A stretch of DNA of 63,481 bases, the filler included. It is 6 parts of 6 records of this genome, joined end to end, with 100 filler letters (N's around TTAATTAATTAA, not from the genome) between each part and the next. Parts side by side here need not be neighbours in the genome. Positions count along the whole stretch, not along the records: positions 13,483 to 28,156 come from SRR31156797_36893; 5 more parts are not named here. One strand, 5' to 3'. A program made the translations under genes and the position numbers. The number at the start of each line of letters is the position of its first letter. Within the stretch, counting starts at the first letter, position 1. A model generated the notes under the pieces. The model had not been told where the DNA came from. It made no database searches and saw only the letters and a program-made list of their open reading frames with translations. This document shows positions 1 to 63,481 of the stretch, piece after piece.

Positions 1-66
1 CCACCGAAATGTTGCACTTTGAGGCAGGAATAAAGTTGCACTTTCAAAGCAACCGAACCAGAAAAG

Positions 67-107
67 AACGGCACCGATTGACAGTAGTGTCAATCGGTGC
101 CGTTTTT
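67..107. terminator. Intrinsic, likely bidirectional terminator downstream of leuS
   Basis: 17-bp perfect inverted repeat aacggcaccgattgaca/tgtcaatcggtgccgtt with 4-nt loop, flanked by A- and T-rich tracts. Confidence 0.8.
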
Positions 108-130
108 GGGCTCTGATTCTGCAATGGTTT

Positions 131-3100
131 TTAATTCGCGATGAAGTTCACGAGCCGCCCTTTGACGACGATCACTCGTCGGACAGTCTTGCCTTCGATT
201 GCCTCGGCAACCTTGCTGTCCTGGCGGGCAAGCTCTTCGATCTGTTTGTCGTCTGCATCCGCAGGAATCATGATGCGCGACTTGATCTTGCCAAGGACCT
301 GAACGGCGATTTCGACCTCATCGTCTTTTGCGAGGCTTTCGTCGTAATCGGGCCAGGGAGCAATGGCGACTGATGGCTTATTGCCAAGCTTCTCCCACAG
401 TTCTTCCGCAACGTGCGGCATGAATGGTGCGACCAGCTTGATGAACGGACCAACGCATGCACGCGGTCGTTTTTCCAGGCGGGTGAGTGCGTTGACGAAG
501 TCAAAGAATTTGGCAATCGCGGTATTGAACTTGAACTGTTCAATGTCCTCCGAAACACCCTTGATCGTTTTGTGCAGAAGACGCGTCATATCCTTGTCCG
601 GCGGAGCTTCGGTCAACTGAGGTGACAGCTCGCCTGAATCTTCATCCACGACCAGACGCCAGATGCGGTTGACGAGTTTGTAGAGACCCGGGACATCCTG
701 GGTATTCCAAGGCTTTGACGCTTCAATCGGCCCCATAAACATTTCGTAGAGCCGGAAGGTGTCTGCGCCAAAATCGTCAAGAATGTCGTCGGGATTGACT
801 ACGTTCTTTAGCGATTTACTCATCTTGGCGACGACCTGCTCAAGACGTTCGCCTGTTTCCTTATGACGATATTCTTTCGGCCCAGTCTCTTCTACGTTTT
901 CTGCAGGAACATTCGCTCCGCGGCTGTCCCTGTAGGCAAATGCCTGGATCATTCCCTGGTTGACCAGCTTCTTGAACGGTTCCACCTCAGACACCTTGCT
1001 CATATCAAAGAGGAACTTATGCCAGAAACGAGCGTAGAGAAGATGCAGGACCGCATGTTCCGCCCCGCCGACATACATGTCGACCGGCATCCAGTAATCC
1101 TCGGCCATCATGTGAACCAGATCATGCTTCTCGTTCGGGCTGAGGTACCGAAGGTAATACCAGCAGGACCCTGCCCACTGGGGCATGGTGTTGAGATCGC
1201 GCTTATACGTCTTGCCGTTCTTTTCGACGGTGCACCATTCTTTGGCTCGACCCAGTGGAGGCTCAGGCATGGTATCCGGATTGTCTCCAGCCGGCGTGGG
1301 TTTGAAGTCATCCATCGGCGGAAGCTCAACGGGAAGATCCCCATCCTTGTCGCCAACGACTTCGCCATCCGGACCGTGAATAATCGGGAACGGCTCACCC
1401 CAGTACTTCTGTCGACTGAAGATCCAGTCGCGAAGCTTGTAGTTGACAGCTCCTTTGCCGATGCCACCTTCATCGAGCCAGTCGGTGATATTCTTTTTGA
1501 ACTCTGTGGTTGTCTGACCATCAAAGTCCTTCGAGTTGATCGCTGCCCCTTCGCCGATAAAGGAATCGGAGAAAATGCCCGGATCTTCGATAAAGAGTGG
1601 GATCACGACCTGCTCCACCCAGGAACCCGGAATCACGGAAACGGCAGTCTGTGCCGTAATGCCATCACCAATACCGGCCGCCGAAGAAGCTCCATCCATC
1701 ATCTCCTTCGGAAGGGATGCCTTGCCCTTTTTCTCGCAGTATTCGATATCAAACGCGCTGTTGATGATCTGCTCAATAAACCAGTCCGTTGTCGGACAGA
1801 CGACGGAAACCATCGGAAGATCGAACACCTTCGCGAACTCGAAGTCGCGCGTATCGTGGGCAGGCACCGCCATGATCGCACCGGTTCCGTAGCCCATCAT
1901 GACATAATCCGCGACCCAGATCGGAATCTGCTGGTTGTTGACCGGATTGAGGGCATATGCACCGGTAAAGACACCCGTCTTTTCCTTGGTATCGGCCGTT
2001 CGCTCCAGCTCGGATTTATGCCGCACCTCGGTAACATAGGCATCGACGGCTTCCTTCTTGTCGAGAGTCGTAATTTTCTCGACCAGCGGATGTTCCGGAG
2101 AAAGCACCATGTAGGTTGCGCCGTAGAGCGTATCCGGACGAGTCGTGTAAATGCGGATCGAATAGTCTTCCGGCTTGCCCGGGAAACCACCCTCTTTGCG
2201 GGCAGCAAGCCAGGCATCATGGTCCGGAATGCACGGAGCGTCCGGTCCACCAGAAACAATCGGGAAATCCACTTCGGCACCGGTACTGCGGCCGATCCAG
2301 TTGCGTTGCATGAGCTTGATCGGCTCGGGCCAGTCGACGTATTCCAGGTCGTGGAGAAGGCGTTCGGCGTACCGGGTGATTCGAAGCATCCACTGGCGGA
2401 GCGGTCGACGATAAACCGGGTGGTTTCCGCGTTCGCTGCGACCTTCGGCGGTCACCTCTTCATTGGCGAGAACCGTTCCGAGCGCGGGACACCAGTTGAC
2501 ATCGACTTCATCAATGAACGCCAGACGCTGGTTGTTGATGGACTTCCTCTGTTCTTCTTTCGAAAGATCTGACCAGACGCGATGAGGGTTATTCTCGATA
2601 TCGAACACCAGGTTCAATCCTTCATCGAGACCAACCTGCTCCATCTCGAGCATGACTTCGAGCGTGTCGATCGGCCGGGCTTTGCCTTTATACGTGTGGC
2701 CGTGGTTGTCGTTCCACTCGCAGGTTTCATCGAACCAGCTGTGGAACATCTGCAGGAAGATCCACTGCGTATGGTGGTAGTATTCCGGATCGCAGGTAGA
2801 GACTTCACGGCTCCAGTCGTAGCTGAACCCGAACATCTTCAACTGGCGACGCATGTTGTCGATGTTCTTCTTCGTCGTCACAGCCGGATGAACACCGTGT
2901 TCGATGGCGTACTGCTCCGCAGGAAGACCGAATGCATCAAAGCCCATCGGATGCAGGACGTTGAAACCTTTCATCCGTTTGAAGCGACTATAAATATCAG
3001 TTGCACAATATCCGAGCGGATGGCCAACATGCAGTCCCGCCCCGCTTGGGTAAGGAAACATATCCAGTACATAGCACTTGGGCTTCGTAACATCAAAGCC

Positions 3101-3217
3101 GGGATCGCCAGGGTTGGACACCTGATAGGTTTTGTTTTCCTCCCAGAAATCCTGCCATTTCTTCTCAACGGCTTTGAAGTCGTACAATCCTCTGCGGGTG
3201 GTATCGGTATCCGCCAT
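131..3217 (-). CDS. leuS: Leucine--tRNA ligase
   Basis: MFPYPSGAGLHVGH (HIGH), GFDAFGLPAE, TTRPDT and GTGAIMAVPAHD editing-domain motifs, KMSKS. Confidence 0.97.
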   Translation of the reverse strand: MADTDTTRRGLYDFKAVEKKWQDFWEENKTYQVSNPGDPGFDVTKPKCYVLDMFPYPSGAGLHVGHPLGYCATDIYSRFKRMKGFNVLHPMGFDAFGLPAEQYAIEHGVHPAVTTKKNIDNMRRQLKMFGFSYDWSREVSTCDPEYYHHTQWIFLQMFHSWFDETCEWNDNHGHTYKGKARPIDTLEVMLEMEQVGLDEGLNLVFDIENNPHRVWSDLSKEEQRKSINNQRLAFIDEVDVNWCPALGTVLANEEVTAEGRSERGNHPVYRRPLRQWMLRITRYAERLLHDLEYVDWPEPIKLMQRNWIGRSTGAEVDFPIVSGGPDAPCIPDHDAWLAARKEGGFPGKPEDYSIRIYTTRPDTLYGATYMVLSPEHPLVEKITTLDKKEAVDAYVTEVRHKSELERTADTKEKTGVFTGAYALNPVNNQQIPIWVADYVMMGYGTGAIMAVPAHDTRDFEFAKVFDLPMVSVVCPTTDWFIEQIINSAFDIEYCEKKGKASLPKEMMDGASSAAGIGDGITAQTAVSVIPGSWVEQVVIPLFIEDPGIFSDSFIGEGAAINSKDFDGQTTTEFKKNITDWLDEGGIGKGAVNYKLRDWIFSRQKYWGEPFPIIHGPDGEVVGDKDGDLPVELPPMDDFKPTPAGDNPDTMPEPPLGRAKEWCTVEKNGKTYKRDLNTMPQWAGSCWYYLRYLSPNEKHDLVHMMAEDYWMPVDMYVGGAEHAVLHLLYARFWHKFLFDMSKVSEVEPFKKLVNQGMIQAFAYRDSRGANVPAENVEETGPKEYRHKETGERLEQVVAKMSKSLKNVVNPDDILDDFGADTFRLYEMFMGPIEASKPWNTQDVPGLYKLVNRIWRLVVDEDSGELSPQLTEAPPDKDMTRLLHKTIKGVSEDIEQFKFNTAIAKFFDFVNALTRLEKRPRACVGPFIKLVAPFMPHVAEELWEKLGNKPSVAIAPWPDYDESLAKDDEVEIAVQVLGKIKSRIMIPADADDKQIEELARQDSKVAEAIEGKTVRRVIVVKGRLVNFIAN

Positions 3218-3458
3218 GTGTCTTAGTTCCTGTTTACCAACATCTTACAAACGAGACTGATCAAATAGTCAGATAGTGTATCGAACGACCGTCAGTGGAG
3301 CAACTGCAGGGAGAAACAGCAGGCAAGCAGATCAATCGTCAGTCGTTTCATTATTGAACGAGTGACCGCATATCCTGCTGAGTCAGCCGAATCGTAAAGT
3401 ACTACTGGAAGGACAGTTACGAAATTCCTGTGCTCAAGCTTTTTCTATATCGGGATTC

Positions 3459-4604
3459 TCAGCGCAGCTTGATCGTCATCAGAGCCGACAGGGCGAGAAT
3501 CACAGCAATCAGCCAGAAACGAATGACAATCTGCGTCTCGGTCCAGGGCTGATCTTTCAACTGGAAATGATGATGAATCGGCGTACATTTCCAGATCCGT
3601 TTTCCTGTGAGTTTGAAGGAGGATACCTGCAATACAACGGACATGATTTCCATGACGAAGATTCCGCCGACGACAAACAACATGATTTCCTGGCGGGTAA
3701 CGACCGCGATGTAACCCAGTAATCCGCCCAGGGGCAGTGAACCGGTATCTCCCATGAAGATTTTCGCTGGATGTGCGTTGTGCCAGAGGAACCCGAGACA
3801 TGCCCCCAGCATGGCCCCTGCCACAACCGTCAACTCACCGCTTCTCGGGACGAAGGGAATCAGAAGTTTCTTCGCCACGTCTTCGGTGCCGGAAATATAG
3901 GCGAAAATCATGAAGGAAAAGGATGCGATCCCCACCGTTCCTGCGGCAAGCCCGTCCATTCCGTCCGTCAAATTCACTCCGTTGCTTGTCCCCGCGATCA
4001 CCAGAACCGCCATCACCATGAATCCGAAGACTCCCAGCAGAATACCCGTCTTGTAGAACGGAACCACCAGGACTCGATAGGATTCGACCCCTGCTTCAGG
4101 AGCCATGGGCAACGTCACCAGGTTCTGGTGGCCATATCGGTAGATGAAAAAGCCAAGAAGAACCGCCAGACCAAACTGAAAAAGGAGCTTTTCGTAGCTT
4201 TTCAGGCCGTCGCGTCCCCCCTGTCGCCTGGCGATCGTGAGTTTCAGCCAGTCGTCGACGCCACCGATGACCGCCAGCCAGACCAGGCACACCATCGCCA
4301 TCATGACGTAGAAATTCTTGAGGATATCAGCCAGAAGAACCGTGGAGACAAAGATTGCAAATACAATCAGAACCCCACCCATGGTCGGAACATTCTTTTT
4401 ATCCGCCATCATCTCATTGAGAGATTGATTGAAAAATTCCGGATTATCGCCCAGCTTCATGCGGGCGAGCCTTCGGATGACCCATGGACAGGCAAACAGC
4501 ACAATGGCCATTGACAGCATTGCCGCGCATGCGCCGCGGAACAATGGGTTCTCATACCCATAGTGCTGCTCATGAAACACATGCTGGAACAGGTAATAGA
4601 TCAC
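3459..4604 (-). CDS. mraY: Phospho-N-acetylmuramoyl-pentapeptide transferase; start uncertain (GTG 4604 chosen, ORF open to 4661)
   Basis: KKNVPTMGG, GGVDDWLK, NGVNLTDGMDGL, IFMGDTGS, PIHHHF motifs; multiple TM helices. Confidence 0.93.
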   Translation of the reverse strand: MIYYLFQHVFHEQHYGYENPLFRGACAAMLSMAIVLFACPWVIRRLARMKLGDNPEFFNQSLNEMMADKKNVPTMGGVLIVFAIFVSTVLLADILKNFYVMMAMVCLVWLAVIGGVDDWLKLTIARRQGGRDGLKSYEKLLFQFGLAVLLGFFIYRYGHQNLVTLPMAPEAGVESYRVLVVPFYKTGILLGVFGFMVMAVLVIAGTSNGVNLTDGMDGLAAGTVGIASFSFMIFAYISGTEDVAKKLLIPFVPRSGELTVVAGAMLGACLGFLWHNAHPAKIFMGDTGSLPLGGLLGYIAVVTRQEIMLFVVGGIFVMEIMSVVLQVSSFKLTGKRIWKCTPIHHHFQLKDQPWTETQIVIRFWLIAVILALSALMTIKLR

Positions 4605-4936
4605 GGTAGCACCACACGGCTCAATCGGGCAATTACAAAACTCACTGAACGATATCGACACTACGGGGATACGTGTGGCGCGGGGGATGCTGTATCCGGT
4701 CAGCCAGCGAAGCTACTGCCTGGCAAACCTTACGGTTTATCCCATGTATGTCGAAAGATCCTTCCTCTTCGCACTACGCGTCCGTATTGTAATCCGGGAT
4801 CAAAGAAAAGCAATCGAAAGAACAAGAGGACGAAGAGATACAACAAAGCATCTCAACGTCCTCTGCAATGAAACTGAAGACCTGTCTGTCTGATCCGATA
4901 CTCATCGAGCTTCAAAGGCGAAGAAACTCCAGGGCA

Positions 4937-5566
4937 TCAGAAACTGTTTAATGCACTGAAATCCTGTTCACTGGACTCTTCTTCTGCTGGGACGAACTGG
5001 CTGGGTGCCGTTGTTTTGTTAGTTGGAGTGGAAATCCCGGATCCAGAATTCGACTGGAATCCAGTTCCCGTGGTCTGCAGCACATCGGACTGGTTGACCG
5101 TGCCACCCACGAGAGCAGTCAGTTCATTGACCATCCCTTTCACCGTCTGTGCCTGAGCACTCAATTCTTCAGCAGCAGATGCGGATTCTTCGGCCCCGGA
5201 TGCATTGGACTGGGTCACCTGATCCATCTGGCTGATCGCAGTATTGATCTGTTCAACTCCCAGAGCCTGCTCGCTGGACGCTTTGGTGATCAGACTGACC
5301 AGGTCGCCAACTTCTTTTGCGGATTCGCTGACCCGCGAGAATATTTCCGAGGTAGCCTGATTCGCTTCGACACCACGAGTAACGCGGTGAATTGTCTGTT
5401 CGATCAGGTCACCCGTTTCGCGTGCCGCACCGGCAGCTCTCTGGGCCAGGGTGCGAACTTCGTCGGCAACTACGGCAAATCCCTTTCCGTGCTCTCCAGC
5501 ACGTGCCGCCTCGACAGCCGCATTGAGAGCCAGGAGATTCGTCTGGAATGCAATTTCCTCGATGAC
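4937..5566 (-). CDS. Methyl-accepting chemotaxis protein, C-terminal part (5' truncated by contig edge)
   Basis: Frame reads [37 protein letters not shown], the MCP signalling hairpin. Confidence 0.92.
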
Positions 5567-5567
5567 C

Positions 5568-5667
5568 NNNNNNNNNNNNNNNNNNNNNNNNNNNNNNNNN
5601 NNNNNNNNNNNTTAATTAATTAANNNNNNNNNNNNNNNNNNNNNNNNNNNNNNNNNNNNNNNNNNNN
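5568..5667. other. Artificial contig spacer (N-run with TTAATTAATTAA linker)
   Basis: 100-nt block; the same linker recurs five times; GC content and gene content change across it. Confidence 0.97.
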
Positions 5668-6149
5668 TATTGATGGTTCGAAATTGACGATTGGATACGG
5701 AAAAGTAATTTTATTAAATGAATATAAATCCATGAATATCAATCCAAAAAAATAAAAAACCAAAAAGGTGAAAGATAGACTTTTGAATTGAAAGTCATTC
5801 TCTATTTTTCAGAAAAATCACTATAAACTCCTGACAATTCTATTGCAACCATATAATTTTATATGCGTAGCATGAAAATCTGAATGATATGCGGGAAAAG
5901 AGATTTCAATATGGCAGCAATTCCTCTTCGTTGCAGCTTTTGCCGGCCATCTGCCCTAGGCCGATTACCACATTCGGACCATTAAGGAATTGCTTGGGCT
6001 GGCGATGGCGGTGGAAGAGCCCCTTCAGGTTTTGGCCCTTATTTTTTTTCAATTTTCATCCCCGCATCACCCGAAAGGAGGATGTTTTTTTCAGGTGGTG
6101 TGTTTATTTCAGGTTTGTCCGTCAACCCCAAGCGAAAAAGGAGGAAAAA

Positions 6150-7817
6150 ATGACCGGTGTCGAAGCAGTGTTGCGTGTTCTGTCCGGCGGAAATGCCCGC
6201 TATATTTTTGGTAATCCAGGCTCGACCGAGTTGCCCATGAACAATGTTCTGGCCGGTGACGATTCCATTGAGTACATATTCGGATTGCATGAGCTGCCCG
6301 TCACGGCCATGGCGGACGGCTATGCCATGGCCTCCGGCAAATTGTCGGTTGTGTGCGTCCATACCTGCTGCGGGCTCGGAAATGCCATGGGTATGCTTTA
6401 CAATGCCTGGTGTGCCGGTACACCCATATTGATGATTGCCGGGCAGCAGGATCGGCGATTGCAGATGGAAGAGCCGGCCCTGACCGGCGATATGGTTGCG
6501 GCTGCAACCCCATGGACCAAATGGGCCATGGAGGCGACCACTGTCGGCGATGCCGTGACCGCCGTTCGCCGGGCCATCCAGATTGCCCTGACGCCGCCCA
6601 CGGGCCCTGTATTTTTATCCCTTCCGGTTGATGTTCAGATGGCCGGCGCGGAAGGTTTGGACCTGGCGCCGCCGTACCTTCCCGATTCCCGGACGCGACC
6701 GTCCGAAGAGGCGGCCCAGCGGACGGCGGAGATTTTGGCCAATGCGGAAAATCCCGTCATATTGGCGGGCAGCCGCGTTACCGAATCCGGCGGGGTCCGG
6801 GCATTGGTTCAACTGGCGGAGGGTACCGGCGCCCGGGTATTTGCGGAACAGCAGCTTTCCCACGGCAGGCTGCCCATCCCCTCGGATCATCCCCTGTATG
6901 CTGGGCCGCTCCCGGTGCCGGCCACGGAGGTGGAAAAATGCCTGGCGGACCATGATGTGGTTTTCACAGCCGGTATCAATTTACTGCGACTCTTCATGTA
7001 TCAGGGACCCGTGAATCCCATTCCACCCCATGCCCAACTGGTCCAAATGGATAACGATGCCCGGCAGATTGCTAAAAATTATCCCGTGACGCTGGGAATG
7101 GTGTGCGACCTGAAGGCCGGGTTGGACGATTTGAATCGGAAACTATCGAAAACCCTGGGGCCGGAGCAGGTTCGAATGGCGGCGGAACGCAGGGTTTCTT
7201 CGGCTGCGCAAGCCATGGCCGCCCGGGAAGCGCTGCAAAAAAAGATGGATGCCCGGAGGGACGATCGGCCCATGGCCGCCCTGACGCTCATGGAAACCCT
7301 GGCGTCGGCCCTTCCCGCGGATTCCGTGCTGGTGGAAGAGTCTGTCTCCACTTACAACTATATATTGGAAAAGGTCGGGTTTTTTTAAGATCCAACCCGA
7401 TATTTCGGCCATCGGGGCTGGGCCCTGGGTTGGGGCATCGGCTGCGCCATGGGCGTCAAACTGGCATGGCCGGACCGGCCGGTGGCGGCGCTGGTGGGGG
7501 ATGGCTCCGCCCTCTATGGTATTCAGGGGCTCTGGACGGCGGCCCATTATCGTCTGCCGGTAACCTTCATCGTGGCCAATAACGCCCAGTACAAAATCTT
7601 GAAACTTGCCTCGCAAATGATGCATTATGACAACATTATCCAAAATGATTATCCCGCCATGGATATTGTGGATCCGGAAATCGATTTTACGGGTCTTGCC
7701 CGTTCTTTCGGTGTGGAGGCACACAGTGTGGCAACGCCTGCGCAACTCAGCGACCACCTGAATAAGGTGGCCGACCGAACCACACCGCTTCTTCTGGATG
7801 TCCGGATCGAACGCTGA
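6150..7817 (+). pseudogene. ThDP-dependent decarboxylase (benzoylformate decarboxylase-like) interrupted by one in-frame TAA at 7386-7388
   Basis: GGAGG RBS before ATG 6150; IFGNPGSTELP, HE..AMADGYA, GDGSALYGIQGLWTAA..NN ThDP motif. ORFs 5889-7388 and 7449-7817 share a frame, and the gap reads DPTRYFGHRGWALGWGIGCA. Confidence 0.8.
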
Positions 7818-7993
7818 GACAAGGCGGTGCGCGTGACACCGCCAACAGTGGGCCGGCCGGAGAGGACGCCTGCGCCATCATCAAGGTTTTTTCGGGGCCG
7901 CCCGCAGTCCATTGACCTGGCAGGCAACCCTTAACCTTTCCCCCCTCTTTTTCCATTCATAAAGAAAGAAATCCATCTCCATATAAAAAATGC

Positions 7994-8022
7994 TTGACGC
8001 TAATGTGAAACTGCAATATATT
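7994..8022 (+). promoter_or_regulatory. Putative sigma70 promoter of the tetR cluster
   Basis: TTGACG-N17-TATATT about 55 nt upstream of ATG 8078. Confidence 0.55.
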
Positions 8023-8077
8023 GAATACGGTAATGAGGCAGATTAATTTATAGTAAAACTTTATTGAGGGGCTTCCC

Positions 8078-8833
8078 ATGAAAATCAGTGAAGAGCAGAA
8101 GCGGGAAAACCGGAAAAAAATCATCCGTTCGGCGGTGGACGCCATCACCGAGAAGGGGATGAAAGGGGCCACCATGCGGATGATCGCCAGGGAAGCGGGG
8201 GTTGCCGACGCCACCATTTACAATTACTTTCCCACGAAGGAAGCCATTGTATACGCCTATTACGAGGAACAGCTGGATGTGAGCGTGGAGCACTTGAGAT
8301 CCATCGCCGATTTCAATGAATTCACCTTGCAGGAACAGCTCCAGGCCTTTTTTGAAACCCAATTTGAGCTTTTTTTGGCGGATCGCGAATTCGTGGACGT
8401 GAGCTTTCGGGCCATCACCTTTTCCCTGACCCACGATTATCAGTATTTGAAACCGATCCGAAAAAGGTTCTTCCGCATCATCTCCGACCTCTTCGAAGCG
8501 GCCATGGAGGTGGGTGAAATCCCGGATCTGGTCTTTCTGGAGCTGACCTACCATTTCTTCTGGGACTACTACGTGGGCCTTATCTTTTACTGGTTGAGGG
8601 ACACGTCAGACCAATTCCGGGACACCTCCATCCTCCTGGATAAAAGCCTGGATCTGGCCGTGACCTTCATCAAGGCGGGCGTTGTCAACAAGGCCCTTGA
8701 TATGGCGTCGTTCCTTTTCAGGCATCACATTATCGATCGGTTGGACATGATCAAGGACCGCGTGGACATGGTGCACAAGGTGAAACGGCAGTTCATGGGG
8801 GGGCGTGATGATGGAAGAGATTCCAAGGGGTAA
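8078..8833 (+). CDS. TetR/AcrR family transcriptional regulator
   Basis: N-terminal HTH ATMRMIAREAGVADATIYNYFPTKEAI. Confidence 0.92.
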   Translation: MKISEEQKRENRKKIIRSAVDAITEKGMKGATMRMIAREAGVADATIYNYFPTKEAIVYAYYEEQLDVSVEHLRSIADFNEFTLQEQLQAFFETQFELFLADREFVDVSFRAITFSLTHDYQYLKPIRKRFFRIISDLFEAAMEVGEIPDLVFLELTYHFFWDYYVGLIFYWLRDTSDQFRDTSILLDKSLDLAVTFIKAGVVNKALDMASFLFRHHIIDRLDMIKDRVDMVHKVKRQFMGGRDDGRDSKG

Positions 8834-10103
8834 ATGGAAGCGGGGATTGAGCGGGAGTAAAACAGCGGCCCGGATGAGCCAAAAGGCGCTCAAATTTCTG
8901 GCCCGGAAACCCTTTCTGACGGAGGCGAAGCGGCAGGCGGAGAAAAAGGCCATGAACCGGGAAAATGCGGTTTTGCTCTTTGAGGGGTTGAGCCTGCTTA
9001 GGGGAACGGCCCTTAAAATGGCCCAGCTCCTGAGCATGGAAATGGAGATTTTCCCCCCTGAAATCACAAAGGAACTTCAAAAATCCTACCACCAGGTCCC
9101 CCCCATCAACCGGGCCCTGGTGCGAAAGAGTATTCAAAACGGGCTGGGGAAACCGCCCGAGCAGATCTTTGGGGCCTTCGAGTCCACCGCCTTTGCCGCC
9201 GCCAGCCTGGGCCAGGTCCACCGGGCAGCCACCGGAGACGGGGCGGGACTGGCCGTGAAAATTCAGTATCCCGGCATCCGGGAGACCATTCAAAACGATG
9301 TCCAACTGATCAAGACGGCCCTGCGGCCCTTGCCCGAGTACCGGATGATCGTACCGGCCATTTTGGAGATCGAAACAAGGCTGTTGGAAGAGACCGATTA
9401 TGACCGGGAGCTGGATAACCTCACCTTTTTTAAAGAGCGTTTGAGCATGGAACGGGTCATTGTGCCCGCTCCCTATGGTGAATACAGCGCCGCTACGGTT
9501 CTTTCGGCGGAACGGGTAGAGGGCCCGACCTTAGACCAGTGGTTGAAGACGGATCCCCACCGTAGGGAACGGGACCTTGTGGCCCAGGCGTTGCAGGATC
9601 TCTTTATCTTCGGCCTTTACCGGCTGCACCGCATTCATGCGGACCCGAATCCGGGGAATTTCATTGTAAAGGGCGATGCCAGGATCGGTTTGGTGGATTT
9701 CGGGTGCGTTAAACGGTTTGATCCGAAATTTGTATCACTTTACGGCGAACTGCCCCAGGCGGCCCTTCACGGGGGGCGAAAGGACTATTTGCGCCTGTTG
9801 AAAGCGCTTCGCATCGCAGGTCCAGACATGGGGCCGGAGGTGGAAGAGGAGATGTTCCAGGTGTTCCATGAAACCGGCCAGTGGCTGGGAAGACTCTACC
9901 GGGAGGAAACCTTTGATTTCAGGGACAATCCGGATTTTATTGCATCAGGGAAGAAAATGATGGCCCGGGCCTTTGAACTCAGGAAACACGCGGACCTCAA
10001 CACCCACTTCATATTCCTTCACAGGACCCGGTACGGCCTGCTGCGTCTCTTTGAGCGGATGGGAGCGCGGGTCTGCTTCCGGAACGCCCATGAATATTCT
10101 TGA
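8805..10103 (+). CDS. AarF/UbiB/ABC1 family atypical kinase
   Basis: LRGTALKMAQLLS, FAAASLGQVHRA, AVKIQYPG, HADPNPGNF, LVDFGCVK. Confidence 0.92.
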   Translation: MMMEEIPRGKWKRGLSGSKTAARMSQKALKFLARKPFLTEAKRQAEKKAMNRENAVLLFEGLSLLRGTALKMAQLLSMEMEIFPPEITKELQKSYHQVPPINRALVRKSIQNGLGKPPEQIFGAFESTAFAAASLGQVHRAATGDGAGLAVKIQYPGIRETIQNDVQLIKTALRPLPEYRMIVPAILEIETRLLEETDYDRELDNLTFFKERLSMERVIVPAPYGEYSAATVLSAERVEGPTLDQWLKTDPHRRERDLVAQALQDLFIFGLYRLHRIHADPNPGNFIVKGDARIGLVDFGCVKRFDPKFVSLYGELPQAALHGGRKDYLRLLKALRIAGPDMGPEVEEEMFQVFHETGQWLGRLYREETFDFRDNPDFIASGKKMMARAFELRKHADLNTHFIFLHRTRYGLLRLFERMGARVCFRNAHEYS

Positions 10104-10149
10104 AACCGGGCCGTTTGTTTAATTTCAGAACCATTTGGGGAGGGGAACC

Positions 10150-10653
10150 ATGGATGTGGAACAACACTGGAAGATGATTAAGAAAACCGTCAATCAGGCC
10201 AACAGAAGCAACCGTTTCTGCGCCGTGGCCACGGTGAACCCGGATGGCTCCCCCCGCATTTCCCCCATCGGTTCCCTCATTCTGGGTGAGGCGGGTAAAG
10301 GCCTCTATTTTGAGAAATTTCCCAGAAATATGCGGGAGAATCTCCACCGGGACCCGCGCCTATGCGTTCTGGCGGTTTGCGGCGGATTTTGGTTCTGGTT
10401 CAAGTCCCTGTACCGGGGACGCTTTGAAGTCCATCCCGGATTGAGACTCATGGGCCGGGCCGGCGGCAGGAGATCGGCGACCCAGGAGGAGGTGACGAAA
10501 TGGCAAAACCGGGTCAGGCCCTTTCGGAGATTTAAGGGTCATGAACTGCTTTGGAAGGATATGCGTCATGTGCGCGACGTTACATTCGACGCCGCCGAAC
10601 CCCTGCACCTGGGACCCATGGGGCGGGGGCTGTGGGGAAGCCATGAAAGATGA
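10150..10653 (+). CDS. Pyridoxamine 5'-phosphate oxidase-like (split-barrel flavin-binding) protein
   Basis: CAVATVNPDGSPRISPIGS motif; similar to 11189-11698. Confidence 0.8.
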   Translation: MDVEQHWKMIKKTVNQANRSNRFCAVATVNPDGSPRISPIGSLILGEAGKGLYFEKFPRNMRENLHRDPRLCVLAVCGGFWFWFKSLYRGRFEVHPGLRLMGRAGGRRSATQEEVTKWQNRVRPFRRFKGHELLWKDMRHVRDVTFDAAEPLHLGPMGRGLWGSHER

Positions 10654-11102
10654 ACAAACCACTTATTTTTGGCGGTGTAATGAGCACTCTGGCCGCATTT
10701 CTCCATATGTCCATCATATTCGGCGGTCCCGAATGGTATCGTTTTTTCGGTGCCGGCGAAAGAATGGCAACATTGGCCGGACAAGGTTCTTTGATTCCGA
10801 CCATCTCAACATTGGGCATCTTCGCCGTGCTGTTTATCTGGGGGCTCTATGCATTTTCCGGCGTCGGTTTCATCAAGAAACTGCCGTTCCTGAAACCCGC
10901 CCTTTTAATCATATCTGGAATATATCTCATAAGAGGGTTGGCGCTGTTCCCGGTTTGGATGGTGAAGCCGGAGTTTATCAGCAGCCTTCATGTTTGGAGT
11001 TCCTTGGCGTGTTTGGTCGTCGGTTTTTCTTATGCGACGGGAACAAGGCGGATCCGGTCGGACATCTCTTCAAAAATGGTTCATGGGAGACGGCCGTCCT
11101 GA
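10650..11102 (+). CDS. Hypothetical membrane protein (about 4 TM)
   Basis: ATGA overlap with upstream gene; GGPEWYRFFGAGE segment and hydrophobic helices. Confidence 0.75.
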   Translation: MNKPLIFGGVMSTLAAFLHMSIIFGGPEWYRFFGAGERMATLAGQGSLIPTISTLGIFAVLFIWGLYAFSGVGFIKKLPFLKPALLIISGIYLIRGLALFPVWMVKPEFISSLHVWSSLACLVVGFSYATGTRRIRSDISSKMVHGRRPS

Positions 11103-11188
11103 ATTTCCTCATCCCCGCACTATACAAACGTTCGGGCTTGCATATAATTCGGTTTGAAGCCATAACCCCATAATATTGAGGTGAATCA

Positions 11189-11698
11189 ATGGAAATAAAC
11201 CAACAGCGCTGGGATAAAATTAGAAAATTATTTGGCGACGGGACACATGCAACAGCCTCCCCGGCCCTGCCATACTGCGCCTTTGCCACAGTCGATGAAG
11301 ATGGATCGCCTCGCGCGGCGCCTTATACCTCCTTGATTTTGAATGATAAGATGAGGGGTTTTTACTTCGATGAATTTTCGCGCAATACATCGGGAAATTT
11401 CGATCGCGATCAGAAAGTCTGTGTTTTGATCGTCAAAAGCAGCAGATTGTTTTGGTTTAAAACCCTTGTTTTGGGCAGGTTTGACCACCCGCCCGGCATT
11501 CGACTCATGGGCAGGGTTTCCAAGAAAAGAGAAGCGACGGAGCAAGAATTGAATGCTTTTAAAAAACCATTGAGCGTGCTGCGGTTTTTTAAAGGATATG
11601 AGCCCATATGGGGATTTATGAAATATGGCCGAGAAATTAATTTCCGTTCTTTTGAGCCGGTAAAATGCGGCTCAATAAAAGAGCTTGAATCTATTTAG
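11189..11698 (+). CDS. Pyridoxamine 5'-phosphate oxidase-like protein (second paralog)
   Basis: GAGG RBS; CAFATVDEDGSPRAAP; shares GRF..PG.RLMGR and FKG....W with 10150-10653. Confidence 0.8.
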   Translation: MEINQQRWDKIRKLFGDGTHATASPALPYCAFATVDEDGSPRAAPYTSLILNDKMRGFYFDEFSRNTSGNFDRDQKVCVLIVKSSRLFWFKTLVLGRFDHPPGIRLMGRVSKKREATEQELNAFKKPLSVLRFFKGYEPIWGFMKYGREINFRSFEPVKCGSIKELESI

Positions 11699-11916
11699 TT
11701 GTCTATATAATCTGACAAAGATAGAATCCGATCCGACGACCTGAATGCATGACCCATGGGGTCGGCGACAAGAGATCCGTTCAAAAATTGAAGACCCTTG
11801 AAAATAATCCGTCACAACCCAAAGGGTAAATCGGTCTGATTAATATGGACCCAACTTGACCACATGAAAAAGCGTGCCCCTAAAGGGTTGAACGGGACAC
11901 AAATATGGAGGTTGCA

Positions 11917-13002
11917 ATGGAAGATCGGATCTACCAAAATTTGAGACAACAGCTGGACCAATACGCCGTCGGTTTTCCGGTTTCCCGATCCGGAAAGGAG
12001 TTGGAAATCCTGGAGAAACTATTTGCGCCGGATGAGGCGGAATTGTATTATTTTTTAAGTCTTAAACCTGAAACGGCCGATGCCGTTGCAATGCGCATGG
12101 GTCGAGATGCAGGGTCGGTGACGGACCTTCTGGAGCGGATGTTTAAAAAGGGCCTCGTTTTCCGCCGTGAAAAAAATGGAACGGCCAAATTCGGCGCCCA
12201 ACCCTTTGTTCCGGGGATTTTCGAACAACAGTCCGAATCCATGGATGAAACACTGGCCGCCCTTTACGAGGCCTATTTTCAGGAGGTCTTCCATAAAAAC
12301 CTGGCGGAAACGGAGCCGCTCCTGATACACAGGCCCATTCCCGTAAACAGGAGCATTGATGTGTCATACCCCATGGCCGTTTATGACAATTCCAGGGAGA
12401 TCGTCAGAAACCAGGACCTGATCGCAGTTGCAAAGTGCATTTGCAGGGTGCAAAAGGGCGCAATCCATGAAGGTTGCGATAAACCTGTTGAAACATGCTT
12501 CATGTTTGGGGGGCAGGCCCAGTACTACATGGACCGGGGAACCGGCCGTCGGATTACCGTGGATGAGGCCCTTGAGATTCTCGACCGGTGCGAGGAGGCG
12601 GGACTGGTGACCATGCCTTTCAACACTCAGACGCCGGCCAATATCTGCAACTGCTGTTCCGATTGTTGCGTTGTCCTCGGTGTGCTGAAAAAGCACCCGC
12701 GCCCGGTGGAAATGATTAAACCCGGTTTTCATGCTTTCGTGGACAGGGAGCTGTGCGAGGCCTGTGAAACCTGCCTGGAACGTTGTCCCATGGATGCCGT
12801 TGCCATGGGTGTTGGCGATAAGGCGGAAATCAACCTGGACCGATGCATCGGCTGCGGCCTCTGTGTGAATGTTTGTCCGGAAGAAGCGATTCATCTGGAG
12901 CCAAAACCAGAAAATGAGCGGCTTGTGCCGCCTGAAACCGGCGCCCACACCTTTATGGAAATCGCTAAAGGACGGCAAGGGTCATCTCCATCCAAAATGT
13001 GA
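11917..13002 (+). CDS. 4Fe-4S dicluster-binding protein with N-terminal HTH-like region
   Basis: GGAGG RBS; CICR, ICNCCSDCC, CEACETCLERCP and CIGCGLCVNVCP ferredoxin motifs. Confidence 0.88.
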   Translation: MEDRIYQNLRQQLDQYAVGFPVSRSGKELEILEKLFAPDEAELYYFLSLKPETADAVAMRMGRDAGSVTDLLERMFKKGLVFRREKNGTAKFGAQPFVPGIFEQQSESMDETLAALYEAYFQEVFHKNLAETEPLLIHRPIPVNRSIDVSYPMAVYDNSREIVRNQDLIAVAKCICRVQKGAIHEGCDKPVETCFMFGGQAQYYMDRGTGRRITVDEALEILDRCEEAGLVTMPFNTQTPANICNCCSDCCVVLGVLKKHPRPVEMIKPGFHAFVDRELCEACETCLERCPMDAVAMGVGDKAEINLDRCIGCGLCVNVCPEEAIHLEPKPENERLVPPETGAHTFMEIAKGRQGSSPSKM

Positions 13003-13045
13003 GAGAGGGAAACCCTTGAGCGGTTTTCCCGGGGAAGGGAGGGAA

Positions 13046-13243
13046 ATGATGAAATGCGAGAAGTGCAGCGCCGATCTTGACAAGGGGGAGGGAAGGGCAT
13101 TGGGCGACCGAACCCTTTGCGATGATTGTTTTATTGATGCAATATGGCCCAAAGTGCGCAAGACTTATGACGAAAGTAACCCTTCGGAGTTTATGCAACG
13201 GCTGAAAAAGACCGGACCCGTTCATCCGCAGCAATATCACTAG
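13046..13243 (+). CDS. Small putative zinc-binding protein (65 aa)
   Basis: GGAGG RBS; CEKC...LCDDC motif. Confidence 0.65.
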   Translation: MMKCEKCSADLDKGEGRALGDRTLCDDCFIDAIWPKVRKTYDESNPSEFMQRLKKTGPVHPQQYH

Positions 13244-13331
13244 AGAATGGGATGGGACCTAGGTCGGGATTTTTCCGGCGCTGGTCCCCCACTTCTTTAA
13301 AACGGCTCATCGCGGATTAACGTAAAAACTT

Positions 13332-13375
13332 CCCCGGAGGGGTAAAGTCGTTTAGCCGGTGGTTTTAACCACCGG
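13332..13375. repeat. REP-like palindromes at contig end
   Basis: ccccggagggg and ccggtggttttaaccaccgg palindromes immediately before the assembly break. Confidence 0.5.
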
Positions 13376-13382
13376 AATAAGG

Positions 13383-13482
13383 NNNNNNNNNNNNNNNNNN
13401 NNNNNNNNNNNNNNNNNNNNNNNNNNTTAATTAATTAANNNNNNNNNNNNNNNNNNNNNNNNNNNNNNNNNNNNNNNNNNNN
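13383..13482. other. Artificial contig spacer
   Basis: N-run with TTAATTAATTAA. Confidence 0.97.
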
Positions 13483-13510
13483 ATTGAACCGACGGCCTGC
13501 TGGTTACGAA
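13483..13510 (-). tRNA. 3' fragment of tRNA-Thr(CGT), probable att site (not an intact tRNA)
   Basis: Minus strand TTCGTAA-CCAGC-AGGCC-GTCGG-TTCAAT = anticodon loop, 3' anticodon stem, variable loop and T arm. The 5' anticodon stem and D arm are absent; an integrase gene is adjacent. Confidence 0.75.
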
Positions 13511-13628
13511 TCTCATCCCTCCCTGTTTTACTGGGCCCCACTAAGTTGTATTGTGTTGTAAATTCAACAGGTTGAATAAACCGTACTTTGTGGTAAGTTG
13601 TAACAAATTAGATAGTTTTTACTCCCTA

Positions 13629-13660
13629 GGGTAGCAATGGGGGTAGCAGCGAGGGTAGCA
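13629..13660 (+). repeat. Three GGGTAGCA direct repeats, 12-bp period (candidate integrase arm sites)
   Basis: Copies at 13629, 13641 and 13653 between the att core and the int start. Confidence 0.6.
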
Positions 13661-14764
13661 ATGAAAAGGAAGAAAAGTAAGTTCACCGGCGTGTACATGC
13701 GTGAGTCCAAAGACCGCAGATACAAGGGCAAGCCGGACATCTGTTTTGACGTAACTTTCAAAGAAGGATCACGCAAGCTCTGGCAGAAGGTCGGCTGGAG
13801 ATCAGAAGGGATCACTGCCGCCTACGCTTCCAAAGTCCGCGCTGAAATAATGCGCAAAGTCCGGCTGGGCATGGACGTCTCAACACCGAAGCCCATGACC
13901 TTCGGGCAGGCCTTTAAAGAATATGAAGAAAATCACCTGACCAGTCTCAAAAGCGGCGACCGGGTGACACGGCTGTATAATGCCAGACTAAAAGACGAAT
14001 TTGAGAACATAAAACTTAAAGACATCAGCACCATCATGCTGGAGAAATATAAAAACAGGCTGCTGGCTGAAGGACTGGCTCCGGCCACGGCAACACACTG
14101 CCTCGCAATCTTCAGGTCGGTCTTTAAGAAAATGGTTTCGTGGGGGAAATACAAAGGCGCGGTTCCCACAGATCAAATCGCCATGCCCAAAAAGGACAAC
14201 CGCCGCTTTCGTTTCCTCAAAAAAAGCGAAGCTGATGAATTGCTCAGCTCACTGCGGGCCAGAAGCGAAGACACCTACCTTATGGCACTGGCCAGCCTGC
14301 ACACCGGCATGCGCTTCGGAGAGATTGCCAGCCTGCGGGCAGAACACATAAGCCTGAGAGACGGCATGATCCGCATTGTTGATGGCAAGGGCGAAAGTTC
14401 CCGGACAGTCTTCATGACTACGGAGCTGCGCTACCAGCTCAGTCAAAGACACCTCAAAGCCGGAGAACTCATCTTCCCCAACCGGGACGGCAAAATCCGG
14501 CCCATGATATCAAAGAGCTTTCCGCGCACCGTGAAAGCCTTGGGGCTAAATGACGGCATAGCAGACAAGCGTGACCACGTTGTCTTTCACTCCCTGCGCC
14601 ACACCTTCGCTTCATGGCTGGTCCAGAACGGGACGCCTCTCTACACCGTGAGCGAACTTCTGGGACATTCTTCTCTGGAAATGACGCAACGGTATTCACA
14701 TCTGGCACCGGAAGTGCTCAAGGCTGCGGCTGCTTCTTTTGATCGGATTGTTGGGAATGGGTAA
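13661..14764 (+). CDS. Tyrosine recombinase/integrase
   Basis: HTGMRFGEI (R), DGKG (K), FHSLRHTFASW (HxxR), LGHSSLEMTQRYSH (H, Y). Confidence 0.95.
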   Translation: MKRKKSKFTGVYMRESKDRRYKGKPDICFDVTFKEGSRKLWQKVGWRSEGITAAYASKVRAEIMRKVRLGMDVSTPKPMTFGQAFKEYEENHLTSLKSGDRVTRLYNARLKDEFENIKLKDISTIMLEKYKNRLLAEGLAPATATHCLAIFRSVFKKMVSWGKYKGAVPTDQIAMPKKDNRRFRFLKKSEADELLSSLRARSEDTYLMALASLHTGMRFGEIASLRAEHISLRDGMIRIVDGKGESSRTVFMTTELRYQLSQRHLKAGELIFPNRDGKIRPMISKSFPRTVKALGLNDGIADKRDHVVFHSLRHTFASWLVQNGTPLYTVSELLGHSSLEMTQRYSHLAPEVLKAAAASFDRIVGNG

Positions 14765-14794
14765 ATAAAAAAAACAATTGTGATTCAAAATAAG

Positions 14795-14834
14795 CAATGG
14801 ATGGTCCACAAATAACTTTGTAGGCCATCCATTG
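14795..14834. terminator. Stem-loop after integrase
   Basis: caatggatggtccacaaa/tttgtaggccatccattg imperfect inverted repeat. Confidence 0.5.
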
Positions 14835-15205
14835 TCATCAACCCAACTTGTTGTTCATAAAATCTATTTTTTGAACATCAAAAACATTTATCCGCCATTC
14901 ATGAACATCAAAAAACTTCACGCCCCTCGGCGATGTTCAAAAGTTCCCTAAAAACATAAATCGCTGCACTTCTTCCGCTGGCTGCGCGCAACTCTCTAAA
15001 CATACCGCGCTCATTTAAAATAGACAAAATCCTGCGCCCAGTAGAGACAGATACATTAGGAATAGGCGATCTGGTTTAGAAAAAATCTATTTAGCACACC
15101 CTAACCATATCTATAGGGATAAAAATAAACCAAGTCCGACCAGCAAAATTTATTTACTCAAAATCATTATTCAGCAAGAATAGCTTTATCAGGAAGATTA
15201 AAACG

Positions 15206-15808
15206 ATGGACAACACAAATAAAAGCTTCTTTCATTCCGGCCTCTCTAACATGACCAAAAACCGGGCAATAGTGTTGCGGTTGGCGCAACAATACATCAA
15301 CGGCTTAATGGCCCCGTCAGCCACCTTGCTGGAATTGCAGCACCTCATGTATTTTATGCAGGAGGCAGGTAAAAAGTTAGAACTCAATTTTCACCAAGGG
15401 ATCTACGGTCCCTATGTAGATAATTTGCACTATCTGCTCAAGCAAATGGACTGCACCGTCACTACCGGGAACAGTGAGGACAACACAGCCAAAGAATCCA
15501 TTGAGTTCCACAAGACTGACAGCAACGATGCACTGACTTTTCTCAAAAAACACGAACAAACGCTATCCAACGTGGATAGAGTCGGTGATCTGATCGCCGG
15601 TTTTGAAACTCCTTACGGCATGGAAGTTCTTGCGACAGTGCATTGGCTTGTCTCCAAGGAAAACGCCAAGAATGTGGATGAAGTCTATTCCGGTGTACAA
15701 AACTGGAATGCCCGAAAGGCTAAAATGATTCAGCGAAGGCATGTAGAGATTGCTTACAACGCTCTTGCCAATAAAGAATGGATACAACCAGATCAACCGC
15801 CAATCTAA
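15206..15808 (+). CDS. DarG antitoxin C-terminal-domain-like protein lacking the macrodomain
   Basis: TLLELQHLMYFMQEAG..L.L.F..G.YGPY..NL and LIAGFETPYGMEVLATVHW match the recalled C-terminal half of DarG proteins. Confidence 0.72.
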   Translation: MDNTNKSFFHSGLSNMTKNRAIVLRLAQQYINGLMAPSATLLELQHLMYFMQEAGKKLELNFHQGIYGPYVDNLHYLLKQMDCTVTTGNSEDNTAKESIEFHKTDSNDALTFLKKHEQTLSNVDRVGDLIAGFETPYGMEVLATVHWLVSKENAKNVDEVYSGVQNWNARKAKMIQRRHVEIAYNALANKEWIQPDQPPI

Positions 15809-16083
15809 AAAACTTCCACCGAATTATCCTTAACGTACTGGACCAAATCCACCCTTCTGTACACGATCCTGCGACCAAGAGTGGAAAATCGCGGGCCTTC
15901 TCCATTACTGCGCCAGTGGTCCAGCGTATTCTTTTTCACTGTTAGAAAATCAGCGGCTTCTTGAACTGTAAGTGTCTCTTTCCGATTTAAAATTTCCAGC
16001 TCTACGACCGGCTTAAAAGCTTCTTCAATAGCCAGTCGAATGTTCTTCATATTTTTCTCTGAAATATCTTTTTCCAAAATCAC
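15805..16083 (-). CDS. Excisionase-like HTH protein
   Basis: LTVQEAADFLTVKKNTLDHWRSNGEGPRF..LGRRIVYRRVDL (HTH_17/Xis pattern). Confidence 0.85.
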   Translation of the reverse strand: MILEKDISEKNMKNIRLAIEEAFKPVVELEILNRKETLTVQEAADFLTVKKNTLDHWRSNGEGPRFSTLGRRIVYRRVDLVQYVKDNSVEVF

Positions 16084-16128
16084 TATCTAATTCTCCAAGC
16101 TTATTTCGTATTCCGACTCAACAAATCT

Positions 16129-16555
16129 TTGCTAATTTAGCAAGAATCTTTTACAAGCTCAAGAAAAAGATCGGCCCGTAGAATCAGTTTTGGATAGACA
16201 TCTATTTCAAAAGGCTAATTAGCGAAGTCTCTCTTGGACACGAAAAAAGAGGCTGGCAACATCCATCCTCAACACGCAAGCAGCTCGGACAGCTTCTGAA
16301 ACAGGCAAGCTCTGAGGTTTGCCAGTCGGGGAACACTCCCTGATTTTCCACCACTTAGACGGGGCAGTCTTTGTGTCGCCGTACATCAATCGTGCAAATT
16401 GCGTATGAGAAATCCCCTTCTCTACATATAGGCTTACAATCTCAGCCACCAAAGCCCGCTCAAATTCATTCCCATTATTTTCCATCATTCCTGACCATCT
16501 TAGTTAAAGATATTTCTTTGCTAAATTAGCGTTGACTAAAAATACTAATTTAGCA
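16129..16555. promoter_or_regulatory. Repeated palindromic operator GCTAAWTTAGC
   Basis: TTGCTAATTTAGCAA 16129-16143, GCTAAATTAGC 16520-16530, ACTAATTTAGCA 16544-16555; the last two flank a TTGACT -35 box. Confidence 0.6.
16219..16488 (-). CDS. Small XRE-like DNA-binding regulator
   Basis: EKGISHTQFARLMY HTH-like segment; divergent from traK. Confidence 0.6.
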   Translation of the reverse strand: MMENNGNEFERALVAEIVSLYVEKGISHTQFARLMYGDTKTAPSKWWKIRECSPTGKPQSLPVSEAVRAACVLRMDVASLFFRVQERLR

Positions 16556-16635
16556 TAAACCAACTCCATGTCAATCAGTCCAAACACACACCCAAACTAA
16601 ACGAGCAAAGGCTCCTTGAATTAATCAAGGTCACA

Positions 16636-16914
16636 ATGAAAAAGAAAAAAGGTTTCGCAAAAATTGAATTCATCGCCAATCTTGAGGAAATAAAAGCTCT
16701 CCACAAAAGCGGCTTTAATAAAAAAATGATTCACGAGCACTTGCTTGGAAAAGGCAAAATAACAATGAGTTACGCAATTTTTTGTTCATACACCTTTGAC
16801 GGGGGTCGTCGAAAAAAACAAAGCAAACCCAAACGCCCTGCCCTCACACAGGAAGACAGGCCTTTCGTACACAAGAGCATCATAACCAAAGAAGATTTGG
16901 ATGAGTTGATTTAG
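16636..16914 (+). CDS. traK: TraK-family (IncP-type) oriT-binding protein
   Basis: AKIEFIANLEEIKAL..GF.KKMIHEHL..KGKITMSYAIFCSY pattern; relaxosome context. Confidence 0.65.
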   Translation: MKKKKGFAKIEFIANLEEIKALHKSGFNKKMIHEHLLGKGKITMSYAIFCSYTFDGGRRKKQSKPKRPALTQEDRPFVHKSIITKEDLDELI

Positions 16915-16974
16915 AAATGCCTTCTTGGCAGCACCCCAAGGAAATCCCCTAAACCTTTAGCAGCACTTAATTTT

Positions 16975-18534
16975 ATGACTTCAGAGGAACACAAATGCCC
17001 CTCCCGTAAACCGGACAATTGCGACGATAAGCAGCAATTTCAAACGAGTGCGGGTTATTCACGGGTACTTATCCGGCTCAAGTTGAACAAATTCTACAGA
17101 TCCCTTTCATACACAGCAAAAAACATAATCGCAGTTCTCATCCAGTCCGCACCGGCAATGGAAAAACCGTTTCCCATTGTTATTTCCAACCTTCAGCACG
17201 CAGCCGGATGCAGCAAAGCAAGCATTTTGCGCCATATCCCTAAAGGAGAACAAGCCGGACTTTATGAACGCAAAAACCATGACGCAGGGCGCAAGCACGG
17301 AAGCATCGTCACGCTGAACAAAGAACTCTGCGAGCGATTCCTTGAACTTCATTCACAGGAATACGGCCAATCCGCCAACACCAATAATGAATCATATTTC
17401 ATTCTATTTGATGGCAGCAAAGATCAATGCGGCCAAGCCTTGGATCTGGAAAACAAAACCGACCTATTTTTCTCCAGTTTATCCAATACGGAGAAACGTA
17501 TATTCGCTGTAATTTCAAAGCTTGCAGAAGATGTCCCTAGCGGGAAAATCCATCTTATAATTAAAGACGTTGCCGAACAGACATCTTGCAGTGAAGTGAC
17601 CGCCCGTCGGACAGTTAAGCGCGGCCAAGAAAGCGGCCTTTACGCCAAGAGACAACATGAACGCGGCCCCCGTTTCGGTGTAATCCTCAAGCTAAATGTT
17701 AAGCCCATGGAACGCATGAAAGAACTGCTGCAAACGTTCCCGGCAAAAGCTGATCAGTATCAATCCGACATAACCGAACATGATCGGATTCATGAGCAAA
17801 ATGAAACTGATCATGCAACCAGACTTGATCGGAATCATTTCAGCAGTGATCCTGCGCAGGCAAAACACCCCCTCAACCCTTGTCAGTCAGGGGGTGGCAG
17901 CAATTCAGTTCCGCGCTCTGACACTCAAAACGATCGGTATCACGAGCATCTTCTATTAGATAGACAGATAGAAAATCTATCTAACGCTGAAGAAAAATTC
18001 AGTGCGCGAAGGTTGCTGGAGATCAATGCGGAGGATTTCGAAATCCACTGGCCCAGACTCCACGAACACAAATTTGGGCCAAATCAGATTCGCCAGATTG
18101 TGAACCACCGGGTTGCAGGGGGCGAAACTCTTCTCGACATCAAGAACTCACTCTATGCCGCTGAATGGGAATTAGAACGCGAAACCTTTCCCAAAAACCG
18201 CAAAGGCCCGTGCAATTATCTTTTCGCCACCCTGAAGGACACAGGCACATGGCGCAGGCCGGTCGGCTTTCTCTCGCCCAACGAACAGGCACTTGCCAAC
18301 GCAAAAAAAGAAAAGGGCGTAGTCCGTGCGCTTGCAGAACAGAAAAAACAGCAGGCAAAAAAGGAGACACAAGCAAAATCAGACAAAAAGTTTGAAGCAT
18401 GGCTCGCCACACAGACACCTGAAGCACTGGCGGCGATTGATGCGCGATGTACCGTGCCGCCCAGCACCGAGGAGTCCAGACGTAGATGGCGGAGGGTTTA
18501 CTGGGGGAAAAATATTTATCGGGAGGAGGCGTAA
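16975..18534 (+). CDS. Putative replication initiator with two tandem winged-helix repeats
   Basis: Two similar units (F..SLS.T.K.I.AV...CS.....R....G...GLY.....G..G....LN), a low-complexity linker containing DNA repeats, and a helical C-terminus. Confidence 0.55.
   Translation: MTSEEHKCPSRKPDNCDDKQQFQTSAGYSRVLIRLKLNKFYRSLSYTAKNIIAVLIQSAPAMEKPFPIVISNLQHAAGCSKASILRHIPKGEQAGLYERKNHDAGRKHGSIVTLNKELCERFLELHSQEYGQSANTNNESYFILFDGSKDQCGQALDLENKTDLFFSSLSNTEKRIFAVISKLAEDVPSGKIHLIIKDVAEQTSCSEVTARRTVKRGQESGLYAKRQHERGPRFGVILKLNVKPMERMKELLQTFPAKADQYQSDITEHDRIHEQNETDHATRLDRNHFSSDPAQAKHPLNPCQSGGGSNSVPRSDTQNDRYHEHLLLDRQIENLSNAEEKFSARRLLEINAEDFEIHWPRLHEHKFGPNQIRQIVNHRVAGGETLLDIKNSLYAAEWELERETFPKNRKGPCNYLFATLKDTGTWRRPVGFLSPNEQALANAKKEKGVVRALAEQKKQQAKKETQAKSDKKFEAWLATQTPEALAAIDARCTVPPSTEESRRRWRRVYWGKNIYREEA
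17751..17984 (+). repeat. Iteron-like YGATCRGWWTCA repeats inside the rep-like gene
   Basis: Copies at 17751, 17781, 17826 and 17931, followed by the inverted repeat ttagatag...ctatctaa (17956-17984). Confidence 0.55.
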
Positions 18535-18700
18535 GTAGTCATCCCTATAGCCCTACCCCCATATTTCCATTTTCCGGCCCTGAATTTTGATACTTCTTGA
18601 TAAATTTTGATTCACTTTGAAATTATTCTCAAAGATCGTCAATTATGCGCAAAGATTGCCAAACACCTTCCGCAAGCACTAGAAATATCATACTTTATCA

Positions 18701-18813
18701 CGGAATCCGAAGGCAGGACAGGTAAGGTAGTGCCACTTTTTTCAAAGTGTTCTCCCTTACGTCCTGCGCAGCCTGAGCGACGATTAACTTATTCACCTTC
18801 GGTTCAACGCAAA
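18701..18813 (+). other. RP4-like oriT / traJ-II-like structured element, copy 1 (predicted nick on minus strand between 18713 and 18714)
   Basis: Minus strand CTACCTTACCTGTCCTG^CC resembles RP4 nic CTACTTCACCTATCCTG^CC; lies upstream of rha-traJ-traI. Confidence 0.75.
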
Positions 18814-18881
18814 TTGTTTAAGAAATTGAGACCAGCTCAATTTTGAGCTGACATTAACTGCAAACAAAACAGGATAAATCA

Positions 18882-19697
18882 ATGACCCAAAAAGCTAATA
18901 AAAATAATGAAATGTCGGATGCCGTCGAATTGGTTATGGAAAACGATAAGCCGATGGTTTCATCTTTGGTAGTGGCTGAGTTGTTTGAAAAACGGCATCA
19001 CAACGTTCTCAAATCAATAAGCGATCTAGAAATTCCCGATTCATTTAGAGCCCTGAATTTTCAGGCGTCCTCGTATGCAAGTAAACAGAACAAGAAAATG
19101 CCATCTTTCAACATGACCCGTGATGGATTTTCCCTTTTAGCCATGGGATTTACCGGCAAGAAAGCCACAGAATGGAAAATCAAATTCCTTGAAGCTTTCA
19201 ATGCCATGGAAAGGAAGCTGACGATTCCACAGGTTGAGGCAAATTTTCAAATTAAGAAGGCAACTCCAGAAGCAATCAAATCCTTTGAAGGGTTTGCCCG
19301 CTATTGGTGTTATCTTGAAAAATTTAGTTGGGAACAAGGCAAACGACAGATTGAAGCTGCAATCAGAGTTCCCGACATTTATGAGATGGACGCGTTAGCA
19401 TTGAACAGTGCTTGGACCTATATTACTCTTTGCACAAGAATCGTTCCGCCTAAAATGCGTGGGTTGAATGTCTGTTCTGAAGAAGAGCTGTCTCCGGTTA
19501 TAGGGCTGTTGGATTACTGGTCATACAGCACCAGCAATTCAAAAGATGAGCTGGAATCCAATTTCTGCAAGCGCATGGGAATTGATGCGCTGGAACAATT
19601 GCCAAAGTCATATCTTCCGCATGCAGTGAGTCTTGCTTGGGAAAACATTCATTTTGAAACAGGTAAATGTCGTGCCGTCAAAGAAGCGAATCATTAA
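18882..19697 (+). CDS. Rha family phage-type regulatory protein with duplicated C-terminal module
   Basis: SSLVVAELFEKRHHNVLKSI...MTRDGFSLLAMGFTGKKATEWKIKFLEAFNAME is the Rha signature. Confidence 0.88.
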   Translation: MTQKANKNNEMSDAVELVMENDKPMVSSLVVAELFEKRHHNVLKSISDLEIPDSFRALNFQASSYASKQNKKMPSFNMTRDGFSLLAMGFTGKKATEWKIKFLEAFNAMERKLTIPQVEANFQIKKATPEAIKSFEGFARYWCYLEKFSWEQGKRQIEAAIRVPDIYEMDALALNSAWTYITLCTRIVPPKMRGLNVCSEEELSPVIGLLDYWSYSTSNSKDELESNFCKRMGIDALEQLPKSYLPHAVSLAWENIHFETGKCRAVKEANH

Positions 19698-19989
19698 AAC
19701 CTACGTTTCAGACGATGAGTACATAGAGATCAGCGAGACTGCGCAGCAGTGCAGTCTTTCTCTGTCTGCTTTTGTTAAGGCCGTATCGTTGGGACATGAA
19801 ATTAGAAGCAGCACCGACCAGCAGGCCCGCCGGGAACTTTTGAAGCTCAATGCAGATCAGGGCCGCTTGGGCGGCTTGTTAAAAATGATGATTCTGGACG
19901 ATGACACGAATCGAGTAAAAGCGGAGAGGCTGCTTGAGGACATTCGTCGGCTTCAGGGCAGACTAATGCAGAAGGTGAGAACCGTATGA
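19672..19989 (+). CDS. traJ: TraJ/MobC-type relaxosome accessory protein (RHH); GTG start inferred
   Basis: SLSAFVKAVSLGHEI...RELLKLNADQGRLGGLLK resembles RP4 TraJ; ATGA overlap with the relaxase. Confidence 0.82.
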   Translation: MPSKKRIIKTYVSDDEYIEISETAQQCSLSLSAFVKAVSLGHEIRSSTDQQARRELLKLNADQGRLGGLLKMMILDDDTNRVKAERLLEDIRRLQGRLMQKVRTV

Positions 19990-21611
19990 TCAGCCGAAGG
20001 ATTGCTTGCAAGCCCCAGAACGACAATTACCGCCGACTCGCAGTATACATTGCCGATGCCAAGCACAAAGGCGAAAAGAGTTTGATGTCGTGGTGTGCTG
20101 GCTGCTGGGCCGGTGATGATTACGAACTGGCCATTCAAGAAGTGCTCGATACTCAGGATCTGAATAAGCGCACCCGCAAGGAAAAGACTTACCATCTAAT
20201 CGTGTCCTTCAGACCGGAAGATGAGACCACCCTTACACCGGAAACTTACAAAGAGATTGAGCAGGGGTTCTCCAAGGCTCTGGGCTTTGAAGAACACCAG
20301 CGGCATTGCGGGGTTCATAAAAACACGAACAACCTGCACATGCATATCGCCTACAACATGATTCACCCGGAGACTTTGACCCGTCACGAACCTTACCGTG
20401 ATTTCTACAAGCGCGATCAGTTGCACCGCGAACTGGAGCAGAAGTACGGCTTGAGAGTTGATAACGGCAGGCAAAAGGAAGGCAACCCCAAACGCACAAA
20501 TGATCGAGCTGCCAGCTTCGAGGCTCATTCCGGCCAGCAGTCTTTTGATTCATATATAAAGGAACGCAAGGATTTCATTTTGGAGTCCTTGCGCTCCGCG
20601 CAAAACTGGCAATCCTTTCATAAAGCCTTGGCGCAAATCGGCATCGAGATCCGGCTGCGCGGCAATGGATGCATCCTTAAAGACCTTCATTCCAAAACGG
20701 CCATCAAAGCCAGCAGCCTCGACCGAGATTTCTCCAAGCCCAAACTGGAAGCCAAGCTTGGCAAATTTCAAAAGCCCTTCGATTTCAAGGTGGAAGAAAA
20801 AGAGCGATACATCTCAAGGCCGCTGCACAAATATCGCGGAGAACTATACGCCGAGTACCGCACGGCCATCGAAGCCAGAAAGAAAGCCTACGAGACCCTG
20901 AAAGAAGATCAGGATGCCCGCTGGAAGAAAATCACTACATTCTGGGATGATAAATTAAAGAGAACAAAAAATGACTCCCAGCTCCGCCCCAAAGACAAGG
21001 CCCGCTTGATTGCTTTGGCGATAGATAGAAAAAGCCACGAGGTCGAATTATTCAAAAAGGAAATAGCCGAAAAGCGTGCAGTCCTGCGTGAACAAACACC
21101 ATTCAGCAGATGGAACGATTTTCTGAAATGGAAGGCCGAAAACGGGGATGAAGTTGCGCTCAAAATTCTGCGGTCGAAGAAAGTATCCATCACATCTGTT
21201 CCTAAGGCGGAAGAAAGCAGTCGTAAAACCAAGCTTTCAACTTTGAAGCGTAAACAAGGCCAAATCAGAAGGGATTCCACCTTCGTCTGGAAAGACAAAC
21301 GCAGGCTGCTGTCCATTTCCAAAATGCTGCAATTGCAAGCTAAGGAATCCAACCGAAAGACTGGCGGCGATGAACAAAGTGTCATGGCCGGAATGACTTG
21401 GCGTGTGGATTCGTCCGGCAATGTCCTATACACGCTGAAGAACGGGGCTATGGTTAAAGACAATGGCGATAAGATTTTCTTCAGCGTGGGTGATTCCAGT
21501 GCGGAGCGGGTTGCGCTGGAGCTGGGGCGGATGATGTTCGGGATGAAGGCTAAGGTGTCCGGGAATGTGATTAAGCGGGGGTGGAAGAAAATTGCGTTGA
21601 ACCGAAGGTGA
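19986..21611 (+). CDS. traI: MOBP (TraI-type) conjugative relaxase
   Basis: RLAVYIAD (catalytic Tyr), TYHLIVSF, HKNTNNLHMHIAYN 3H motif. Confidence 0.92.
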   Translation: MISRRIACKPQNDNYRRLAVYIADAKHKGEKSLMSWCAGCWAGDDYELAIQEVLDTQDLNKRTRKEKTYHLIVSFRPEDETTLTPETYKEIEQGFSKALGFEEHQRHCGVHKNTNNLHMHIAYNMIHPETLTRHEPYRDFYKRDQLHRELEQKYGLRVDNGRQKEGNPKRTNDRAASFEAHSGQQSFDSYIKERKDFILESLRSAQNWQSFHKALAQIGIEIRLRGNGCILKDLHSKTAIKASSLDRDFSKPKLEAKLGKFQKPFDFKVEEKERYISRPLHKYRGELYAEYRTAIEARKKAYETLKEDQDARWKKITTFWDDKLKRTKNDSQLRPKDKARLIALAIDRKSHEVELFKKEIAEKRAVLREQTPFSRWNDFLKWKAENGDEVALKILRSKKVSITSVPKAEESSRKTKLSTLKRKQGQIRRDSTFVWKDKRRLLSISKMLQLQAKESNRKTGGDEQSVMAGMTWRVDSSGNVLYTLKNGAMVKDNGDKIFFSVGDSSAERVALELGRMMFGMKAKVSGNVIKRGWKKIALNRR

Positions 21612-21704
21612 ATAAGCCGCTCTCAGCCTCAAGGCTAAGCAGGACGTAAGGGACACCACGTTGAAAAAGTGGGCCTACCTTACCTGTCCTGCCTTCGGAC
21701 TCCG
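21592..21704 (-). other. RP4-like oriT / traJ-II-like element, copy 2, inverted relative to copy 1 (predicted nick on plus strand between 21691 and 21692)
   Basis: Plus strand GTGGGCCTACCTTACCTGTCCTG^CC; its reverse complement aligns with 18701-18813 over about 110 nt. Confidence 0.75.
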
Positions 21705-21916
21705 GGAGAGTATAATGGATTTTGCTAGATTCGGGCAAGCGTTCAAAAAAAATATACAATAATCTTGAATAGTAAATTATATTAAATAAAAATAAAGCAT
21801 AATTAAGCATTGCAAATATTTATTTTACTTTCACGATGACAAACTTGCTAATCTTGACATGATTTGATTTCTATAGCACTAAACTTTCATCATCGAAACA
21901 GGGACGACCCTGTTGG

Positions 21917-21976
21917 TAGCCAATTACCGAGGACGACCTCATAAAAGATCGTCCTCGGTAATTGGCTATTTTTTTT
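21917..21976 (+). terminator. Strong intrinsic terminator upstream of nrfH
   Basis: 20-bp perfect inverted repeat tagccaattaccgaggacga/tcgtcctcggtaattggcta followed by T8. Confidence 0.8.
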
Positions 21977-22088
21977 GGGGTTTGACTGAAGTGTAATCTC
22001 ATACTGTTCGCAGTAAGACTCATGAAAGTATCTAAAAAAGCACTTTAGTGTGTACCAAGTCAACATTTAGTACTAAAGGAGTGAAAAT

Positions 22089-22613
22089 GTGGTTTCAAAA
22101 ATATTGAGTGCTTTCTCATTAGGCTTTGTAACTATAGCAATATGTATTGGATTGTATGTTGCCTACTCATCAAAGGCCTTAACATACCTTTCTGGCGACT
22201 CAAAATATTGCATAAACTGCCATGCAATGAACACACAATACGCAACTTGGAAAAAAAGTTCACATGCATTAAATGCAGAATGTGTTGATTGCCACCTTCC
22301 GCATGACAATATAATTTTAAAATATATGGTGAAGGCTGAGATAGGTGCTCATGATGTAGTTGCATTTACTAAAAATGATTATAAAAATTCGATATCAATT
22401 ACTAAGAAAAGTGAAGCTAGAGTCCAGAACAACTGTATCAGGTGTCATGGCAAAGCTGTTGAACGATTAATGTTTAATAGCATTGGTCAATGCGAAGATG
22501 AGACTGTCTCTATGGGGAGAAAGTGCTGGAGTTGTCACAATCGCATCGCGCACGGAAAGACTAGGGGTTTAGCTACAATGTCCAATGACCTTACAGTAAA
22601 AGAGGGAAACTAA
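22089..22613 (+). CDS. nrfH: Tetraheme membrane-anchored quinol dehydrogenase, NrfH family
   Basis: N-terminal TM; CINCH, CVDCH, CIRCH, CWSCH; directly upstream of an NrfA homolog. Confidence 0.9.
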   Translation: MVSKILSAFSLGFVTIAICIGLYVAYSSKALTYLSGDSKYCINCHAMNTQYATWKKSSHALNAECVDCHLPHDNIILKYMVKAEIGAHDVVAFTKNDYKNSISITKKSEARVQNNCIRCHGKAVERLMFNSIGQCEDETVSMGRKCWSCHNRIAHGKTRGLATMSNDLTVKEGN

Positions 22614-22614
22614 A

Positions 22615-24159
22615 ATGAAAAAAGGCATCATCATTATAGTCAGTTCAATTGCAATTGCCGTTGCGCTGCTGTGGTTGGCTTTAGATATCAACACCAAAAA
22701 AATTGAAAAAGTAGCGCTGACAACCGTAGAAGGAGAACCTTCAGATCCGGCAAAAAGTTCTACGTGGAAACAGTTATATCCACGACAATATGAAACGTGG
22801 GCGAGCACCAAGAAGAACTCGGAATGGGAGGATATGATTGAAACAACTCCTGAGCAAGTTATTATGCGGGCTGACCCATATAGCCCAACAGGCCCAGAGC
22901 TCTTAAATATTCGTGGGCACTACTATTCCGTGATAGACTTTCTTACTGCAGATGGTTCAGGAATCCCTTCTAAAAATAGAAAAGACGACACAACCTCTAG
23001 GTGCTTGCGGTGTCACACCTCAAACGCGCGTGGATTGATGGAGCGTGATGGTAAAATGGAATTTCTTTCTAGCTCCTGGACCAAATATGGCAATGAAGCA
23101 TTGAACCCTATTGGATGTGTCAACTGTCATGATCCCAAGACAGCAAAATTGCGAATGGGCCCCACCGGAGTAGACGAAATGCTTACTGCGGCAGGATTAC
23201 CGGATTTCGACCATTCTTCACATCAAGAAAAAAGAGCCTTGATTTGTGCTCAATGTCATTTTGAAGCATACACTGAAAAAATTAGCTGGAAAGATAAAAA
23301 AGGCAACAGCAGAGAGGCTACCGTAACGAGAACGCCATGGAAGAATGGGTTTACTTTGGACGACATGGAGCGCTTTTACGATGATGGAAGCAACTTCTCG
23401 TCCGGCAAGCCTTACTACGATTTCATTCACCCAATATCAAAAACTCCAATAATATTCTCAGAACATCCAGACTATGAGCTTTTCAAGCAAGGCACACATG
23501 GGAAAAATGGGCTTGCTTGTGCAGATTGCCATATGCCGTACAAACAAGAAGGCGGAGTGAAGTTTACAGATCATAAAATTGGATCTCCTCTGGATACGAT
23601 AGATAGAACATGTCAAACCTGTCATCGCAAGAAAGAACAATATTTTAAAGATGCTGTAGCGGAAAAGAGAAAACGTAAAGAGGTATTGGCTAACATCGCC
23701 ATGAAGAACCTCACTAAAGCACACTTAGAAGCGGGTAAAGCTTGGGAAGCGGGAGCGACAGAAGAGGAAATGGCTCCAGTCTTGGCGGATATAAGGAGCT
23801 CTTTCTGGAAATGGAATTCAGTCGCAAGGGCTGCCTATTTCCATGCTCCTGAACAGACATTGAAAGCCTTGGCTGATTCAAACAACAAAGCCCAAAGCGC
23901 CAGATTGGCTTTGTCAAGCATCCTTGTCAAACATGGGATCACCAACTACATCGCACCTGAATTTAAAACTAAAGAAGAGGCACTTTCTATCCTGAATATC
24001 CCTAATCGGAGGGAATATATGCAGGAAAAATGCAAATTCTATGAAACGCTGGCTAAAAAATGGATTGAAGAAGGCAAAGCCAACGGAACATACGATGAGG
24101 ATATCAGCTATCCAGTGAACATGGAAAGCCGTTATACAAAGGAATGCCAGCAGAGATAA
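22615..24159 (+). CDS. Pentaheme cytochrome c552 (NrfA-fold) with non-canonical active site
   Basis: Five CXXCH motifs (CLRCH, CVNCH, CAQCH, CADCH, CQTCH); scaffold motifs RGHYY, HQEKR.L.CAQCH, ISKTP, CADCHMPY.QEG, FHAPE as in Wolinella-type NrfA. Confidence 0.88.
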   Translation: MKKGIIIIVSSIAIAVALLWLALDINTKKIEKVALTTVEGEPSDPAKSSTWKQLYPRQYETWASTKKNSEWEDMIETTPEQVIMRADPYSPTGPELLNIRGHYYSVIDFLTADGSGIPSKNRKDDTTSRCLRCHTSNARGLMERDGKMEFLSSSWTKYGNEALNPIGCVNCHDPKTAKLRMGPTGVDEMLTAAGLPDFDHSSHQEKRALICAQCHFEAYTEKISWKDKKGNSREATVTRTPWKNGFTLDDMERFYDDGSNFSSGKPYYDFIHPISKTPIIFSEHPDYELFKQGTHGKNGLACADCHMPYKQEGGVKFTDHKIGSPLDTIDRTCQTCHRKKEQYFKDAVAEKRKRKEVLANIAMKNLTKAHLEAGKAWEAGATEEEMAPVLADIRSSFWKWNSVARAAYFHAPEQTLKALADSNNKAQSARLALSSILVKHGITNYIAPEFKTKEEALSILNIPNRREYMQEKCKFYETLAKKWIEEGKANGTYDEDISYPVNMESRYTKECQQR

Positions 24160-24181
24160 CTAGTCAAAGAAATAATAATAT

Positions 24182-24214
24182 GAGGGCCTATCCAAGCATA
24201 TGAGATAGGCCCTC
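24182..24214 (+). other. Intergenic stem-loop after the nrfA-like gene
   Basis: gagggcctatc/gataggccctc 11-bp stem with no U-tract. Confidence 0.5.
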
Positions 24215-24279
24215 GCTATAACAAAATCAGCAAGTTGGTGACAGATCGAAAGTGATCATGCAACGAATAGGAGAGTGTA

Positions 24280-24774
24280 GTGTTTAGAGAAATGCGTCGA
24301 AAAAAACAAATGTTGTCAGTAGAAGAATGTGTTGCTGTACTTGAAAGAGGGACTTCGGGTGTTTTAGCAGTATTGGGAGATGAAAATCACCCATACGCAG
24401 TTCCGCTTAGTTACGTATATCACAAATCAAAAATATTCTTTCACTGTGCAAAGTATGGCCATAAATTAGATGCTATTTCAAATAGCAATAAATCTTCATT
24501 TTGCGTGATAGATAAAGATAAGATCATTCCCGATGAGTACACTACATATTTTCGCAGTGTTATTGCTTTTGGAAAAACACGTATCCTTCAAGATAAATTA
24601 GAAAAAAGAAATGCGTTGAAAAAACTAGCCAAACGCTATTCACCAAAACATGAAAAAGGAAGTTTAGATGAGATTGATAAACTCTTTGAAAAGGTTTTTG
24701 TTTTAGAATTAAGCATAAAACATATGACAGGCAAACAAGCAATTGAATTGCTAAATAATAATTCATCAAAATAA
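24280..24774 (+). CDS. Nim-like 5-nitroimidazole reductase family protein (PNPOx fold)
   Basis: MFREMRRKKQ.L, PYAVPLSYVY, HCAKYGHKLDAI, EYTTYFRSVIAFGK closely follow recalled Bacteroides Nim proteins. Confidence 0.8.
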   Translation: MFREMRRKKQMLSVEECVAVLERGTSGVLAVLGDENHPYAVPLSYVYHKSKIFFHCAKYGHKLDAISNSNKSSFCVIDKDKIIPDEYTTYFRSVIAFGKTRILQDKLEKRNALKKLAKRYSPKHEKGSLDEIDKLFEKVFVLELSIKHMTGKQAIELLNNNSSK

Positions 24775-24821
24775 GCTAGAACCACTACATTCTATTTGTA
24801 AAAATATAACTGGATGTTAAA

Positions 24822-26273
24822 ATGCACCATATTGATTTTCCTACTTATAGAGGCAGCATGGAATATTTTTGTCTTGGCTGCAACTCCCGCTTTCCAATCG
24901 ATGAGTTGTACTATACCTGCCCAAAATGCGGCGGGGTCTTTTTGTTAGAAGACAATTCCTTTGATTTGCTAAAAAGATACCCTGGTCAAAGGTGGCGTGA
25001 CCTGTTTGATTCAAGGGCAATGACTAAAGAGACGACTCTACGCGGTATTTTTCGATTCTATGAACTCATGGCTCCAGTACTCGATCAACAAGATATTGTT
25101 TACTTAGGAGAAGGACATTCCCCTATCGTAGATTTTTCCCATTCGTTACGCAGCGAGTTGGATGGCCAGATGGGTGCTTATAAAAACGAAGGACAGAACC
25201 CCAGCGCATCTTTCAAAGATCGTGGAATGGCTTGTGCGTTCAGTTTTTTGAACAACCTTAGTCGAACCAAAAGTTTTGACAATATTCTAGCTGTTTGCGC
25301 CTCTACTGGTGACACCAGCGCGGCTGCGGCTTTATATGCTTCTTACGCGGGAAAACGCGTCAAATCTGTGGTTCTTTTACCCCAAGGCAAAGTCACGCCG
25401 CAGCAGTTAGCTCAGCCCTTGGGAAGCGGAGCTCAAGTTCTTGAAATTCCCGGTTTTTTTGATGACTGCATGAACGTTGTTGAGTACCTTGCTGATAACT
25501 ATCACGTTGCCCTTCTCAACTCCAAAAACGCATGGCGAATCCTCGGGCAAGAGTCTTACGCCTTTGAAATCGCCCAATGGTACGGCTGGGACTTAGAGGG
25601 CAAATGTGTATTTATTCCAATTGGCAATGCCGGCAATATTACCGCTATTATGGCCGGTTTTTTGAAGCTTTACCATTTAGATATTATTAATAAACTCCCT
25701 AGAATTTTTGGAGTGCAATCCCACCATGCCGATCCGGTCTACCGCTATTATGCCGTCGATGACCCTAAAGAACGTCATTTTAAGCCGGTGAAAGTTCAAC
25801 CTAGTGTGGCCCAGGCCGCCATGATAGGTAAGCCGGTATCCTTTCCCCGCGTGCGATATTTCGTTGAGCAATATGAGGCTATTGGCGGCAAACAGTCTTT
25901 TCAAGTTGTTCAAGTTGCAGAACAGGACATCATGGATAGTATGCTCCAGGCCAATCGTAATGGACATATAGTGTGCACCCAGGGGGGGGAATGTTTGGCT
26001 GGCCTGAAACGCGCACGGCAACTTGGGATAATCGACGAAAAAGAAACCGCAATCCTTGACTCAACAGCACACATGCTTAAGTTTATTGGGTTCCAAGACA
26101 TGTATTTTAGCAACACTTTCCCGTTTGAGTATGGAGTTACCCCTGATGCACAAAAAGCTAACACCCCTCATCTGATTATTGAAGAGCGGGAAAAGACTTT
26201 TTTATCTGCGGAAGAATACACAATAAAAACGGCTGAGAATATTGTTACAATGCTTGGACTAGCTAAAAAATAG
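24822..26273 (+). CDS. thrC: Threonine synthase
   Basis: KNEGQNPSASFKDRGM (PLP lysine), CASTGDTSAA, PIGNAGN; N-terminal CxxC..CxxC. Confidence 0.9.
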   Translation: MHHIDFPTYRGSMEYFCLGCNSRFPIDELYYTCPKCGGVFLLEDNSFDLLKRYPGQRWRDLFDSRAMTKETTLRGIFRFYELMAPVLDQQDIVYLGEGHSPIVDFSHSLRSELDGQMGAYKNEGQNPSASFKDRGMACAFSFLNNLSRTKSFDNILAVCASTGDTSAAAALYASYAGKRVKSVVLLPQGKVTPQQLAQPLGSGAQVLEIPGFFDDCMNVVEYLADNYHVALLNSKNAWRILGQESYAFEIAQWYGWDLEGKCVFIPIGNAGNITAIMAGFLKLYHLDIINKLPRIFGVQSHHADPVYRYYAVDDPKERHFKPVKVQPSVAQAAMIGKPVSFPRVRYFVEQYEAIGGKQSFQVVQVAEQDIMDSMLQANRNGHIVCTQGGECLAGLKRARQLGIIDEKETAILDSTAHMLKFIGFQDMYFSNTFPFEYGVTPDAQKANTPHLIIEEREKTFLSAEEYTIKTAENIVTMLGLAKK

Positions 26274-26320
26274 CAAAGTGAGGAAACGCAAGAGATAAAA
26301 CACTATAGTTTCCTTCTCTA

Positions 26321-27001
26321 TCAGAACAAAGCGGTTAATACAACTGCATAGACCAAAGCAGGGAGAAAGTTGGCAAGATTGATCTCCGTCAAGTGTAACA
26401 GATTAACTCCGATCCCCATGACAAGCACCCCGCCGCACGCAGTAACCTGTATAATCATAGGATCTGAAAATGACTGCTGAAAGCCTTCTGCACCAAGAGT
26501 CAAACTTCCTTGGTACAACAAAACGGGAAGAAATGAATATATAACTCCTGCCCCATATGAGGCAGCCAGCGCGATGGAAGCAAAACCATCAAGAATGGAC
26601 TTTGTGTAAAGTATGGTTGGATCACCATTTATACCTTCCTCAAGCGAACCGATAATAGCCATGGCCCCAACACAAAAGGTAAGCGATGCCATAATAAATC
26701 CGTCAGTAAAGTATTCATTCTTGGATTTAATAACCTTTTTGAACTCATTGCCTATTTTCTCGAACAAGGTATCGAGCTGCAAAATCTCGCCAGTGACACC
26801 ACCAACCATAATGGCAAAAATAACGGCTAAAATATCTTCGTTCTTCAGTGCCATCTGGATGCCTATCACTAGCATGCAAAGGCCAAGACCCTGAAACACA
26901 ATACCTTTAAATCGTTGAGAAAATCTAGATTGCAGCCCGCAGCCGATGACTGAGCCCCCGATTATAGCAAAAACATTGACTATGGTTCCAGTTGGAATCA
27001 T
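26321..27001 (-). CDS. DUF554/YdfK family membrane protein
   Basis: GTIVNVFAIIGGS, FCVGAMAIIGSLEEG, LYTKSILDG. Confidence 0.85.
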   Translation of the reverse strand: MIPTGTIVNVFAIIGGSVIGCGLQSRFSQRFKGIVFQGLGLCMLVIGIQMALKNEDILAVIFAIMVGGVTGEILQLDTLFEKIGNEFKKVIKSKNEYFTDGFIMASLTFCVGAMAIIGSLEEGINGDPTILYTKSILDGFASIALAASYGAGVIYSFLPVLLYQGSLTLGAEGFQQSFSDPMIIQVTACGGVLVMGIGVNLLHLTEINLANFLPALVYAVVLTALF

Positions 27002-27159
27002 TACTTATCTCCTAATAATTTTTATACGGACTAGTGTCTTCGACATCCACGGATAATTTCTTCTAAGTATATTCCTAAATTAGCTGAAATGTCCTTGCAA
27101 TGTGCCAATAAATTAACAAACGAAATGCAACAATCTTTCAAAATAACACAAAAAAATAA

Positions 27160-27633
27160 ATGAATGGTTCAATGATGACTTTGGACGATAAAGATAAAGT
27201 GCTTTTACGCCTGTTGCAAAACGACGGCAGGATGAGCAATGCCAAAATGGCAGAACACCTATCAATAAGTGAATCCTCGTGCTGGCGCAGGCTGAAACGC
27301 CTTTTGGACAATGGCTTTATAATAGGTTTTCAAGCCGTGCTAGATAGAAAGGCAACAGGATTCGACGTACTTTCTTTTGTGCAAATCAGTTGCAGTCAAC
27401 ATTCAGAGGAAGCGACAGCCCAGTTCAAACGAATTATAAGGGCATCGCCGAATGTTCTCTCCTGCCATAACACAACAGGGGATGACGACTTCCTGCTTCA
27501 AGTAGTTGCAAAAGACTTAGATGATTACAACGATTTCGTTGAAGGAGTACTCCGAAAGATACCTGGAGTGGTAAACCTTCGTTCCAACATATCGCTACAA
27601 GAAGTCAAATTACCCCACCTGTTGCCGTTATAA
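27160..27633 (+). CDS. Lrp/AsnC family regulator
   Basis: LDDKDKVLLRLLQNDGRMSNAKMAEHL.IS...CWRRLKRL; TGDDDFLLQV. Confidence 0.92.
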   Translation: MNGSMMTLDDKDKVLLRLLQNDGRMSNAKMAEHLSISESSCWRRLKRLLDNGFIIGFQAVLDRKATGFDVLSFVQISCSQHSEEATAQFKRIIRASPNVLSCHNTTGDDDFLLQVVAKDLDDYNDFVEGVLRKIPGVVNLRSNISLQEVKLPHLLPL

Positions 27634-27891
27634 TGACGCAATAAATATCACAGTACACTTCAAGTCACCAAAAAGTTTTTGATATGTCAAATTACACTCT
27701 CTTACAGTCTACAGAACAGCTCGTTTGACTTTAGTCGGCCCATTATAAGTAAAACAGCTGACGTTTTTTTTGTACAAACAGTTTTGAATGTTTAGTCGAT
27801 TTCTTTTGCTATAGAGCTTTGAAAGGATACAAATTTCAGGTAAACTTATATTTATCTGTGTTGAATTTCACATACAAAGGGATAGTTTTTT

Positions 27892-28156
27892 ATGAGAAAG
27901 TTCTATGAAGGTAAATTAGTGCGGAAGGCTATTGTTTTGGTTCTTGCTTTTAGCTTTGCAGGTGTGCTTGTTGTCTTTTATTTTTATTTCAATTCGTTGG
28001 ATGATTTAGCTACTGAAAACATGCGCCAAAGAGTTATGGTTGCCTTAAATGTTGAAGCTAGTATTCAGCAGGAAATCCTTGAAGAATATACATTTTGGGA
28101 CGAAGCATATGAAAATTGCATTGTTAATGTAAATAATGACTGGATTTCTCTTAATA
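27892..28156 (+). CDS. Membrane sensor protein N-terminus (CHASE4-like), truncated by contig edge
   Basis: TM helix followed by EYTFWDEAYE. Confidence 0.55.
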
Positions 28157-28256
28157 NNNNNNNNNNNNNNNNNNNNNNNNNNNNNNNNNNNNNNNNNNNN
28201 TTAATTAATTAANNNNNNNNNNNNNNNNNNNNNNNNNNNNNNNNNNNNNNNNNNNN
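28157..28256. other. Artificial contig spacer
   Basis: N-run with TTAATTAATTAA. Confidence 0.97.
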
Positions 28257-30944
28257 AAAATGATCAATATCCATAATTAAAAATGATATTAGATCATTAT
28301 TTCTTTTTGCAGAATTTATAATTTTTGGAAACAACTCATTAAAATGTCGTCTATTATAGATATTTGTTAACCCATCAGTGATAGATATCTCTTCAATAGC
28401 TTTTTTATCAGTAATATCTTGTTTTATTGCTGTATATCCAACCTTTTCATTATCATCATTAAATAGTGGTGTGATAGTGACATTTTCCCAATAAAAATCA
28501 CCATTTTTCTTTTTATTTTTAAGCTCACCTTTCCAAGCTTTATTCGCATCTAATGCTTTCCAAATCTCTTGAAAGATAGTTTCAGGAGTATCCTCATGCT
28601 TAATCAAGGTATGAGTCGCACCTATTAGTTCATTTTTCGAATACCCACTTATTTCACAAAAAGCCTCTGAAACATGAGTGATTTTTCCATCTAGATCTGA
28701 TGTAGAAGTGATAATATTATTATCAATAAGCCCCACATATCTACTGATCTGTTTCTCTTTGATCTTATTTTCTGTAATGTCTTGAACTGTTCCTAATACT
28801 GCATCTCTATCTTCAATAAAACTCCCTCTACACTCAAACCACATAGTATGCCCATCTTTTTGATGTTTTACTTTAAAGGTGTATAGAAAATCTTGATTAT
28901 CAAAAATACATCGTTTTACACCATTTTCAAAAGCATGCCAATCATCTTCTATAAGTAATAACTTAAACTGCTCTGTATTAAGAGGCTGACTTACTTCAAG
29001 TCCTAACATCCTTTTTATATTATCTGACCATGAAGACTCCATAGTTTTTAGATCCATCTCCCAAGCACCTAAATTTGCTATCTTTTTTGCTTTTTCTAAA
29101 ATTATATTTTTTTCAGTCAGCTCTTTTGTTTTATTTTCCACTTCTTGATCTAAATGCTTTATATTGTATTCAATCTCTTGAGCCATATCATTAAAAGCAT
29201 TTGCAAGTAATCCCATCTCATCATTCGAGCGAAGCTCAATACGATATGAGAATTGTTTATTTTTAAACTTTTTGGTTCCCTCTAATAACTTACTAATAGA
29301 ATTAGTGAGATAATTTGCGATCCATAGAGCAATAAGGATCACAAGAATTGTCATTACTATTGTTGAAAATGTTAGTTCACTAATAAGCTCATGCACATGA
29401 CTTGTGATCTTTTGATACATAATAGAAAACTTCTCTTTCATATCTATTTGCATATCTGCTAAAGTTGTATCAATATTATTTTTTGTTTTTATTGCTGCTT
29501 CATGAAACTCATCTAAGTTTGCACCTAATGTTACAAAACCAAAACCTCTTTTTGAATCCCCATATTGTCCAGTATAATAAGGAATCGCTGCCACAGTGGT
29601 AAGTTTCCATACATTTGACCAAAAAATTACAAATGATCCATATCCACCATCTTCAGTAATATTCATCCAATCACTACATTGAGGTGCAAAATTGAGATAC
29701 CTGCAATCTAAAGCTACTTTTCCCTCAAACCTATACTGTTCCATATTGGGCTTTTTCTTTAAAGACTGTTCCTCAAACTCTGGATACTCTTTTAGATATT
29801 CTTCCCAATTTGAAGAACTACTTTTGATCTTCTTTGCAATATCATCACTTAACCAAGGTTTCACTTTTTCTCCAGTAGTTTTATCGTATCCTACTATAAA
29901 ATAATCCCTTGGATGAGAAATTGAACGCCCTTTATTATCCCACATAAAAGCATAATTTCCTCTCGATGCATCAGAATAATTTGATATTGCTTCTTGAGTA
30001 GGGATAACATAATCTGTAAATTCCATAATATGTCTATGATCTAATGCCAATGTGATGTAACCAATTTTTTTTCCATTGAAGTATCTAGGAGTAATAAATC
30101 TTACTATCCCTTCAAACTTTTTCCCCACTGGATTTTCAAATCCAGCATATCCATACTTCTGAGGCTCAAACGCTATCCCCATTTTTTCAGCTTTTTCTTT
30201 AGTAAAATGCCCAATTACTTTTGATCCAACATACTCACCAATTACATTAGATACATATATTTCACCTTGTTGTAATTTTTGTATTTTTTGAAAATACTCT
30301 TCAGCTTTACAATAAGTATTCTCTTTTTTAGAGATATTTTTTAGATCTTCATCTATTGAAGAGACTTTATAGATCTCATTTCCTTGAAGATCTATATAAC
30401 TGATCTCTTTATAAAGTTTTAGTTTTTTACTTTCATATTCTTTTGGTTGATTATGATTAAAATATTTTTCATTCTCTTTGACCCTTGCTTCAAGCTTTTG
30501 TGTATCTTCATCTGAAATTCTATCTTTTTTAAACCACTTAGAACTACTTTCATCATATATAAATTCTTGAGGGATAATCACGTCTTTTGTTTTTGTATCA
30601 TAAAAACTTTTTAAAGTATCTTTTGACAATTCTTGAAGACTTGATAAAAACAAAAGATCATTATCTCTTTGATATAAAAACTCTGCAACACTATTTGCAA
30701 TATCTTTTGTTTTAATCTCTAATGCGATTTGTGATTTTTGATCAAGAGCTAGAATACTATCTTCTATCGCTTTATTAGCAGTTATTTCTATTATTTTTGT
30801 GCTTTTTCTCAAAGTCTCTTCATTTGACTCTTCAATAAAACTATGGAGCTCTTTAATTCCATAAATTGCTAAAGCAACCAGAATAAATAATGGGATCAAC
30901 TTGACAACGATAAATATTAATATAAGTTTTGTTTTAATCTTCAC
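28257..30944 (-). CDS. Membrane sensor diguanylate cyclase (large periplasmic domain, HAMP, 2x PAS, GGDEF start), 3' truncated
   Basis: DEMGLLANAFNDMA (HAMP), WKGELKNKKKNGDFYW (PAC), TDGLTNIYNRR...DIDHF (start of GGDEF domain). Confidence 0.88.
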
Positions 30945-31168
30945 TTTTAAAATTTCCTAGTATTTTAGCTCTTATTATATCTTTTTACAAAATAAACCTT
31001 ATGTCAATAGATAAAAATATCGTAAACTTTTTTATATAGTATAATTTAGTAACATAAAATAAAATTCTTTAGAATATTATTATACTATATAAAAGTTTAC
31101 AGCTAGTTAACATTTTAAATGCGTTATTTTTTAGTTATTTTTGTTATAAAGTTATGAATAGAAAGTTT

Positions 31169-31633
31169 TTAGTTTTTAGTTTGTAACTTGTCTTTTTTTG
31201 ATTGTTTATAACTAATATAAAGAATCAAAACGACTGCAATATCTATTAAGACATCAGCTAGATTAAATATCGCAAAGTCAAATCCACAATGCCAGTATAC
31301 ATAATCAACCACTCCACCATGGATAAATCGATCATAAATATTGCTAATTCCACCAGCAAACAATAATGCAACAGGTATATAGTAAGAGTTAAAAAGTTCT
31401 TTATTGATGAAAAGATAGATCACGCCAATACATAATACAATAATCTGAATATATTTTAAATGCTCTTCTAAAAAAGAGAACATTGAAAAGGCTACACCAT
31501 AGTTATATGCTAAAACTAAAGAGATACACTCCCCTTTAGCCTCAAAGCCATCTACAAAAATTGCTTTTATGTATTGGTCAATAAAAAAAAGCACTATGAA
31601 AAGTGCTATAAAAGTTATACTTTTCTTTAACAT
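31169..31633 (-). CDS. lspA: Lipoprotein signal peptidase II
   Basis: [33 protein letters not shown]. Confidence 0.95.
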
Positions 31634-32964
31634 AATTTGTTTTTAATAAATAATTGTAATTTATCCATACAATCATCCACTAGTTTTTTCTCTTTACCTT
31701 CTAATAAAAGTCGAATCTTATTTTCAGTTCCTGAATATCTTATAAGATCTCTTAGTCCTTTTTTTCTAAACTCAACTAAAAGCTCATCTAAACCTTCAAT
31801 CTCATCTAAAGGTTTTTTCTCTTCAACAATTAAGTTTTTTAAAACCTGAGGATAAAGGTCAAAAGGATTTAATGCCTTACTAGCTTTTTGTTTGGTTGAA
31901 ACCAATAATGCTAAGACTTGTAATGCTGAAGCTAAACCATCCCCAGTTTTAGCAACATCTGAAAAGATTATATGACCACTTTGTTCTCCTCCAAAATTGA
32001 TCCCTTTTTCTTTCATAATCTCTAAAACATATTTATCCCCAACATTTGATCTATAAAGCTCAATGCCATTCTTTAATAAATAGTCTTCTAAAGCTTGATT
32101 ACTCATCACTGTAGCAACACAACCACCTTGTAATTGATCTTGTTGTTTAAGATATACAGCAAGTGCACCTATAAGTTTATCCCCATCGATCACTTCACCA
32201 TTCTCATCCACTACAACTAATCGATCTGCATCTCCATCTAATGCAATTCCAATATCTGCTCGATACTGAACTACAAGCTTTCCAAGCTCTTTTGGATAGA
32301 GTGCTCCACAGTTTTCATTGATATTATATCCATTTGGTTCATCATTTACCGTAATTACATCCGCATCAAGCTCTTCTAAAATAGTAGGACCCACTTTATA
32401 CCCAGCCCCATTAGCACAATCAAGAACAATTCGCATATCACTTAGACTAAGCTCTCTTGGGAAAGAGCTTTTTATAGAGACGATATATCGCCCTATCACA
32501 TCATTGATCCTTTTTGCTTTTCCTATTTCATTATGAGTACATTGTGACTTTTTTATAAGTTCATCATTTTCAAAAATCTCTTCGATCTCTTTTTCAATAC
32601 TAGCAGAGAGCTTGTTTCCATATGAGTCAAAAAATTTTACGCCATTATCTTCATAGGCATTATGAGAAGCACTTAGCATGATTCCAGCATCACAACGCAT
32701 AGTTTCAGTGAGATATGCAATTGCAGGAGTTGGCATAGGACCTATTTGTATCACATCATATCCCACTGAAGTTAAACCACTTACAAGAGCATTTTCAATC
32801 ATATAGCCACTTCGTCTCGTGTCTTTTCCAACCAAAATCTTTTTTGTTCGTGAGTTCTTTTTAAAATAGATCCCAGCAGCTTGGGCAAGCCTTAAAGCAG
32901 TCATAGCATCAAGAAAAGTTCCAGCTTCTCCCCTTACGCCATCAGTACCAAAAAGTTTTCCCAT
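31627..32964 (-). CDS. glmM: Phosphoglucosamine mutase
   Basis: [33 protein letters not shown]. Confidence 0.96.
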
Positions 32965-33936
32965 TTACACTGTACCTTGTTCAAACTGTGCTCTAATTCT
33001 ATCTTTCTCTTTTTGTCTTTTCTCTTTTTCAGCCAACATGTTTCTATAGTTTTTAATAGAAAATTTTAATTGAACTAAAAATGAAGCTGCAACAAAGATC
33101 GAACTATATGTTCCCACAATAATACCAACTAAAAGAGTAAAACTAAACCCATTGATAATCTCTCCACCAAAAAGATATAGAGTAAGAACTACGAAAAATG
33201 TAGTTAAAGAGGTTAAAGTGGTTCTACTAAGAGTTCGTGAAACTGATTCATTGACCACATCATTTAGCTCATTCTCTTTTGAAGTCTCTACTCCCTCACG
33301 AATTCTATCAAATACAATAATTGTATCATTAAGTGAATATCCCAAAATTGTTAAGATTGCAGCTAAAATATCCAAATTTACATCGATATTAAAAAGAACA
33401 ATAGCTCCAAGGGCGATAGAGATATCATGTATAAGAGCTAAGATAGAAGCAACTGCAAATCTCCATTCAAATCTATAAGAAACATAGATCAAAATTACGA
33501 TCAATGCTAAAGAAAGAGCCATGATACCTTTTTCTTGTAAAGCATTTCCAACTTTTGGACCAACCATATCAACTCTTCGAATCTCATATTTTCCAGTTGG
33601 CTCTAAAAGTACTCTGATCTCATCTCCAATATCCTGCCCTAAAGCAGTAGAGGCAGTAGGAATTCTTACAATCACTTCCTCTACACTTCCAAACTCCGTT
33701 ACAACTGCCTTTTCATAATTTGGATTTGATTCTAATACTTTTCTAATATCTTCAATGGGTGCTTTTTGTTCATATTTTACTTGAACTAAAGTTCCTCCTG
33801 AAAAATCAATCCCTAAAGTAAGTCCTTTTGTAAAAAGCAAAACTAAAGATGCAATTACTAAAATTGATGAGAGTGCTAAAAAAGGAAGCCTTTTCCCCAT
33901 AAAGTCGAATATTTCATTTGATTTAAATATTTCCAT
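32965..33936 (-). CDS. secF: Protein translocase subunit SecF
   Basis: GIDFSGGT, VGPKVG, GYSLNDTIIVFDRIRE; TAATG coupling with secD. Confidence 0.95.
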   Translation of the reverse strand: MEIFKSNEIFDFMGKRLPFLALSSILVIASLVLLFTKGLTLGIDFSGGTLVQVKYEQKAPIEDIRKVLESNPNYEKAVVTEFGSVEEVIVRIPTASTALGQDIGDEIRVLLEPTGKYEIRRVDMVGPKVGNALQEKGIMALSLALIVILIYVSYRFEWRFAVASILALIHDISIALGAIVLFNIDVNLDILAAILTILGYSLNDTIIVFDRIREGVETSKENELNDVVNESVSRTLSRTTLTSLTTFFVVLTLYLFGGEIINGFSFTLLVGIIVGTYSSIFVAASFLVQLKFSIKNYRNMLAEKEKRQKEKDRIRAQFEQGTV

Positions 33937-34254
33937 TATTTCACTCCAAACCATTTTTTCGTATTTTTGTCTTTTACGATCTTTGGCATTAAAGCATCAT
34001 AAATACCATGAGTCCCCAAAATTGCAGTGATCATAGAAGCTAAGATACCAATACTAATTGTTATCGCAAATCCTTTGATAGGTCCTGTTCCATAGACATA
34101 AAGTATAACAGCTACTAGAAGTGTTGTAATATTTGCATCTAAAATAGCACTCATTGCATTTTTATATCCGTTTTCTATTGCTTTAGGGATACTACTTCCT
34201 TGACGAAGTAGTTCACGGATTCGCTCACTAATAATTACATTGGCATCAACTGCC
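33936..34254 (-). CDS. secD: Protein translocase subunit SecD, C-terminal fragment
   Basis: [14 protein letters not shown]...[18 protein letters not shown]. Confidence 0.92.
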
Positions 34255-34354
34255 NNNNNNNNNNNNNNNNNNNNNNNNNNNNNNNNNNNNNNNNNNNNTT
34301 AATTAATTAANNNNNNNNNNNNNNNNNNNNNNNNNNNNNNNNNNNNNNNNNNNN
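34255..34354. other. Artificial contig spacer
   Basis: N-run with TTAATTAATTAA. Confidence 0.97.
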
Positions 34355-34855
34355 GCAGCAATAGAAGCAGCCAGAGCCGGAGAACAGGGAAGAGGTTTTG
34401 CGGTAGTAGCAGAAGCGGTAAGGAGCCTGGCTGAGCAATCTACAGATACAGTTAAGAAGATTCAAAATACAACAGGTGAAGTAATGCTGGCATTTGAAAA
34501 TTTATCTGAAAATGCAAAAGAGATACTTGCATTCATGGATGAAAAGGTAAAACCGGATTATGAAGAGTTAGTAAAAATAGGTGAAAGATACTCATATGAT
34601 GCATCTGAAATAGTTGGAAATCTAATCAGAGATTTTCATCAGGAAGCGGGGCAAATATCAAGCTCGATTAAAGAAGTAAACAGAGCAATTGATTCAGTTA
34701 GTCAGACAGTTATGTCATCAGCAGATAACTCTATGAATATCTCAGAAGGAGTAGGAGTTGCATCCGAAAAAATCATGGGAATAGTTGATCTTTCCAGAAG
34801 TCAGTCAGAATTTGTAAGCGAGTTAAATGAATTAGTAGGAAAATTCAAAGTTTAA
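34355..34855 (+). CDS. Methyl-accepting chemotaxis protein, C-terminal fragment
   Basis: AAIEAARAGEQGRGFAVVAEAVRSLAEQS. Confidence 0.9.
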   Translation, partial: AAIEAARAGEQGRGFAVVAEAVRSLAEQSTDTVKKIQNTTGEVMLAFENLSENAKEILAFMDEKVKPDYEELVKIGERYSYDASEIVGNLIRDFHQEAGQISSSIKEVNRAIDSVSQTVMSSADNSMNISEGVGVASEKIMGIVDLSRSQSEFVSELNELVGKFKV

Positions 34856-34872
34856 AATAGAATAAAAGATAA

Positions 34873-34911
34873 ATAAAAAATAACTTGAACAGTGTTCAGG
34901 TTGTTTTTTAT
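34873..34911 (+). terminator. Intrinsic terminator
   Basis: aaaaaataacttgaac/gttcaggttgtttttt inverted repeat. Confidence 0.65.
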
Positions 34912-35064
34912 TTATAAAGTCAAAACTATCTAAGATTTTTCATGTATTAAAAATAGGAAACTAAATTTGAATTTTTTTTATAGTTTTTATATAATAGAAG
35001 AGGTTATCGACTTGTTTTGTAGTAAAATAACTATAGAGTAAGCAAAGAGAAAGCGAGGATTTAA

Positions 35065-36216
35065 ATGAAAAAAATTATCAAAATAATAGCATTTTTTAGC
35101 ATCTATATATTTTCATTTTATTATATTAATGCAGAGACAAAACCTGAAATACTTTTTATTAGTTCCTATAGTCCGAATTTTCCTACTTTTATTGAGCAAT
35201 ATAATGGAATTAAGGAGATTTATCCCGATAAAGCTGCGAAGCTGCAAACTGAATTTTTAAGTACAAAACAGTATCCATCCGGGATGATTCATGACAAGAT
35301 AGAAGAAACTCTTCTAATGAAGTTACAGCAAAAATCTAAGTATGATCTGGTAATAACTGCAGATGACAATGCTCTTCATTTTGTTGATAAATACTATCAC
35401 CTTTATTTCCATAAAATGCCTATAGTATTTTTCGGTGTAAATAATGAAGAGTTCGGCCAGGAAATGGGAAAAAAAGAGAATATAACAGGAATAATCGAAG
35501 ATATTTCAATTACTGAAAATTTACAATTAATAGAAAGTATATACCCTGAGAATACATTACAAATAATAAGTGATGATACTCCCAGTGGTAAAAGTGACTT
35601 GAAAAGAGTACTTGAAAACATTAGCTCCAATAATTATAAATTTAATACTGAAATTCTTGATCTGTCAGAGATAACATGGTTTGATCTGGAAAAAAAACTG
35701 ACATCAGTTCCCAATGAGCCGGTACTATTATTATCAGCCTATAAAGATAAAAATGCAGTAAATAAAACATTTGATGAAAGTATAACTATGATTATGACCA
35801 GTCATAACGGTGCTGCGTTTCATTTTTGGAAACATGGTTTGGAAAACGGTATGCTGGGAGGAAATTTAGTAGATCATCATCAATATGCTAAACAAGCAGC
35901 TAGAATAGGTCAATTTCTAATTAAATTTGAGAAAAAACCAAGATTAAATGTTAGAAAAGGTGAAAATACATTCATAATTAATTATGAAGCAATGAAGAAA
36001 CTAAAATTTAAAAAAGGAAATTTTCCTGAAAATACTGAGTTTTTTAATAAACCGGAAAGAAATATAGAACAGTATGAGGATTATTTTTTATTATTCATAA
36101 TTTCTTTAGTTGGAATGGTAATTTTAATAATAATTTTAATTGTTCAAATCAAGTTAAGAATTTCAAAAGAAAAAGAATTGTTAAAAATAATGCATGAAAT
36201 GAAAAATAGTAAATAA
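35065..36216 (+). CDS. ABC substrate-binding-like extracytoplasmic sensor domain with C-terminal TM and no output domain
   Basis: ILFISSYSP, YDLVITADDNAL, PIVFFGVN, GMLGG motifs; one TM near the C-terminus followed by about 20 residues. Confidence 0.7.
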   Translation: MKKIIKIIAFFSIYIFSFYYINAETKPEILFISSYSPNFPTFIEQYNGIKEIYPDKAAKLQTEFLSTKQYPSGMIHDKIEETLLMKLQQKSKYDLVITADDNALHFVDKYYHLYFHKMPIVFFGVNNEEFGQEMGKKENITGIIEDISITENLQLIESIYPENTLQIISDDTPSGKSDLKRVLENISSNNYKFNTEILDLSEITWFDLEKKLTSVPNEPVLLLSAYKDKNAVNKTFDESITMIMTSHNGAAFHFWKHGLENGMLGGNLVDHHQYAKQAARIGQFLIKFEKKPRLNVRKGENTFIINYEAMKKLKFKKGNFPENTEFFNKPERNIEQYEDYFLLFIISLVGMVILIIILIVQIKLRISKEKELLKIMHEMKNSK

Positions 36217-36248
36217 AAAATCAGAGATTTATTTCTCTGATTTTTTAT
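36214..36248 (+). terminator. Intrinsic terminator
   Basis: taaaaaatcagaga/tctctgatttttta inverted repeat. Confidence 0.75.
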
Positions 36249-36384
36249 TTGAATCTTTATAAAAGAATAAAAAAACTTTGCAATTTTACTAAGAAACTTG
36301 TATGATATATTTTAGATAAGTTTAATAAACTATGTAAAATTAAGGGAAAGTAGAATAGATCAACTTTAATTAAAGGAGTAATTT

Positions 36385-37644
36385 ATGAAAAAAAATTCAA
36401 TACTTATTCTAACAACTTTAATAATATTTATATTTGGTGCTGTAATTTTTATCCCGGGATGTATTCAGAGAGAAAAAGCAAATTTAACTTTTATGGTTAA
36501 TTTTCAGCCAAATGAAGTTATTACTGAAGTATTTGAAGAAGTGATAAATAAATTTAATTCAGAACATAATGATATTCAGATTGAATTTATACCTGGCAAT
36601 CCAGCATATGAAGATATTTTGAAAGCAAAGATGGCTGCAAATCAGTTACCTGATATGTGGGCAACTCATGGATGGTCAGTTGCCAGATACAGTGATTATT
36701 TGATTCCGCTTGAAGATGAGAAGTGGGTACCAAATCTGCACCCGGCTATTAAACCAATAATAACTGATGAATTGGGACATGTTTATGTACTGCCTCTTGA
36801 TGTGGATATTTCGGGAATTGCATATAATAAAGAGGTTATTGAAAGAGCCGGCATTAATATTGAAGAGATCAAAACTTGGTCAGATCTACTTGAGGCAATG
36901 GGAAAAATAAAAGAGATTGGTGTAATACCTCTTCATATTGCCGGAAAAGATAATTGGACTATAGGAAACTTTTTTGATTGGATTGCACCCTCTTATTATA
37001 TAACAGACTCAAATAACTATAAAGGTGATGAGTTAAAAAATGGAAAATTCGATAAGGAAACTTGGGAAAAATTAGCAAAAGTACTAAAAGAGATGCAGGA
37101 GAAGGGATATATCAATGTAGATGTATTAACTGCAAAATGGCCGGATATTTCCAGAGCGCTTGCTACCGGAGAAACAGCATTTGCATTTTTTGGAAATTAT
37201 GTAATACTAAATGCCTGGTTAGTTAACCCCGATGCTGATTTAGGATTTTTTCCTATTCCGGCTTTTTACCCAGGTGATGAACCTAGTATGATATCTGGCG
37301 AGAGAACAACTGTGGGTATTTGGAAAGACAGTAAATACCCGGAACAAGCAAAAGAGTTTTTAACTTATTTAGCTCAGCCTGAGATAATGGCGAAACTTGC
37401 ATCAGCAAACGGAGTACCGGCTGGATTAACTAATGTAAAAAGTGATATGGGAAAATTAACAATGGATTATCAGAAATGGTCAGATATACCTGCACATCCA
37501 TTTTTCGATAGAGAGTTTTTGCCTAACGGAATGTGGGATGTTATGTGTTTAACCGGTAACGGAGTACTTGCTGGAGACATGAGTCCCGAAGATGCAGCAG
37601 ATAAGATGAATATTGAATTCAATAAATTATATAAAAGAAAATAA
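36385..37644 (+). CDS. Carbohydrate ABC transporter substrate-binding protein (no adjacent permease)
   Basis: Signal/lipoprotein-like N-terminus; LPDMWATHGWS, GIAYNK, LGFFPIP. Confidence 0.85.
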   Translation: MKKNSILILTTLIIFIFGAVIFIPGCIQREKANLTFMVNFQPNEVITEVFEEVINKFNSEHNDIQIEFIPGNPAYEDILKAKMAANQLPDMWATHGWSVARYSDYLIPLEDEKWVPNLHPAIKPIITDELGHVYVLPLDVDISGIAYNKEVIERAGINIEEIKTWSDLLEAMGKIKEIGVIPLHIAGKDNWTIGNFFDWIAPSYYITDSNNYKGDELKNGKFDKETWEKLAKVLKEMQEKGYINVDVLTAKWPDISRALATGETAFAFFGNYVILNAWLVNPDADLGFFPIPAFYPGDEPSMISGERTTVGIWKDSKYPEQAKEFLTYLAQPEIMAKLASANGVPAGLTNVKSDMGKLTMDYQKWSDIPAHPFFDREFLPNGMWDVMCLTGNGVLAGDMSPEDAADKMNIEFNKLYKRK

Positions 37645-37648
37645 GAAC

Positions 37649-37690
37649 TATAAAAAGGGCCTGTCAGATAATTTGACAGGCCCTTTTATA
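37649..37690. terminator. Bidirectional terminator between convergent genes
   Basis: aaaagggcctgtca/tgacaggccctttt inverted repeat. Confidence 0.8.
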
Positions 37691-37700
37691 GTAAAAAAAA

Positions 37701-38813
37701 TTAAAAGATACTTTTAGCAACTTCAAAAACTTTTGGGTCCAAAGATACACCAACCATGGATTTTTCCATAATTTGAAGTGCTTTTTTAAAAGTTATAGGT
37801 GTTCTGTATGGTCTATTTGAAGTTAGTGCATCAAGAACATCAGCTATAGCAATTATTTTAGCCTGTTCAGGTATTTCATCACCTGTTAATCCAAACGGAT
37901 AACCTTTACCATCTATTCTTTCATGATGAAGAGCTCCATAAGAGATATTTTTCAACTGCGGTGAATCCTGTAGTATTTTATATGAATATTCAGCGTGTCT
38001 TTTTATATTTTCGAACTCCTGAATATTTAACTTACTTGGCTTATCCAGAATTTTTAGAGTTACAGCTAATTTCCCAATATCGTGCAGATAAGCTGCATAT
38101 CTTAACTCGCGTAATTCCTCATCACTATATCCCATATGCTCTGCTAATGCATAACTATAGTTTGCAACTCTCTTAGTGTGACCAGCTGTATATTCATGCT
38201 GAGCATCAATTATTTGAGCAATTGTACTTAAAAACTGCTCTTCAACGATCCCCTCTACATGAACTAAGTAAATATTACTTTTTTTCATAATTCGTTTAAA
38301 TAAATTATCAATATAATCATTTTCTTCAAATAGCATAACTTGAACATACTTTTTTTTCAGGAGCACTTCCAGTCCGTTAACCACTCTTGGATTATATTTA
38401 GGGTTATCTTTTAGCTTATCTATATCCAGAGTTTTTAGGTAATCCTCAACACAACCAATGATTTGTACTTCTTCATATAGTTTGGTCATTTTATATGGAC
38501 CGCTGCCATCTAATCTTTCACTTAATTGCAGAACGATATCAGCTATTTCATACTGCATGGGGATGATCTCAGGCATAGTTCTAATGATTTCAGTTGATTT
38601 ATAATGTTGGTTTTCATCAACAGATAGTCCGATCATTCCAATGTCTTTTAATAGTGTGGCTGTAGTTGCTGTAAAAACATAATCATCACTAATTACAGAG
38701 GTCAGTTTATTAACCATTACAACAGTTCGTTTTAGCAATTTATATTTATCAGGATTAGCATATTTTAATGAGTTGATTACAGCTGAGATAATATCAAGTG
38801 TGACTAGCTTCAT
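37701..38813 (-). CDS. HD-GYP phosphodiesterase with degenerate N-terminal HD repeat
   Basis: YTAGHTKRV, LHDIGK, HHERIDGKGYP, ADVLDALTSNRPYR. Confidence 0.9.
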   Translation of the reverse strand: MKLVTLDIISAVINSLKYANPDKYKLLKRTVVMVNKLTSVISDDYVFTATTATLLKDIGMIGLSVDENQHYKSTEIIRTMPEIIPMQYEIADIVLQLSERLDGSGPYKMTKLYEEVQIIGCVEDYLKTLDIDKLKDNPKYNPRVVNGLEVLLKKKYVQVMLFEENDYIDNLFKRIMKKSNIYLVHVEGIVEEQFLSTIAQIIDAQHEYTAGHTKRVANYSYALAEHMGYSDEELRELRYAAYLHDIGKLAVTLKILDKPSKLNIQEFENIKRHAEYSYKILQDSPQLKNISYGALHHERIDGKGYPFGLTGDEIPEQAKIIAIADVLDALTSNRPYRTPITFKKALQIMEKSMVGVSLDPKVFEVAKSIF

Positions 38814-38888
38814 AAAATACTCCTTTCTTTTTGATTTCCAAGATCGGTTTTAAATTTATTATAATTATATAAAATTTATATAGTAAGA

Positions 38889-40466
38889 TTATTTAAATAG
38901 GAAAAAGCAAAATCCAATTATGATAGTAGGTACTATTGCTGATTTCAAAAGTGATACAGGAGAAATCCCGTTTTCAAAATACTTTTTAAGTATTGACTGT
39001 CCTGCAGGATTTGGAGCATTTGCAATAATTGTAAGTCCTCCTCCGGTTACTGCACCGGCAACAACTGCATATTTTAACTCATCAGAGAAATTAGTAACTA
39101 AAGTACTTAGATAAGTAATAGCGGCGTTGTCATTAAAGGAAGTAAGGAAAGCTGCAGAAAGCATAAGCGGTAGTTCATCTAGTTTTCCCAGTACAGGAGC
39201 GATCCACCAGCCCTGAACACCACCATGAATTATTAATCCAGCTAAGAAAAATGCAACCAAAAGAGCAGGTTTTAAATTAATTCTGTTTTGATAAAATGCC
39301 GTAATTTGGAAGAAACCAAGGAAAAACATAAATCCACCAATGAATAAAACAGGTTCGTGTGCATTTAAAATAGTCCAAACCATAAATCCAACATGTACCC
39401 ACATAATCCAGTAAGGTACTTTATCCTCTCTGGAATCCCAGTTTGGATCTCTGTATGGAGGTCTCAAATCCTCAGGTAATAATCCGGGAATCGATTTTTT
39501 CATCTCTTCAGTTTTGATATTATCAAATCTTTGATTCAGAGTTGAGCCAATATCGTATTTATCAAGTTCCTCTTGTGATAAGCTTTTTGTGGCTTTTACT
39601 CTGATTTTTTCTTTTATTCCTTCACATACATCAGAAAATTGCTCTGTGAATCCAAGTTTTTTATTTATCTCCATCTCTACTTCATCCATCATTTTCTCAA
39701 GCTCATGTTGATTCATGAATCTTCTTTGAATATATTTTTTAAATCTATTCTCTGCATATGCGTCTTTTAAAGCATGAAGATCTTTTTTAAATACAAAGAA
39801 ATACACGCTGTTAGTTATTAAAATTCCAATCAAAGCTTTCCAACCAAAGTTTGTAAGCATGAAAATTAAATCCCAGTCCCAAACGGCTGAGACCATCAGG
39901 ACAGGTGGAGCGGCAAAATTAGTTAAAGTCCCTCCAACAGAGATATTAACAAATAATAGAGCTATAGTTGAATATTTAAGTTTATTAGAAGGTTTTAGAT
40001 CATAAAATTTATCTGCCAGAAGATAAGCGGAAATTGTCATAGCAGCCGGCTCTGTTATAAGTGAACCCAACAGAGGACCGATAGTTAGAATAGCAAACCA
40101 CCATGCTTCCAGAGTTCCTCCCATCAGTTTAACAAACTTCCATAGGAGTAGTTCAAACATTTTAAGAATAGGTCGACTGGCTGCAATTGTCATAACCACG
40201 ATAATAAACATTGGCTCTACATAGTGTAAATGATCCACATATGCAACAAAAGTATGCCAATCATAGAAAAAAGCAATTGCAACTGCAAGTCCGATAACCC
40301 AAATACCAAATACTGTTTCAATCTCCCCTAAGAAGTGAAATACTCCGGCACCAATATGCATAGATTTTTTACTAACTAATCCCTGCTTTTGTTTCTTTCT
40401 ATATTCATGTTCCCATTTATGTGCGATTTTTAAGAACCAACTAGACATAAACGAATGAATAATTGC
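38889..40466 (-). CDS. Putative Na+/H+ antiporter (DUF1504-like), 5' truncated
   Basis: HFLGEIETVFGIW, LITEPAAMT, NISVGGTLTNFAAPPVLM, GGGLTIIANAPNPAG; frame open to the contig edge. Confidence 0.8.
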   Translation of the reverse strand, partial: AIIHSFMSSWFLKIAHKWEHEYRKKQKQGLVSKKSMHIGAGVFHFLGEIETVFGIWVIGLAVAIAFFYDWHTFVAYVDHLHYVEPMFIIVVMTIAASRPILKMFELLLWKFVKLMGGTLEAWWFAILTIGPLLGSLITEPAAMTISAYLLADKFYDLKPSNKLKYSTIALLFVNISVGGTLTNFAAPPVLMVSAVWDWDLIFMLTNFGWKALIGILITNSVYFFVFKKDLHALKDAYAENRFKKYIQRRFMNQHELEKMMDEVEMEINKKLGFTEQFSDVCEGIKEKIRVKATKSLSQEELDKYDIGSTLNQRFDNIKTEEMKKSIPGLLPEDLRPPYRDPNWDSREDKVPYWIMWVHVGFMVWTILNAHEPVLFIGGFMFFLGFFQITAFYQNRINLKPALLVAFFLAGLIIHGGVQGWWIAPVLGKLDELPLMLSAAFLTSFNDNAAITYLSTLVTNFSDELKYAVVAGAVTGGGLTIIANAPNPAGQSILKKYFENGISPVSLLKSAIVPTIIIGFCFFLFK

Positions 40467-40566
40467 NNNNNNNNNNNNNNNNNNNNNNNNNNNNNNNNNN
40501 NNNNNNNNNNTTAATTAATTAANNNNNNNNNNNNNNNNNNNNNNNNNNNNNNNNNNNNNNNNNNNN
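40467..40566. other. Artificial contig spacer
   Basis: N-run with TTAATTAATTAA. Confidence 0.97.
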
Positions 40567-40577
40567 CCGCCGGAGGC

Positions 40578-40610
40578 AAAAAAAACGGGGTCCGTAGACC
40601 CCGTTTTTTT
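40578..40610 (-). terminator. Intrinsic terminator
   Basis: aaaaaaaacggggtc/gaccccgttttttt. Confidence 0.8.
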
Positions 40611-42189
40611 ATATGTCGTTTCTGCGTTTCGACTTTGATTTTGACTGCGAATATTTCTTCACGTCGATGTTGTACTTCTTCACCTTGTAGTTGACGATTC
40701 GGTACGAGACGCGGAGATCGCGGGCAGACTGCAACATGTTGCCGCCGGTCTGCTTGAGCGAATCAATGAGCAGTTCCTGCTCGAACTTGGCAACGGCCTC
40801 ACCAAAGGAGAGGTTGGTGCCGGTAGCCGAGCTTTCCGCCGACTGGAGAGTGGGCGGCAGGTGGTAAGTACGGATAACCTGTTCTTCGCAGAGCAGGACC
40901 GCACGTTCCATGCAGTTCTTGAGTTCGCGTACGTTTCCTGGCCAGTGATACATGACAAGAAGTTCAATAGCCGGAGTAGAGATACGCTTCACTTCTTTGC
41001 TGTACTCCTCGGTGAAATCGGCCAGAAAATGCTCTGCCAATGGCAGGATGTCCTCGCGTCGTTCCTTGAGGGGCGGAATGAAGATGGGGAATACGTTGAT
41101 GCGGTAGTACAGATCTTCACGGAAGAGGCCCTTTTCCAACAACTCTTCGAGCGGCTGGTGGGTGGCGCAGATGAGGCGCACGTCAACTGTGATGGTCTGT
41201 TCCGATCCGACACGCTGGATTTCTTTTTCCTGAATGGCGCGAAGGACTTTGGCCTGCGCGTCCATGGAAAGTTCGCCGATTTCGTCGAGGAACAAGGTTC
41301 CCTGATCAGCGACTTCAAAGAGACCTCGTTTGGTCTGGAATGCCCCGGTGAACGCACCTTTCTGGTGGCCGAACAGCTCGGACTCAATGAGTTCCGAGGG
41401 CAGGGCCGCGCAGTTGAGCTTGATCAACGGCTTGTCAGCGCGAGGGCTGGCCTTGTGGATGGCATCGGCCAGCAATTCCTTGCCTGTACCGGATTCGCCG
41501 CGCAAGAGAGCGGTCGCCCGACTGGGAGCGACCTGACTTGATTGGCGAAGGACCATGCGCATGGCCTTTGATGCGGCTACGAAATCCTTGGGCGGTGCTG
41601 TGTCCAGCCCGCTGTTCATCATGCCTTGCGAAAGCATGTGATTCTGGGTGGCCATCTCTTCCTGCAATTGGGCAACGTGGCCCGCGATGATGCCCGCGAC
41701 AACTTCCAGAAACTGGCAGTGTGCGGCCATATCGTCGGCGGGAATAAGGGGGACATCCACGGATAATGCGCCGATGACCTCGGAATGATCGGAATGTCGG
41801 TTAAGAACCGGCACGCAGATGAAACCGAGCTTCTTGAGTTCTTCTTCGCTGCGTCCGAAAGCCTTGTTCAGGAACTCGGAATCGTCGGACAGGCGATGAA
41901 TGGTGATGGATTCACCGGAATCGAACACCCGGCCGATAATACCTCGGCCGGGGGAATAAGTAACGTCCTCAACCTGGGTGGGACTGTACGTGAGCGAGAG
42001 TTTAAGATTCTCGGTCTTGGGGTCCATGATGACCATGAACGCCCGTACGTATTCCATGTCCCGGGCCAGAATTTTCAGGAGCGCGTTTAAAGACTCCTCA
42101 AGCGGGATATCCCGCTTCAGCGATTTCTGGACCAGTTTAAGCGTGGTCAGATGGCTGAGGTCGGAGGTGTCTCGATTGGTGGATGTCAT
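40609..42189 (-). CDS. Sigma54-dependent activator, NifA-like (GAF-AAA+-HTH)
   Basis: GESGTGKE, GAFTGA, LFLDEIGEL, WPGNVREL. Confidence 0.93.
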   Translation of the reverse strand: MTSTNRDTSDLSHLTTLKLVQKSLKRDIPLEESLNALLKILARDMEYVRAFMVIMDPKTENLKLSLTYSPTQVEDVTYSPGRGIIGRVFDSGESITIHRLSDDSEFLNKAFGRSEEELKKLGFICVPVLNRHSDHSEVIGALSVDVPLIPADDMAAHCQFLEVVAGIIAGHVAQLQEEMATQNHMLSQGMMNSGLDTAPPKDFVAASKAMRMVLRQSSQVAPSRATALLRGESGTGKELLADAIHKASPRADKPLIKLNCAALPSELIESELFGHQKGAFTGAFQTKRGLFEVADQGTLFLDEIGELSMDAQAKVLRAIQEKEIQRVGSEQTITVDVRLICATHQPLEELLEKGLFREDLYYRINVFPIFIPPLKERREDILPLAEHFLADFTEEYSKEVKRISTPAIELLVMYHWPGNVRELKNCMERAVLLCEEQVIRTYHLPPTLQSAESSATGTNLSFGEAVAKFEQELLIDSLKQTGGNMLQSARDLRVSYRIVNYKVKKYNIDVKKYSQSKSKSKRRNDI

Positions 42190-42200
42190 TGTTTCCTTTT

Positions 42201-42797
42201 CTAGGCGTTAAGAGTCTTAACACCAAGCTCCAGTGCTTTGAGGTTCACGGCCTGAATTTTGGCAGGGAGGTTCGCCTTGATGGCGGCTTCCAGCGCTTCG
42301 GGGCCGAAGGGCAGTTTGCCTGCCGCGCACAGAGCGCCGAGCATGGCAACGTTGCCGGATTGGACGGCACCGGCTTCGAGGCCGATGGTCTGGTTTGCCA
42401 TGTAGTATGCATGGTCAGTGCAGGCGGCGACCGCTTTCTTGATGTCGTCAATAACCGGACATTCCTGTTTACCCATGGCTACTGCCAGAGGCGGAATGAA
42501 TTCGTTGGATGAAACAACAAGTCCACCCTTTTTCAGATAGGGCAGAGCACGCATGGTTTCCATAGGTTCAAATCCGAGCAGGATATCGGCTTCGCCATGC
42601 CCAAGTTTGGGCGACTTGCAACCGATAAGTACTGTAGATTCAACCACGCCACCGCGCTGGGCCATACCGTGAATCTCGCCGGAAGTAACGGGCAATCCCT
42701 GGCTGAGCACGGTCTGAGCGAGCAGTGTGGTGGCGGTCAGGGTTCCCTGTCCGCCCACGCCGGTCATGAATATGCGAATTTTCTTGGTATCGGTCAT
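42201..42797 (-). CDS. iorB: Indolepyruvate:ferredoxin oxidoreductase beta subunit
   Basis: GVGGQG, EIHGMAQRGGVV. Confidence 0.92.
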   Translation of the reverse strand: MTDTKKIRIFMTGVGGQGTLTATTLLAQTVLSQGLPVTSGEIHGMAQRGGVVESTVLIGCKSPKLGHGEADILLGFEPMETMRALPYLKKGGLVVSSNEFIPPLAVAMGKQECPVIDDIKKAVAACTDHAYYMANQTIGLEAGAVQSGNVAMLGALCAAGKLPFGPEALEAAIKANLPAKIQAVNLKALELGVKTLNA

Positions 42798-42798
42798 G

Positions 42799-44634
42799 TT
42801 AGCTGCCTCTCTTCTTGGCTTTGATATGTCCGCAGACCTGCAGGCAGAGCATACAGCCGTTGCACAGCATCGGGTTGACTGCGGCCTTGCCGCCTTCCTT
42901 GTACATGGCAGGGCAGGCAAGTTTGTCCAGACAGTCGAATCGACCGGTGCAGGATTCGGCGACGTAAGCCACCTGCGGGGCGACTTTCTTGTAGACTCTG
43001 CGAGTGAAGAGGGGACATGGCTCTTTCGCGATAAGCACGCGTACGCCGGACAGTTCCTTTAATTCTTCAAAGGCAGCCAGAGTCTTTTTCTGGTTGAACG
43101 GATTAACCGTGCGCACTTCGGTAACGCCCAGTCCGCGTACAGCGGACTCGATGTCCAGCGGATGGTCGTTTTCACCGAGAACCGTGCGATCAACACCGGG
43201 GTTCGGTTGATGACCGGTCATGGCAGTGGTGCGGTTATCCAGAACAACCAAGAGAATGTCGTGCTGGTTGAAGACCGCATTGGCAACGCCGCTCAGGCCG
43301 GAATGGAAGAACGTGGAATCGCCGATGAAAGCGACCACGGTCTGACCGGATGCTTTGGAAACGCCGCCGCCTGCGGAGATGGAAGATCCCATGCAAACGA
43401 GGAAGTCTGCCGCCTGAAGCGGGGGCAGGATGCCGAGCGTGTAACATCCGATGTCGGAAGAGTAGACGGCATCATCGCCGAAAACTTTTTTGGCTGCGAA
43501 GTATGTGCCGCGATGCGGGCAACCAGCACAAAGGTTCGGCGGACGACCCGGCAGTTCGGGGAGGTCACAGTCGCAGGCTTCAACCGGTGCTTCGCCGAGA
43601 ATTGTACGAATGACATTTTCCACCATGGTGACGGAAAATTCACCGAATCGAGGCAGTACATCTTTGCCGAGGATTTCGATGGATACTTCGTTTTGCTGGG
43701 CCAGAACGCGGAATTCGTTTTCCACGACCGGTTCCAACTCTTCGACCACCAGAATCTTTTTCACGGACTTGATGAAGTCCAGACATTTTTTCTCGGGTAG
43801 AGGATAGGGGAAACCGAGCTGGAGGACGGAAACCTTGTCGGCAAGGCCTGCATTGTCCAGAGCGTCGGCAACGTATGCGCTGGAAATACCAGAGCAGACA
43901 ATACCCAATTCGCCGGAGCCGGTTACTGTGTTATATACGGAGTTTTCGGCTTCTTCACGTAGAGCCTCAATGCGGTCCAACAGGGCCAGATGCATGGGGC
44001 GGGAAAATGCCGGGATGGGAACGAATTTGGATGGGTTACGTTTAAACCCTTCAGCCTTGCCCGGATCGGGAGCGGGACCGAATTCAACCGAGCCGCGGAG
44101 GTGGTTGACGCGGGTCGTGGTCCGAAGCAGGAGCGGTGCGCCGTGCTTTTTGGACAGACGCAGGCCGTCGCGAGTCATGTCTTTGGCTTCCTGAGCCGTG
44201 GAAGGCTCGAGAATGGGCATGCCGGCAATGCGTGCGTAAATGCGGTTGTCCTGTTCGTTCTGGCTGGAGTGACAGCCCGGATCGTCAGCGGAAAGCAGAA
44301 CCATGCCACCGGGAGCGCCGGTGTAGCAGAGCGTCATGAGCGGGTCAGCCGCCACGTTCACGCCAACGTGCTTCATGGTGCACAGGGTCATGGCCCCGGC
44401 CAGAGTCGCGCCACCGGCGACCTCAAGGGCCACCTTTTCGTTGACGGAGTACTCAAAATAGTATTTGCCGTCCGGGGAAATGCGATAGAATGTATCGGGA
44501 ACTTCCGAGGACGGAGTGCCTGGGTAGCAGGAAACCACCTGAATGCCAGCTTCAATGGCACCACGGACAATGGCTTCGTTACCAAGCAGCAGGTGGGTTT
44601 CACCGGGAGTGTCGCCCAAGAGCGGATTTGCCAT
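42799..44634 (-). CDS. iorA: Indolepyruvate:ferredoxin oxidoreductase alpha subunit
   Basis: LLGNEAI, YPGTPSSE, MKHVGVNVAADP, LCAGCPHR, GDSTFFHSG, C-terminal Fe-S motif. Confidence 0.95.
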   Translation of the reverse strand: MANPLLGDTPGETHLLLGNEAIVRGAIEAGIQVVSCYPGTPSSEVPDTFYRISPDGKYYFEYSVNEKVALEVAGGATLAGAMTLCTMKHVGVNVAADPLMTLCYTGAPGGMVLLSADDPGCHSSQNEQDNRIYARIAGMPILEPSTAQEAKDMTRDGLRLSKKHGAPLLLRTTTRVNHLRGSVEFGPAPDPGKAEGFKRNPSKFVPIPAFSRPMHLALLDRIEALREEAENSVYNTVTGSGELGIVCSGISSAYVADALDNAGLADKVSVLQLGFPYPLPEKKCLDFIKSVKKILVVEELEPVVENEFRVLAQQNEVSIEILGKDVLPRFGEFSVTMVENVIRTILGEAPVEACDCDLPELPGRPPNLCAGCPHRGTYFAAKKVFGDDAVYSSDIGCYTLGILPPLQAADFLVCMGSSISAGGGVSKASGQTVVAFIGDSTFFHSGLSGVANAVFNQHDILLVVLDNRTTAMTGHQPNPGVDRTVLGENDHPLDIESAVRGLGVTEVRTVNPFNQKKTLAAFEELKELSGVRVLIAKEPCPLFTRRVYKKVAPQVAYVAESCTGRFDCLDKLACPAMYKEGGKAAVNPMLCNGCMLCLQVCGHIKAKKRGS

Positions 44635-44666
44635 ATTACCTCTCCATATATGCGCTGTATGCGCGG

Positions 44667-45320
44667 TTACTTGGATTCAAGCTGGGAAATTTTGTAGTCG
44701 ATGAACGGTTTGTCAGCGACGTCTTTTTCAGCAAGCTTTTTGTATGCGGCCAGAGCTTCAACAGTATCACCGGCGGTTTCGGCTGCCAGAGCGAGCTGGC
44801 GATAGACGGGCACGGTGTATGCGTCGGAAGCAATGCCGACCAGTTCTTTCATTTCGGTCAGGGCGTCAGCACCTTTTCCTTCGAGAAGGAGGGCTTTGGC
44901 CTTGCCCATGCGGGCGGTAAATTGCATGTCTTCATTGGTTTCGCCAATCAGCATGCCCCAGTACGTCACGGCTTTGGAATATTCGCCAAAAGTCATGCTG
45001 GCCTGAGCAATTTCCAGAACAACAGCGGGCTTCACGGAAGCGGGAACAGTGTTGAGCAGAGTTTCCAGTTTTTCAATCTGGTCTTTGTTCCGGGTTTCTA
45101 CAAGAATAACGCCGAGTTCGGCCTGTGCTGTTGCTTTGGCCTTGGTGGCATAAGCATTGTAGCCCGCATAGATTGCGGTCACGCCAATGATGACGCTGAC
45201 AGCGAGGATGAGCTGTTTTTGATACTTGAATGCGGCTTCGAGGATGGGGTGCATGGACTGCGGTGCCCGGGACTCGATGTCGGTAAGCACGTCCTGTTGT
45301 GTGGTCTTGTTGTCAGCCAT
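44667..45320 (-). CDS. TPR-like membrane-anchored protein (YfgM-like)
   Basis: GGAG RBS; a single TM followed by helical repeats. Confidence 0.7.
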   Translation of the reverse strand: MADNKTTQQDVLTDIESRAPQSMHPILEAAFKYQKQLILAVSVIIGVTAIYAGYNAYATKAKATAQAELGVILVETRNKDQIEKLETLLNTVPASVKPAVVLEIAQASMTFGEYSKAVTYWGMLIGETNEDMQFTARMGKAKALLLEGKGADALTEMKELVGIASDAYTVPVYRQLALAAETAGDTVEALAAYKKLAEKDVADKPFIDYKISQLESK

Positions 45321-45654
45321 TGTTTTTTTGTTCCTCCATGAAGGGAATTTGCTTGCGCGAAGGCCGGGAAGCTAGGCCCGACAACGCAAAGGGCTTGATA
45401 AGCAAAATTGTAAAAAAGGTCAAAGCCTATTTTGAAATCAGGGCTGAAAATCGGATAAATTGCCGTTTTTAGAGGGTGGTTTGCGATGCAAAATGACAAA
45501 AAGAGTAAAATTGACAGTGCTCGGAGGTCAAAAGTGTTCAGGGTGTTGCCATTGTCGGGTTTGACTTTATCCCATGGTGAGGGTTAGCAAAAAAGATCCG
45601 GCGAAGAAGAATTTTATTCGGCGACGATTTAGAACGTAATTTCAAGGAGCATAT

Positions 45655-46914
45655 ATGGACATTCGTGAACAAATGGTGGAAATGGGCAAGCGGGCTAAAG
45701 TGGCATCTCGGGGACTGGCAAATGCCTCCGGTAAGGCCAAACAGGACGCTTTGTTGATTTTGGCTGACCTGTTGCAGTCCGAGGCCGAAGCCATAGCCGT
45801 TGCCAACAAGAAGGACCTTGATGCCGCCGTCGAAAGAGGACTGGACAAGGCCCGTGTACAGCGTTTGACCATCAGTGAGAAGGTGCTTAATTCCATGATT
45901 CAGGGCTGCCGAGAGGTGGCTGCCATGGCTGATCCCGTGGGTGAAATCGAGTCCATGATCAAGCGCCCCAACGGTATGTTGGTTGGACGTATGCGTGTCC
46001 CTCTCGGTGTGGTCGCCATGATTTACGAATCCCGTCCCAATGCGACTGTGGATGCCGGTATTCTTTGCCTCAAGGCAGGGAACGCTGTCATACTGCGCGG
46101 TGGGTCCGAGGCGTTTCATTCCAATAAATTTTTGGCTGATCTCATGCATACTGCCTTGGAGCAGGCCGGCCTGCCTCAGGATGCGGTGCAGGTGCCGCCT
46201 ACCACGGACCGTGAAGCCGTGGCCGAGATGCTCAAGCTTGATGAATATATTGATGTGGTTATTCCGCGCGGTGGAGAAGGTCTCATTCGTGCCGTGACCA
46301 GTCAGGCCACCATGCCTGTTCTCAAACATTACAAGGGTGTGTGCCAGATGTTTGCGGACGCTTCCTGCGATATTAACAAGGCAGTGCCTATCATTGAGAA
46401 TTCCAAAATGCAGTACCCCAGCGGGTGTAATGCGTTGGAATGCCTGCTTGTTCATAAGGATGTGGCTGATGTCTTGTTGCCCAAGGTTGCTCAGACCATC
46501 GGCCCTAATGGTGTGAAGTTCAAGGCATGTGAAAAGTCTTTGCCTCTTTTGGGTGAGTTTGCCGAACCCGCCGTTGATACTGATTGGGGTTTCGAGTTTC
46601 TTGATTTGATTTTGGCTGTAAAGGTCGTGGATGATCTGGATGAGGCCATGGACTATATCGCGGAATATGGTTCCAATCATACCGAATCAATTTTGTCAGA
46701 GAACTATGAACACTGCATGCGTTTCATTCGTGAAGTGGACGCCTCGTTGGTCGTGGCCAATGCAAGTACTCGATTCAATGACGGTGGTCAGCTTGGCCTT
46801 GGTGCCGAGATCGGTATTTCTACCTCCAAGCTTCATGCGTATGGCCCAATGGGTATCAAGGAGCTCACCAGTGCGAAGTTCGTGCTCATGGGCGAAGGGC
46901 AGATTCGCGAATAA
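45655..46914 (+). CDS. proA: Gamma-glutamyl phosphate reductase
   Basis: VPLGVVAMIYESRPN, CNALE, NASTRFNDG, EIGISTSKLHAYGPMG. Confidence 0.96.
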   Translation: MDIREQMVEMGKRAKVASRGLANASGKAKQDALLILADLLQSEAEAIAVANKKDLDAAVERGLDKARVQRLTISEKVLNSMIQGCREVAAMADPVGEIESMIKRPNGMLVGRMRVPLGVVAMIYESRPNATVDAGILCLKAGNAVILRGGSEAFHSNKFLADLMHTALEQAGLPQDAVQVPPTTDREAVAEMLKLDEYIDVVIPRGGEGLIRAVTSQATMPVLKHYKGVCQMFADASCDINKAVPIIENSKMQYPSGCNALECLLVHKDVADVLLPKVAQTIGPNGVKFKACEKSLPLLGEFAEPAVDTDWGFEFLDLILAVKVVDDLDEAMDYIAEYGSNHTESILSENYEHCMRFIREVDASLVVANASTRFNDGGQLGLGAEIGISTSKLHAYGPMGIKELTSAKFVLMGEGQIRE

Positions 46915-46940
46915 GTCTTTTTTTGAAGATGATTAATTCA

Positions 46941-46969
46941 AGGCCGTCCTTTATCAGGGCGGCCTTTTT
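46941..46969 (+). terminator. Intrinsic terminator after proA
   Basis: aaggccgtcct/agggcggcctt stem plus T-tract. Confidence 0.7.
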
Positions 46970-47109
46970 GCTTGGAAGGAGGAGTTGGAGTATGTACGTA
47001 TGTGTTGATATAGTGGAAATGTGCTTTTTGTGGATGAACACGTGTACTATGTCACTCTTGCATCTTGATCTGAACCCGTTTATCCTTGCGTGAATCAAGG
47101 AGATTGTCT

Positions 47110-47766
47110 GTGAAAATTGGTATTCTCGGCGGAAGTTTCAATCCGATTCATACTGGGCATGTTCGTATGGCTATAGAAGTCCGCGAACAGCTTGAGTTGG
47201 ACCGTGTGGATTTGGTTCCGGCCAAGGAGCCGCCGCATAAGAATGGCGCAGATATGCTCCCTTTCACAATGCGCCTCGACATGGTCGACAGGGCTATCGG
47301 CGATATTCCCGGTTTGGGGACCAACCCCATTGAGGGCAGTCGGCCGGGGCCTTCCTTCACCTGCGATACATTGACCTGCTATCGTTCAGAACAGCCGGAA
47401 ACCGAATTCCATTTTATTCTTGGTGCGTCCACTTTTTTGGAACTGCCGGACTGGCGACGAGGATTGGATATTCCTAAGATGGCCTCCTTGGTGGTGGTCA
47501 ACCGTTGGGAGGCTGCTGGAGAGGTGACTGGGTTCATCAATACCCATTGGCCCAATGCTGTGCAGGAAAATCCCGGTTTGTGGCAATTCCCTGAAGGCCA
47601 TTCCATCCGACTTTTAGGTATTCCTCGGTTGGACATTAAGGGAGGACACCTTCGTCGATGTTGGTTGGAACGACGGTGCTTGAGCTTACTTGTCCCTTCG
47701 GGAGTGGAGGCATTGCTGGAAGAACGGGCGGATGAAGTCGAGCAGTATTGGGGCATTCGTTCGTAA
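47110..47766 (+). CDS. nadD: Nicotinate-nucleotide adenylyltransferase
   Basis: GILGGSFNPIHTGH, PPHK, FILGA; follows proA. Confidence 0.88.
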   Translation: MKIGILGGSFNPIHTGHVRMAIEVREQLELDRVDLVPAKEPPHKNGADMLPFTMRLDMVDRAIGDIPGLGTNPIEGSRPGPSFTCDTLTCYRSEQPETEFHFILGASTFLELPDWRRGLDIPKMASLVVVNRWEAAGEVTGFINTHWPNAVQENPGLWQFPEGHSIRLLGIPRLDIKGGHLRRCWLERRCLSLLVPSGVEALLEERADEVEQYWGIRS

Positions 47767-47840
47767 TAAAAAGGCTACACACGCTGTTTTTTTGGGGATT
47801 ATGGGTATGCCATGTACGAAGGCGAAGCCGAAAATTGTGT

Positions 47841-48860
47841 TTAATGGCTATCGTTGAGCATGGCGTGAATATTTTGCATGACACTTTCCGGTGTTGTGCT
47901 GGCCATACATTCAAATCCGAAAGGGCAGGGTTTGGCACCATGCAGAGAGCATGGTCGGCAGTCGAGCGGCTGTTCGATGACTCGGTCTTTGAGACCTGCC
48001 GGATAGAATCCCCAAGCACGTGCTGTGGGGCCGAAGATAGCGGCTACGGGGGTGTCTACTCCACACGCTAGATGCATGGGGCCGGAGTCTCCTGTCACGA
48101 GTATTTGAGCTTGGGCGAGCAGTGCGCTGGTTTCCCGCAGATCTGTCTGATTTGTCAGATCGTGTTTATTCTCGGCCAGAATTTTTTTAGTGTTTCGGCC
48201 AATGACGAACCATCCCAGATTATTTGCATCTAACAATTCCATAAGCCTTAACCAGTGCTCTTTGGGCCACTGTTTTGCAGGGTGTGTGGCATAGGGGTGC
48301 AGACCGATGAGCGGACCGGATAGCCCGACAGTATCAAGACGAGCAGATGCGGCGGTGCGTTCTTCGTCAGTCAAATAAATGCGTGGAACCAGATCGTGCG
48401 CCGTGGGCGGTGTGCTGTCGAGGGCCATGCTGTATCGTTGCGGGACTGTGGTTTTTTCAAGCTGCACTCGGAAACGTTCAGCGCGTGTGCGATCATAGAG
48501 CCGTCGGGTCAAGCCGAATTTTGGATAGCGAATGACAGGGCCTTTCCATCGAGCGGAAAGAATGCGTGAACGCAGGGTACCGTGCAGGTCTATGAGGGGC
48601 TGTCCTTTGAAATAGCTGGACAGTTCGCCTGCGACAGTGAACCATGGTCCGGTCTTGAGTTGGTCATTGGAGAATTCAATAATTTCTTTGACGGCGGGAT
48701 GATTCTCCAGCAAGGGAGCGTTTCCTTGACGGGTCAGGAAAATAAAGGAATCCCCACGCGTCTCATGCCAATGTGACAAGACGCCAGTGGTGAGTGCCAC
48801 ATCGCCCATGTGGCCGAGGCGGAAAACAAGTTTCAGTGTGGTGTCGGAAGACGATTGCAT
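47841..48860 (-). CDS. Glycosyltransferase family 9 (heptosyltransferase-like)
   Basis: RLGHMGDV, DLHG, GDSGPMHLA, IFGPT, CRPCSLHG. Confidence 0.9.
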   Translation of the reverse strand: MQSSSDTTLKLVFRLGHMGDVALTTGVLSHWHETRGDSFIFLTRQGNAPLLENHPAVKEIIEFSNDQLKTGPWFTVAGELSSYFKGQPLIDLHGTLRSRILSARWKGPVIRYPKFGLTRRLYDRTRAERFRVQLEKTTVPQRYSMALDSTPPTAHDLVPRIYLTDEERTAASARLDTVGLSGPLIGLHPYATHPAKQWPKEHWLRLMELLDANNLGWFVIGRNTKKILAENKHDLTNQTDLRETSALLAQAQILVTGDSGPMHLACGVDTPVAAIFGPTARAWGFYPAGLKDRVIEQPLDCRPCSLHGAKPCPFGFECMASTTPESVMQNIHAMLNDSH

Positions 48861-48992
48861 GTCCTTTCAGTTCGCCTCAATCGCCTTGGAAGTCAAGTGT
48901 GTTGCGTGTTGCACCACCTGAATCCATCTGTTATATTATACCTTTCAAACACTATTATTTTCGGACTGTTTTTTAGAAAGTGATCAAAAAAA

Positions 48993-50051
48993 ATGCTTGA
49001 ACTCGTACTCGCCGTTGGCGTGGCTGTCTTTGTCTCCATGTTCTGCTCAGTAGCAGAAGCCGCACTGTATTCCATGAGCTGGGCCGATATTGAAAAGCTC
49101 AAGGATAGTGGAAGCAAGTCGGCGGCATTGCTCCATAAGCTTCGTTCCAATGTGGACGAACCCATCACCGCTATTCTGACCCTGAACACCTGTGCGCATA
49201 CCGCCGGAGCCGCTGTGGCCGGTTGGGCGTGGGCTAATTTGTACGGCAAAGAGACGCTTTGGCTCTTTACAGTCGCCTTTACAGTAATTATTCTCATCTT
49301 CACGGAGATTCTGCCAAAGACGTTTGGCGTGGTGTATTCTGATAGTATTGCACCGCCGTTGGCTCGGCCTCTTCGTGGGTTGGTCTTGATATTCAAGCCT
49401 GTGATTTCGGTCATGAGTGTTTTGTCCAAGGTCATGCATAAGAAGAACGCTGGACCTGATCACACGGAAGACGATATCAGGGCAATTGTCAGCCTGACTC
49501 GTCGATCTGGAGTGATCAAGCCTTATGAGGAGCAGTCCATCCGCAATATTCTGTCGTTGGATTCCAAGACAGTTGAACGGATAATGACCCCTCGTACAGT
49601 GGTTTTTTCGTTACCGGCGGAGATGACTGTCGCCGAGGCTCGCGAGTCGCATCCAACGTGGCCGCACAGTCGTATACCGGTGTTTGATGATGACCCTGAG
49701 GAAATCGTGGGTGTTGTCTACCGGCGGTTGGTACTTGAGGCTTTGGCTGATGACAGGGATGATTTGAAATTGTCTGACATCATGCGTCCGGTCCGGTTCG
49801 TGCTTGAAACGGTCACTTTGGATAAACTGTTGGTACAGTTTTTGGGAAGCCGCATGCATTTGTGTGTGGTCCTTGACGAGTACGGTGGAGTGGCCGGTGT
49901 CGTGACGCTAGAAGATGTACTCGAAGAAATTTTGGGCAGTGAAATAGTTGACGAGACCGATCAGGTGGTGGATATGCGTGAACTCGCACGAATGCAGCGG
50001 GATGAACTTACCGGCAGTCGGTCCAAATCTACTGAGCAAAAGAAGAAATAA
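48993..50051 (+). CDS. CNNM/CBS domain (hemolysin-family, CorC-like) protein
   Basis: CSVAEAAL, EILPKT, IMTPR, HSRIPV, DEYGGVAGVVTLEDVLEEI. Confidence 0.92.
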   Translation: MLELVLAVGVAVFVSMFCSVAEAALYSMSWADIEKLKDSGSKSAALLHKLRSNVDEPITAILTLNTCAHTAGAAVAGWAWANLYGKETLWLFTVAFTVIILIFTEILPKTFGVVYSDSIAPPLARPLRGLVLIFKPVISVMSVLSKVMHKKNAGPDHTEDDIRAIVSLTRRSGVIKPYEEQSIRNILSLDSKTVERIMTPRTVVFSLPAEMTVAEARESHPTWPHSRIPVFDDDPEEIVGVVYRRLVLEALADDRDDLKLSDIMRPVRFVLETVTLDKLLVQFLGSRMHLCVVLDEYGGVAGVVTLEDVLEEILGSEIVDETDQVVDMRELARMQRDELTGSRSKSTEQKKK

Positions 50052-50078
50052 AGTCGCGATAACGCGCAAGGGATCATA

Positions 50079-50507
50079 ATGGCGAAAAGTTCCAACAAAG
50101 TCGTATACGGAGTTGCTTTGGCATTGTTTCTGGGAGGCCTCGGATATCTTATTTTTTCCGGGCTGACAGAAGATTCCGTTTACTTCCTTAATGTGTCCGA
50201 GGCCTTGGCTGAGGACCGGACACAGATTGGACAGGCACGTCTGTTTGGTAAGGTGTCACCCAAAAATCTGGAAATTGTGGATGGCAAACTCGGAGCCAGT
50301 TTTGACCTTATCGACAAGGTAGAGCATGCCAAGTCCCTGCGAGTCCGGTTCAAGGGTGCTTTGCCTGATACTTTCAAGGAAGATGTCGAAGTCATTGTCG
50401 AAGGGGCTTTTTCGCCTGACGGCGAAGTTTTTGTCGCACGAACATTGGTGACAAAATGTCCTTCAAAATATGAAGAACAAAGCAAACAAATGGAAAAAAG
50501 TAGTTAA
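50079..50507 (+). CDS. ccmE: Cytochrome c maturation heme chaperone (CxxxY variant)
   Basis: LPDTFKE, TKCPSKY. Confidence 0.92.
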   Translation: MAKSSNKVVYGVALALFLGGLGYLIFSGLTEDSVYFLNVSEALAEDRTQIGQARLFGKVSPKNLEIVDGKLGASFDLIDKVEHAKSLRVRFKGALPDTFKEDVEVIVEGAFSPDGEVFVARTLVTKCPSKYEEQSKQMEKSS

Positions 50508-50647
50508 CATGCCAGTTGGTGAAATCTTTTTCACATGGTTGCTCCGTTTGTTTTATCCTACTATCGCCGTGTGACTTTGGTCATGAATTCGCGAATTCGG
50601 GCATGTGTGCCCGGGAATTCGCATGTTGATATTGTAAGGAGAGTTTC

Positions 50648-52546
50648 ATGCATCTGACCGGATATGTCGGTTTGCTTTTTTCACTGCTCGCGTTTCTTTT
50701 TCTCGCAGGATTTGCCGGTGTCGCAGCGTGGCGGCAGAATAAAGACTCACTGGTCTTTATCGAACGCGGGCAACTTCTGGCTTCCGGGGGCGTGATTTTT
50801 TCCACGCTGATTTTGATGGTCGGGCTGACCTCCAGAGATTATTCGTTCCGCTATGTCTATGACAATGTGGATAACGCGCTGTCCTTCGTCTATACGCTCA
50901 CGGCTTTGTGGGGTGGTCGCGAAGGATCGTTGCTTTTCTGGGAATTGATCATCGCCGTGTCCGGTATGATTTTGGTATCCACGCCGAGTTACAAATCTTT
51001 CAGCGACGACACCAAGTTGTATTTTTGGATGCTCTTTTTGGCTATTCAGGGATTCTTTTTGCTCCTGCTTACAGGGTGGTCCAATCCTTTTATCGAGATT
51101 ATTCCGGCACCAGCTGATGGGCGTGGTCTGAATCCGCTTTTACGTAACCCCGGCATGATCTTTCATCCGCCATTGTTATTTCTCGGTTTTGCTTTGTATG
51201 CCATTCCGGCGTGTGCTGCATTGGCTGCCTCCATCTCGGGTGAAAAGAAATCGTGGATTACCGTAACCCGTAACTGGAACATCCTGTCTTGGGTATTTCT
51301 GACCGCAGGGATCGTGCTGGGTGCGTGGTGGTCCTATATGGAATTGGGTTGGGGCGGTTACTGGGCATGGGACCCGGTTGAAAACGCGTCTTTGATTCCG
51401 TGGTTTGCTGGTACCGCCGTGTTGCATACATCCATTATTGAATCTCGCCGTAATGCTTTGCAGCGTACCAACGTCTTTCTTATGTCCCTGACGTTTATAT
51501 TGTGTATTTTTTCGACCTATTTGACTCGGTCTGGTGTCATTGACTCTCTCCATACATTTGGTGAATCCGGTGTCGCCAAGCCGTTGTTTTGGTTTATGAT
51601 GATCGGGTTGCTTGTCACACTTATGGTGACATTCCTGTCCGAACGTTTGACCCATCGTAGCCTGTCCGACTTTTTGAGCCGACAGGGTATGCTGGTTATC
51701 GCGGCTTGGTTCCTGCTTGCTTTGGGTATGGTTGTTACTTTGGGGACCATGTGGCCGGTCATCAGTCAGATTTGGACTGACAAACCACTTGGCCTTGATG
51801 CCCATTTCTATAATCGGGTCTGTCTGCCGTTTATGTCGTGCCTTGTGCTTATCTTCTGCTACTGTCCGTGGCTTGGCTGGAAGGGGGGCATTCGCAATAT
51901 GAAGGGCTTTATCGGCGTGTCTGTCGCGCTGGCCGTCAGTTTTGTCGGGTTCTATTTGTCAGGCATGACAAATGTTTTGGCTGCTTTGACCGCAGCCGCA
52001 TCTGTTGCCGCGATTTTCGGTATGGTCATGCTGTTTGTCCTTTATCCGTCCATGCGGAAAACTCGTCAGTCTTGGGGAGCTTATGGTATCCATCTTGGTT
52101 TGGTGCTTATCGCTCTTGGGATTGCATTCTCTGGTCCGTACAAGATTGAGCGGGAAGTTGTCTTGGCCAGAGGCGAGTCCGTGGTCATTGACGACTATAC
52201 GCTTACCTTTACTGATCTGGTGCAGGACGGGAATATCGGCGATATCAAGCTGCGAGCCACTGCCACTCTTGAAGTTTTTGAGGACGGCAAGTTGACGGGT
52301 ATCATGATGCCGGACAAGCGTATTTACCGGAACTTCGAGCGACAGCAGTTTGCTGAGGTGTCCACAGTTCCCAGTCTTGGGGACGAGCTATACTCGACGT
52401 TGCTCGGCTTGACTGAGGACGACAAGGCCAGCTTCAAGATCAGCGTTAACCCGCTTATCAACTGGATCTGGATTGGTGGGACGCTCATGAGTATTCTCGC
52501 TTTCCTGTTGCTTCGGCGTATGCCTCGACCCGGCGAGGGCCGATAG
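50648..52546 (+). CDS. ccmF: Cytochrome c heme lyase
   Basis: WGGREGSLLFW, GLNPLL, HPP, WGGYWAWDPVENASLIPW (WWD domain). Confidence 0.95.
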   Translation: MHLTGYVGLLFSLLAFLFLAGFAGVAAWRQNKDSLVFIERGQLLASGGVIFSTLILMVGLTSRDYSFRYVYDNVDNALSFVYTLTALWGGREGSLLFWELIIAVSGMILVSTPSYKSFSDDTKLYFWMLFLAIQGFFLLLLTGWSNPFIEIIPAPADGRGLNPLLRNPGMIFHPPLLFLGFALYAIPACAALAASISGEKKSWITVTRNWNILSWVFLTAGIVLGAWWSYMELGWGGYWAWDPVENASLIPWFAGTAVLHTSIIESRRNALQRTNVFLMSLTFILCIFSTYLTRSGVIDSLHTFGESGVAKPLFWFMMIGLLVTLMVTFLSERLTHRSLSDFLSRQGMLVIAAWFLLALGMVVTLGTMWPVISQIWTDKPLGLDAHFYNRVCLPFMSCLVLIFCYCPWLGWKGGIRNMKGFIGVSVALAVSFVGFYLSGMTNVLAALTAAASVAAIFGMVMLFVLYPSMRKTRQSWGAYGIHLGLVLIALGIAFSGPYKIEREVVLARGESVVIDDYTLTFTDLVQDGNIGDIKLRATATLEVFEDGKLTGIMMPDKRIYRNFERQQFAEVSTVPSLGDELYSTLLGLTEDDKASFKISVNPLINWIWIGGTLMSILAFLLLRRMPRPGEGR

Positions 52547-53206
52547 ATGGCGAACGCGCCTTTGCTTACTGTGAAGCGGGTTGCCAAGTTTTTTGGCAGT
52601 AAACTCGTGTTCAAGGAAGTCTCCTGCGATGTTGTGCCTGGTGAAATTCTGCTCGTGGCCGGACATAACGGTGCGGGTAAATCGACGCTCATGCGCATCA
52701 TGGCCGGATTGTCCAAACCGTCGGCCGGAGAGGTTTCTTTGAACGTCGAACCGGAAGATTCGGCCTATCTTGGGCATGCCACCTTTATTTATCCGGGCTT
52801 GTCGGCTTTGGAAAATTTGAAATTCTGGGGTTCCATGTATGGGCTTTCGCCATCCCGTGATCAACTCATAGAGCTGCTTAAACGGGTCGGGCTTGAACGT
52901 GCGGCCGAAGAGAAGGCCGGTTCCTTTTCGCGAGGCATGGCCCAGCGACTGAATTTGGCGCGTATTTATCTTGTGGAACCGAAGCTTATTTTTCTCGATG
53001 AACCTGGTACAGGACTTGACCCGCGTTCTCTGGCAAAACTCAGGAGCGAGATAACCGGATTGCGTGACAAAGGTGTCAGCGTGATTTGGGTCAGTCATCA
53101 AGTGGCTGACGATACGAAACTTGCCGACAAGGTTCTCGCGTTGGGTGGCAGAAAGGTGGAATATTTTGGTCCCGCATCCGAGTACGTGGTGGAGGCAACA
53201 TGCTGA
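52547..53206 (+). CDS. ccmA: Heme exporter ATP-binding subunit
   Basis: GHNGAGKST, FSRGMAQR, LDEP; position in ccm operon. Confidence 0.88.
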   Translation: MANAPLLTVKRVAKFFGSKLVFKEVSCDVVPGEILLVAGHNGAGKSTLMRIMAGLSKPSAGEVSLNVEPEDSAYLGHATFIYPGLSALENLKFWGSMYGLSPSRDQLIELLKRVGLERAAEEKAGSFSRGMAQRLNLARIYLVEPKLIFLDEPGTGLDPRSLAKLRSEITGLRDKGVSVIWVSHQVADDTKLADKVLALGGRKVEYFGPASEYVVEATC

Positions 53207-53877
53207 AACGCGCCGGAATACTTGCTTCCAAAGACCTTAAATTATCAATGTCTGGCGGGCAGGGATTAGTACAGGCCGTTTTGCTTGGTTTGTTACTCAT
53301 CTTTTTGTTTTCTCTCTCAAAACCGTTGGGTGGCGGCATTTCTCCGCAGGCGGCAGGGGCCATTTTTTGGCTCGCCTCAGCCTTTGGATTGGTGCTTGTT
53401 TTCAATGATCTTTTTGCTATCGAGGAAACCAACGGTGCACGTATAGGCATCCTTTCCTCTCCTGTGCCTGTGCATGCAGTGTGGATTGGCAAAGGTGTGG
53501 CCGGGTTGAGTCTGCTCCTGATTTCCCAGCTTGTTTTTCTTCCGGCCACAGCCGCATTCCTTGGGCAGACCGTGCACGGTCCAGTGTGGTTGCTTGCGGT
53601 GACTTTGGTCGGGGCCGATATAGGGCTGGTGGTTATCGGCGCGCTCCTTGGGGCGTTGTCTCAGGGACAGGCCGCACGCGAATCCTTATTATCTGTCATC
53701 GTTTTTCCGTTGTTGTTGCCTGTGTTGTTGTCAGGGATCACCTTGTTCGGCATGTGCTTTTCGCCGGAACCGGTGGAAGCCCCTGATAAGTGGCTTGGTT
53801 TGATTTTTGCCTTTGATTGTCTTTTTTCCGGGGCCGGATTGTTTCTGTTCCCGTTCGTTTATAGTGGGGAAGAGTAA
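53200..53877 (+). CDS. ccmB: Heme exporter permease
   Basis: Six-TM protein between ccmA and ccmC; RESLLSVIVFPLLLP. Confidence 0.88.
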   Translation: MLKRAGILASKDLKLSMSGGQGLVQAVLLGLLLIFLFSLSKPLGGGISPQAAGAIFWLASAFGLVLVFNDLFAIEETNGARIGILSSPVPVHAVWIGKGVAGLSLLLISQLVFLPATAAFLGQTVHGPVWLLAVTLVGADIGLVVIGALLGALSQGQAARESLLSVIVFPLLLPVLLSGITLFGMCFSPEPVEAPDKWLGLIFAFDCLFSGAGLFLFPFVYSGEE

Positions 53878-53879
53878 CT

Positions 53880-54545
53880 ATGAAAGTAAAAGTACTCGCA
53901 CTGTTGGCAGGTCTGGCCTTGCTCGTGCATCAGTCCATGATTTGGTTTTATGCACCTGTGGCCCAATCCGGTCCGGTGCAGAAAATTTTTTATATGCACT
54001 TGCCCTGTTCGTGGTGGGCACTGGTGTCCTTTTTCGTGGTTTTCGTGTCGTCCATTCTCTACCTGTTCAATCGCAAGGATATGTATGACCGGGTGGCCGG
54101 AGCCGCTGCGGAATTGGGTGTTCTGTTTGCCTCGCTTGCCTTGGTGACCGGTTCAGTCTGGGCACGAGCAGAGTGGGGACATTGGTGGCTCTGGGATCCG
54201 AAGCTGACCACCGCGCTTATCATGTGGTATGTGTACGCAGGATATCTGGTGCTGAGGAATACACCCATGGGACGGGACCGAAAGGCCTTGGTTTGTGCCG
54301 TGCTTGGTATTGTCGCATTTCTGGATGTACCGCTTGTCTTTTTTGCAGCCAAATTATGGGGCAGCGCCCATCCTGATGGATTGGCCCGAGAAGGGTCGGG
54401 CATGGCAGTCCGCATGTGGTACACGGTACTCGCAGGCTTGGTCGCCTTTGGTTTTATGTGGGGAGCCATGTTGCTTACACGCATTAAACAACTGAGCCAG
54501 CAGGCAAAGCTCGAAGCTATGCTTATCTGGGATGATGAAAACTAG
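53880..54545 (+). CDS. ccmC: Heme exporter/chaperone CcmC
   Basis: IFYMHLP, TGSVWARAEWGHWWLWDPKLT, HP. Confidence 0.92.
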   Translation: MKVKVLALLAGLALLVHQSMIWFYAPVAQSGPVQKIFYMHLPCSWWALVSFFVVFVSSILYLFNRKDMYDRVAGAAAELGVLFASLALVTGSVWARAEWGHWWLWDPKLTTALIMWYVYAGYLVLRNTPMGRDRKALVCAVLGIVAFLDVPLVFFAAKLWGSAHPDGLAREGSGMAVRMWYTVLAGLVAFGFMWGAMLLTRIKQLSQQAKLEAMLIWDDEN

Positions 54546-54573
54546 AATTTCTTAATTCATATAAGGATTTAAA

Positions 54574-54720
54574 ATGTCTGCAACCACTTATATCTTTATC
54601 GCAAACGTCGCTGTCTGGCTTGGTGTTGCCGGATATCTCGTATTTCTGGCGTCCAAGTCCGCAGGATTGGAGAAGCGCGTGCAGCAGCTCGAACTTTTGG
54701 GGGACGATAATGACAGCTAA
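54574..54720 (+). CDS. ccmD: CcmD family small membrane protein (48 aa; not in the supplied ORF track)
   Basis: AAGGA RBS; MSATTYIFIANVAVWLGVAGYLVFLASKSAGLEKRVQQLELLGDDNDS: one TM plus charged tail right after ccmC. Confidence 0.8.
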   Translation: MSATTYIFIANVAVWLGVAGYLVFLASKSAGLEKRVQQLELLGDDNDS

Positions 54721-55336
54721 TGTGACCACATTTGGCCGTAAAGCCCTTATCTTGACTGTGATTTTGGCCATTGGTGCCATGTTTGTGACCAGTTTTGTTT
54801 ATCGGATGGAAAATCCGAATCTTTTTGTAAAAGCGCAACAGCCGCAACATACTGCTAATGACGGTCATGACCACGACGGTGATGGTGTGCCTGATAATGA
54901 AGGGCAGGCCATGGGTGGTGTCTCAAATGGTGCCATGTCCAAGGTCAAGGAGTTCATGGCTCGCGTTGATGCCAATCCGAACGATGCCGAAGCGCTTGTT
55001 GGTCTTGGGAATTCTTTTCTCATGATGCGAGCTTGGGATCGCGCTCTGCAACCGCTTTTGAAGGCCCGCTCACTTCAGCCCGACAATACCACAGTTCTCA
55101 AGGGCATTGGTATTGCCTATTTCAACAAGGAAGATTTTACCAAGGCTGCAGAATCCTATGAAGCCATTTTGAAAATCGATGATAAAGATACGCTTGCACT
55201 CTTTAATTTAGGTGTCATTAACAAGCATTATTTCAAAAAGCCTGACGAAGCGGGAACATACTTTTCTCGGGTTCTAGAACTGGAAAAGGATGATCAGGAG
55301 ATGATAAAGCTGGCTCGGAAGGAACTTGATAAATAA
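54710..55336 (+). CDS. TPR protein of the ccm operon (CcmI/CycH-like)
   Basis: TM, DGHDHDGDG linker and three TPR-like repeats. Confidence 0.78.
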   Translation: MTANVTTFGRKALILTVILAIGAMFVTSFVYRMENPNLFVKAQQPQHTANDGHDHDGDGVPDNEGQAMGGVSNGAMSKVKEFMARVDANPNDAEALVGLGNSFLMMRAWDRALQPLLKARSLQPDNTTVLKGIGIAYFNKEDFTKAAESYEAILKIDDKDTLALFNLGVINKHYFKKPDEAGTYFSRVLELEKDDQEMIKLARKELDK

Positions 55337-55387
55337 AAAACCTGCGAAAACAGGTTGTTGAGTCACTGAATGTTTAAGGGGATGTGA

Positions 55388-55415
55388 TTGACAATATTTG
55401 TAAAATACATACAAT
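55388..55415 (+). promoter_or_regulatory. Putative sigma70 promoter of the liv operon
   Basis: TTGACA-N16-TACAAT. Confidence 0.5.
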
Positions 55416-55526
55416 GACTTACTTGTACTCAGAAAACTGCGGGGAGCTGTTTTCTGAGTCGGTTTGTAAGTTCTTTGTATACACCAAAGTGGTAGTGAAC
55501 CTTATACTTTTTTAGGAGAGAGAAGC

Positions 55527-56693
55527 ATGAGAGTCAAACTGAGTCTGATCGCTCTGTGCCTGGTCATGGTGGCCATGTTGGCAGCGTGTAGCGGTGAAGC
55601 TGAGAAAGCTGATGAAAAAGCTGATGTCGAAACTGGTGAAGTGGCTCCTGCCGCCAAGCTCGTTCTCGGTGTCGCTGGTGCCCATTCCGGTGATTTGGCC
55701 TCTTACGGCCTGCCCACTGTCAATGCGGCCAAGCTTGTTGCAGCCAAAATTAATGCAGCCGGTGGTGTCAATGGCGCCATGGTTGAAGTCGTTGCACAGG
55801 ATGATCAGTGCAAGCCTGAATTGGCTACAAACGCTGCGACGAAGATGTTGTCCGACGACGTGAAGATCGTACTCGGTCATATCTGTTCCGGCGCGACTAA
55901 AGCCGCTCTGCCCATCTACCTTGATGGCAAGATCGTGGTCATGTCTCCCTCCGCAACCAACCCGCCGTTGACCCAGTCCGGCGAGTATCCGAACTTTTTC
56001 CGTACCATCGCTCCTGATGACGCTCAGGCCGCTCTTGAAGTTGAATTCGCCAAAGGTCTCGGTCTCAAGAACATCGCCATTATCCACGACAAGGGTGATT
56101 ACGGTAAAGGTTTTGCCTCTTTCTGCAAGCAGTTCATTGAAGCTGATGCCGATATTCAGGTCGCCCTGTTTGAAGGTGTGACCCCCGGGGCAGTCGATTA
56201 TTCCGCCGTTGTTCAGAAGATCAAAGGCTCCGGTGCTGATGGCGTCATCTTTGGTGGTTACCACCCCGAAGCGTCCAAGGTCGTTACCGGTATGCGCAAG
56301 AAAGGCCTTGAGATTCCTTTCCTGTCTGATGACGGTGTGAAAGATGATACCTTCATCAAGGTCGCTGGCAAATACGCTGAAGGCGTGTACGCTACCGGTC
56401 CCATGGATTTCTCTTCCAACCCGCTTTATCAGGAAGCCATTGCCGCTCATAAGGCAGAATTTGGTGCCGATCCCGGCCCGTTCTTCCCGGAAGCATACTC
56501 TGCCGCCCTGGCACTGCTCAAGGCTGTTGAGAACGCTGACAGCACCGATTACGATAAGGTCGTCGAAGCCCTTCACACCAAGAAGGTCGACACCCCGGTC
56601 GGTAATATCAAGTTCGATGCCAAGGGTGATGCCGAAGGTGTCGGCTTTGCCATCTACCAGGTGCAAGACGGCAAGTACGTTGAAATTAAGTAG
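55527..56693 (+). CDS. livK: Branched-chain amino acid ABC transporter substrate-binding lipoprotein
   Basis: LAAC lipobox; DDQCKP, GHICSGAT, FFRTIAPDDAQ. Confidence 0.9.
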   Translation: MRVKLSLIALCLVMVAMLAACSGEAEKADEKADVETGEVAPAAKLVLGVAGAHSGDLASYGLPTVNAAKLVAAKINAAGGVNGAMVEVVAQDDQCKPELATNAATKMLSDDVKIVLGHICSGATKAALPIYLDGKIVVMSPSATNPPLTQSGEYPNFFRTIAPDDAQAALEVEFAKGLGLKNIAIIHDKGDYGKGFASFCKQFIEADADIQVALFEGVTPGAVDYSAVVQKIKGSGADGVIFGGYHPEASKVVTGMRKKGLEIPFLSDDGVKDDTFIKVAGKYAEGVYATGPMDFSSNPLYQEAIAAHKAEFGADPGPFFPEAYSAALALLKAVENADSTDYDKVVEALHTKKVDTPVGNIKFDAKGDAEGVGFAIYQVQDGKYVEIK

Positions 56694-56717
56694 TAGCTGA
56701 TAGCAAAACACATTAAA

Positions 56718-56756
56718 CCAGGGGACGGGCAAAAGCCTGTCCCCTGGGTTTATTTA
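56718..56756 (+). terminator. Stem-loop after livK
   Basis: ccaggggacgggc/gcctgtcccctgg plus T-rich tail. Confidence 0.7.
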
Positions 56757-56775
56757 ATGAACAGGATTTCACGTA

Positions 56776-57678
56776 ATGGAATATTTTCTTGAGCTGTTTT
56801 TGGGTGGACTGACCCGGGGCAGCATATATGCTCTTATCGCTTTGGGCTACACCATGGTCTACGGCATTATCGAGCTTATCAACTTCGCTCATGGCGAGAT
56901 TTATATGATTGGCGCCTTTACGGGGCTGATCGTTGCTGGATTGTTGACGATGCTTGGGTTCCCCGGCATCGCCATACTGGCCATTGCGGTGGTCTGTGCG
57001 GTCGTTTGGGCCGCGGCATATGGGTACACTATTGAAAAGGTTGCCTATAAGCCGTTGCGCGGTGCGCCTCGCCTTTCCCCGCTGATTTCTGCCATCGGTA
57101 TGTCAATTTTCTTACAGAATTACGTCATGCTTGCCCAGACATCGGATTTCCTTCCGTTTCCTGAACTCATTCCCGAGTTTGGATTCATGAAGTCCATGGG
57201 CTCCATCATGAGTTCTTCCGAACTGGTCATCATTCTTGCCACGATATCTTCGTGTGTGGGACTGACGCTGTTCATCAAATTCACCAAATTGGGCAAGGCC
57301 ATGCGCGCCACGGCCCAGAATCGGAAGATGGCCATGCTTGTCGGCATCAATGTCGATATGGTTATTTCCGCGACCTTTATCATCGGGTCCAGTCTGGCTG
57401 CGGTTGGTGGTGTGCTCATTGCCTCCCATATCGGCCAGATTAACTACTACATCGGCTTTATCGCGGGTATCAAGGCGTTTACTGCTGCGGTACTCGGCGG
57501 CATCGGGTCCATTCCCGGTGCCATGCTTGGAGCCCTTGTACTTGGCCTGACCGAAGCCTTCGCAACCGGGTATGTCTCTTCAGACTACGAGGATGTGTTC
57601 GCATTTTGTTTGTTGGTGCTGATTTTGATTTTCAGACCATCAGGCATCATGGGCAAGGAAAAGACCCAGAAGGTCTAA
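56776..57678 (+). CDS. livH: BCAA ABC permease
   Basis: GSIYALIALGYTMVYGII.LINFAHG, KAFTAAVLGGIG. Confidence 0.93.
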   Translation: MEYFLELFLGGLTRGSIYALIALGYTMVYGIIELINFAHGEIYMIGAFTGLIVAGLLTMLGFPGIAILAIAVVCAVVWAAAYGYTIEKVAYKPLRGAPRLSPLISAIGMSIFLQNYVMLAQTSDFLPFPELIPEFGFMKSMGSIMSSSELVIILATISSCVGLTLFIKFTKLGKAMRATAQNRKMAMLVGINVDMVISATFIIGSSLAAVGGVLIASHIGQINYYIGFIAGIKAFTAAVLGGIGSIPGAMLGALVLGLTEAFATGYVSSDYEDVFAFCLLVLILIFRPSGIMGKEKTQKV

Positions 57679-57728
57679 CTATTGATTTTCAAGCAGCATG
57701 ATGTCGTACATCGTGCAAGGAATATATT

Positions 57729-59021
57729 GTGAGTAACGCAAGTAATACCATGGCCCAACAGAGCTTCATCAGCTTCTTTCTGTCCGCCGGGTGCGATAAT
57801 TTCGCCCAGGCTTTGAAGAGGTCGTTTGTCGCTGCTCTCTGGTTCGCCTTTTTGACATTCCCGATCATGGTTATCAGGGTCAATACCATCGAGAAAACGG
57901 TGGCATGGCACTGGGATCGCATGGCGTATATTGCACTGGCTGTCTTTTTTGGTTCCTTTGTCTGGCGTTGGTTGTTGGCCCGCAAGGAACTCAAGAAAGA
58001 TGAGAGCAAAGAGGAATCCCGCATGGAATCCCTGCTCACCAAGGTGCAGTCCAACACTGTTTTAAAATTAGTAGCTCTCGGCGCCATCGCTTTGGTCGCC
58101 GCCGCATTCCCTCAGGTTTTCAATCTGTATCAGACCAACATCATGGTTTCCTGCCTTGTGTACATCGTACTCGGATTGGGACTGAATATCGTTGTCGGTC
58201 TGGCTGGGTTGCTTGATCTTGGATACGTGGCTTTCTATGCGGTGGGTGCCTATGCCTATGCCTTGTGCAATATGCACTGGGGCATTGGTTTTTGGTTCAT
58301 GTTGCCCATAGGTGCAATACTTGGTGCGCTTCTTGGCGTCATTCTCGGTTTTCCGGTCCTGCGTCTGCGCGGCGACTATTTGGCTATCGTCACCCTTGGT
58401 TTTGGTGAGATTATTCGGTTGGTGCTGGAGAATTGGGGCGATGTCACCATGGGACCTTCCGGTATTTCCGGTATTGATCGTCCGGCACTGTTCGGCATGA
58501 AGATTGGTGTTATCGGTTCCACCCAGTACATGTATTATATCATGCTTGCCCTGTTGGTTTTTACGATTTTCTGCGTCAACAGATTGCAGAATTCACGTAT
58601 TGGCCGGGCGTGGCTCGCATTACGTGAAGATGAAATAGCGTGTCAGGCAATGGGCATCGACAAGATGAAAACCAAACTCATGGCTTTTGCTTTAGGTGCC
58701 ACCTGGGCCGGTATGGCCGGTGTGGTTTTTGCGGCCAAGACGAGCTTTATCAATCCCGCGTCATTCACCTTTTGGGAATCAGCAATCATCCTGTCCATCG
58801 TTGTCATTGGTGGCATGGGGTCTATCCGCGGTGTCATTGCCGGTGCCATTATTTTGATTTTGGTGCCGGAGTATCTCCGTGATTTTGCTGAATTCAGAAT
58901 GCTCTTGTTTGGTGCCATCATGGTTTTGGTCATGGTGTTCAGACCGCAGGGATTGATCAGCGCCAAGCGTAAAATCTATCATTACACAGCTTCCAAAACT
59001 GCGAGTGCAGGCAATGAATAA
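57729..59021 (+). CDS. livM: BCAA ABC permease
   Basis: GLAGLLDLGYVAFYAVGAY, LRLRGDYLAIVTLGFGEI. Confidence 0.93.
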   Translation: MSNASNTMAQQSFISFFLSAGCDNFAQALKRSFVAALWFAFLTFPIMVIRVNTIEKTVAWHWDRMAYIALAVFFGSFVWRWLLARKELKKDESKEESRMESLLTKVQSNTVLKLVALGAIALVAAAFPQVFNLYQTNIMVSCLVYIVLGLGLNIVVGLAGLLDLGYVAFYAVGAYAYALCNMHWGIGFWFMLPIGAILGALLGVILGFPVLRLRGDYLAIVTLGFGEIIRLVLENWGDVTMGPSGISGIDRPALFGMKIGVIGSTQYMYYIMLALLVFTIFCVNRLQNSRIGRAWLALREDEIACQAMGIDKMKTKLMAFALGATWAGMAGVVFAAKTSFINPASFTFWESAIILSIVVIGGMGSIRGVIAGAIILILVPEYLRDFAEFRMLLFGAIMVLVMVFRPQGLISAKRKIYHYTASKTASAGNE

Positions 59022-59808
59022 TCCAGTCTTGAATGTCAAAACGGTGAGCAAGGACTTTGGGGGCATCCGTGCCCTTGATGAAGTCGATCTCGTCGTGAAT
59101 GACAAGGAAATCGTGGCCCTGATCGGTCCGAACGGAGCAGGGAAGACCACATTCTTCAACTGCATTACAGGTATCTATACTCCGACTTCAGGCGATGTGA
59201 TCATTGATCCGGATGCGTCGGGGACGGTCGTACGAATCAACGGCAAAAAACCGAATATTGTTACCGAATACGGCATGGCCCGTACCTTTCAGAACATTCG
59301 GCTGTTTCAGTCCATGACTGCTCTGGAAAACGTCATGATCGGCACGCACTGTCGTACCAAGGCATCAATATGGGGTGCTGTTTCCCGTAACAAGGCCGCT
59401 CGTGAAGAAGAGCAGGCTGTCATTGAAAAAGCATATCATCTGTTGGAATTGGTCGGATTGAGCGAATTTGCTGATGAACTGTCATCCAATATGCCGTATG
59501 GTAAACAACGTCGGCTTGAAATTGCCCGTGCATTGGCCACTGACCCATTTCTGCTCTTGCTGGATGAGCCCGCTGCGGGTATGAACCCGCAAGAGACGTT
59601 GGATCTGGAACAGCTCATTATGGATATTCGTGAACAGTTCAATATCTCCATCATGCTTATTGAGCATGATATGAAAATGGTCATGTCCATGTCAGATCGT
59701 ATTTACGTTCTTGATTACGGGCGTATGATTGCAACAGGGACGCCGCAGGAAATCGCTGATAATCCGACGGTCATCAAGGCTTACCTCGGGGAGGATCATG
59801 ATGACTAA
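59014..59808 (+). CDS. livG: BCAA ABC ATP-binding protein
   Basis: GPNGAGKTT, RTFQNIRLF, LDEPAAG, IKAYLG. Confidence 0.93.
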   Translation: MNNPVLNVKTVSKDFGGIRALDEVDLVVNDKEIVALIGPNGAGKTTFFNCITGIYTPTSGDVIIDPDASGTVVRINGKKPNIVTEYGMARTFQNIRLFQSMTALENVMIGTHCRTKASIWGAVSRNKAAREEEQAVIEKAYHLLELVGLSEFADELSSNMPYGKQRRLEIARALATDPFLLLLDEPAAGMNPQETLDLEQLIMDIREQFNISIMLIEHDMKMVMSMSDRIYVLDYGRMIATGTPQEIADNPTVIKAYLGEDHDD

Positions 59809-60517
59809 GATGCTTGAGCTGAAAAATGTTAATAGTTTTTACGGAAATATTCAGGCCCTGTATGATGTGAATCTGCATATCGATCAAGGCGAGATTATTA
59901 CTTTGATCGGGGCCAACGGTGCAGGCAAGTCCACAACGCTTATGACCGTATGCGGTGTAGTTCAGGCCCGCGAAGGGAAGGTGTTGTACGAAGGAGATGA
60001 TATCTCCCGAGAGGCACCGAACAAGATTGTGGCTCAGGGAATTTGTCAGGTGCCGGAAGGGCGTCTGATTTTCCCGGAACTCACAGTTCAGGAGAATCTC
60101 GATATGGGCGCATTCATGCGAAACGACAAGAATGCGATCAAGCGGGATATCGATTATTGCTATGATTTATTTCCCATTTTGGCAGAACGACGACGACAGC
60201 AAGGCGGAACCCTGTCGGGAGGGGAGCAACAGATGCTTGCCATCGGGCGTGCTCTTATGGCAAAGCCTCGTCTCCTGCTTCTGGATGAGCCATCGATGGG
60301 ACTAGCGCCCTTGGTCGTCCGGCAGATCTTCGAAATTATCAAGAAGGTCAATGCGGAAAACAACACCACCATCTTTTTGGTGGAGCAGAACGCCAACCTC
60401 GCGCTCAAGATAGGGCACCGAGGGTACGTCATGGAAAACGGGCGAGTCGTTCTCACAGACACCTGCGACAAGCTCCTTGAGGATGAGCAGGTGAAGAAGG
60501 CCTACCTAGGCTTATAA
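59801..60517 (+). CDS. livF: BCAA ABC ATP-binding protein
   Basis: GANGAGKST, LSGGEQQMLAIGRALM, LDEPSMGLAP. Confidence 0.93.
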   Translation: MTKMLELKNVNSFYGNIQALYDVNLHIDQGEIITLIGANGAGKSTTLMTVCGVVQAREGKVLYEGDDISREAPNKIVAQGICQVPEGRLIFPELTVQENLDMGAFMRNDKNAIKRDIDYCYDLFPILAERRRQQGGTLSGGEQQMLAIGRALMAKPRLLLLDEPSMGLAPLVVRQIFEIIKKVNAENNTTIFLVEQNANLALKIGHRGYVMENGRVVLTDTCDKLLEDEQVKKAYLGL

Positions 60518-62047
<1,530 letters not shown>

Positions 62048-62131
62048 ACAGTTTTTGTGGCAGGATTGAATCCACCCTGCCGCTTAAAACTTTTTGGGGC
62101 GTGTTCGCGCAAGTGGTGCGCACGGGAGAAT

Positions 62132-62236
62132 ACGCCTTGTGAAGTCCGGGAGAAATCATAGGAGTAGAAGGACGAATCCATCCGTTCTGTTCCGCCGGTT
62201 TCTCCCGGGCAGTCGCAATTCGGCCCTACAGGGCGT
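62132..62236 (+). ncRNA. Candidate structured RNA in the guaB-guaA intergenic region
   Basis: Nested stems acgccttgt/acagggcgt, gtccgggagaaatc/ggtttctcccgggc and ggagtagaa/ttctgttcc with several G-U pairs on the + strand. Confidence 0.35.
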
Positions 62237-62414
62237 GACCCTCGATATTTTGTTCCGCTTATTCTGTTCTGCCATGTCAGGATAAAGCGGCAGAGTCTCC
62301 CTTCTATTGCTTTTTTTTCAAAGCGTACAAGTGCGTTATTGAGATTGAGGGCAAAATCGGAGGGAAGGCATCTTCTACTTTTCATTTTTGGCATAGTGAA
62401 TTAGAGAGACATAC

Positions 62415-63481
62415 ATGCACGAAAACAGAGTACTCATCCTTGATTTTGGCAGCCAGTTCACCCAGCTTATTGCGCGGCGCGTCCGCGAGGCCGGGGTGTA
62501 CTCCGAGATTCATCCCTGTAATGTAGATCCTGAACGGGTCAAGGCATTCAAACCGTCCGCACTTATCCTGTCGGGCGGCCCGTCCAGTGTTTTGGAAGGT
62601 GGATGCCCTGATTTGAATATGGAATACATGGAGATGGGCATCCCGGTGCTTGGCATTTGCTACGGCATGCAGCTTTTGTCCCATAACCTTGGCGGAAAGG
62701 TCGTATCTTCCACTGACCGCGAATACGGTCGGGCACAGTTTACCGCATTGAATGACTGCATTCTCTTCGACGGCGTTGAAGAGAAAGAAGACCTAACGGT
62801 CTGGATGTCACACGGTGACCGCGTCGAATCCATCCCTGAGGGCTTTTTGCCTATGGGTAAGACTGACTCCATCGAGTTTGCTGCAATGGGCAACGTGGAA
62901 AAGAAGATTTACGCATTGCAGTTCCACCCGGAAGTAGCTCATACCACCGACGGTGGAACCATTATCCAGAACTTCCTGTTCAAGGTTGCTGGTCTGGAAG
63001 CATCATGGTCCATGGCCGGTTTTGTTGAAAATACCATTGAAGATTTGAAAAAACAGGTCGGTGACGCGAAAGTCGTTCTCGGTCTGTCCGGTGGAATTGA
63101 TTCAACGGTGGCCGCAGTCATGCTGCACAGGGCCATCGGCAAGAATTTGCATTGCATTTTTGTGGATAACGGTCTGCTTCGCATGGGCGAAAAAGAAGAA
63201 GTCATCGGTTTCCTGGCCGAGCATTTCGACTTGAACGTCAAATTGGTGGATGCAGCTGATGAATTCCTGTCCGACCTGAAGGGCGTGGAAGATCCCGAGA
63301 AGAAGCGCAAGCTCATTGGTTACAAGTTCATTGAAGTTTTTGACCGTGAAGCCAAGGCCATTGATGGCGTAAAATTCTTGGGACAGGGCACACTGTACCC
63401 GGATGTCATCGAATCCGAATCCTTCAAAGGTCCTTCGGCAGTTATTAAATCGCACCACAATGTGGGCGGCTTGCCGGAAAA
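62415..63481 (+). CDS. guaA: GMP synthase (glutamine-hydrolysing), 3' truncated; not in the ORF track because no stop lies inside the window
   Basis: [72 protein letters not shown]. Confidence 0.96.

Follow-up and report, generated by a model that had tools for sequence, protein, structure and literature searches.

A stand-alone gene for DarG's C-terminal domain in the int-xis slot of a small mobilizable element: a candidate orphan DarT-neutralising antitoxin

Background

Single-stranded DNA (ssDNA) is the target of DarTG, which serves in defence and addiction and is widespread; DarT in uninfected cells is already held by its antitoxin DarG. To our knowledge, the known counter-measures against DarT are phage proteins, namely the hydrolases AdfN and AdfM and the small binders AdfA and AdfB. 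The locus described here raises the question of why a mobile element should carry a gene for only the C-terminal, DarT-sequestering domain of DarG (hereafter CTD), with neither a macrodomain nor darT beside it. It might be a working antitoxin, the leftover of a lost operon, or a domain that has taken up another partner.

The papers cited here by PMC number are drawn on in excerpt. According to PMC7003065, the CTD of EPEC DarG has no glycohydrolase activity, binds DarT and suffices against toxicity, which bears out the premise of an earlier note on this DNA that the domain inhibits DarT without the macrodomain. The CTD is said to occlude the DNA site of DarT by ssDNA mimicry (as cited in PMC11481870). 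In this paper, we describe the stand-alone CTD gene, its carrier element and its relatives; judged from its sequence and context, the gene has in our estimate about an even chance of being a maintained orphan antitoxin that would neutralise DarT.

Results and Discussion

The window and the contig of the CTD gene

The window, i.e. the whole 63-kb stretch of DNA analysed, consists of six contigs joined by N linkers around TTAATTAATTAA, and its pieces are unlinked; the outer pieces have a G+C content of 0.50-0.55, in sharp contrast to ~0.30 in those at 28-40 kb. Since N linkers flank that piece, the CTD gene's own contig is 13483..28156 only (14.7 kb, record SRR31156797_36893), and since the linkers split the window, the absence of darT reported below holds only for these 14.7 kb of linked DNA and ~49 kb of unlinked pieces. 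The features around the gene are as follows.

5568-5667, 13383-13482, 28157-28256, 34255-34354 and 40467-40566: artificial linkers, N...TTAATTAATTAA...N
13383..13482 and 28157..28256: the linkers that form the left and the right end of the contig
13637..14764, plus strand: tyrosine recombinase (integrase, int), 375 aa, PF00589 1.1e-33
14765..15205, no strand: intergenic region between int and the CTD gene, 441 nt, with repeats and a hairpin and no detectable macrodomain remnant
15206..15808, plus strand: stand-alone gene for the DarG C-terminal (DarT-sequestering) domain, 200 aa, assigned by profiles, PDB 7yk3_B and AlphaFold/Foldseek
15805..16083, minus strand: HTH_17 excisionase-like (xis-like) gene, PF12728 5.5e-11
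18882..21611, plus strand: mobilization module, with Rha-like (18882-19697), NikA-like (19633-19989) and MobA/VirD2-type relaxase with TraI_middle (19986-21611)

Homology and fold of the encoded domain

The open reading frame (ORF) at 15206..15808 comprises 200 codons from an ATG start, with AGGAAG ~10 nt 5' of it. The NCBIfam DarG equivalog NF048014 matches residues 11-187 over profile positions 161-338 of 338 (E 6e-43; the 147.4 bits lie below the curated whole-protein cut-off of 250 bits), the PADLOC DarG profile matches over positions 158-328 of 329 (1.4e-43), and 7yk3_B, the DarG CTD chain in the crystal structure of the M. tuberculosis DarTG complex, matches with an E of 1.9e-21; the earlier note was thus right that this 200-aa ORF matches only the C-terminal half of DarG. 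A Pfam search of the ORF returned no family at E<=1, Macro (PF01661) and SocA_Panacea (PF13274) included. The AlphaFold model, built on a 75-row alignment, has a mean pLDDT of 84.8 and a pTM of 0.83, the weakest part being residues 81-100. When this model was compared with known structures by Foldseek, solely 7yk3_B and 7yk3_D were found at E<=0.001, and the superposition on 7yk3_B (TM 0.77/0.82, rmsd 2.8 A, 187 columns) gives the fold of the DarG CTD and no non-DarG fold. The ORF is therefore a true homologue of the DarG CTD alone, without the macrodomain half; the nearest full-length DarG is P0002, at 54% identity.

Two further measurements describe the protein. Its net charge is -2 against a median of -1, a difference that is uninformative on ssDNA mimicry, and in complex prediction, with alignments as input for both partners, the ORF paired with L170's DarT (L170 being a sibling element) scored 0.71 and a control in which DarT was replaced scored 0.52, scores that are no verdict and count neither way on binding.

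Absence of a macrodomain and of darT

As a member of the DarG family, the protein has the homology to the C-terminal DarT-binding domain and lacks the N-terminal macrodomain (PF01661); in the place immediately 5', which darT occupies in a DarTG operon, there are instead the integrase and 441 nt of non-coding DNA. The length of this intergenic region is about that of a macrodomain. We searched for remnants with 31 full-length DarG proteins (for their macrodomains) and 22 DarT proteins cut from related loci. In tblastn against the whole window, the DarT queries gave chance matches only (best E 0.011, inside a PNPOx gene), as did the macrodomain queries (best E 0.14), and neither set gave a match within 14765-15205. 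A macrodomain HMM run on the upstream frames gave E 0.12 at Z=1 at best, the frame of the ORF being missing from its list, and the alignment of the full-length DarG HMM begins at profile position 163, with no macrodomain part. When the in-frame upstream translation was aligned locally with the 31 macrodomains, its score was reached by 107 of 300 shuffles, and colinear semi-global alignment of the upstream DNA with macrodomains gave z values of -0.37 and -0.97 (200 shuffles). No decayed macrodomain or darT, the mark of a simple pseudogene, is thus seen upstream by tblastn, and the earlier statement that neither lies in the 440 nt upstream or elsewhere in the contig stands on the tblastn, HMM and shuffle results, with the qualification that the window is six contigs.

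One candidate for a decayed macrodomain 5' of the ORF was considered: six full-length DarG proteins gave tblastn alignments that extend in frame, through stops, to 15116, 14987 and 14912, for example with 'GIKINQVRP' opposite 'GLxWxxVRP'. We took this extension as chance because the HMMs and the local and semi-global alignments give no signal.

The same region has an 18-nt hairpin (14795-14834) directly after int, direct repeats of TGAACATCAAAAA at 14872 and 14902 and an inverted copy at 14932-14942; by this hairpin and these repeats it carries features of regulatory DNA. A promoter scan found nothing 5' of the CTD ORF.

The carrier is a small integrative mobilizable element

The order of genes on the contig is int, the CTD gene, the HTH_17 gene, small ORFs (one with DUF5338), a 519-aa protein of no family, and the Rha/NikA/relaxase operon, followed by nrfHA and further chromosomal-looking genes. 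The HTH_17 gene is convergent with the CTD gene, the 3' ends overlapping by 4 nt, and the CTD gene is thus cargo between int and the xis-like gene. Relaxases 64-73% identical to that of the window sit in Maridesulfovibrio/Desulfovibrio chromosomes, which therefore indicate the likely host range of the element. A search for the element ends found no direct repeat shared by 13483-13640 and the DNA after the relaxase, and no tRNA gene. The carrier is a small integrative mobilizable element of the Desulfovibrionaceae type; the earlier placing of the gene in the leading region of a conjugative element is hence upheld as to the mobile-element context (int, xis, oriT and relaxase) and corrected as to the carrier, a mobilizable island rather than a conjugative plasmid. 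Carriage by a mobile element without the cognate toxin, a feature of anti-DarT factors and of mobile anti-defence genes, is found for the CTD gene.

The oriT-like element and the direction of transfer

Two oriT-like elements flank or overlap the mobilization module.

18698..18815, plus strand: oriT-like hairpin element ('oriT copy 1'), 5' of the mob operon, conserved DNA with a hairpin
21589..21707, minus strand: second oriT-like copy, inverted, overlapping the 3' end of the relaxase gene

The second, inverted copy occurs in this window only and in none of the related loci. The proposed oriT copy 1 is corroborated: it is found at 72-85% nucleotide identity in 17 related loci, directly 5' of rha or nikA, and folds into a long hairpin (z -2.9) in which three pairs are kept by compensatory changes among 16 sequences. 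It holds ACGTCCTGC, which resembles an RP4-type nick motif, and the counterpart in L185 reads ACATCCTGC. The motif GTCCTGC (TCCTG-type) is present in both arms of the hairpin; because it sits in the stem, and hence on both strands, the sequence does not tell which strand is nicked and transferred.

The position of the CTD gene bears on a particular form of the functional reading, in which the gene would be transcribed from the incoming T-strand and its product would protect the transferred ssDNA from the DarT of the recipient. This proposal falls within the orphan antitoxin reading, and we hold it to be unlikely, if deserving of weight. The gene lies 2.9-3.5 kb from the conserved oriT copy 1, on the opposite side from the relaxase operon and co-oriented with the mob operon. 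In NikA/TraI-type systems, as a rule, the relaxase operon is the last to enter and the far side the first, which would make the minus strand the T-strand here; the geometry fits a leading region only if this rule applies to the present element. The earlier claim of a gene ~3 kb from nic in leading orientation agrees with the distance to oriT copy 1, and is ambiguous in nick, strand and direction, given the motif in both hairpin arms. The minus strand of 14765-15205 folds with a z of -2.9, which arises from several short hairpins, and no large Frpo-like ssDNA-promoter hairpin with a long stem was seen in this interval 5' of the ORF. As an element of ~8 kb enters a recipient within seconds, position within it would matter little. 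Leading regions are enriched in anti-defence genes according to PMC11541004, in the excerpt of which 'DarG' occurs 0 times.

Cargo of sibling elements

Related elements argue further against the shielding of incoming DNA. For 11 loci closely related to the mob module, we surveyed the cargo within 6 kb 5' of the oriT-like element.

L161: IS and glycosyltransferases only
L162: Dcm, Vsr and an HATPase protein
L163: weak Csx3 match
L164: RT, Cas1 and Cas2
L165: Cas10/Cmr2
L166, L167, L168 and L169: type I or IIG restriction-modification (RM) genes
L170 and G227 (L228): complete darT (PF14487 1.8e-59) and darG on the same strand, 1-1.2 kb 5' of the oriT-like element

Defence cargo thus lies on that side of oriT in 10 of the 11 relatives (nine if the weak Csx3 match of L163 is left aside), known anti-defence genes not being the cargo there in these 10. 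The expectation of anti-defence cargo beside oriT fails in these relatives, which carry defence systems, including a complete darTG in two; in appearance, the mob modules form the mobility end of defence islands that can be mobilized. DarTG recurs as cargo in this family, but the DarG proteins of L170 and G227 are only 35% identical to the window CTD, and the orphan is therefore not a recent derivative of either. Among 301 sampled genomes of the relaxase relatives' family, DarT was found in 15, so that a potential target exists in the host range of the element.

The frame is kept while its surroundings are exchanged

The full darTG of siblings, on the same oriT side and the same strand, also suggests a source for an inert remnant: the darTG cargo of an ancestor would have lost darT and the macrodomain by deletion, and the leftover CTD frame would now drift without function. 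We consider this explanation doubtful, albeit a serious contender, and the state of the frame is the first evidence to weigh. The protein P0001 (201 aa; P0082 is close to it) has 89% identity and 96% similarity to the window CTD, without gaps and with the same stop and C-terminus; its start Met lies one codon upstream, the position of the window's Met reading Ile. Because P0001 shares both ends with the window ORF, the open frame and the start have been kept over ~11% divergence, and the three sequences alike retain a frame of 200 or 201 codons, stop and start codon. The 17 alignable differences between the window CTD and P0001 fall in the more variable columns of the family (entropy 1.87 vs 1.40; Mann-Whitney p=0.036). 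P0001 and P0082 are known as proteins only, and no relative of more than 46% identity with DNA was found in genome_contigs, metagenome_contigs or viral_contigs.

At the DNA level, metagenome contigs of other organisms were aligned to 14600-16500 at 80% likeness, which delimits the following unit.

14954..15799, no strand: variable cargo cassette, 846 nt, the CTD gene and 252 nt upstream of it, delimited by the joint 14953->15800 in X2 and X17 contigs

The int-xis slot was found in three other states. In the first, seen in one X2 DNA contig and one X17 contig, the int/xis backbone is ~90% identical and 232 other letters replace 14954-15799. In the second, on an X2 contig, 15529-15881 differs at 2 of 353 positions and the 5' part is diverged; this CTD starts with the canonical 'SMTKGRAAL', and there are 822 nt more between int and 15529. 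In the third, X3 and X4 contigs are ~95% identical from 15527 on, diverged before it, and carry an insert of 191 nt behind the stop. Since the cassette is absent in some contigs and longer and 5'-diverged in others, cargo is exchanged in this slot, and by these alignments the CTD gene with its 252 nt upstream is an exchangeable cassette whose C-terminal subdomain is common to the variants. The X17 contigs come from an RNA library; they cover the variant without the cassette and a portion of a variant CTD gene, which is not a sign of transcription, and the uncovered parts carry no meaning either.

These states speak on both sides of the remnant explanation. The longer X2 variant, with its canonical CTD start, occupies the same slot as the orphan, and its extra 822 nt could, by arithmetic on length alone, hold darT and a macrodomain. 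Truncated leftovers also occur, such as P0003 with half a macrodomain and the 91-aa fragment of G151, which has the last 80 residues and no DarT. On the other hand, the C-terminal half of the CTD is 95-99% identical among variants from three runs of three studies, and the 200 CTD codons stay open while any trace of former coding sequence upstream is erased below detection, which argues against uniform neutral decay.

Loss of family-conserved residues is concentrated in the N-terminal half

The conserved residues support a remnant. In 143 other CTDs, 74 columns reach a conservation of at least 80%; of these columns the window CTD keeps 54 and P0001 56, whereas the other 143 keep 61-74, with a median of 71. 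With 20 of the 74 residues gone, the loss in the window lineage exceeds that in every other CTD compared. In the tree, counted from the shared node, the orphan branch measures 0.92 substitutions per site against 0.27 for the nearest full-length sister (P0002), i.e. it is ~3.4 times as long. An invariant Lys has become His, and the EGHFIxGYGD motif reads DCTVTTGNSE.

The losses are unevenly spread: 15 of 41 columns in the N-terminal half against 5 of 33 in the C-terminal half (Fisher p=0.064), the five latter changes being all conservative, which speaks against a drifting remnant. None of 140 other CTDs reaches the 15 N-half losses, while three of 140 reach the five C-half losses, and the remaining stand-alone CTDs have five N-half losses each against a median of one, a milder form of the window's pattern. 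Taken as sequence statistics, the lost residues and the long branch would fit relaxed constraint as well as retargeting. The losses are also expected if residues that serve the macrodomain or the partner in cis were freed after the split, the DarT-binding core being kept.

Concentrated turnover in the N-terminal half, followed by conservation within the clade, is likewise what a change of partner after the loss of the macrodomain would leave, the domain now neutralising another toxin or, by mimicry of ssDNA, counteracting a different ssDNA-binding enzyme. The Panacea/DUF4065 proteins (PanA, SocA) offer a precedent: they are likewise stand-alone helical antitoxin domains, DUF4065 proteins are stated to be homologous, distantly, to the DarG CTD (PMC13621843), and Panacea pairs with many toxins (PMC8832971). 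Unlike these, the window ORF has no PF13274 match at E<=1 and no toxin beside it, its neighbours being int upstream and the convergent HTH_17 gene downstream, and bona fide DarG is by a wide margin its closest family. We regard such a change of partner as quite improbable.

Possible targets and relation to known systems

If the gene is a maintained orphan antitoxin, a DarG2-type DarT-binding domain would have been kept as exchangeable int-xis cargo of a mobilizable element. The orphan CTD would bind DarT stoichiometrically in its ssDNA-binding groove, ADP-ribosylation of ssDNA would be blocked without any glycohydrolase activity, and the element would benefit wherever it meets a DarTG system. 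That the diverged CTD still binds a DarT is presumed from homology; which DarT it might bind, and when it would be expressed, are conjectures of the same kind. An antitoxin is usually specific for the toxin it goes with (discussion of PMC11825919), which counts against this reading.

Two targets may be envisaged, namely the DarTG defence of a recipient, acting on transferred or replicating ssDNA, and the darTG addiction or defence module of a rival sibling element in the same host or att site. We rate the rival sibling's darTG as at least as likely a target as the recipient's defence system. Protection of the incoming strand appears no likelier than an anti-sibling role because the recipient's DarT is already held by DarG and because, in the excerpts returned by our literature search, no paper shows DarTG alone blocking conjugation, the nearest being a combined RM-Kiwa-DarTG fragment. 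The three states of the int-xis slot make the anti-sibling idea, a matter of anti-addiction and displacement, concrete.

Orphan antitoxin-like anti-DarT factors are already known, and the stand-alone homologous CTD on a mobilizable island is a new form of them; our literature search found no paper on stand-alone DarG2 CTDs on mobile elements. With DarG2 of DarTG2 (7YK3; EPEC DarG aa 127-330) the orphan shares homologous sequence and fold, and it differs in the missing macrodomain and adjacent darT, in its own start codon, in the 20 changed residues of the 74 conserved ones and in being cargo of a mobilizable island. The phage proteins AdfB (ICP1 Gp145), AdfN (NADAR), AdfM (macrodomain) and AdfA share with it the concept of an orphan antitoxin-like anti-DarT factor on a mobile element. 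AdfB has 77 aa and shares <15% sequence similarity with DarG; DarT binding in the manner of the DarG C-terminus has been proposed for it (PMC11481870). AdfN and AdfM are orphan enzymatic, i.e. hydrolase, halves (PMC11825919, PMC13309987, PMC13716836). All of these are phage genes, whereas the window ORF comprises the whole sequestering half, is clearly homologous in sequence and belongs to an integrative mobilizable element, its activity being predicted from homology. Orphan antitoxins acting as anti-addiction modules and orphan immunity genes also provide an antitoxin without a toxin, the proposed target being the toxin that an incoming element or a rival brings (PMC11825919); they are usually chromosomal and full-length, whereas the mobile element in the present case encodes just one of the two domains of an antitoxin.

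Should the orphan indeed neutralise DarT, mobile elements other than phages would also counter DarT, and the two halves of DarG would have been separately co-opted as orphan antitoxins. The gene may further offer a candidate 200-aa DarT inhibitor as a simple reagent, and the siblings with darTG, with the CTD alone or with nothing in the same slot provide a natural system for competition based on toxin-antitoxin modules.

Recurrence and rarity of stand-alone CTDs

Stand-alone CTDs were also found elsewhere.

L033/L104: stand-alone CTD, 199 aa, abutting type I hsdR
L149: stand-alone CTD, 191 aa, between hsdS/AlbA_2 and hsdR, beside GmrSD
L229: stand-alone CTD, 204 aa, beside an MTase-S fusion and GmrSD
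L232: stand-alone CTD, 230 aa, and a partial copy, beside an MTase-S fusion and GmrSD

All of them match the DarG profile from positions 157-164 to 338. Counting the window's, stand-alone ORFs from at least four independent lineages begin at one shared domain boundary, unlike the random truncations of P0003 and G151, and this coincidence speaks against an inert remnant. A tree of 154 CTD rows requires three origins among the window CTD with P0001 and P0082, L033/L104, and L149. In keeping with a remnant, hsdR lies near 26 of 81 long loci, so that RM and defence islands are the usual home of darTG, and the other stand-alone CTDs sit there, as remnants would.

The recurrent boundary invites a broader proposal, that stand-alone CTDs are enzyme-free 'DarT sponges' selected again and again, with at least four origins by shedding of darT and the macrodomain, that they are a weapon between sibling islands, and that the fast N-terminal half reflects retargeting to the DarT variants of rivals. 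Taken as a whole, this proposal is distinctly unlikely in our judgement; if it were true, cells in which a sibling with darTG resides could be entered, or displaced, by an island that has the sponge only.

The window's type of orphan CTD is rare, which counts against a maintained orphan antitoxin. Of 81 near-length homologues, 64 carry PF01661, and most of the 17 that lack it come from contigs <2.5 kb. Among genome loci the ORF has at least 344 aa in 79 of 80 and is shorter in one, whereas 10 of 80 metagenome loci have an ORF of <300 aa, six of them being cut off by the contig end, two ambiguous and two clearly stand-alone. In plasmids (100 records), 36 among the 40 matches listed are annotated as macro-domain/Appr-1-p proteins; two phage records have a CTD match, and 10 CTD loci on viral contigs include two stand-alones without DarT nearby. 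The 301 genomes of the relaxase relatives' family hold a CTD in eight, as seven frames of 354-472 aa in DarT-positive genomes and the one 91-aa fragment, and no full stand-alone CTD. Stand-alone CTDs may be commoner than these counts suggest, a lead from the ESM Atlas obtained without alignment: the nearest clusters there are 'hypothetical proteins' of 177-194 aa with no Pfam family, with scores of 0.91-0.93 and 53-210 members.

Related loci and stand-alone DarG C-terminal domains

Independent stand-alone ORFs for the DarG C-terminal domain (CTD) are housed in type I RM/GmrSD defence islands at four other loci:

L033:7950-8549, stand-alone DarG CTD ORF
L149:9974-10549, stand-alone DarG CTD ORF
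L229:1597-2211, stand-alone DarG CTD ORF
L232:5914-6606 and L232:4219-4719, stand-alone DarG CTD ORFs

The domain boundary at the ORF start is identical across these stand-alone CTDs, and neither DarT nor a macrodomain was found beside any of them. Relatives of the Rha-NikA-relaxase mobilization module of the window (loci L161-L170 and L228) sit in Maridesulfovibrio/Desulfovibrio chromosomes, where RM systems, type III CRISPR-Cas/RT-Cas1 or complete DarTG lie upstream of the oriT-like element, at most 6 kb from oriT; taken together, these relatives resemble mobilizable defence islands of one family.

Organization of the element in the window

Further features of the element are as follows:

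14848, TTGTTGTTCATAAA, related to TGAACATCAAAAA
14872 and 14902, direct TGAACATCAAAAA repeats
14932-14942, inverted TGAACATCAAAAA repeat
16975-18534 (+), 519-aa protein, between the regulators and oriT
21589-21707 (-), second, inverted copy of the oriT-like element, 86-96% complementary by segment

The second oriT-like copy extends over the final codons of the relaxase gene and was found in none of the related loci; thus, inverted oriT-like repeats bracket the mobilization module here. This copy could have arisen by inversion, be a scar of recombination or be what is left of a second element. The repeats at 14848-14942 lie within backbone DNA that variants lacking the CTD cassette also have, and they possibly serve as operators or as arm sites of a recombinase. 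The 519-aa protein, to which no Pfam family was assigned, has a 45-47% identical relative in L167, encoded on the opposite strand ~5-6 kb downstream of the relaxase gene, and the end of L166 holds a short stretch matching it at 61%. This protein may serve the element in replication or processing.

Composition of the window

The six contigs are joined by five artificial linkers, each consisting of 44 N, TTAATTAATTAA and 44 N, and statements of synteny or absence that span these joints are void:

5568-5667, artificial linker
13383-13482, artificial linker
28157-28256, artificial linker
34255-34354, artificial linker
40467-40566, artificial linker

Two pieces (28257-40466), which carry the housekeeping genes SecF, phosphoglucosamine-mutase-like and LspA, have a G+C content of ~30%, compared with 42-55% in the other pieces, and the assembly may contain more than one organism.

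Follow-up and report, generated by a model that had tools for sequence, protein, structure and literature searches.

In plasmids of the IncX group (R6K type), long inverted repeats contain two origins of transfer (oriTs), of which one lies close to the relaxase gene (passages in PMC3402527), and in ICEclc two regions have been shown experimentally to act as oriT with a single relaxase (passages in PMC5812530). Relaxases such as NikB of R64, TrwC and MobA can also recombine one oriT with another in the same orientation, deleting the intervening DNA (as outlined in part of PMC4902927). Origins nicked by MOBP relaxases share the consensus (C/T)ATCCTG(C/T), which lies just 3′ of an inverted repeat (nick-site section of PMC3772185).

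Here we describe a mobilizable element with two inverted oriT-type units, one on either side of its mobilization genes. Like the IncP plasmids RP4 and RK2, it has a relaxase of the TraI_MobP_relax type, a TraJ/NikA-like gene directly upstream of the relaxase gene and an oriT upstream of that gene. The nick region and inverted-repeat arm of the IncP oriT, as well as its CTTATTCGC...CTCAACG block, are recognisable in this oriT, and the nick region is close to that of an RP4 oligonucleotide tabulated in PMC3772185. It differs from IncP in the nick core (GTCCTG rather than ATCCTG), in the presence of rha between the oriT and the traJ-like gene and in having an integrase, with no mating-pore genes seen on the contig.

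Two inverted oriTs on one replicon already have a precedent in the IncX plasmids and, as in those plasmids, one of the two copies lies near the relaxase gene; however, the pair is characteristic of the group in IncX, whereas here it was found at none of 100 related loci and its copies, of predicted function, are of different lineages. The element resembles ICEclc in being integrated and in having several oriTs for one relaxase, but belongs to another element family and has a second origin that is only predicted. It shares a NikA-like accessory protein with the system in which NikB of R64 recombines oriTs, but there the oriTs lie in the same orientation, whereas here the pair is inverted.

Materials and Methods

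The window, meaning the whole 63,481-nt stretch of DNA that was analysed, consists of contigs joined by N linkers; the contig under study occupies positions 13483–28156 and all coordinates are those of the window. Related loci (numbered with the prefix L) were compared at relaxase identities of at most about 90%. The oriT covariance model (R1) was built from 46 relatives only, with both copies from the window left out.

Results

Two units of about 133 nt, copy 1 (18694–18826, plus strand) and copy 2 (21578–21711, minus strand), bracket rha and the genes for a TraJ/NikA-like protein and a MOBP TraI relaxase. An earlier, sequence-only reading of this DNA had placed an inverted repeat here, and a repeat search recovered it as three arm pairs: 18698–18741 with 21664–21707 (44 nt, 91%), 18738–18774 with 21632–21668 (37 nt, 86%) and 18788–18815 with 21589–21616 (28 nt, 96%). 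The three blocks which that reading had named are indeed identical in the two copies, namely CCGAAGGCAGGACAGGTAAGGTAG at 18707–18730 (plus) and 21675–21698 (minus), CTTATTCACCTTCGGTTCAACGCAA at 18788–18812 (plus) and 21592–21616 (minus), and a third of 15 nt; for each of the first two, none of 100 shuffles gave two matches. Alignment likewise placed the differences between these blocks, with 81.7% identity over the 113-nt core, 77% (105 of 136 columns) over the full 133- and 134-nt units and exact shared runs of at most 25 nt.

DNA folds of both copies contain the fold-back pairs seen earlier by eye (CCGAAGG/CCTTCGG, GCAGGAC/GTCCTGC and GTAAGG/CCTTAC), with z scores of −3.9 for copy 1 and −1.9 for copy 2, against −4.9 and −7.6 for relatives’ oriTs. 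The units face outward, as the sequence-only reading had said: copy 1 carries CTACCTTACCTGTCCTGCC on the minus strand, whereas in copy 2 it is found on the plus strand. By analogy with the RP4/MOBP consensus, copy 1 is predicted to be nicked between 18714 and 18713 of the minus strand, and copy 2 between 21691 and 21692 of the plus strand, at GTCCTG^CC. Copy 1 stands in the canonical place ahead of rha, the traJ-like gene and traI, where it is collinear with the one oriT that relatives have; copy 2 overlaps the 3′ end of traI, so that the last seven codons and the stop codon of the gene lie within it.

With model R1, copy 1 scored 105.3 bits (E 1.5e-31) and copy 2 scored 101.7 bits (E 2.1e-30), identifying both as complete oriT-type units of an IncP/MOBP-like family; no other site in the 63-kb window scored. 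The hairpin of the family is paired in 97.9% of cells and shows compensatory changes at seven of 13 pairs, values that none of 500 shuffles reached, and is under selection. The assignment to Rfam traJ-II fared less well: RF01760 scored 18.5 bits on copy 1 and 18.4 bits on copy 2 (E about 6), below its gathering threshold of 40 bits, because the oriT blocks are arranged differently from those of IncP. A control oriT from an IncP plasmid, lying between traK and traJ, gave 109.5 bits with traJ-II and a weak 14.5 bits with the family model. The likeness of the nick region to RP4 was borne out, the RP4 oligonucleotide in Table 2 of PMC3772185 matching the string quoted in the sequence-only reading. 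In both copies the hairpin is followed by TGTCCTGC, which fits seven of the eight positions of the consensus given in that table’s source, and the ATCCTG core that is GTCCTG in the window is present in five relatives. The relaxase of the module scored 490.5 bits against NCBIfam TraI_MobP_relax (NF041893; cut-off 250), and the oriT family is of IncP/RP4 type.

The contig starts with a fragment resembling the 3′ part of a tRNA (13483–13520, minus strand), read by eye as an anticodon-loop-like TTCGTAA followed by a T-arm-like stretch. It is a probable half of an attachment site adjoining the integrase gene and is homologous to positions 10236–10292 of L005, which adjoin an integrase 76% identical. 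No tRNA was called by ARAGORN in the window or in 19 loci, Rfam searches returned nothing relevant and no second copy of the fragment was found in the window, while its 21-nt core pattern had one occurrence in genome G006 and three in G009, none of them inside a called tRNA.

Next come the gene for the tyrosine recombinase (integrase) of the mobilizable element (13637–14764, plus; Pfam Phage_integrase, 116.8 bits), that for an excisionase-like HTH protein (15805–16083, minus; Pfam HTH_17, 43 bits; a weak Tn916-Xis match; PHROG 66, excisionase/regulator) and one for a DUF5338 protein (16636–16914, plus; Pfam DUF5338, 35.6 bits), homologues of which lie beside the oriT in L030, L033 and L046. 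The 519-aa protein encoded at 16975–18534 (plus), called rep in the sequence-only reading, gave only weak HTH matches (HTH_36, 17.1 bits, cut-off 25; PHROG 1368, also weak) and no NCBIfam match.

Beyond copy 1 lies the gene for the Rha-family regulator (18882–19697, plus; Pfam Phage_pRha, 99.9 bits), an optional member of the mob operon that is missing in L005, L009, L010, L056, L058 and L060. The gene for the TraJ/NikA-like ribbon-helix-helix relaxosome accessory protein (19633–19989, plus; Pfam NikA-like, 58.7 bits, cut-off 27; NCBIfam TraJ equivalog, 72.3 bits, below its cut-off of 134) directly precedes that for the relaxase. TraI itself (19986–21611, plus; TraI_MobP_relax; Pfam Relaxase, 109.8 bits; TraI_middle, 101.3 bits) is full length at 541 aa, homologues in relatives having 537–542 aa. 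The locus thus has the integrase, xis-like gene, oriT, traJ-like gene and traI by which an integrative mobilizable element is recognised; the ORFs scanned on 13483–28156 included no T4SS or coupling-protein domains.

To the right of copy 2 and the flank that goes with it (21709–21806, minus) there is a guanidine-II (mini-ykkC) riboswitch-like element (21896–21976, plus; Rfam RF01068, 38.4 bits, threshold 32). Situated upstream of nrfH, it overlaps the hairpin and U-run of a terminator (RNA fold −49.1 kcal/mol, z −8.2). The genes for cytochrome c nitrite reductase, nrfH and nrfA, follow at 22089–24159 (plus; Pfam Cytochrom_NNT, 60.3 bits; Cytochrom_C552, 379.9 bits). Synteny, judged from a PALP gene, nrfA and the right end of the contig, gave no right-hand boundary for the element: homologues of the PALP gene, 70% identical, occur in all five Maridesulfovibrio genomes with differing neighbours, those of nrfA reach only 42% identity and occur in two of the five, and the contig ends within an ORF.

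By its sequence affinity copy 2 is foreign, belonging with a sister lineage, rather than a duplication of copy 1. Its identity is 91.2% with the L002 oriT and 90.8% with that of L058, against 81.7% with copy 1 (the 93.8% identity to the oriT of L060 extends over 65 nt only). Together with its flank (21586–21806, 221 nt), it is 83% identical to an orphan oriT locus, L054, in genome G004, and the homology to oriT regions of other elements continues to 21806, through about 100 nt of flank. In the flank, a promoter scan picked out a promoter-like site (TTGCCC, 18 nt, TATACT, from 21738 to 21709); it points left across copy 2, in the antisense direction to traI, and its −10-like box is conserved in relatives. 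Copy 1 is the more aberrant of the two: it lacks a second hairpin kept by relatives, has lost the conserved −10-like box and lies further from the family consensus than copy 2, and the promoter scan found no site at the position homologous to the copy 2 promoter. Where the 519-aa gene joins the mob genes, the two relatives nearest to this junction have both lost the copy 1 nick region: X2 record 4 has 16 nt in place of 195 nt, and L059 lacks the whole region matching 18528–19147. Gene conversion between the copies, considered on account of a shared derived base, was dropped when L054, L056 and L058 proved to carry the same variant.

A single oriT upstream of traJ is the norm, as the sequence-only reading had assumed, with a plus-strand oriT at 106 of 129 related relaxase loci. 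An inverted oriT after traI occurred at none of the 100 loci that reach the end of traI and 300 nt or more beyond it, and a simpler repeat test found no inverted repeat of more than 18 nt at 43 testable genome loci. The nearest traI 3′ ends with downstream flanks, those of L061 (87%) and L134 (86%), are without copy 2. The inverted pair is unique to this locus among those surveyed and is not a family feature. What the sequence-only reading had itself set against its two-origin idea is largely borne out: copy 2 is absent from related elements (none of 100 loci), and its similarities point to a separate, sister element (91% to the L002 oriT against 82% to copy 1, with a further 100 nt of foreign flank shared with an orphan oriT in another genome).

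Relics and double-oriT mosaics are common in the oriT family. The orphan oriT L136, with a full score of 102.5 bits and a truncated rha alongside, has no relaxase within 8 kb, and is thus, like other orphan or relic oriTs, a full-scoring origin without a relaxase of its own; this oriT and truncated rha sit between a CRISPR-Cas locus and a BREX-like locus. In L046, another integrase and a second oriT, in direct orientation, come after a truncated traI; L040 has an inverted second oriT with a weak reversed traI fragment, which suggests modules joined tail to tail. The block conserved among relatives runs exactly from the oriT to the end of traI, between unrelated flanks, and the orientation of the mob module relative to the integrase or the 519-aa gene varies (the window compared with L005 and L007). 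In a plasmid collection, the relaxase was at most 36% identical to plasmid TraI proteins and DNA matches were confined to short stretches of rha; viral contigs yielded one distant relative only.

Discussion

These comparisons define an IncP-like oriT/relaxase module that is widespread among the mobilizable elements of Desulfovibrionaceae. It comprises promoter, nick site, covarying hairpin, inner block, optional rha, traJ-like gene and traI, is shuffled as a unit and has left many relics. The inverted second origin illustrates concretely how capture could give an element two origins, with Hfr-like export of neighbouring genes if copy 2 were used; it is a single instance on one contig and therefore mainly of annotation and comparative interest.

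We think it probable that copy 2 is the oriT of a sister element, captured or left over and fused to the 3′ end of traI in a one-off mosaic. The mobilizable element, of integrase type, runs in the order int, xis-like gene, DUF5338, 519-aa protein, promoter and oriT, rha, traJ/nikA-like gene and traI, with copy 1 as its own oriT in the normal position. Copy 2 would be a second complete promoter and oriT unit that belonged to a sister lineage within the family; recombination or accretion would have joined it, inverted, straight onto the traI 3′ end, with loss of the mobilization genes formerly behind it. The 25-nt nick region, the covarying hairpin and the 25-nt inner block are unchanged in copy 2, so that it is probably still open to nicking by the resident TraI/NikA-like pair. 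If both copies were nicked, transfer would proceed in the directions that the sequence-only reading had given, leftwards on the minus strand from copy 1 and rightwards on the plus strand from copy 2, towards nrfHA, with nrfH and nrfA the first genes to lead; the promoter of copy 2 would yield RNA antisense to traI. Against capture, the joint coincides exactly with the inner border of an intact oriT unit and with the point where traI usually ends, which is tidy for a random rearrangement. Also against it, copy 1 is the more aberrant copy, and the deletion of its nick region in X2 record 4 and L059 means that copy 2 could be the working origin in this lineage.

A two-origin system of the IncX kind, kept by selection, would let one relaxase use both inverted oriTs and transfer either strand, with the flanking DNA of either side leading when the element is integrated. 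Both units do score as full oriTs with identical nick and inner blocks, and there are the precedents of IncX and ICEclc (passages in PMC3402527 and PMC5812530), but we consider such a system unlikely in view of its absence from the 100 related loci, the different lineages of the two copies and a fold in copy 2 that is worse than those of relatives’ oriTs (z −1.9 against −4.9 and −7.6). That loss of the copy 1 nick region might be taken, along with the missing second hairpin and −10-like box of copy 1 and the closeness of copy 2 to the family consensus, as a sign that origin replacement is under way, with copy 2 in use and copy 1 decaying. However, copy 1 scores slightly higher (105.3 against 101.7 bits) and folds better (z −3.9 against −1.9), and L061 and L134 have no downstream copy, so that replacement seems to us quite improbable.

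It is very unlikely that the repeats make the rha–traJ–traI segment an invertible or portable cassette, for all that the block conserved among relatives is exactly the stretch from the oriT to the traI end, with unrelated flanks, and the module occurs in either orientation. The arms, with at most 25 nt of exact identity and 77–82% identity overall, are for that reason poor substrates for homologous recombination, relaxase-mediated recombination works between oriTs of like orientation, with loss of the intervening DNA (as outlined in PMC4902927), no relative has flanking repeats in the repeat test and the assembled contigs, in which rare flipped forms would be invisible, show one isomer only. 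Misassembly at copy 2 is unlikely, and the specific case of a chimera of two elements joined at the repeat is extremely improbable, even if the assembly is fragmented, with contigs joined by linkers, and this contig begins within a repeat-like fragment. As exact shared runs do not exceed 25 nt and roughly a fifth of positions differ between the copies, there would be no long exact repeat on which paths could be mistakenly joined; in the probable source run, a contig of 14,674 nt, the same length as the one studied here and not independent evidence, covers 17000–24500, repeat included, with even depth and no differences.

It is conceivable, if doubtful, that both inverted origins serve the resident TraI/NikA-like pair as nicking substrates in vivo, capture of a sister element's origin having produced an IncX-like two-origin layout de novo in an IncP-type integrative mobilizable element. 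Were this so, the excised element could send either strand, the integrated element could lead chromosomal DNA both ways, including nrfHA with its guanidine-II riboswitch-like leader, and the repeated loss of copy 1 in sister elements would reflect a conflict of two facing origins.

The guanidine-II riboswitch-like element is a neighbour of the oriT pair and lies outside it. The host contig is that of a sulfate-reducer, and the element that it carries is small and mobilizable.

Contig layout

The window consists of several contigs strung together by N44-TTAATTAATTAA-N44 linkers, rather than one molecule, with breaks at 5568-5667, 13383-13482, 28157-28256, 34255-34354 and 40467-40566, so features on either side of a linker are without physical linkage. 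The inverted oriT pair lies on one contig (13483-28156; 14,674 nt). This encodes a tyrosine integrase (13637-14764, plus strand), a 200-aa ORF of unknown function (15206-15808, plus), an excisionase-like HTH protein (15805-16083, minus), a DUF5338 protein (16636-16914, plus) and a 519-aa protein with weak HTH matches only (16975-18534, plus). Then come oriT copy 1 (18694-18826, plus), rha (18882-19697, plus), a NikA/TraJ-like gene (19633-19989, plus), the MOBP relaxase gene traI (19986-21611, plus; NCBIfam TraI_MobP_relax, 490.5 bits, cut-off 250) and oriT copy 2 (21578-21711, minus). To the right lie a guanidine-II riboswitch-like element (21896-21940, plus), nrfH and nrfA (22089-24159, plus) and, from 24280 onwards on mixed strands, genes for a PNPOx-like protein, a PLP-dependent enzyme, a DUF554 protein and an AsnC-type regulator.

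The left end of the contig falls within a fragment resembling the 3′ part of a tRNA (13483-13520), which adjoins the integrase gene and in which anticodon-loop-like, T-arm-like and acceptor-like parts were recognised by eye. This fragment is homologous to positions 10236-10292 of a related locus (L005), where it occupies the same position beside an integrase 76% identical to that in the window and is followed by a terminator-like hairpin. No tool called a tRNA or tmRNA at 13483-13520, and there was no second copy of the fragment within the window. As the ends of the element were not located, nrfHA could be either cargo or chromosome.

The inverted pair

The sequence-only reading described two inverted, RP4-like oriT copies bracketing rha, traJ and traI. 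A repeat search of the window bore out the inverted repeat, recovering three arm pairs of 44 nt (91% identity), 37 nt (86%) and 28 nt (96%). Of the blocks reported as common to the copies, those of 24 and 25 nt have exactly two matches each in the window, one on either strand (0 of 100 shuffles gave two matches), and the proposed stems form in both copies when folded as single-stranded DNA, with z-scores of −3.9 for copy 1, −1.9 for copy 2, against −7.6 and −4.9 for two oriTs from related loci. Across the full units the copies agree at 105 of 136 aligned columns, and across a 113-nt core at 81.7% of positions.

A 14,674-nt contig assembled from sequencing run X1 showed no differences from the window over 17000-24500, with even depth and no joint at the repeats; X1 is probably the source of the window. 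The contig is not independent evidence, and a flipped isomer, if rare, would not show up in assembled contigs. The longest exact run common to the two copies is 25 nt, so they would offer no long exact repeat for mistaken joining by an assembler. The inverted pair is a real, well-defined structure.

An oriT family related to that of IncP plasmids

Relatives of the relaxase were found at 48 loci in species-representative genomes, 80 in metagenome contigs and one in viral contigs. The genome loci are labelled mostly as Desulfovibrionaceae, with a few MAGs under other labels, and the closest are from Maridesulfovibrio (~70% protein identity). In 47 of these relaxase loci a 15-nt nick-core motif (≤2 mismatches) is present once, ahead of the traJ-like gene and facing the same way; it is also present once in a locus of genome G004 (L054) found via the flank of copy 2 rather than via the relaxase; two mutually inverted copies occur in the window only.

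A covariance model was built from an alignment of the oriT units of 46 relatives, leaving out both window copies, L035 (which aligned poorly), L054 and the additional genome cut-outs L136 and L138. In this alignment 97.9% of cells in the family hairpin are paired, with compensatory changes in 7 of 13 pairs; none of 500 shuffles reached the observed values and slid controls gave 27-52% of cells paired. The predicted oriT hairpin is thus supported by covariation. Under the family model copy 1 scored 105.3 bits (E 1.5e-31) and copy 2 scored 101.7 (E 2.1e-30); nothing else in the window exceeded 13 bits, the weak matches being palindromic overlaps of the same two copies. Alignment with relatives also revealed a conserved −10-like box just outside the nick site (within 18660-18700 and 21709-21738), directed into the mob operon. 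Transcripts of the mob genes would then carry the oriT hairpins in their 5′ leader, which may explain why the IncP version is treated in Rfam as RNA.

The oriT family seen in the window is related to the oriT of IncP plasmids. The nick region is close to the RP4 oligo in PMC3772185. The Rfam traJ-II model (RF01760) scored copies 1 and 2 at 18.5 and 18.4 bits, under its threshold of 40, which places them outside traJ-II as modelled. On an IncP plasmid used as a control, the traK-traJ intergenic region scored 109.5 bits with traJ-II and 14.5 bits with the family model. The window copies have the nick region, a repeat arm and a CTTATTCGC...CTCAACG block in common with the IncP oriT, but these blocks stand in a different order, hence the low traJ-II score. 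The MOBP nick consensus as quoted in PMC3772185, (C/T)ATCCTG(C/T), is likewise close to the window nick region, where the core reads GTCCTG rather than ATCCTG; five relatives carry ATCCTG. The predicted nicks would fall at 18714/18713 on the minus strand in copy 1 and at 21691/21692 on the plus strand in copy 2.

Copy 2 is found at this locus only

The family model gave a plus-strand match in 106 of the 129 relaxase loci. The C-terminal part of traI is present in 105 of the 129, with at least 300 nt of downstream sequence in 100 and at least 1 kb in 93. A second oriT downstream of the relaxase, which the sequence-only reading had proposed seeking in relatives, was found in none of those 100 loci on the minus strand, and the weak minus-strand matches in relatives all overlap the canonical upstream oriT. 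An independent test comparing the 2.6 kb upstream with the 1.5 kb downstream found no inverted repeat >18 nt in any of 43 testable genome loci, the five others having flanks that were too short. L061 and L134, whose traI 3′ ends are the closest among loci with downstream sequence (87% and 86% DNA identity), also lack copy 2. The arrangement is not conserved among relatives.

Origin of copy 2

Sequence identities indicate that copy 2 was not duplicated from copy 1. Over the core, copy 2 is 81.7% identical to copy 1, 91.2% to the oriT of L002 and 86.8% to those of L001, L006 and L008, while copy 1 is 83.5% identical to that of L002; copy 2 also shares 90.8% identity over 120 nt with the oriT of L058 and 93.8% over 65 nt with that of L060. 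Together with its own flank (21586-21806), copy 2 matches a locus in genome G004 with 83% identity over 221 nt. That locus holds an orphan but full-scoring oriT (L136 9385-9518; 102.5 bits) beside a truncated rha, with no traJ-like gene or relaxase within ~8 kb, flanked by a type I-C CRISPR-Cas locus and by BREX-like and restriction-specificity genes.

A promoter scan of the copy 2 flank picked out a promoter-like site on the minus strand (TTGCCC, 18 nt, TATACT; 21738 to 21709), of which the −10-like box is kept in relatives. In the family orientation it reads across the oriT into the mob genes, so in the window it would read antisense into traI. Homology of traI to its relatives stops at ~21572-21578 and copy 2 provides the last seven codons and the stop; TraI is full length (541 aa; relatives 537-542 aa), the final ~10 residues being variable in all relatives.

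Mosaicism is common in this oriT/relaxase family, and relics are many. The ten closest genome loci have in common exactly the span from oriT unit to traI end, reaching ~100 nt further upstream in some pairs, and their flanks are otherwise unrelated. The mob module is found both ways round relative to the integrase (window against L005) and to the 519-aa gene (window against L007). In L046 (5066-8795), traI is cut after ~130-156 aa, and immediately behind it come a P4-like integrase, a DUF5338 gene and a second oriT in direct orientation, suggesting insertion of one element into another's relaxase gene. In L040 (682-6778), a second, inverted oriT lies 4.3 kb upstream, and a truncated forward traI adjoins a weakly matching reversed traI fragment (40 aa, E 9e-6), suggesting tail-to-tail modules, while L111 carries a weak second copy in direct orientation. 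The junction between 519-aa gene and mob genes has two near relatives, both of which lack the copy 1 nick region, through different deletions: in a metagenome contig from run X2 (519-aa gene ~96% identical, 57 differences in 1,596 nt; rha and nikA ~91%, 110 differences in 1,186 nt), 16 nt replace the 195 nt at 18596-18790, and in L059 (519-aa gene 94% identical) 18527 is joined straight to 19148, mid-rha, with 18528-19147 absent.

In the best-supported reading, copy 1 is the element's own origin and copy 2 an entire promoter-plus-oriT unit derived from a sister lineage; this unit would have become fused, in inverted orientation, to the end of traI, and the genes formerly behind it would have been lost. 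Two modules might have been juxtaposed tail-to-tail before a deletion; alternatively, an incoming module could have replaced the resident mob genes. Copy 2 retains every conserved block and so is a plausible nicking substrate for the resident relaxase; opposite strands would then be transferred outwards, as the sequence-only reading pictured. Published accounts describe two oriTs within long inverted repeats in IncX plasmids (PMC3402527), two regions acting as oriT in ICEclc (PMC5812530) and relaxase-mediated recombination between oriTs in the same orientation, with deletion of the intervening DNA (PMC4902927). The structure is a member of an IncP-type oriT family with a singular, probably captured second copy, and the inverted pair is not an established two-origin system.

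A riboswitch-like element upstream of nrfH

Upstream of nrfH (22089), a match to the guanidine-II (mini-ykkC) riboswitch lies within 21896-21976 on the plus strand (38.4 bits, threshold 32). No such element was found at two Maridesulfovibrio nrfA loci (42% identity), and the top full-text literature matches on guanidine-II/mini-ykkC riboswitch plus nitrite reductase/nrfA contained neither riboswitch term. A long, near-perfect hairpin, followed by a U-run, contains the second hairpin of the element in its 5′ arm, and the whole looks like a ligand-controlled terminator before the nrfHA nitrite reductase genes.

Follow-up and report, generated by a model that had tools for sequence, protein, structure and literature searches.

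A monophyletic clade of NrfA-fold pentaheme cytochromes with a rewritten active site

Does a pentaheme cytochrome that has the scaffold of the nitrite reductase NrfA, and different residues at its catalytic positions, still reduce nitrite? The question is raised by a gene in the 63-kb window (the whole stretch of DNA that was analysed), whose product we call NrfA*, a label coined here for the clade with the rewritten site. The database label of this clade is nitrite reductase, every member being named ammonia-forming cytochrome c nitrite reductase in the source databases; the clade probably does something else. A tblastn search found no other NrfA-like sequence elsewhere in the window. The features of the locus are collected in Table 1.

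Table 1. Features of the nrfH-nrfA* locus (positions along the window)
Feature	Position	Strand	Description	Evidence
nrfA*	22615..24159	+	514 aa NrfA-fold pentaheme cytochrome c, five CXXCH	ORF, Pfam, HMMER, AlphaFold2, Foldseek
nrfH	22089..22613	+	174 aa tetraheme NapC/NirT-type membrane quinol dehydrogenase	TIGR03153
nim-like Pyridox_ox_2 (PNPOx-fold) gene	24280..24774	+	164 aa, directly downstream of nrfA*	
Palindrome	21917..21968	.	23-nt arms, 6-nt spacer, 96% complementary; ~120 nt upstream of nrfH	
Mobile-element module	13637..21707	.	Upstream of nrfH-nrfA*, same contig	
Tyrosine integrase	13637-14764		Mobile-element module	
DUF5338	16636-16914		Mobile-element module	
HTH protein	16975-18534		Mobile-element module	
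Rha	18882-19697		Mobile-element module	
NikA	19633-19989		Mobile-element module	
MobA/VirD2 relaxase	19986-21611		Mobile-element module	
~120-nt inverted repeats	18698-18815 / 21589-21707		Flank Rha-NikA-MobA	

The NrfA* protein and its neighbourhood

The top PDB sequence match of NrfA* in HMMER was the NrfA of Wolinella succinogenes (1fs9, E 3.6e-129), whose chain residues 5-501 align end to end with residues 5-507 of NrfA*, the numbering of the two being the same until residue ~254. The score on Pfam PF02335 (cytochrome c552) was 379.9 bits (cut-off 24.1), and the AlphaFold2 model (pLDDT 93.9) returned 1fs7 (TM 0.85/0.93) and 1qdb (rmsd 1.8 A) as its top Foldseek matches. Residues 1-24 form a hydrophobic N-terminal signal or anchor. 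All five heme sites are CXXCH (CLRCH130, CVNCH168, CAQCH211, CADCH302 and CQTCH333), CXXCK being absent, and the distal histidines H102, H295, H320 and H410 are invariant or nearly so over 69 NrfA-family sequences. NrfA* has the five heme c sites and the His between sites 3 and 4 by which the available text of PMC10716430 recognises NrfA, His284 aligning with His277 of the W. succinogenes protein. Its score on the NrfA equivalog NF008339 was 415.4 bits, under the cut-off of 595.

The HMMER alignment with W. succinogenes NrfA places the changes in and around the active site. CWTCK becomes CLRCH (Lys134 to His134), NINTLRTG becomes DFLTADGSG (Arg114 to Gly114), CHVEYYF becomes CHFEAYT (Tyr218 to Ala218, with Glu217 and Tyr219 retained) and KAQH becomes FSEH (Lys274 to Phe281, Gln276 to Glu283, His277 to His284). 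WAGYPFSKDYN is replaced by RADPYSPTGPELLN, longer by two residues, and the W. succinogenes row has another 6-residue gap at query positions ~258-264. An earlier note on this DNA had described an NrfA scaffold with changed catalytic positions and with its five heme motifs, distal His residues and nrfH partner intact; the full-length alignment, the motifs as read and the profile score of NrfH agree with it. The larger, less basic pocket that it proposed would follow from the side-chain changes. Its statement that the Lys and Gln of the Ca site (E-Y ... K-x-Q-H) are lost was overstated: KAQH reads FSEH, Glu217 is kept and Gln276 has become Glu. In W. succinogenes NrfA, Lys274 and Tyr218 ligate Ca through their backbone carbonyls. 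Because Glu217 is kept, Gln276 is exchanged for Glu, and the other two ligands are backbone carbonyls, the Ca site may survive in NrfA*, the new Glu being potentially capable of binding Ca.

NrfH and NrfA are a textbook pair. The nrfA* ATG lies one base past the nrfH stop, and NrfH passes the TIGR03153 equivalog cut-off (146.1 bits against 134.2), has an N-terminal membrane helix and carries four CXXCH motifs, the first of them of the form CXXCHXM (CINCHAM), which is an NrfH criterion in the accessible part of PMC8840924. The partner is genuine, and one clade member (P0030) is an NrfH-NrfA* fusion. The near-perfect palindrome upstream of nrfH might act as an operator, or might terminate the upstream module. 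On the other side of the operon, the product of the nim-like gene is a member of PF12900 (82 bits), fails the cut-off of the NimABCDEF equivalog NF000261 (209.2 bits against 260), and is 57% identical to the nim-like neighbour of nrfH-nrfA* in Sulfurospirillum (L001). Going only by its adjacency to the mobile-element module, nrfH-nrfA* may be cargo of that element. We weighed a 24-nt direct repeat (14772 / 24753) as a candidate att pair and dropped it, its 75% identity being too weak.

Membership, spread and constraint of the clade

The rewritten site occurs in 19 of the 120 best database matches, the remaining 101 being canonical, and the combined changes are found in 29/29 clade rows and in 0/28 close canonical rows, a pattern beyond chance. 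In a careful IQ-TREE tree, with which a quick tree agrees, the clade is monophyletic (support 100/100, stem length 0.40) and nested inside CXXCK-type NrfA; canonical NrfHA-type members are its nearest relatives, and its sister (100/98) is a Campylobacterota-type canonical subclade with a common 7-residue NFPDGKP-type insertion. The sources of the members with names are Halodesulfovibrio, Sulfurospirillum, Shewanella, Citrobacter koseri, Sutterella and Parasutterella, and the clade has spread horizontally across phyla. A homolog in Halodesulfovibrio aestuarii is 93% identical to the query. Since all five NrfA* sites are CXXCH, a dedicated CXXCK heme lyase is unneeded, which, we infer, would ease transfer between hosts. 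All seven clade members scored on NF008339 fall below the cut-off (304-431 bits), an undershoot of 160-290 bits, and all five canonical controls pass (605-707 bits).

The nitrite-specific apparatus was dismantled in the clade's stem lineage: His took the place of the proximal Lys, Arg114 was exchanged for Gly, Asp, Ile or another residue, Tyr218 gave way to Ala, Ser or Gly and Lys274 to a hydrophobic residue, and the FSKDYN loop was replaced. Arg stands at 114 in 28/28 close canonical rows versus two of the 19 clade rows, both from the Sutterella group and both with the Arg aligned beside a 10-residue deletion; Tyr stands at 218 in all canonical and distant rows versus 0/19 clade rows. The heme motifs and distal His residues are kept over clade sequences that are just 38-57% identical. 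The earlier note had asked about a clade sharing CXXCH/FEAY/FSEH. A rewritten site is clade-wide, but the exact motif set is not: HFEAYT with xxEH is limited to the query's subgroup (the query, P0001, P0003 and P0010), with FSEH in the query and P0001 and MPEH in the other two. Other subgroups read HVLSYT/LAEH, HYEGYT/WSIH and HYEDYR/WxEH. The equivalent of His284 is present in 17/19 clade sequences (Tyr in P0002, Asn in P0018), and Glu217 is missing from about half of the clade. Arg86 takes the place of the canonical Trp in 14/18 clade rows of alignment A1, and both Arg86 and Arg129 are common across the clade. No new His, Met, Lys or Cys that is fixed clade-wide and fit to be the distal (sixth) ligand of heme 1 was found.

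Among L001, L102 and L106, a comparison made outside the window gene's own lineage, dN/dS was 0.058-0.091, at dS values (1.3-2.1) near saturation. Within the clade the site rate of His134 is at the 1st percentile and that of the His277 equivalent at the 12th, those of the Arg114, Tyr218 and Lys274 equivalents being at the 76th, 62nd and 91st; of the old catalytic positions, solely the distal His remains constrained. The old pocket positions change at average-to-fast rates inside the clade, which fits relaxed constraint, with no catalysis at heme 1, equally well as diversified specificity. One member (L105) has a TGA codon at a conserved Trp (TGG); because the codon replaces this Trp, selenocysteine was rejected and we read it as a nonsense allele. 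The nonsense allele is common in one gut lineage, so the gene is dispensable there.

Ten loci had readable flanks: six of Campylobacterota type, three of Parasutterella type, and the window. The gene adjoins nrfH in the window, L001, L102, L106, L110, L115 and L116; in the Parasutterella-type loci (L103, L109 and L111) a nearby nrfH and the kinase are both absent. In all six Campylobacterota-type loci that reach far enough, a dCache histidine kinase and an OmpR-type regulator lie directly downstream, and the six kinases all have the motif [YF]xxxxRxWY...Y...D, which matches the amino-acid-binding dCache motif described in the available text of PMC8915833. In the Campylobacterota branch, a periplasmic amino-acid-like ligand, sensed by the adjacent dCache_1AA histidine kinase, probably induces expression. 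Neighbours that might hint at a substrate are inconsistent between loci: a nim-like gene adjoins the operon in the window and, of the Campylobacterota-type loci, in L001 alone, and msrPQ lies near it in one locus. Nor is a gene for any possible acceptor protein conserved beside nrfA*. Canonical NrfA coexists with the clade member in two of the three genomes checked (G002 and G721).

Wider searches returned mainly canonical sequences. A profile search of genome contigs, which relied on motifs common to the clade and canonical NrfA, gave 80 listed loci, 79 of them canonical, L001 being the clade member among the matches listed. In 401 sampled Desulfovibrionaceae genomes a protein search found a match in 192 and, by score, no clade member, the best (418 bits, 43% identity) lying within the canonical NrfA range; the matches whose motif columns were checked were canonical in 15/15 cases. 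The 20 plasmid records found by tblastn in a plasmid collection were all below 40% identity, with listed rows annotated nrfA or unannotated, and are taken as canonical because of that low identity. A search of 1.84 billion representatives gave four matches above 450 bits (P0004, P0010, P0023 and P0026) and added no further subgroups, and the ESM Atlas search gave solely generic NrfA-named clusters. The literature searched, which includes the available text of PMC10716430, PMC9250108, PMC12285233 and PMC8840924, holds no description of an NrfA clade without the Arg and Tyr; supplementary trees and alignments outside the search may contain it.

Proposed function and competing explanations

NrfA* belongs to a monophyletic and so far uncharacterised branch of epsilon/delta-type NrfA, and we consider it rather likely that it acts as a menaquinol-linked periplasmic reductase with a substrate other than nitrite. 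NrfH would oxidise membrane menaquinol, and electrons would pass over hemes 5/4/3/2 to the His-ligated heme 1, in whose distal pocket His284 would be the sole remaining constrained acid-base residue. With the cationic Arg gone and acidic or small residues gained, the pocket would reduce a neutral or cationic small oxidant and not an oxyanion like nitrite. As to which oxidant, organic or inorganic N-O compounds (hydroxylamines, nitroso or nitro compounds, N-oxides) are a tentative guess, O-O or N-Cl oxidants (peroxide, chloramines) a distinctly more doubtful one, and sulfur species an improbable one.

The loss of nitrite reduction would fit what is reported for mutants: in the accessible text of PMC8840924, Tyr218Phe in W. 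succinogenes NrfA nearly abolishes nitrite reduction, and in that of PMC12498419, R103Q, H257Q and Y206F each cripple early steps. The proximal exchange is another matter, as Lys to His alone leaves nitrite reduction uncrippled and His-ligated NrfAs reduce nitrite well (PMC13562315, as far as its text was available). It is on this last point that a continued role as a nitrite, NO or hydroxylamine reductase, with a re-arranged pocket and perhaps serving low-efficiency detoxification, finds support, along with the His277 equivalent, Glu217 and Tyr219 kept by the query, the Arg86 and Arg129 common in the clade, and the name that databases give every member. A compensating Arg or Tyr may reach the site from elsewhere along the backbone of NrfA*, as Arg86 or the retained Tyr219 might. 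Candidates for the parts of a re-arranged pocket are His284, Tyr219, Arg86 or Arg129, and a Ca site of Glu217/Glu283. We nevertheless hold this explanation to be unlikely, because Arg114 and Tyr218, present in every close canonical row, are gone from 17/19 and 19/19 clade rows respectively, single substitutions of the Arg or Tyr cripple nitrite reduction in the two mutant studies above, canonical NrfA sits alongside in most of the genomes checked, the equivalog cut-off is missed by a wide margin, and about half of the clade has lost Glu217.

Slightly less unlikely is that the protein is an electron-transfer module only, with a six-coordinate heme 1 (for example His134 + His284) and no catalysis of its own, serving as a periplasmic menaquinol-fed hub for other reductases or acceptors. 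Save for the His277 equivalent, the old catalytic positions have ceased to evolve slowly, CXXCH at heme 1 is standard for electron-transfer hemes, and Sutterellaceae-type loci encode NrfA* with no adjacent partner, in line with what the available text of PMC4257093 says of the NrfA in Sutterella and in Burkholderiales 1_1_47. Against such a hub speak the missing clade-wide distal ligand, the fact that His284 is not universal, and the lack of a conserved neighbouring gene for an acceptor; moreover, the ligand-sensing two-component system that follows the operon in all six Campylobacterota-type loci is the pattern of a substrate-induced terminal reductase. Decay of a non-functional paralog on a mobile element can be invoked from the adjoining integrase and relaxase genes and from the widespread nonsense allele, but is close to refuted and very improbable: the reading frame is unbroken, every heme and distal-ligand residue survives at the low identities given above, L001, L102 and L106, the subgroup for which there was DNA, give a dN/dS of 0.06-0.09, and synteny with nrfH and the regulators is conserved. 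The earlier note's view of a conserved variant, as opposed to random decay, is upheld by this dN/dS, by the retained heme motifs and distal His residues and by the monophyly of the clade.

The reading that we prefer, a reductase for another substrate, can be carried further, into a proposal that we regard as doubtful. NrfH-NrfA* might be a new quinol-dependent periplasmic reductase system for an organic oxidant of the N-O, S-O or N-Cl kind, amino-acid-like or otherwise, induced through the dCache_1AA kinase and working beside Nim-like reductases in the cytoplasm or MsrPQ in the periplasm. Example substrates would be an organic hydroxylamine, nitroso or nitro compounds, N-oxides, chloramines and methionine sulfoxide.

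Relation to known enzymes and to nrfA surveys

NrfA* is like the NrfA of W. succinogenes and Sulfurospirillum deleyianum (1FS7, 1QDB) in fold (TM 0.85-0.93) and has in common with them the five hemes, the distal His residues, the His277 equivalent, Glu217, the signal and the upstream nrfH. It differs from both in His134, Gly114, Ala218 and Phe/Glu for Lys274/Gln276, from the W. succinogenes protein also in a PTGP-containing sequence for the FSKDYN loop and an extra, clade-specific Cys473/Cys511 pair, and from canonical NrfA in scoring under the NCBIfam equivalog cut-off. The CXXCH-type NrfAs of Campylobacter jejuni and Anaeromyxobacter (the CXXCH clade of Saghai et al. 2023, PMC10716430) likewise have five CXXCH and NrfH; unlike NrfA*, they retain the Arg, Tyr and His and are active on nitrite, according to the parts of PMC12285233 and PMC13562315 at hand. 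Because the Arg/Tyr/His triad is not retained, NrfA* falls outside these CXXCH variants. The earlier note's claim that CXXCH-type NrfAs keep the triad held for four of the five sampled outside the clade (P0126, P0143, P0153 and P0182) and failed for P0181; the accessible text of PMC9250108 has Lys, Tyr, His and Arg kept by all NrfAs and ONRs, Lys-less variants excepted. In our tree the sampled CXXCH-type sequences P0143 and P0153 fall within the distant outgroup, far from the NrfA* clade, so the exchange of Lys for His in NrfA* was an independent secondary event in the CXXCK lineage.

Other re-purposed multiheme enzymes, namely octaheme MccA sulfite reductase, octaheme tetrathionate reductase, epsilon-Hao and the MccSep polysulfide reductase (PMC13510729), have only a concept in common with NrfA*: a multiheme scaffold whose rebuilt active-site heme serves another small substrate. 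The MccA and HAO structures give TM values of about 0.18-0.21 with the NrfA* model, with no membership by sequence or fold, and unlike these relatives the clade has no Cu-binding Cys pair, Cys/Sec heme ligand or extra hemes. MccSep, although pentaheme, is set apart from NrfA* by its description (PMC13510729). The clade is a clean natural experiment in multiheme re-tooling, the wire and the quinol partner being kept and the proximal ligand and second sphere swapped, and knowing its substrate could bring to light a new electron acceptor, or a new way of detoxification, in anaerobes.

The gene nrfA is the marker for DNRA, the dissimilatory reduction of nitrate to ammonium. Clade sequences pass the usual nrfA criteria (Pfam, five hemes, conserved His) yet are without two of the three catalytic residues, and a mislabelled clade would inflate DNRA potential. 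If the doubtful proposal for an organic oxidant were true, gut Sutterellaceae, Citrobacter, Sulfurospirillum, Shewanella and marine sulfate reducers would have an unrecognised respiratory or detoxification pathway, and part of the 'nrfA' counts in gut and environmental surveys would not be nitrite ammonification. Gut surveys count Parasutterella, by annotation, with the carriers of NarG, NrfA and NapA nitrate/nitrite reductases, in the available text of PMC12998184. Parasutterella and Sutterella, which carry the clade, are common human gut genera, and one 90% cluster holds 242 Parasutterella sequences.

The nrfH-nrfA* pair and its altered heme 1 site

We use NrfA* for a divergent clade of NrfA-like pentaheme proteins that includes one encoded in the window. 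There, nrfA* and nrfH lie on the contig spanning 13483-28156, and a single base separates the nrfH stop codon from the nrfA* start. NrfH carries four CXXCH motifs, CINCHAM among them; NrfA* begins with a hydrophobic signal, and its five heme motifs are all CXXCH, CXXCK being absent. Searching all PDB sequences with HMMER gave W. succinogenes NrfA as the top match (1fs9; E 3.6e-129; residues 5-507 on 5-501), with residue numbering identical to approximately position 254. The earlier note had proposed an NrfA fold with a rewritten nitrite site, and each of the substitutions it listed is visible in this alignment: Lys134 is replaced by His, Arg114 by Gly, and Tyr218 by Ala; Lys274, Gln276 and His277 correspond to Phe281, Glu283 and His284; and WAGYPFSKDYN becomes RADPYSPTGPELLN. 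Glu217 and Tyr219 are retained. The protein also has the distal His ligands of hemes 2-5 (H102, H295, H320, H410), which show little or no variation across a 69-sequence family alignment. An AlphaFold2 model generated from that alignment (pLDDT 93.9) best matched the NrfA structures of W. succinogenes (TM 0.85/0.93) and S. deleyianum (rmsd 1.8 Å).

Features of the window
Feature	Coordinates	Strand	Remarks
N runs	5568-5667, 13383-13482, 28157-28256, 34255-34354, 40467-40566		
Tyrosine integrase	13637-14764		contig start, upstream of nrfH-nrfA*
Inverted repeats	18698-18815 and 21589-21707		~120 nt, 86-96% complementary; flank Rha-NikA-MobA
Rha, NikA, MobA relaxase			upstream of nrfH-nrfA*, between the repeats
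nrfH	22089-22613	+	174 aa; TIGR03153, 146 bits (cut-off 134)
nrfA*	22615-24159	+	514 aa; Pfam Cytochrom_C552, 380 bits
nim-like gene (PF12900)	24280-24774		downstream of nrfH-nrfA*
Threonine-synthase-like gene			downstream of nrfH-nrfA*
DUF554 gene			downstream of nrfH-nrfA*
AsnC-type regulator gene			downstream of nrfH-nrfA*
Two AT-rich contigs	28257-40466		SecF, phosphoglucosamine-mutase-like, Na+/H+ antiporter
CcmF homolog	50648-52546		followed by several small ORFs (stretch 50648-55336)

Origin of the clade

In a search of 5.8 billion proteins, 19 of the 120 best matches carried the rewritten site and the other 101 were canonical (scored as CxxCK, Arg, E-Y-[YH]-F and K-x-Q-H). Among 99 fetched NrfA loci, a clade-specific heme-1/heme-2 DNA pattern hit the window and L001/L081 and no others; in metagenomes it recovered 12 further clade loci. 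When the motifs were tabulated together, CXXCH combined with the lack of both Tyr218 and Lys274 occurred in 29/29 clade rows versus 0/28 close canonical rows. A careful IQ-TREE run (49 rows, LG+G4) supported the clade at 100/100 on a long stem (0.40) and placed as its sister (100/98) a canonical Campylobacterota-type subclade sharing a 7-residue NFPDGKP-like insertion; a quick 78-row tree agreed. The rewritten site marks one clade and is not an accident. Since the clade and its sister are both nested among CXXCK NrfAs, the clade ancestor was an ordinary Lys-ligated NrfA. Both the Lys-to-His replacement and the disappearance of Arg and Tyr are secondary events that took place independently of the known CXXCH clade.

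The earlier statement that CXXCH-type NrfAs keep the catalytic set held for four proteins (P0126, P0143, P0153 and P0182, with Arg, E-Y-Y and K/R-x-Q-H) but not for P0181. This distant CXXCH-type relative, unrelated to the clade, keeps E-Y-Y but has no such Arg and reads SVAD at KxQH; its nitrite site may have been lost in a separate event. A Cys473/Cys511 pair is present in the 29 clade rows wherever the sequence reaches that far, and in only one of the 28 close canonical rows, P0015. As P0015 is a canonical NrfA (CWTCK/KAQH) of the sister subclade, the pair may be older than the active-site rewrite.

The window protein is closest to one named from Halodesulfovibrio aestuarii, with which it shares 93% identity. 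Among three other clade loci (L001, L102 and L106; 80-85% amino-acid identity), a comparison that leaves the window gene outside, NG86 dN/dS was 0.058-0.091 at dS 1.3-2.1. Monophyly and purifying selection in the clade bear out the earlier argument against random decay.

Genes surrounding nrfA*

The integrase and the Rha-NikA-MobA module look like an integrative mobilisable element adjoining nrfH-nrfA*. CcmF belongs to the system I machinery for cytochrome c maturation, which is of note here: with CXXCH at every heme site, NrfA* would not require a dedicated CXXCK lyase. The window (63,481 bases) consists of six contigs joined through paired 44-N spacers, with GC contents from ~0.50-0.55 down to 0.29-0.31; the housekeeping genes on the two AT-rich contigs suggest that the assembly is probably a mixture of two organisms.

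Six Campylobacterota-type loci with sufficiently long flanks (L001, L102, L106, L110, L115, L116) share the gene order nrfH, nrfA*, dCache histidine kinase and OmpR-type regulator. All six kinases contain [YF]xxxxRxWY, a Tyr 15 residues on and an Asp ~30 further, a pattern that Gumerov et al. (PMC8915833) defined as an amino-acid-binding motif. L001 also carries two SMR genes and a divergent nim-like gene whose product is 57% identical to that of the window, above the identities for NrfA* (48%) and NrfH (45%). In L116 (genome G721), nrfH-nrfA* is immediately preceded by co-oriented msrP-msrQ-like genes (6894-8353; Oxidored_molyb and Ferric_reduct), and the kinase is in two ORFs (10747-11868 and 11947-12795). 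A LysE exporter gene lies 3' of the regulator in L001 and L116. Parasutterella-type loci (L103, L109, L111) lack nrfH near nrfA* and carry a divergent LysR gene, an arrangement consistent with the orphan NrfA previously noted for Sutterella and Burkholderiales 1_1_47 (PMC4257093). NrfH and NrfA* are fused in one protein of the clade, P0030.

Function, distribution and annotation

NrfA* retains the NrfA fold, heme wire and NrfH partner, has lost the Lys, Arg and Tyr, and forms a monophyletic group under purifying selection that has spread horizontally and is linked to a sensor kinase. In published variants, Tyr218Phe nearly abolished nitrite reduction and sulfite reduction persisted (PMC8840924), R103Q, H257Q and Y206F each impaired early steps (PMC12498419), and Lys to His alone was tolerated (PMC13562315). 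We infer that NrfA* would be a periplasmic reductase fed by menaquinol, with heme 1 now turning over a compound other than nitrite. Loss of the cationic Arg disfavors an oxyanion substrate: Asp stands at its position in 8/19 clade rows, and Gln276 is mostly replaced by Glu. The adjacent dCache kinase points to an inducer resembling an amino acid. Reactive compounds of the N-O, O-O or N-Cl type are hinted at by the nim-like, SMR and MsrPQ neighbors, which are inconsistent across loci.

A pure electron conduit is a live rival, given the relaxed evolution of the former pocket positions within the clade: the equivalents of Tyr218, Arg114 and Lys274 fall at the 62nd, 76th and 91st rate percentiles. 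His134 (1st), the His277 equivalent (12th), Gly93 (13th) and Arg129 (22nd) evolve more slowly, and each subgroup conserves its own combination (HFEAYT/xxEH, HVLSYT/LAEH, HYEGYT/WSIH or HYEDYR/WxEH). Only Gly93, Arg129, His134, Ser152, Cys473 and Cys511 are newly fixed across the clade, with no obvious sixth heme ligand among these six. There may also be residual nitrite, NO or hydroxylamine activity, with Arg86, Arg129 or Tyr219 compensating.

The clade is rare: the DNA pattern found it in 3/401 sampled Campylobacterota genomes, and 401 sampled Desulfovibrionaceae gave no match at clade-level score. Canonical NrfA is also present in two of the three clade-bearing genomes (G002 and G721) and absent in G407. 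Named members come from H. aestuarii, Shewanella sp. FJAT-51649, Citrobacter koseri, Parasutterella (242 sequences in one 90% cluster), Sutterella sp. and Sulfurospirillum sp. UBA6810, all labeled ammonia-forming nitrite reductase. Against the NCBI equivalog NF008339 (cut-off 595), seven clade members scored 304-431 bits versus 605-707 for five canonical controls. The portions of the literature covered, among them text from the principal NrfA phylogenies and reviews, contained no description of the clade. Soares et al. describe Lys, Tyr, His and Arg as kept in all NrfAs and ONRs, Lys-less variants excepted (PMC9250108). The definition of NrfA given by Saghai et al. (PMC10716430), namely five hemes and the His, is one that NrfA* would pass. 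The clade bears on nrfA-based surveys, gut ones included, and is of interest to nitrogen-cycle and multiheme enzymologists.

One gut metagenome contig (L105, 4485-6110) carries a clade gene with an in-frame TGA at a conserved Trp (KQK*TDASG). In the 90% cluster of P0029, half-length proteins are numerous (278 aa on 69 contigs, 282 aa on 57), indicating that one gut lineage commonly carries a nonsense allele.
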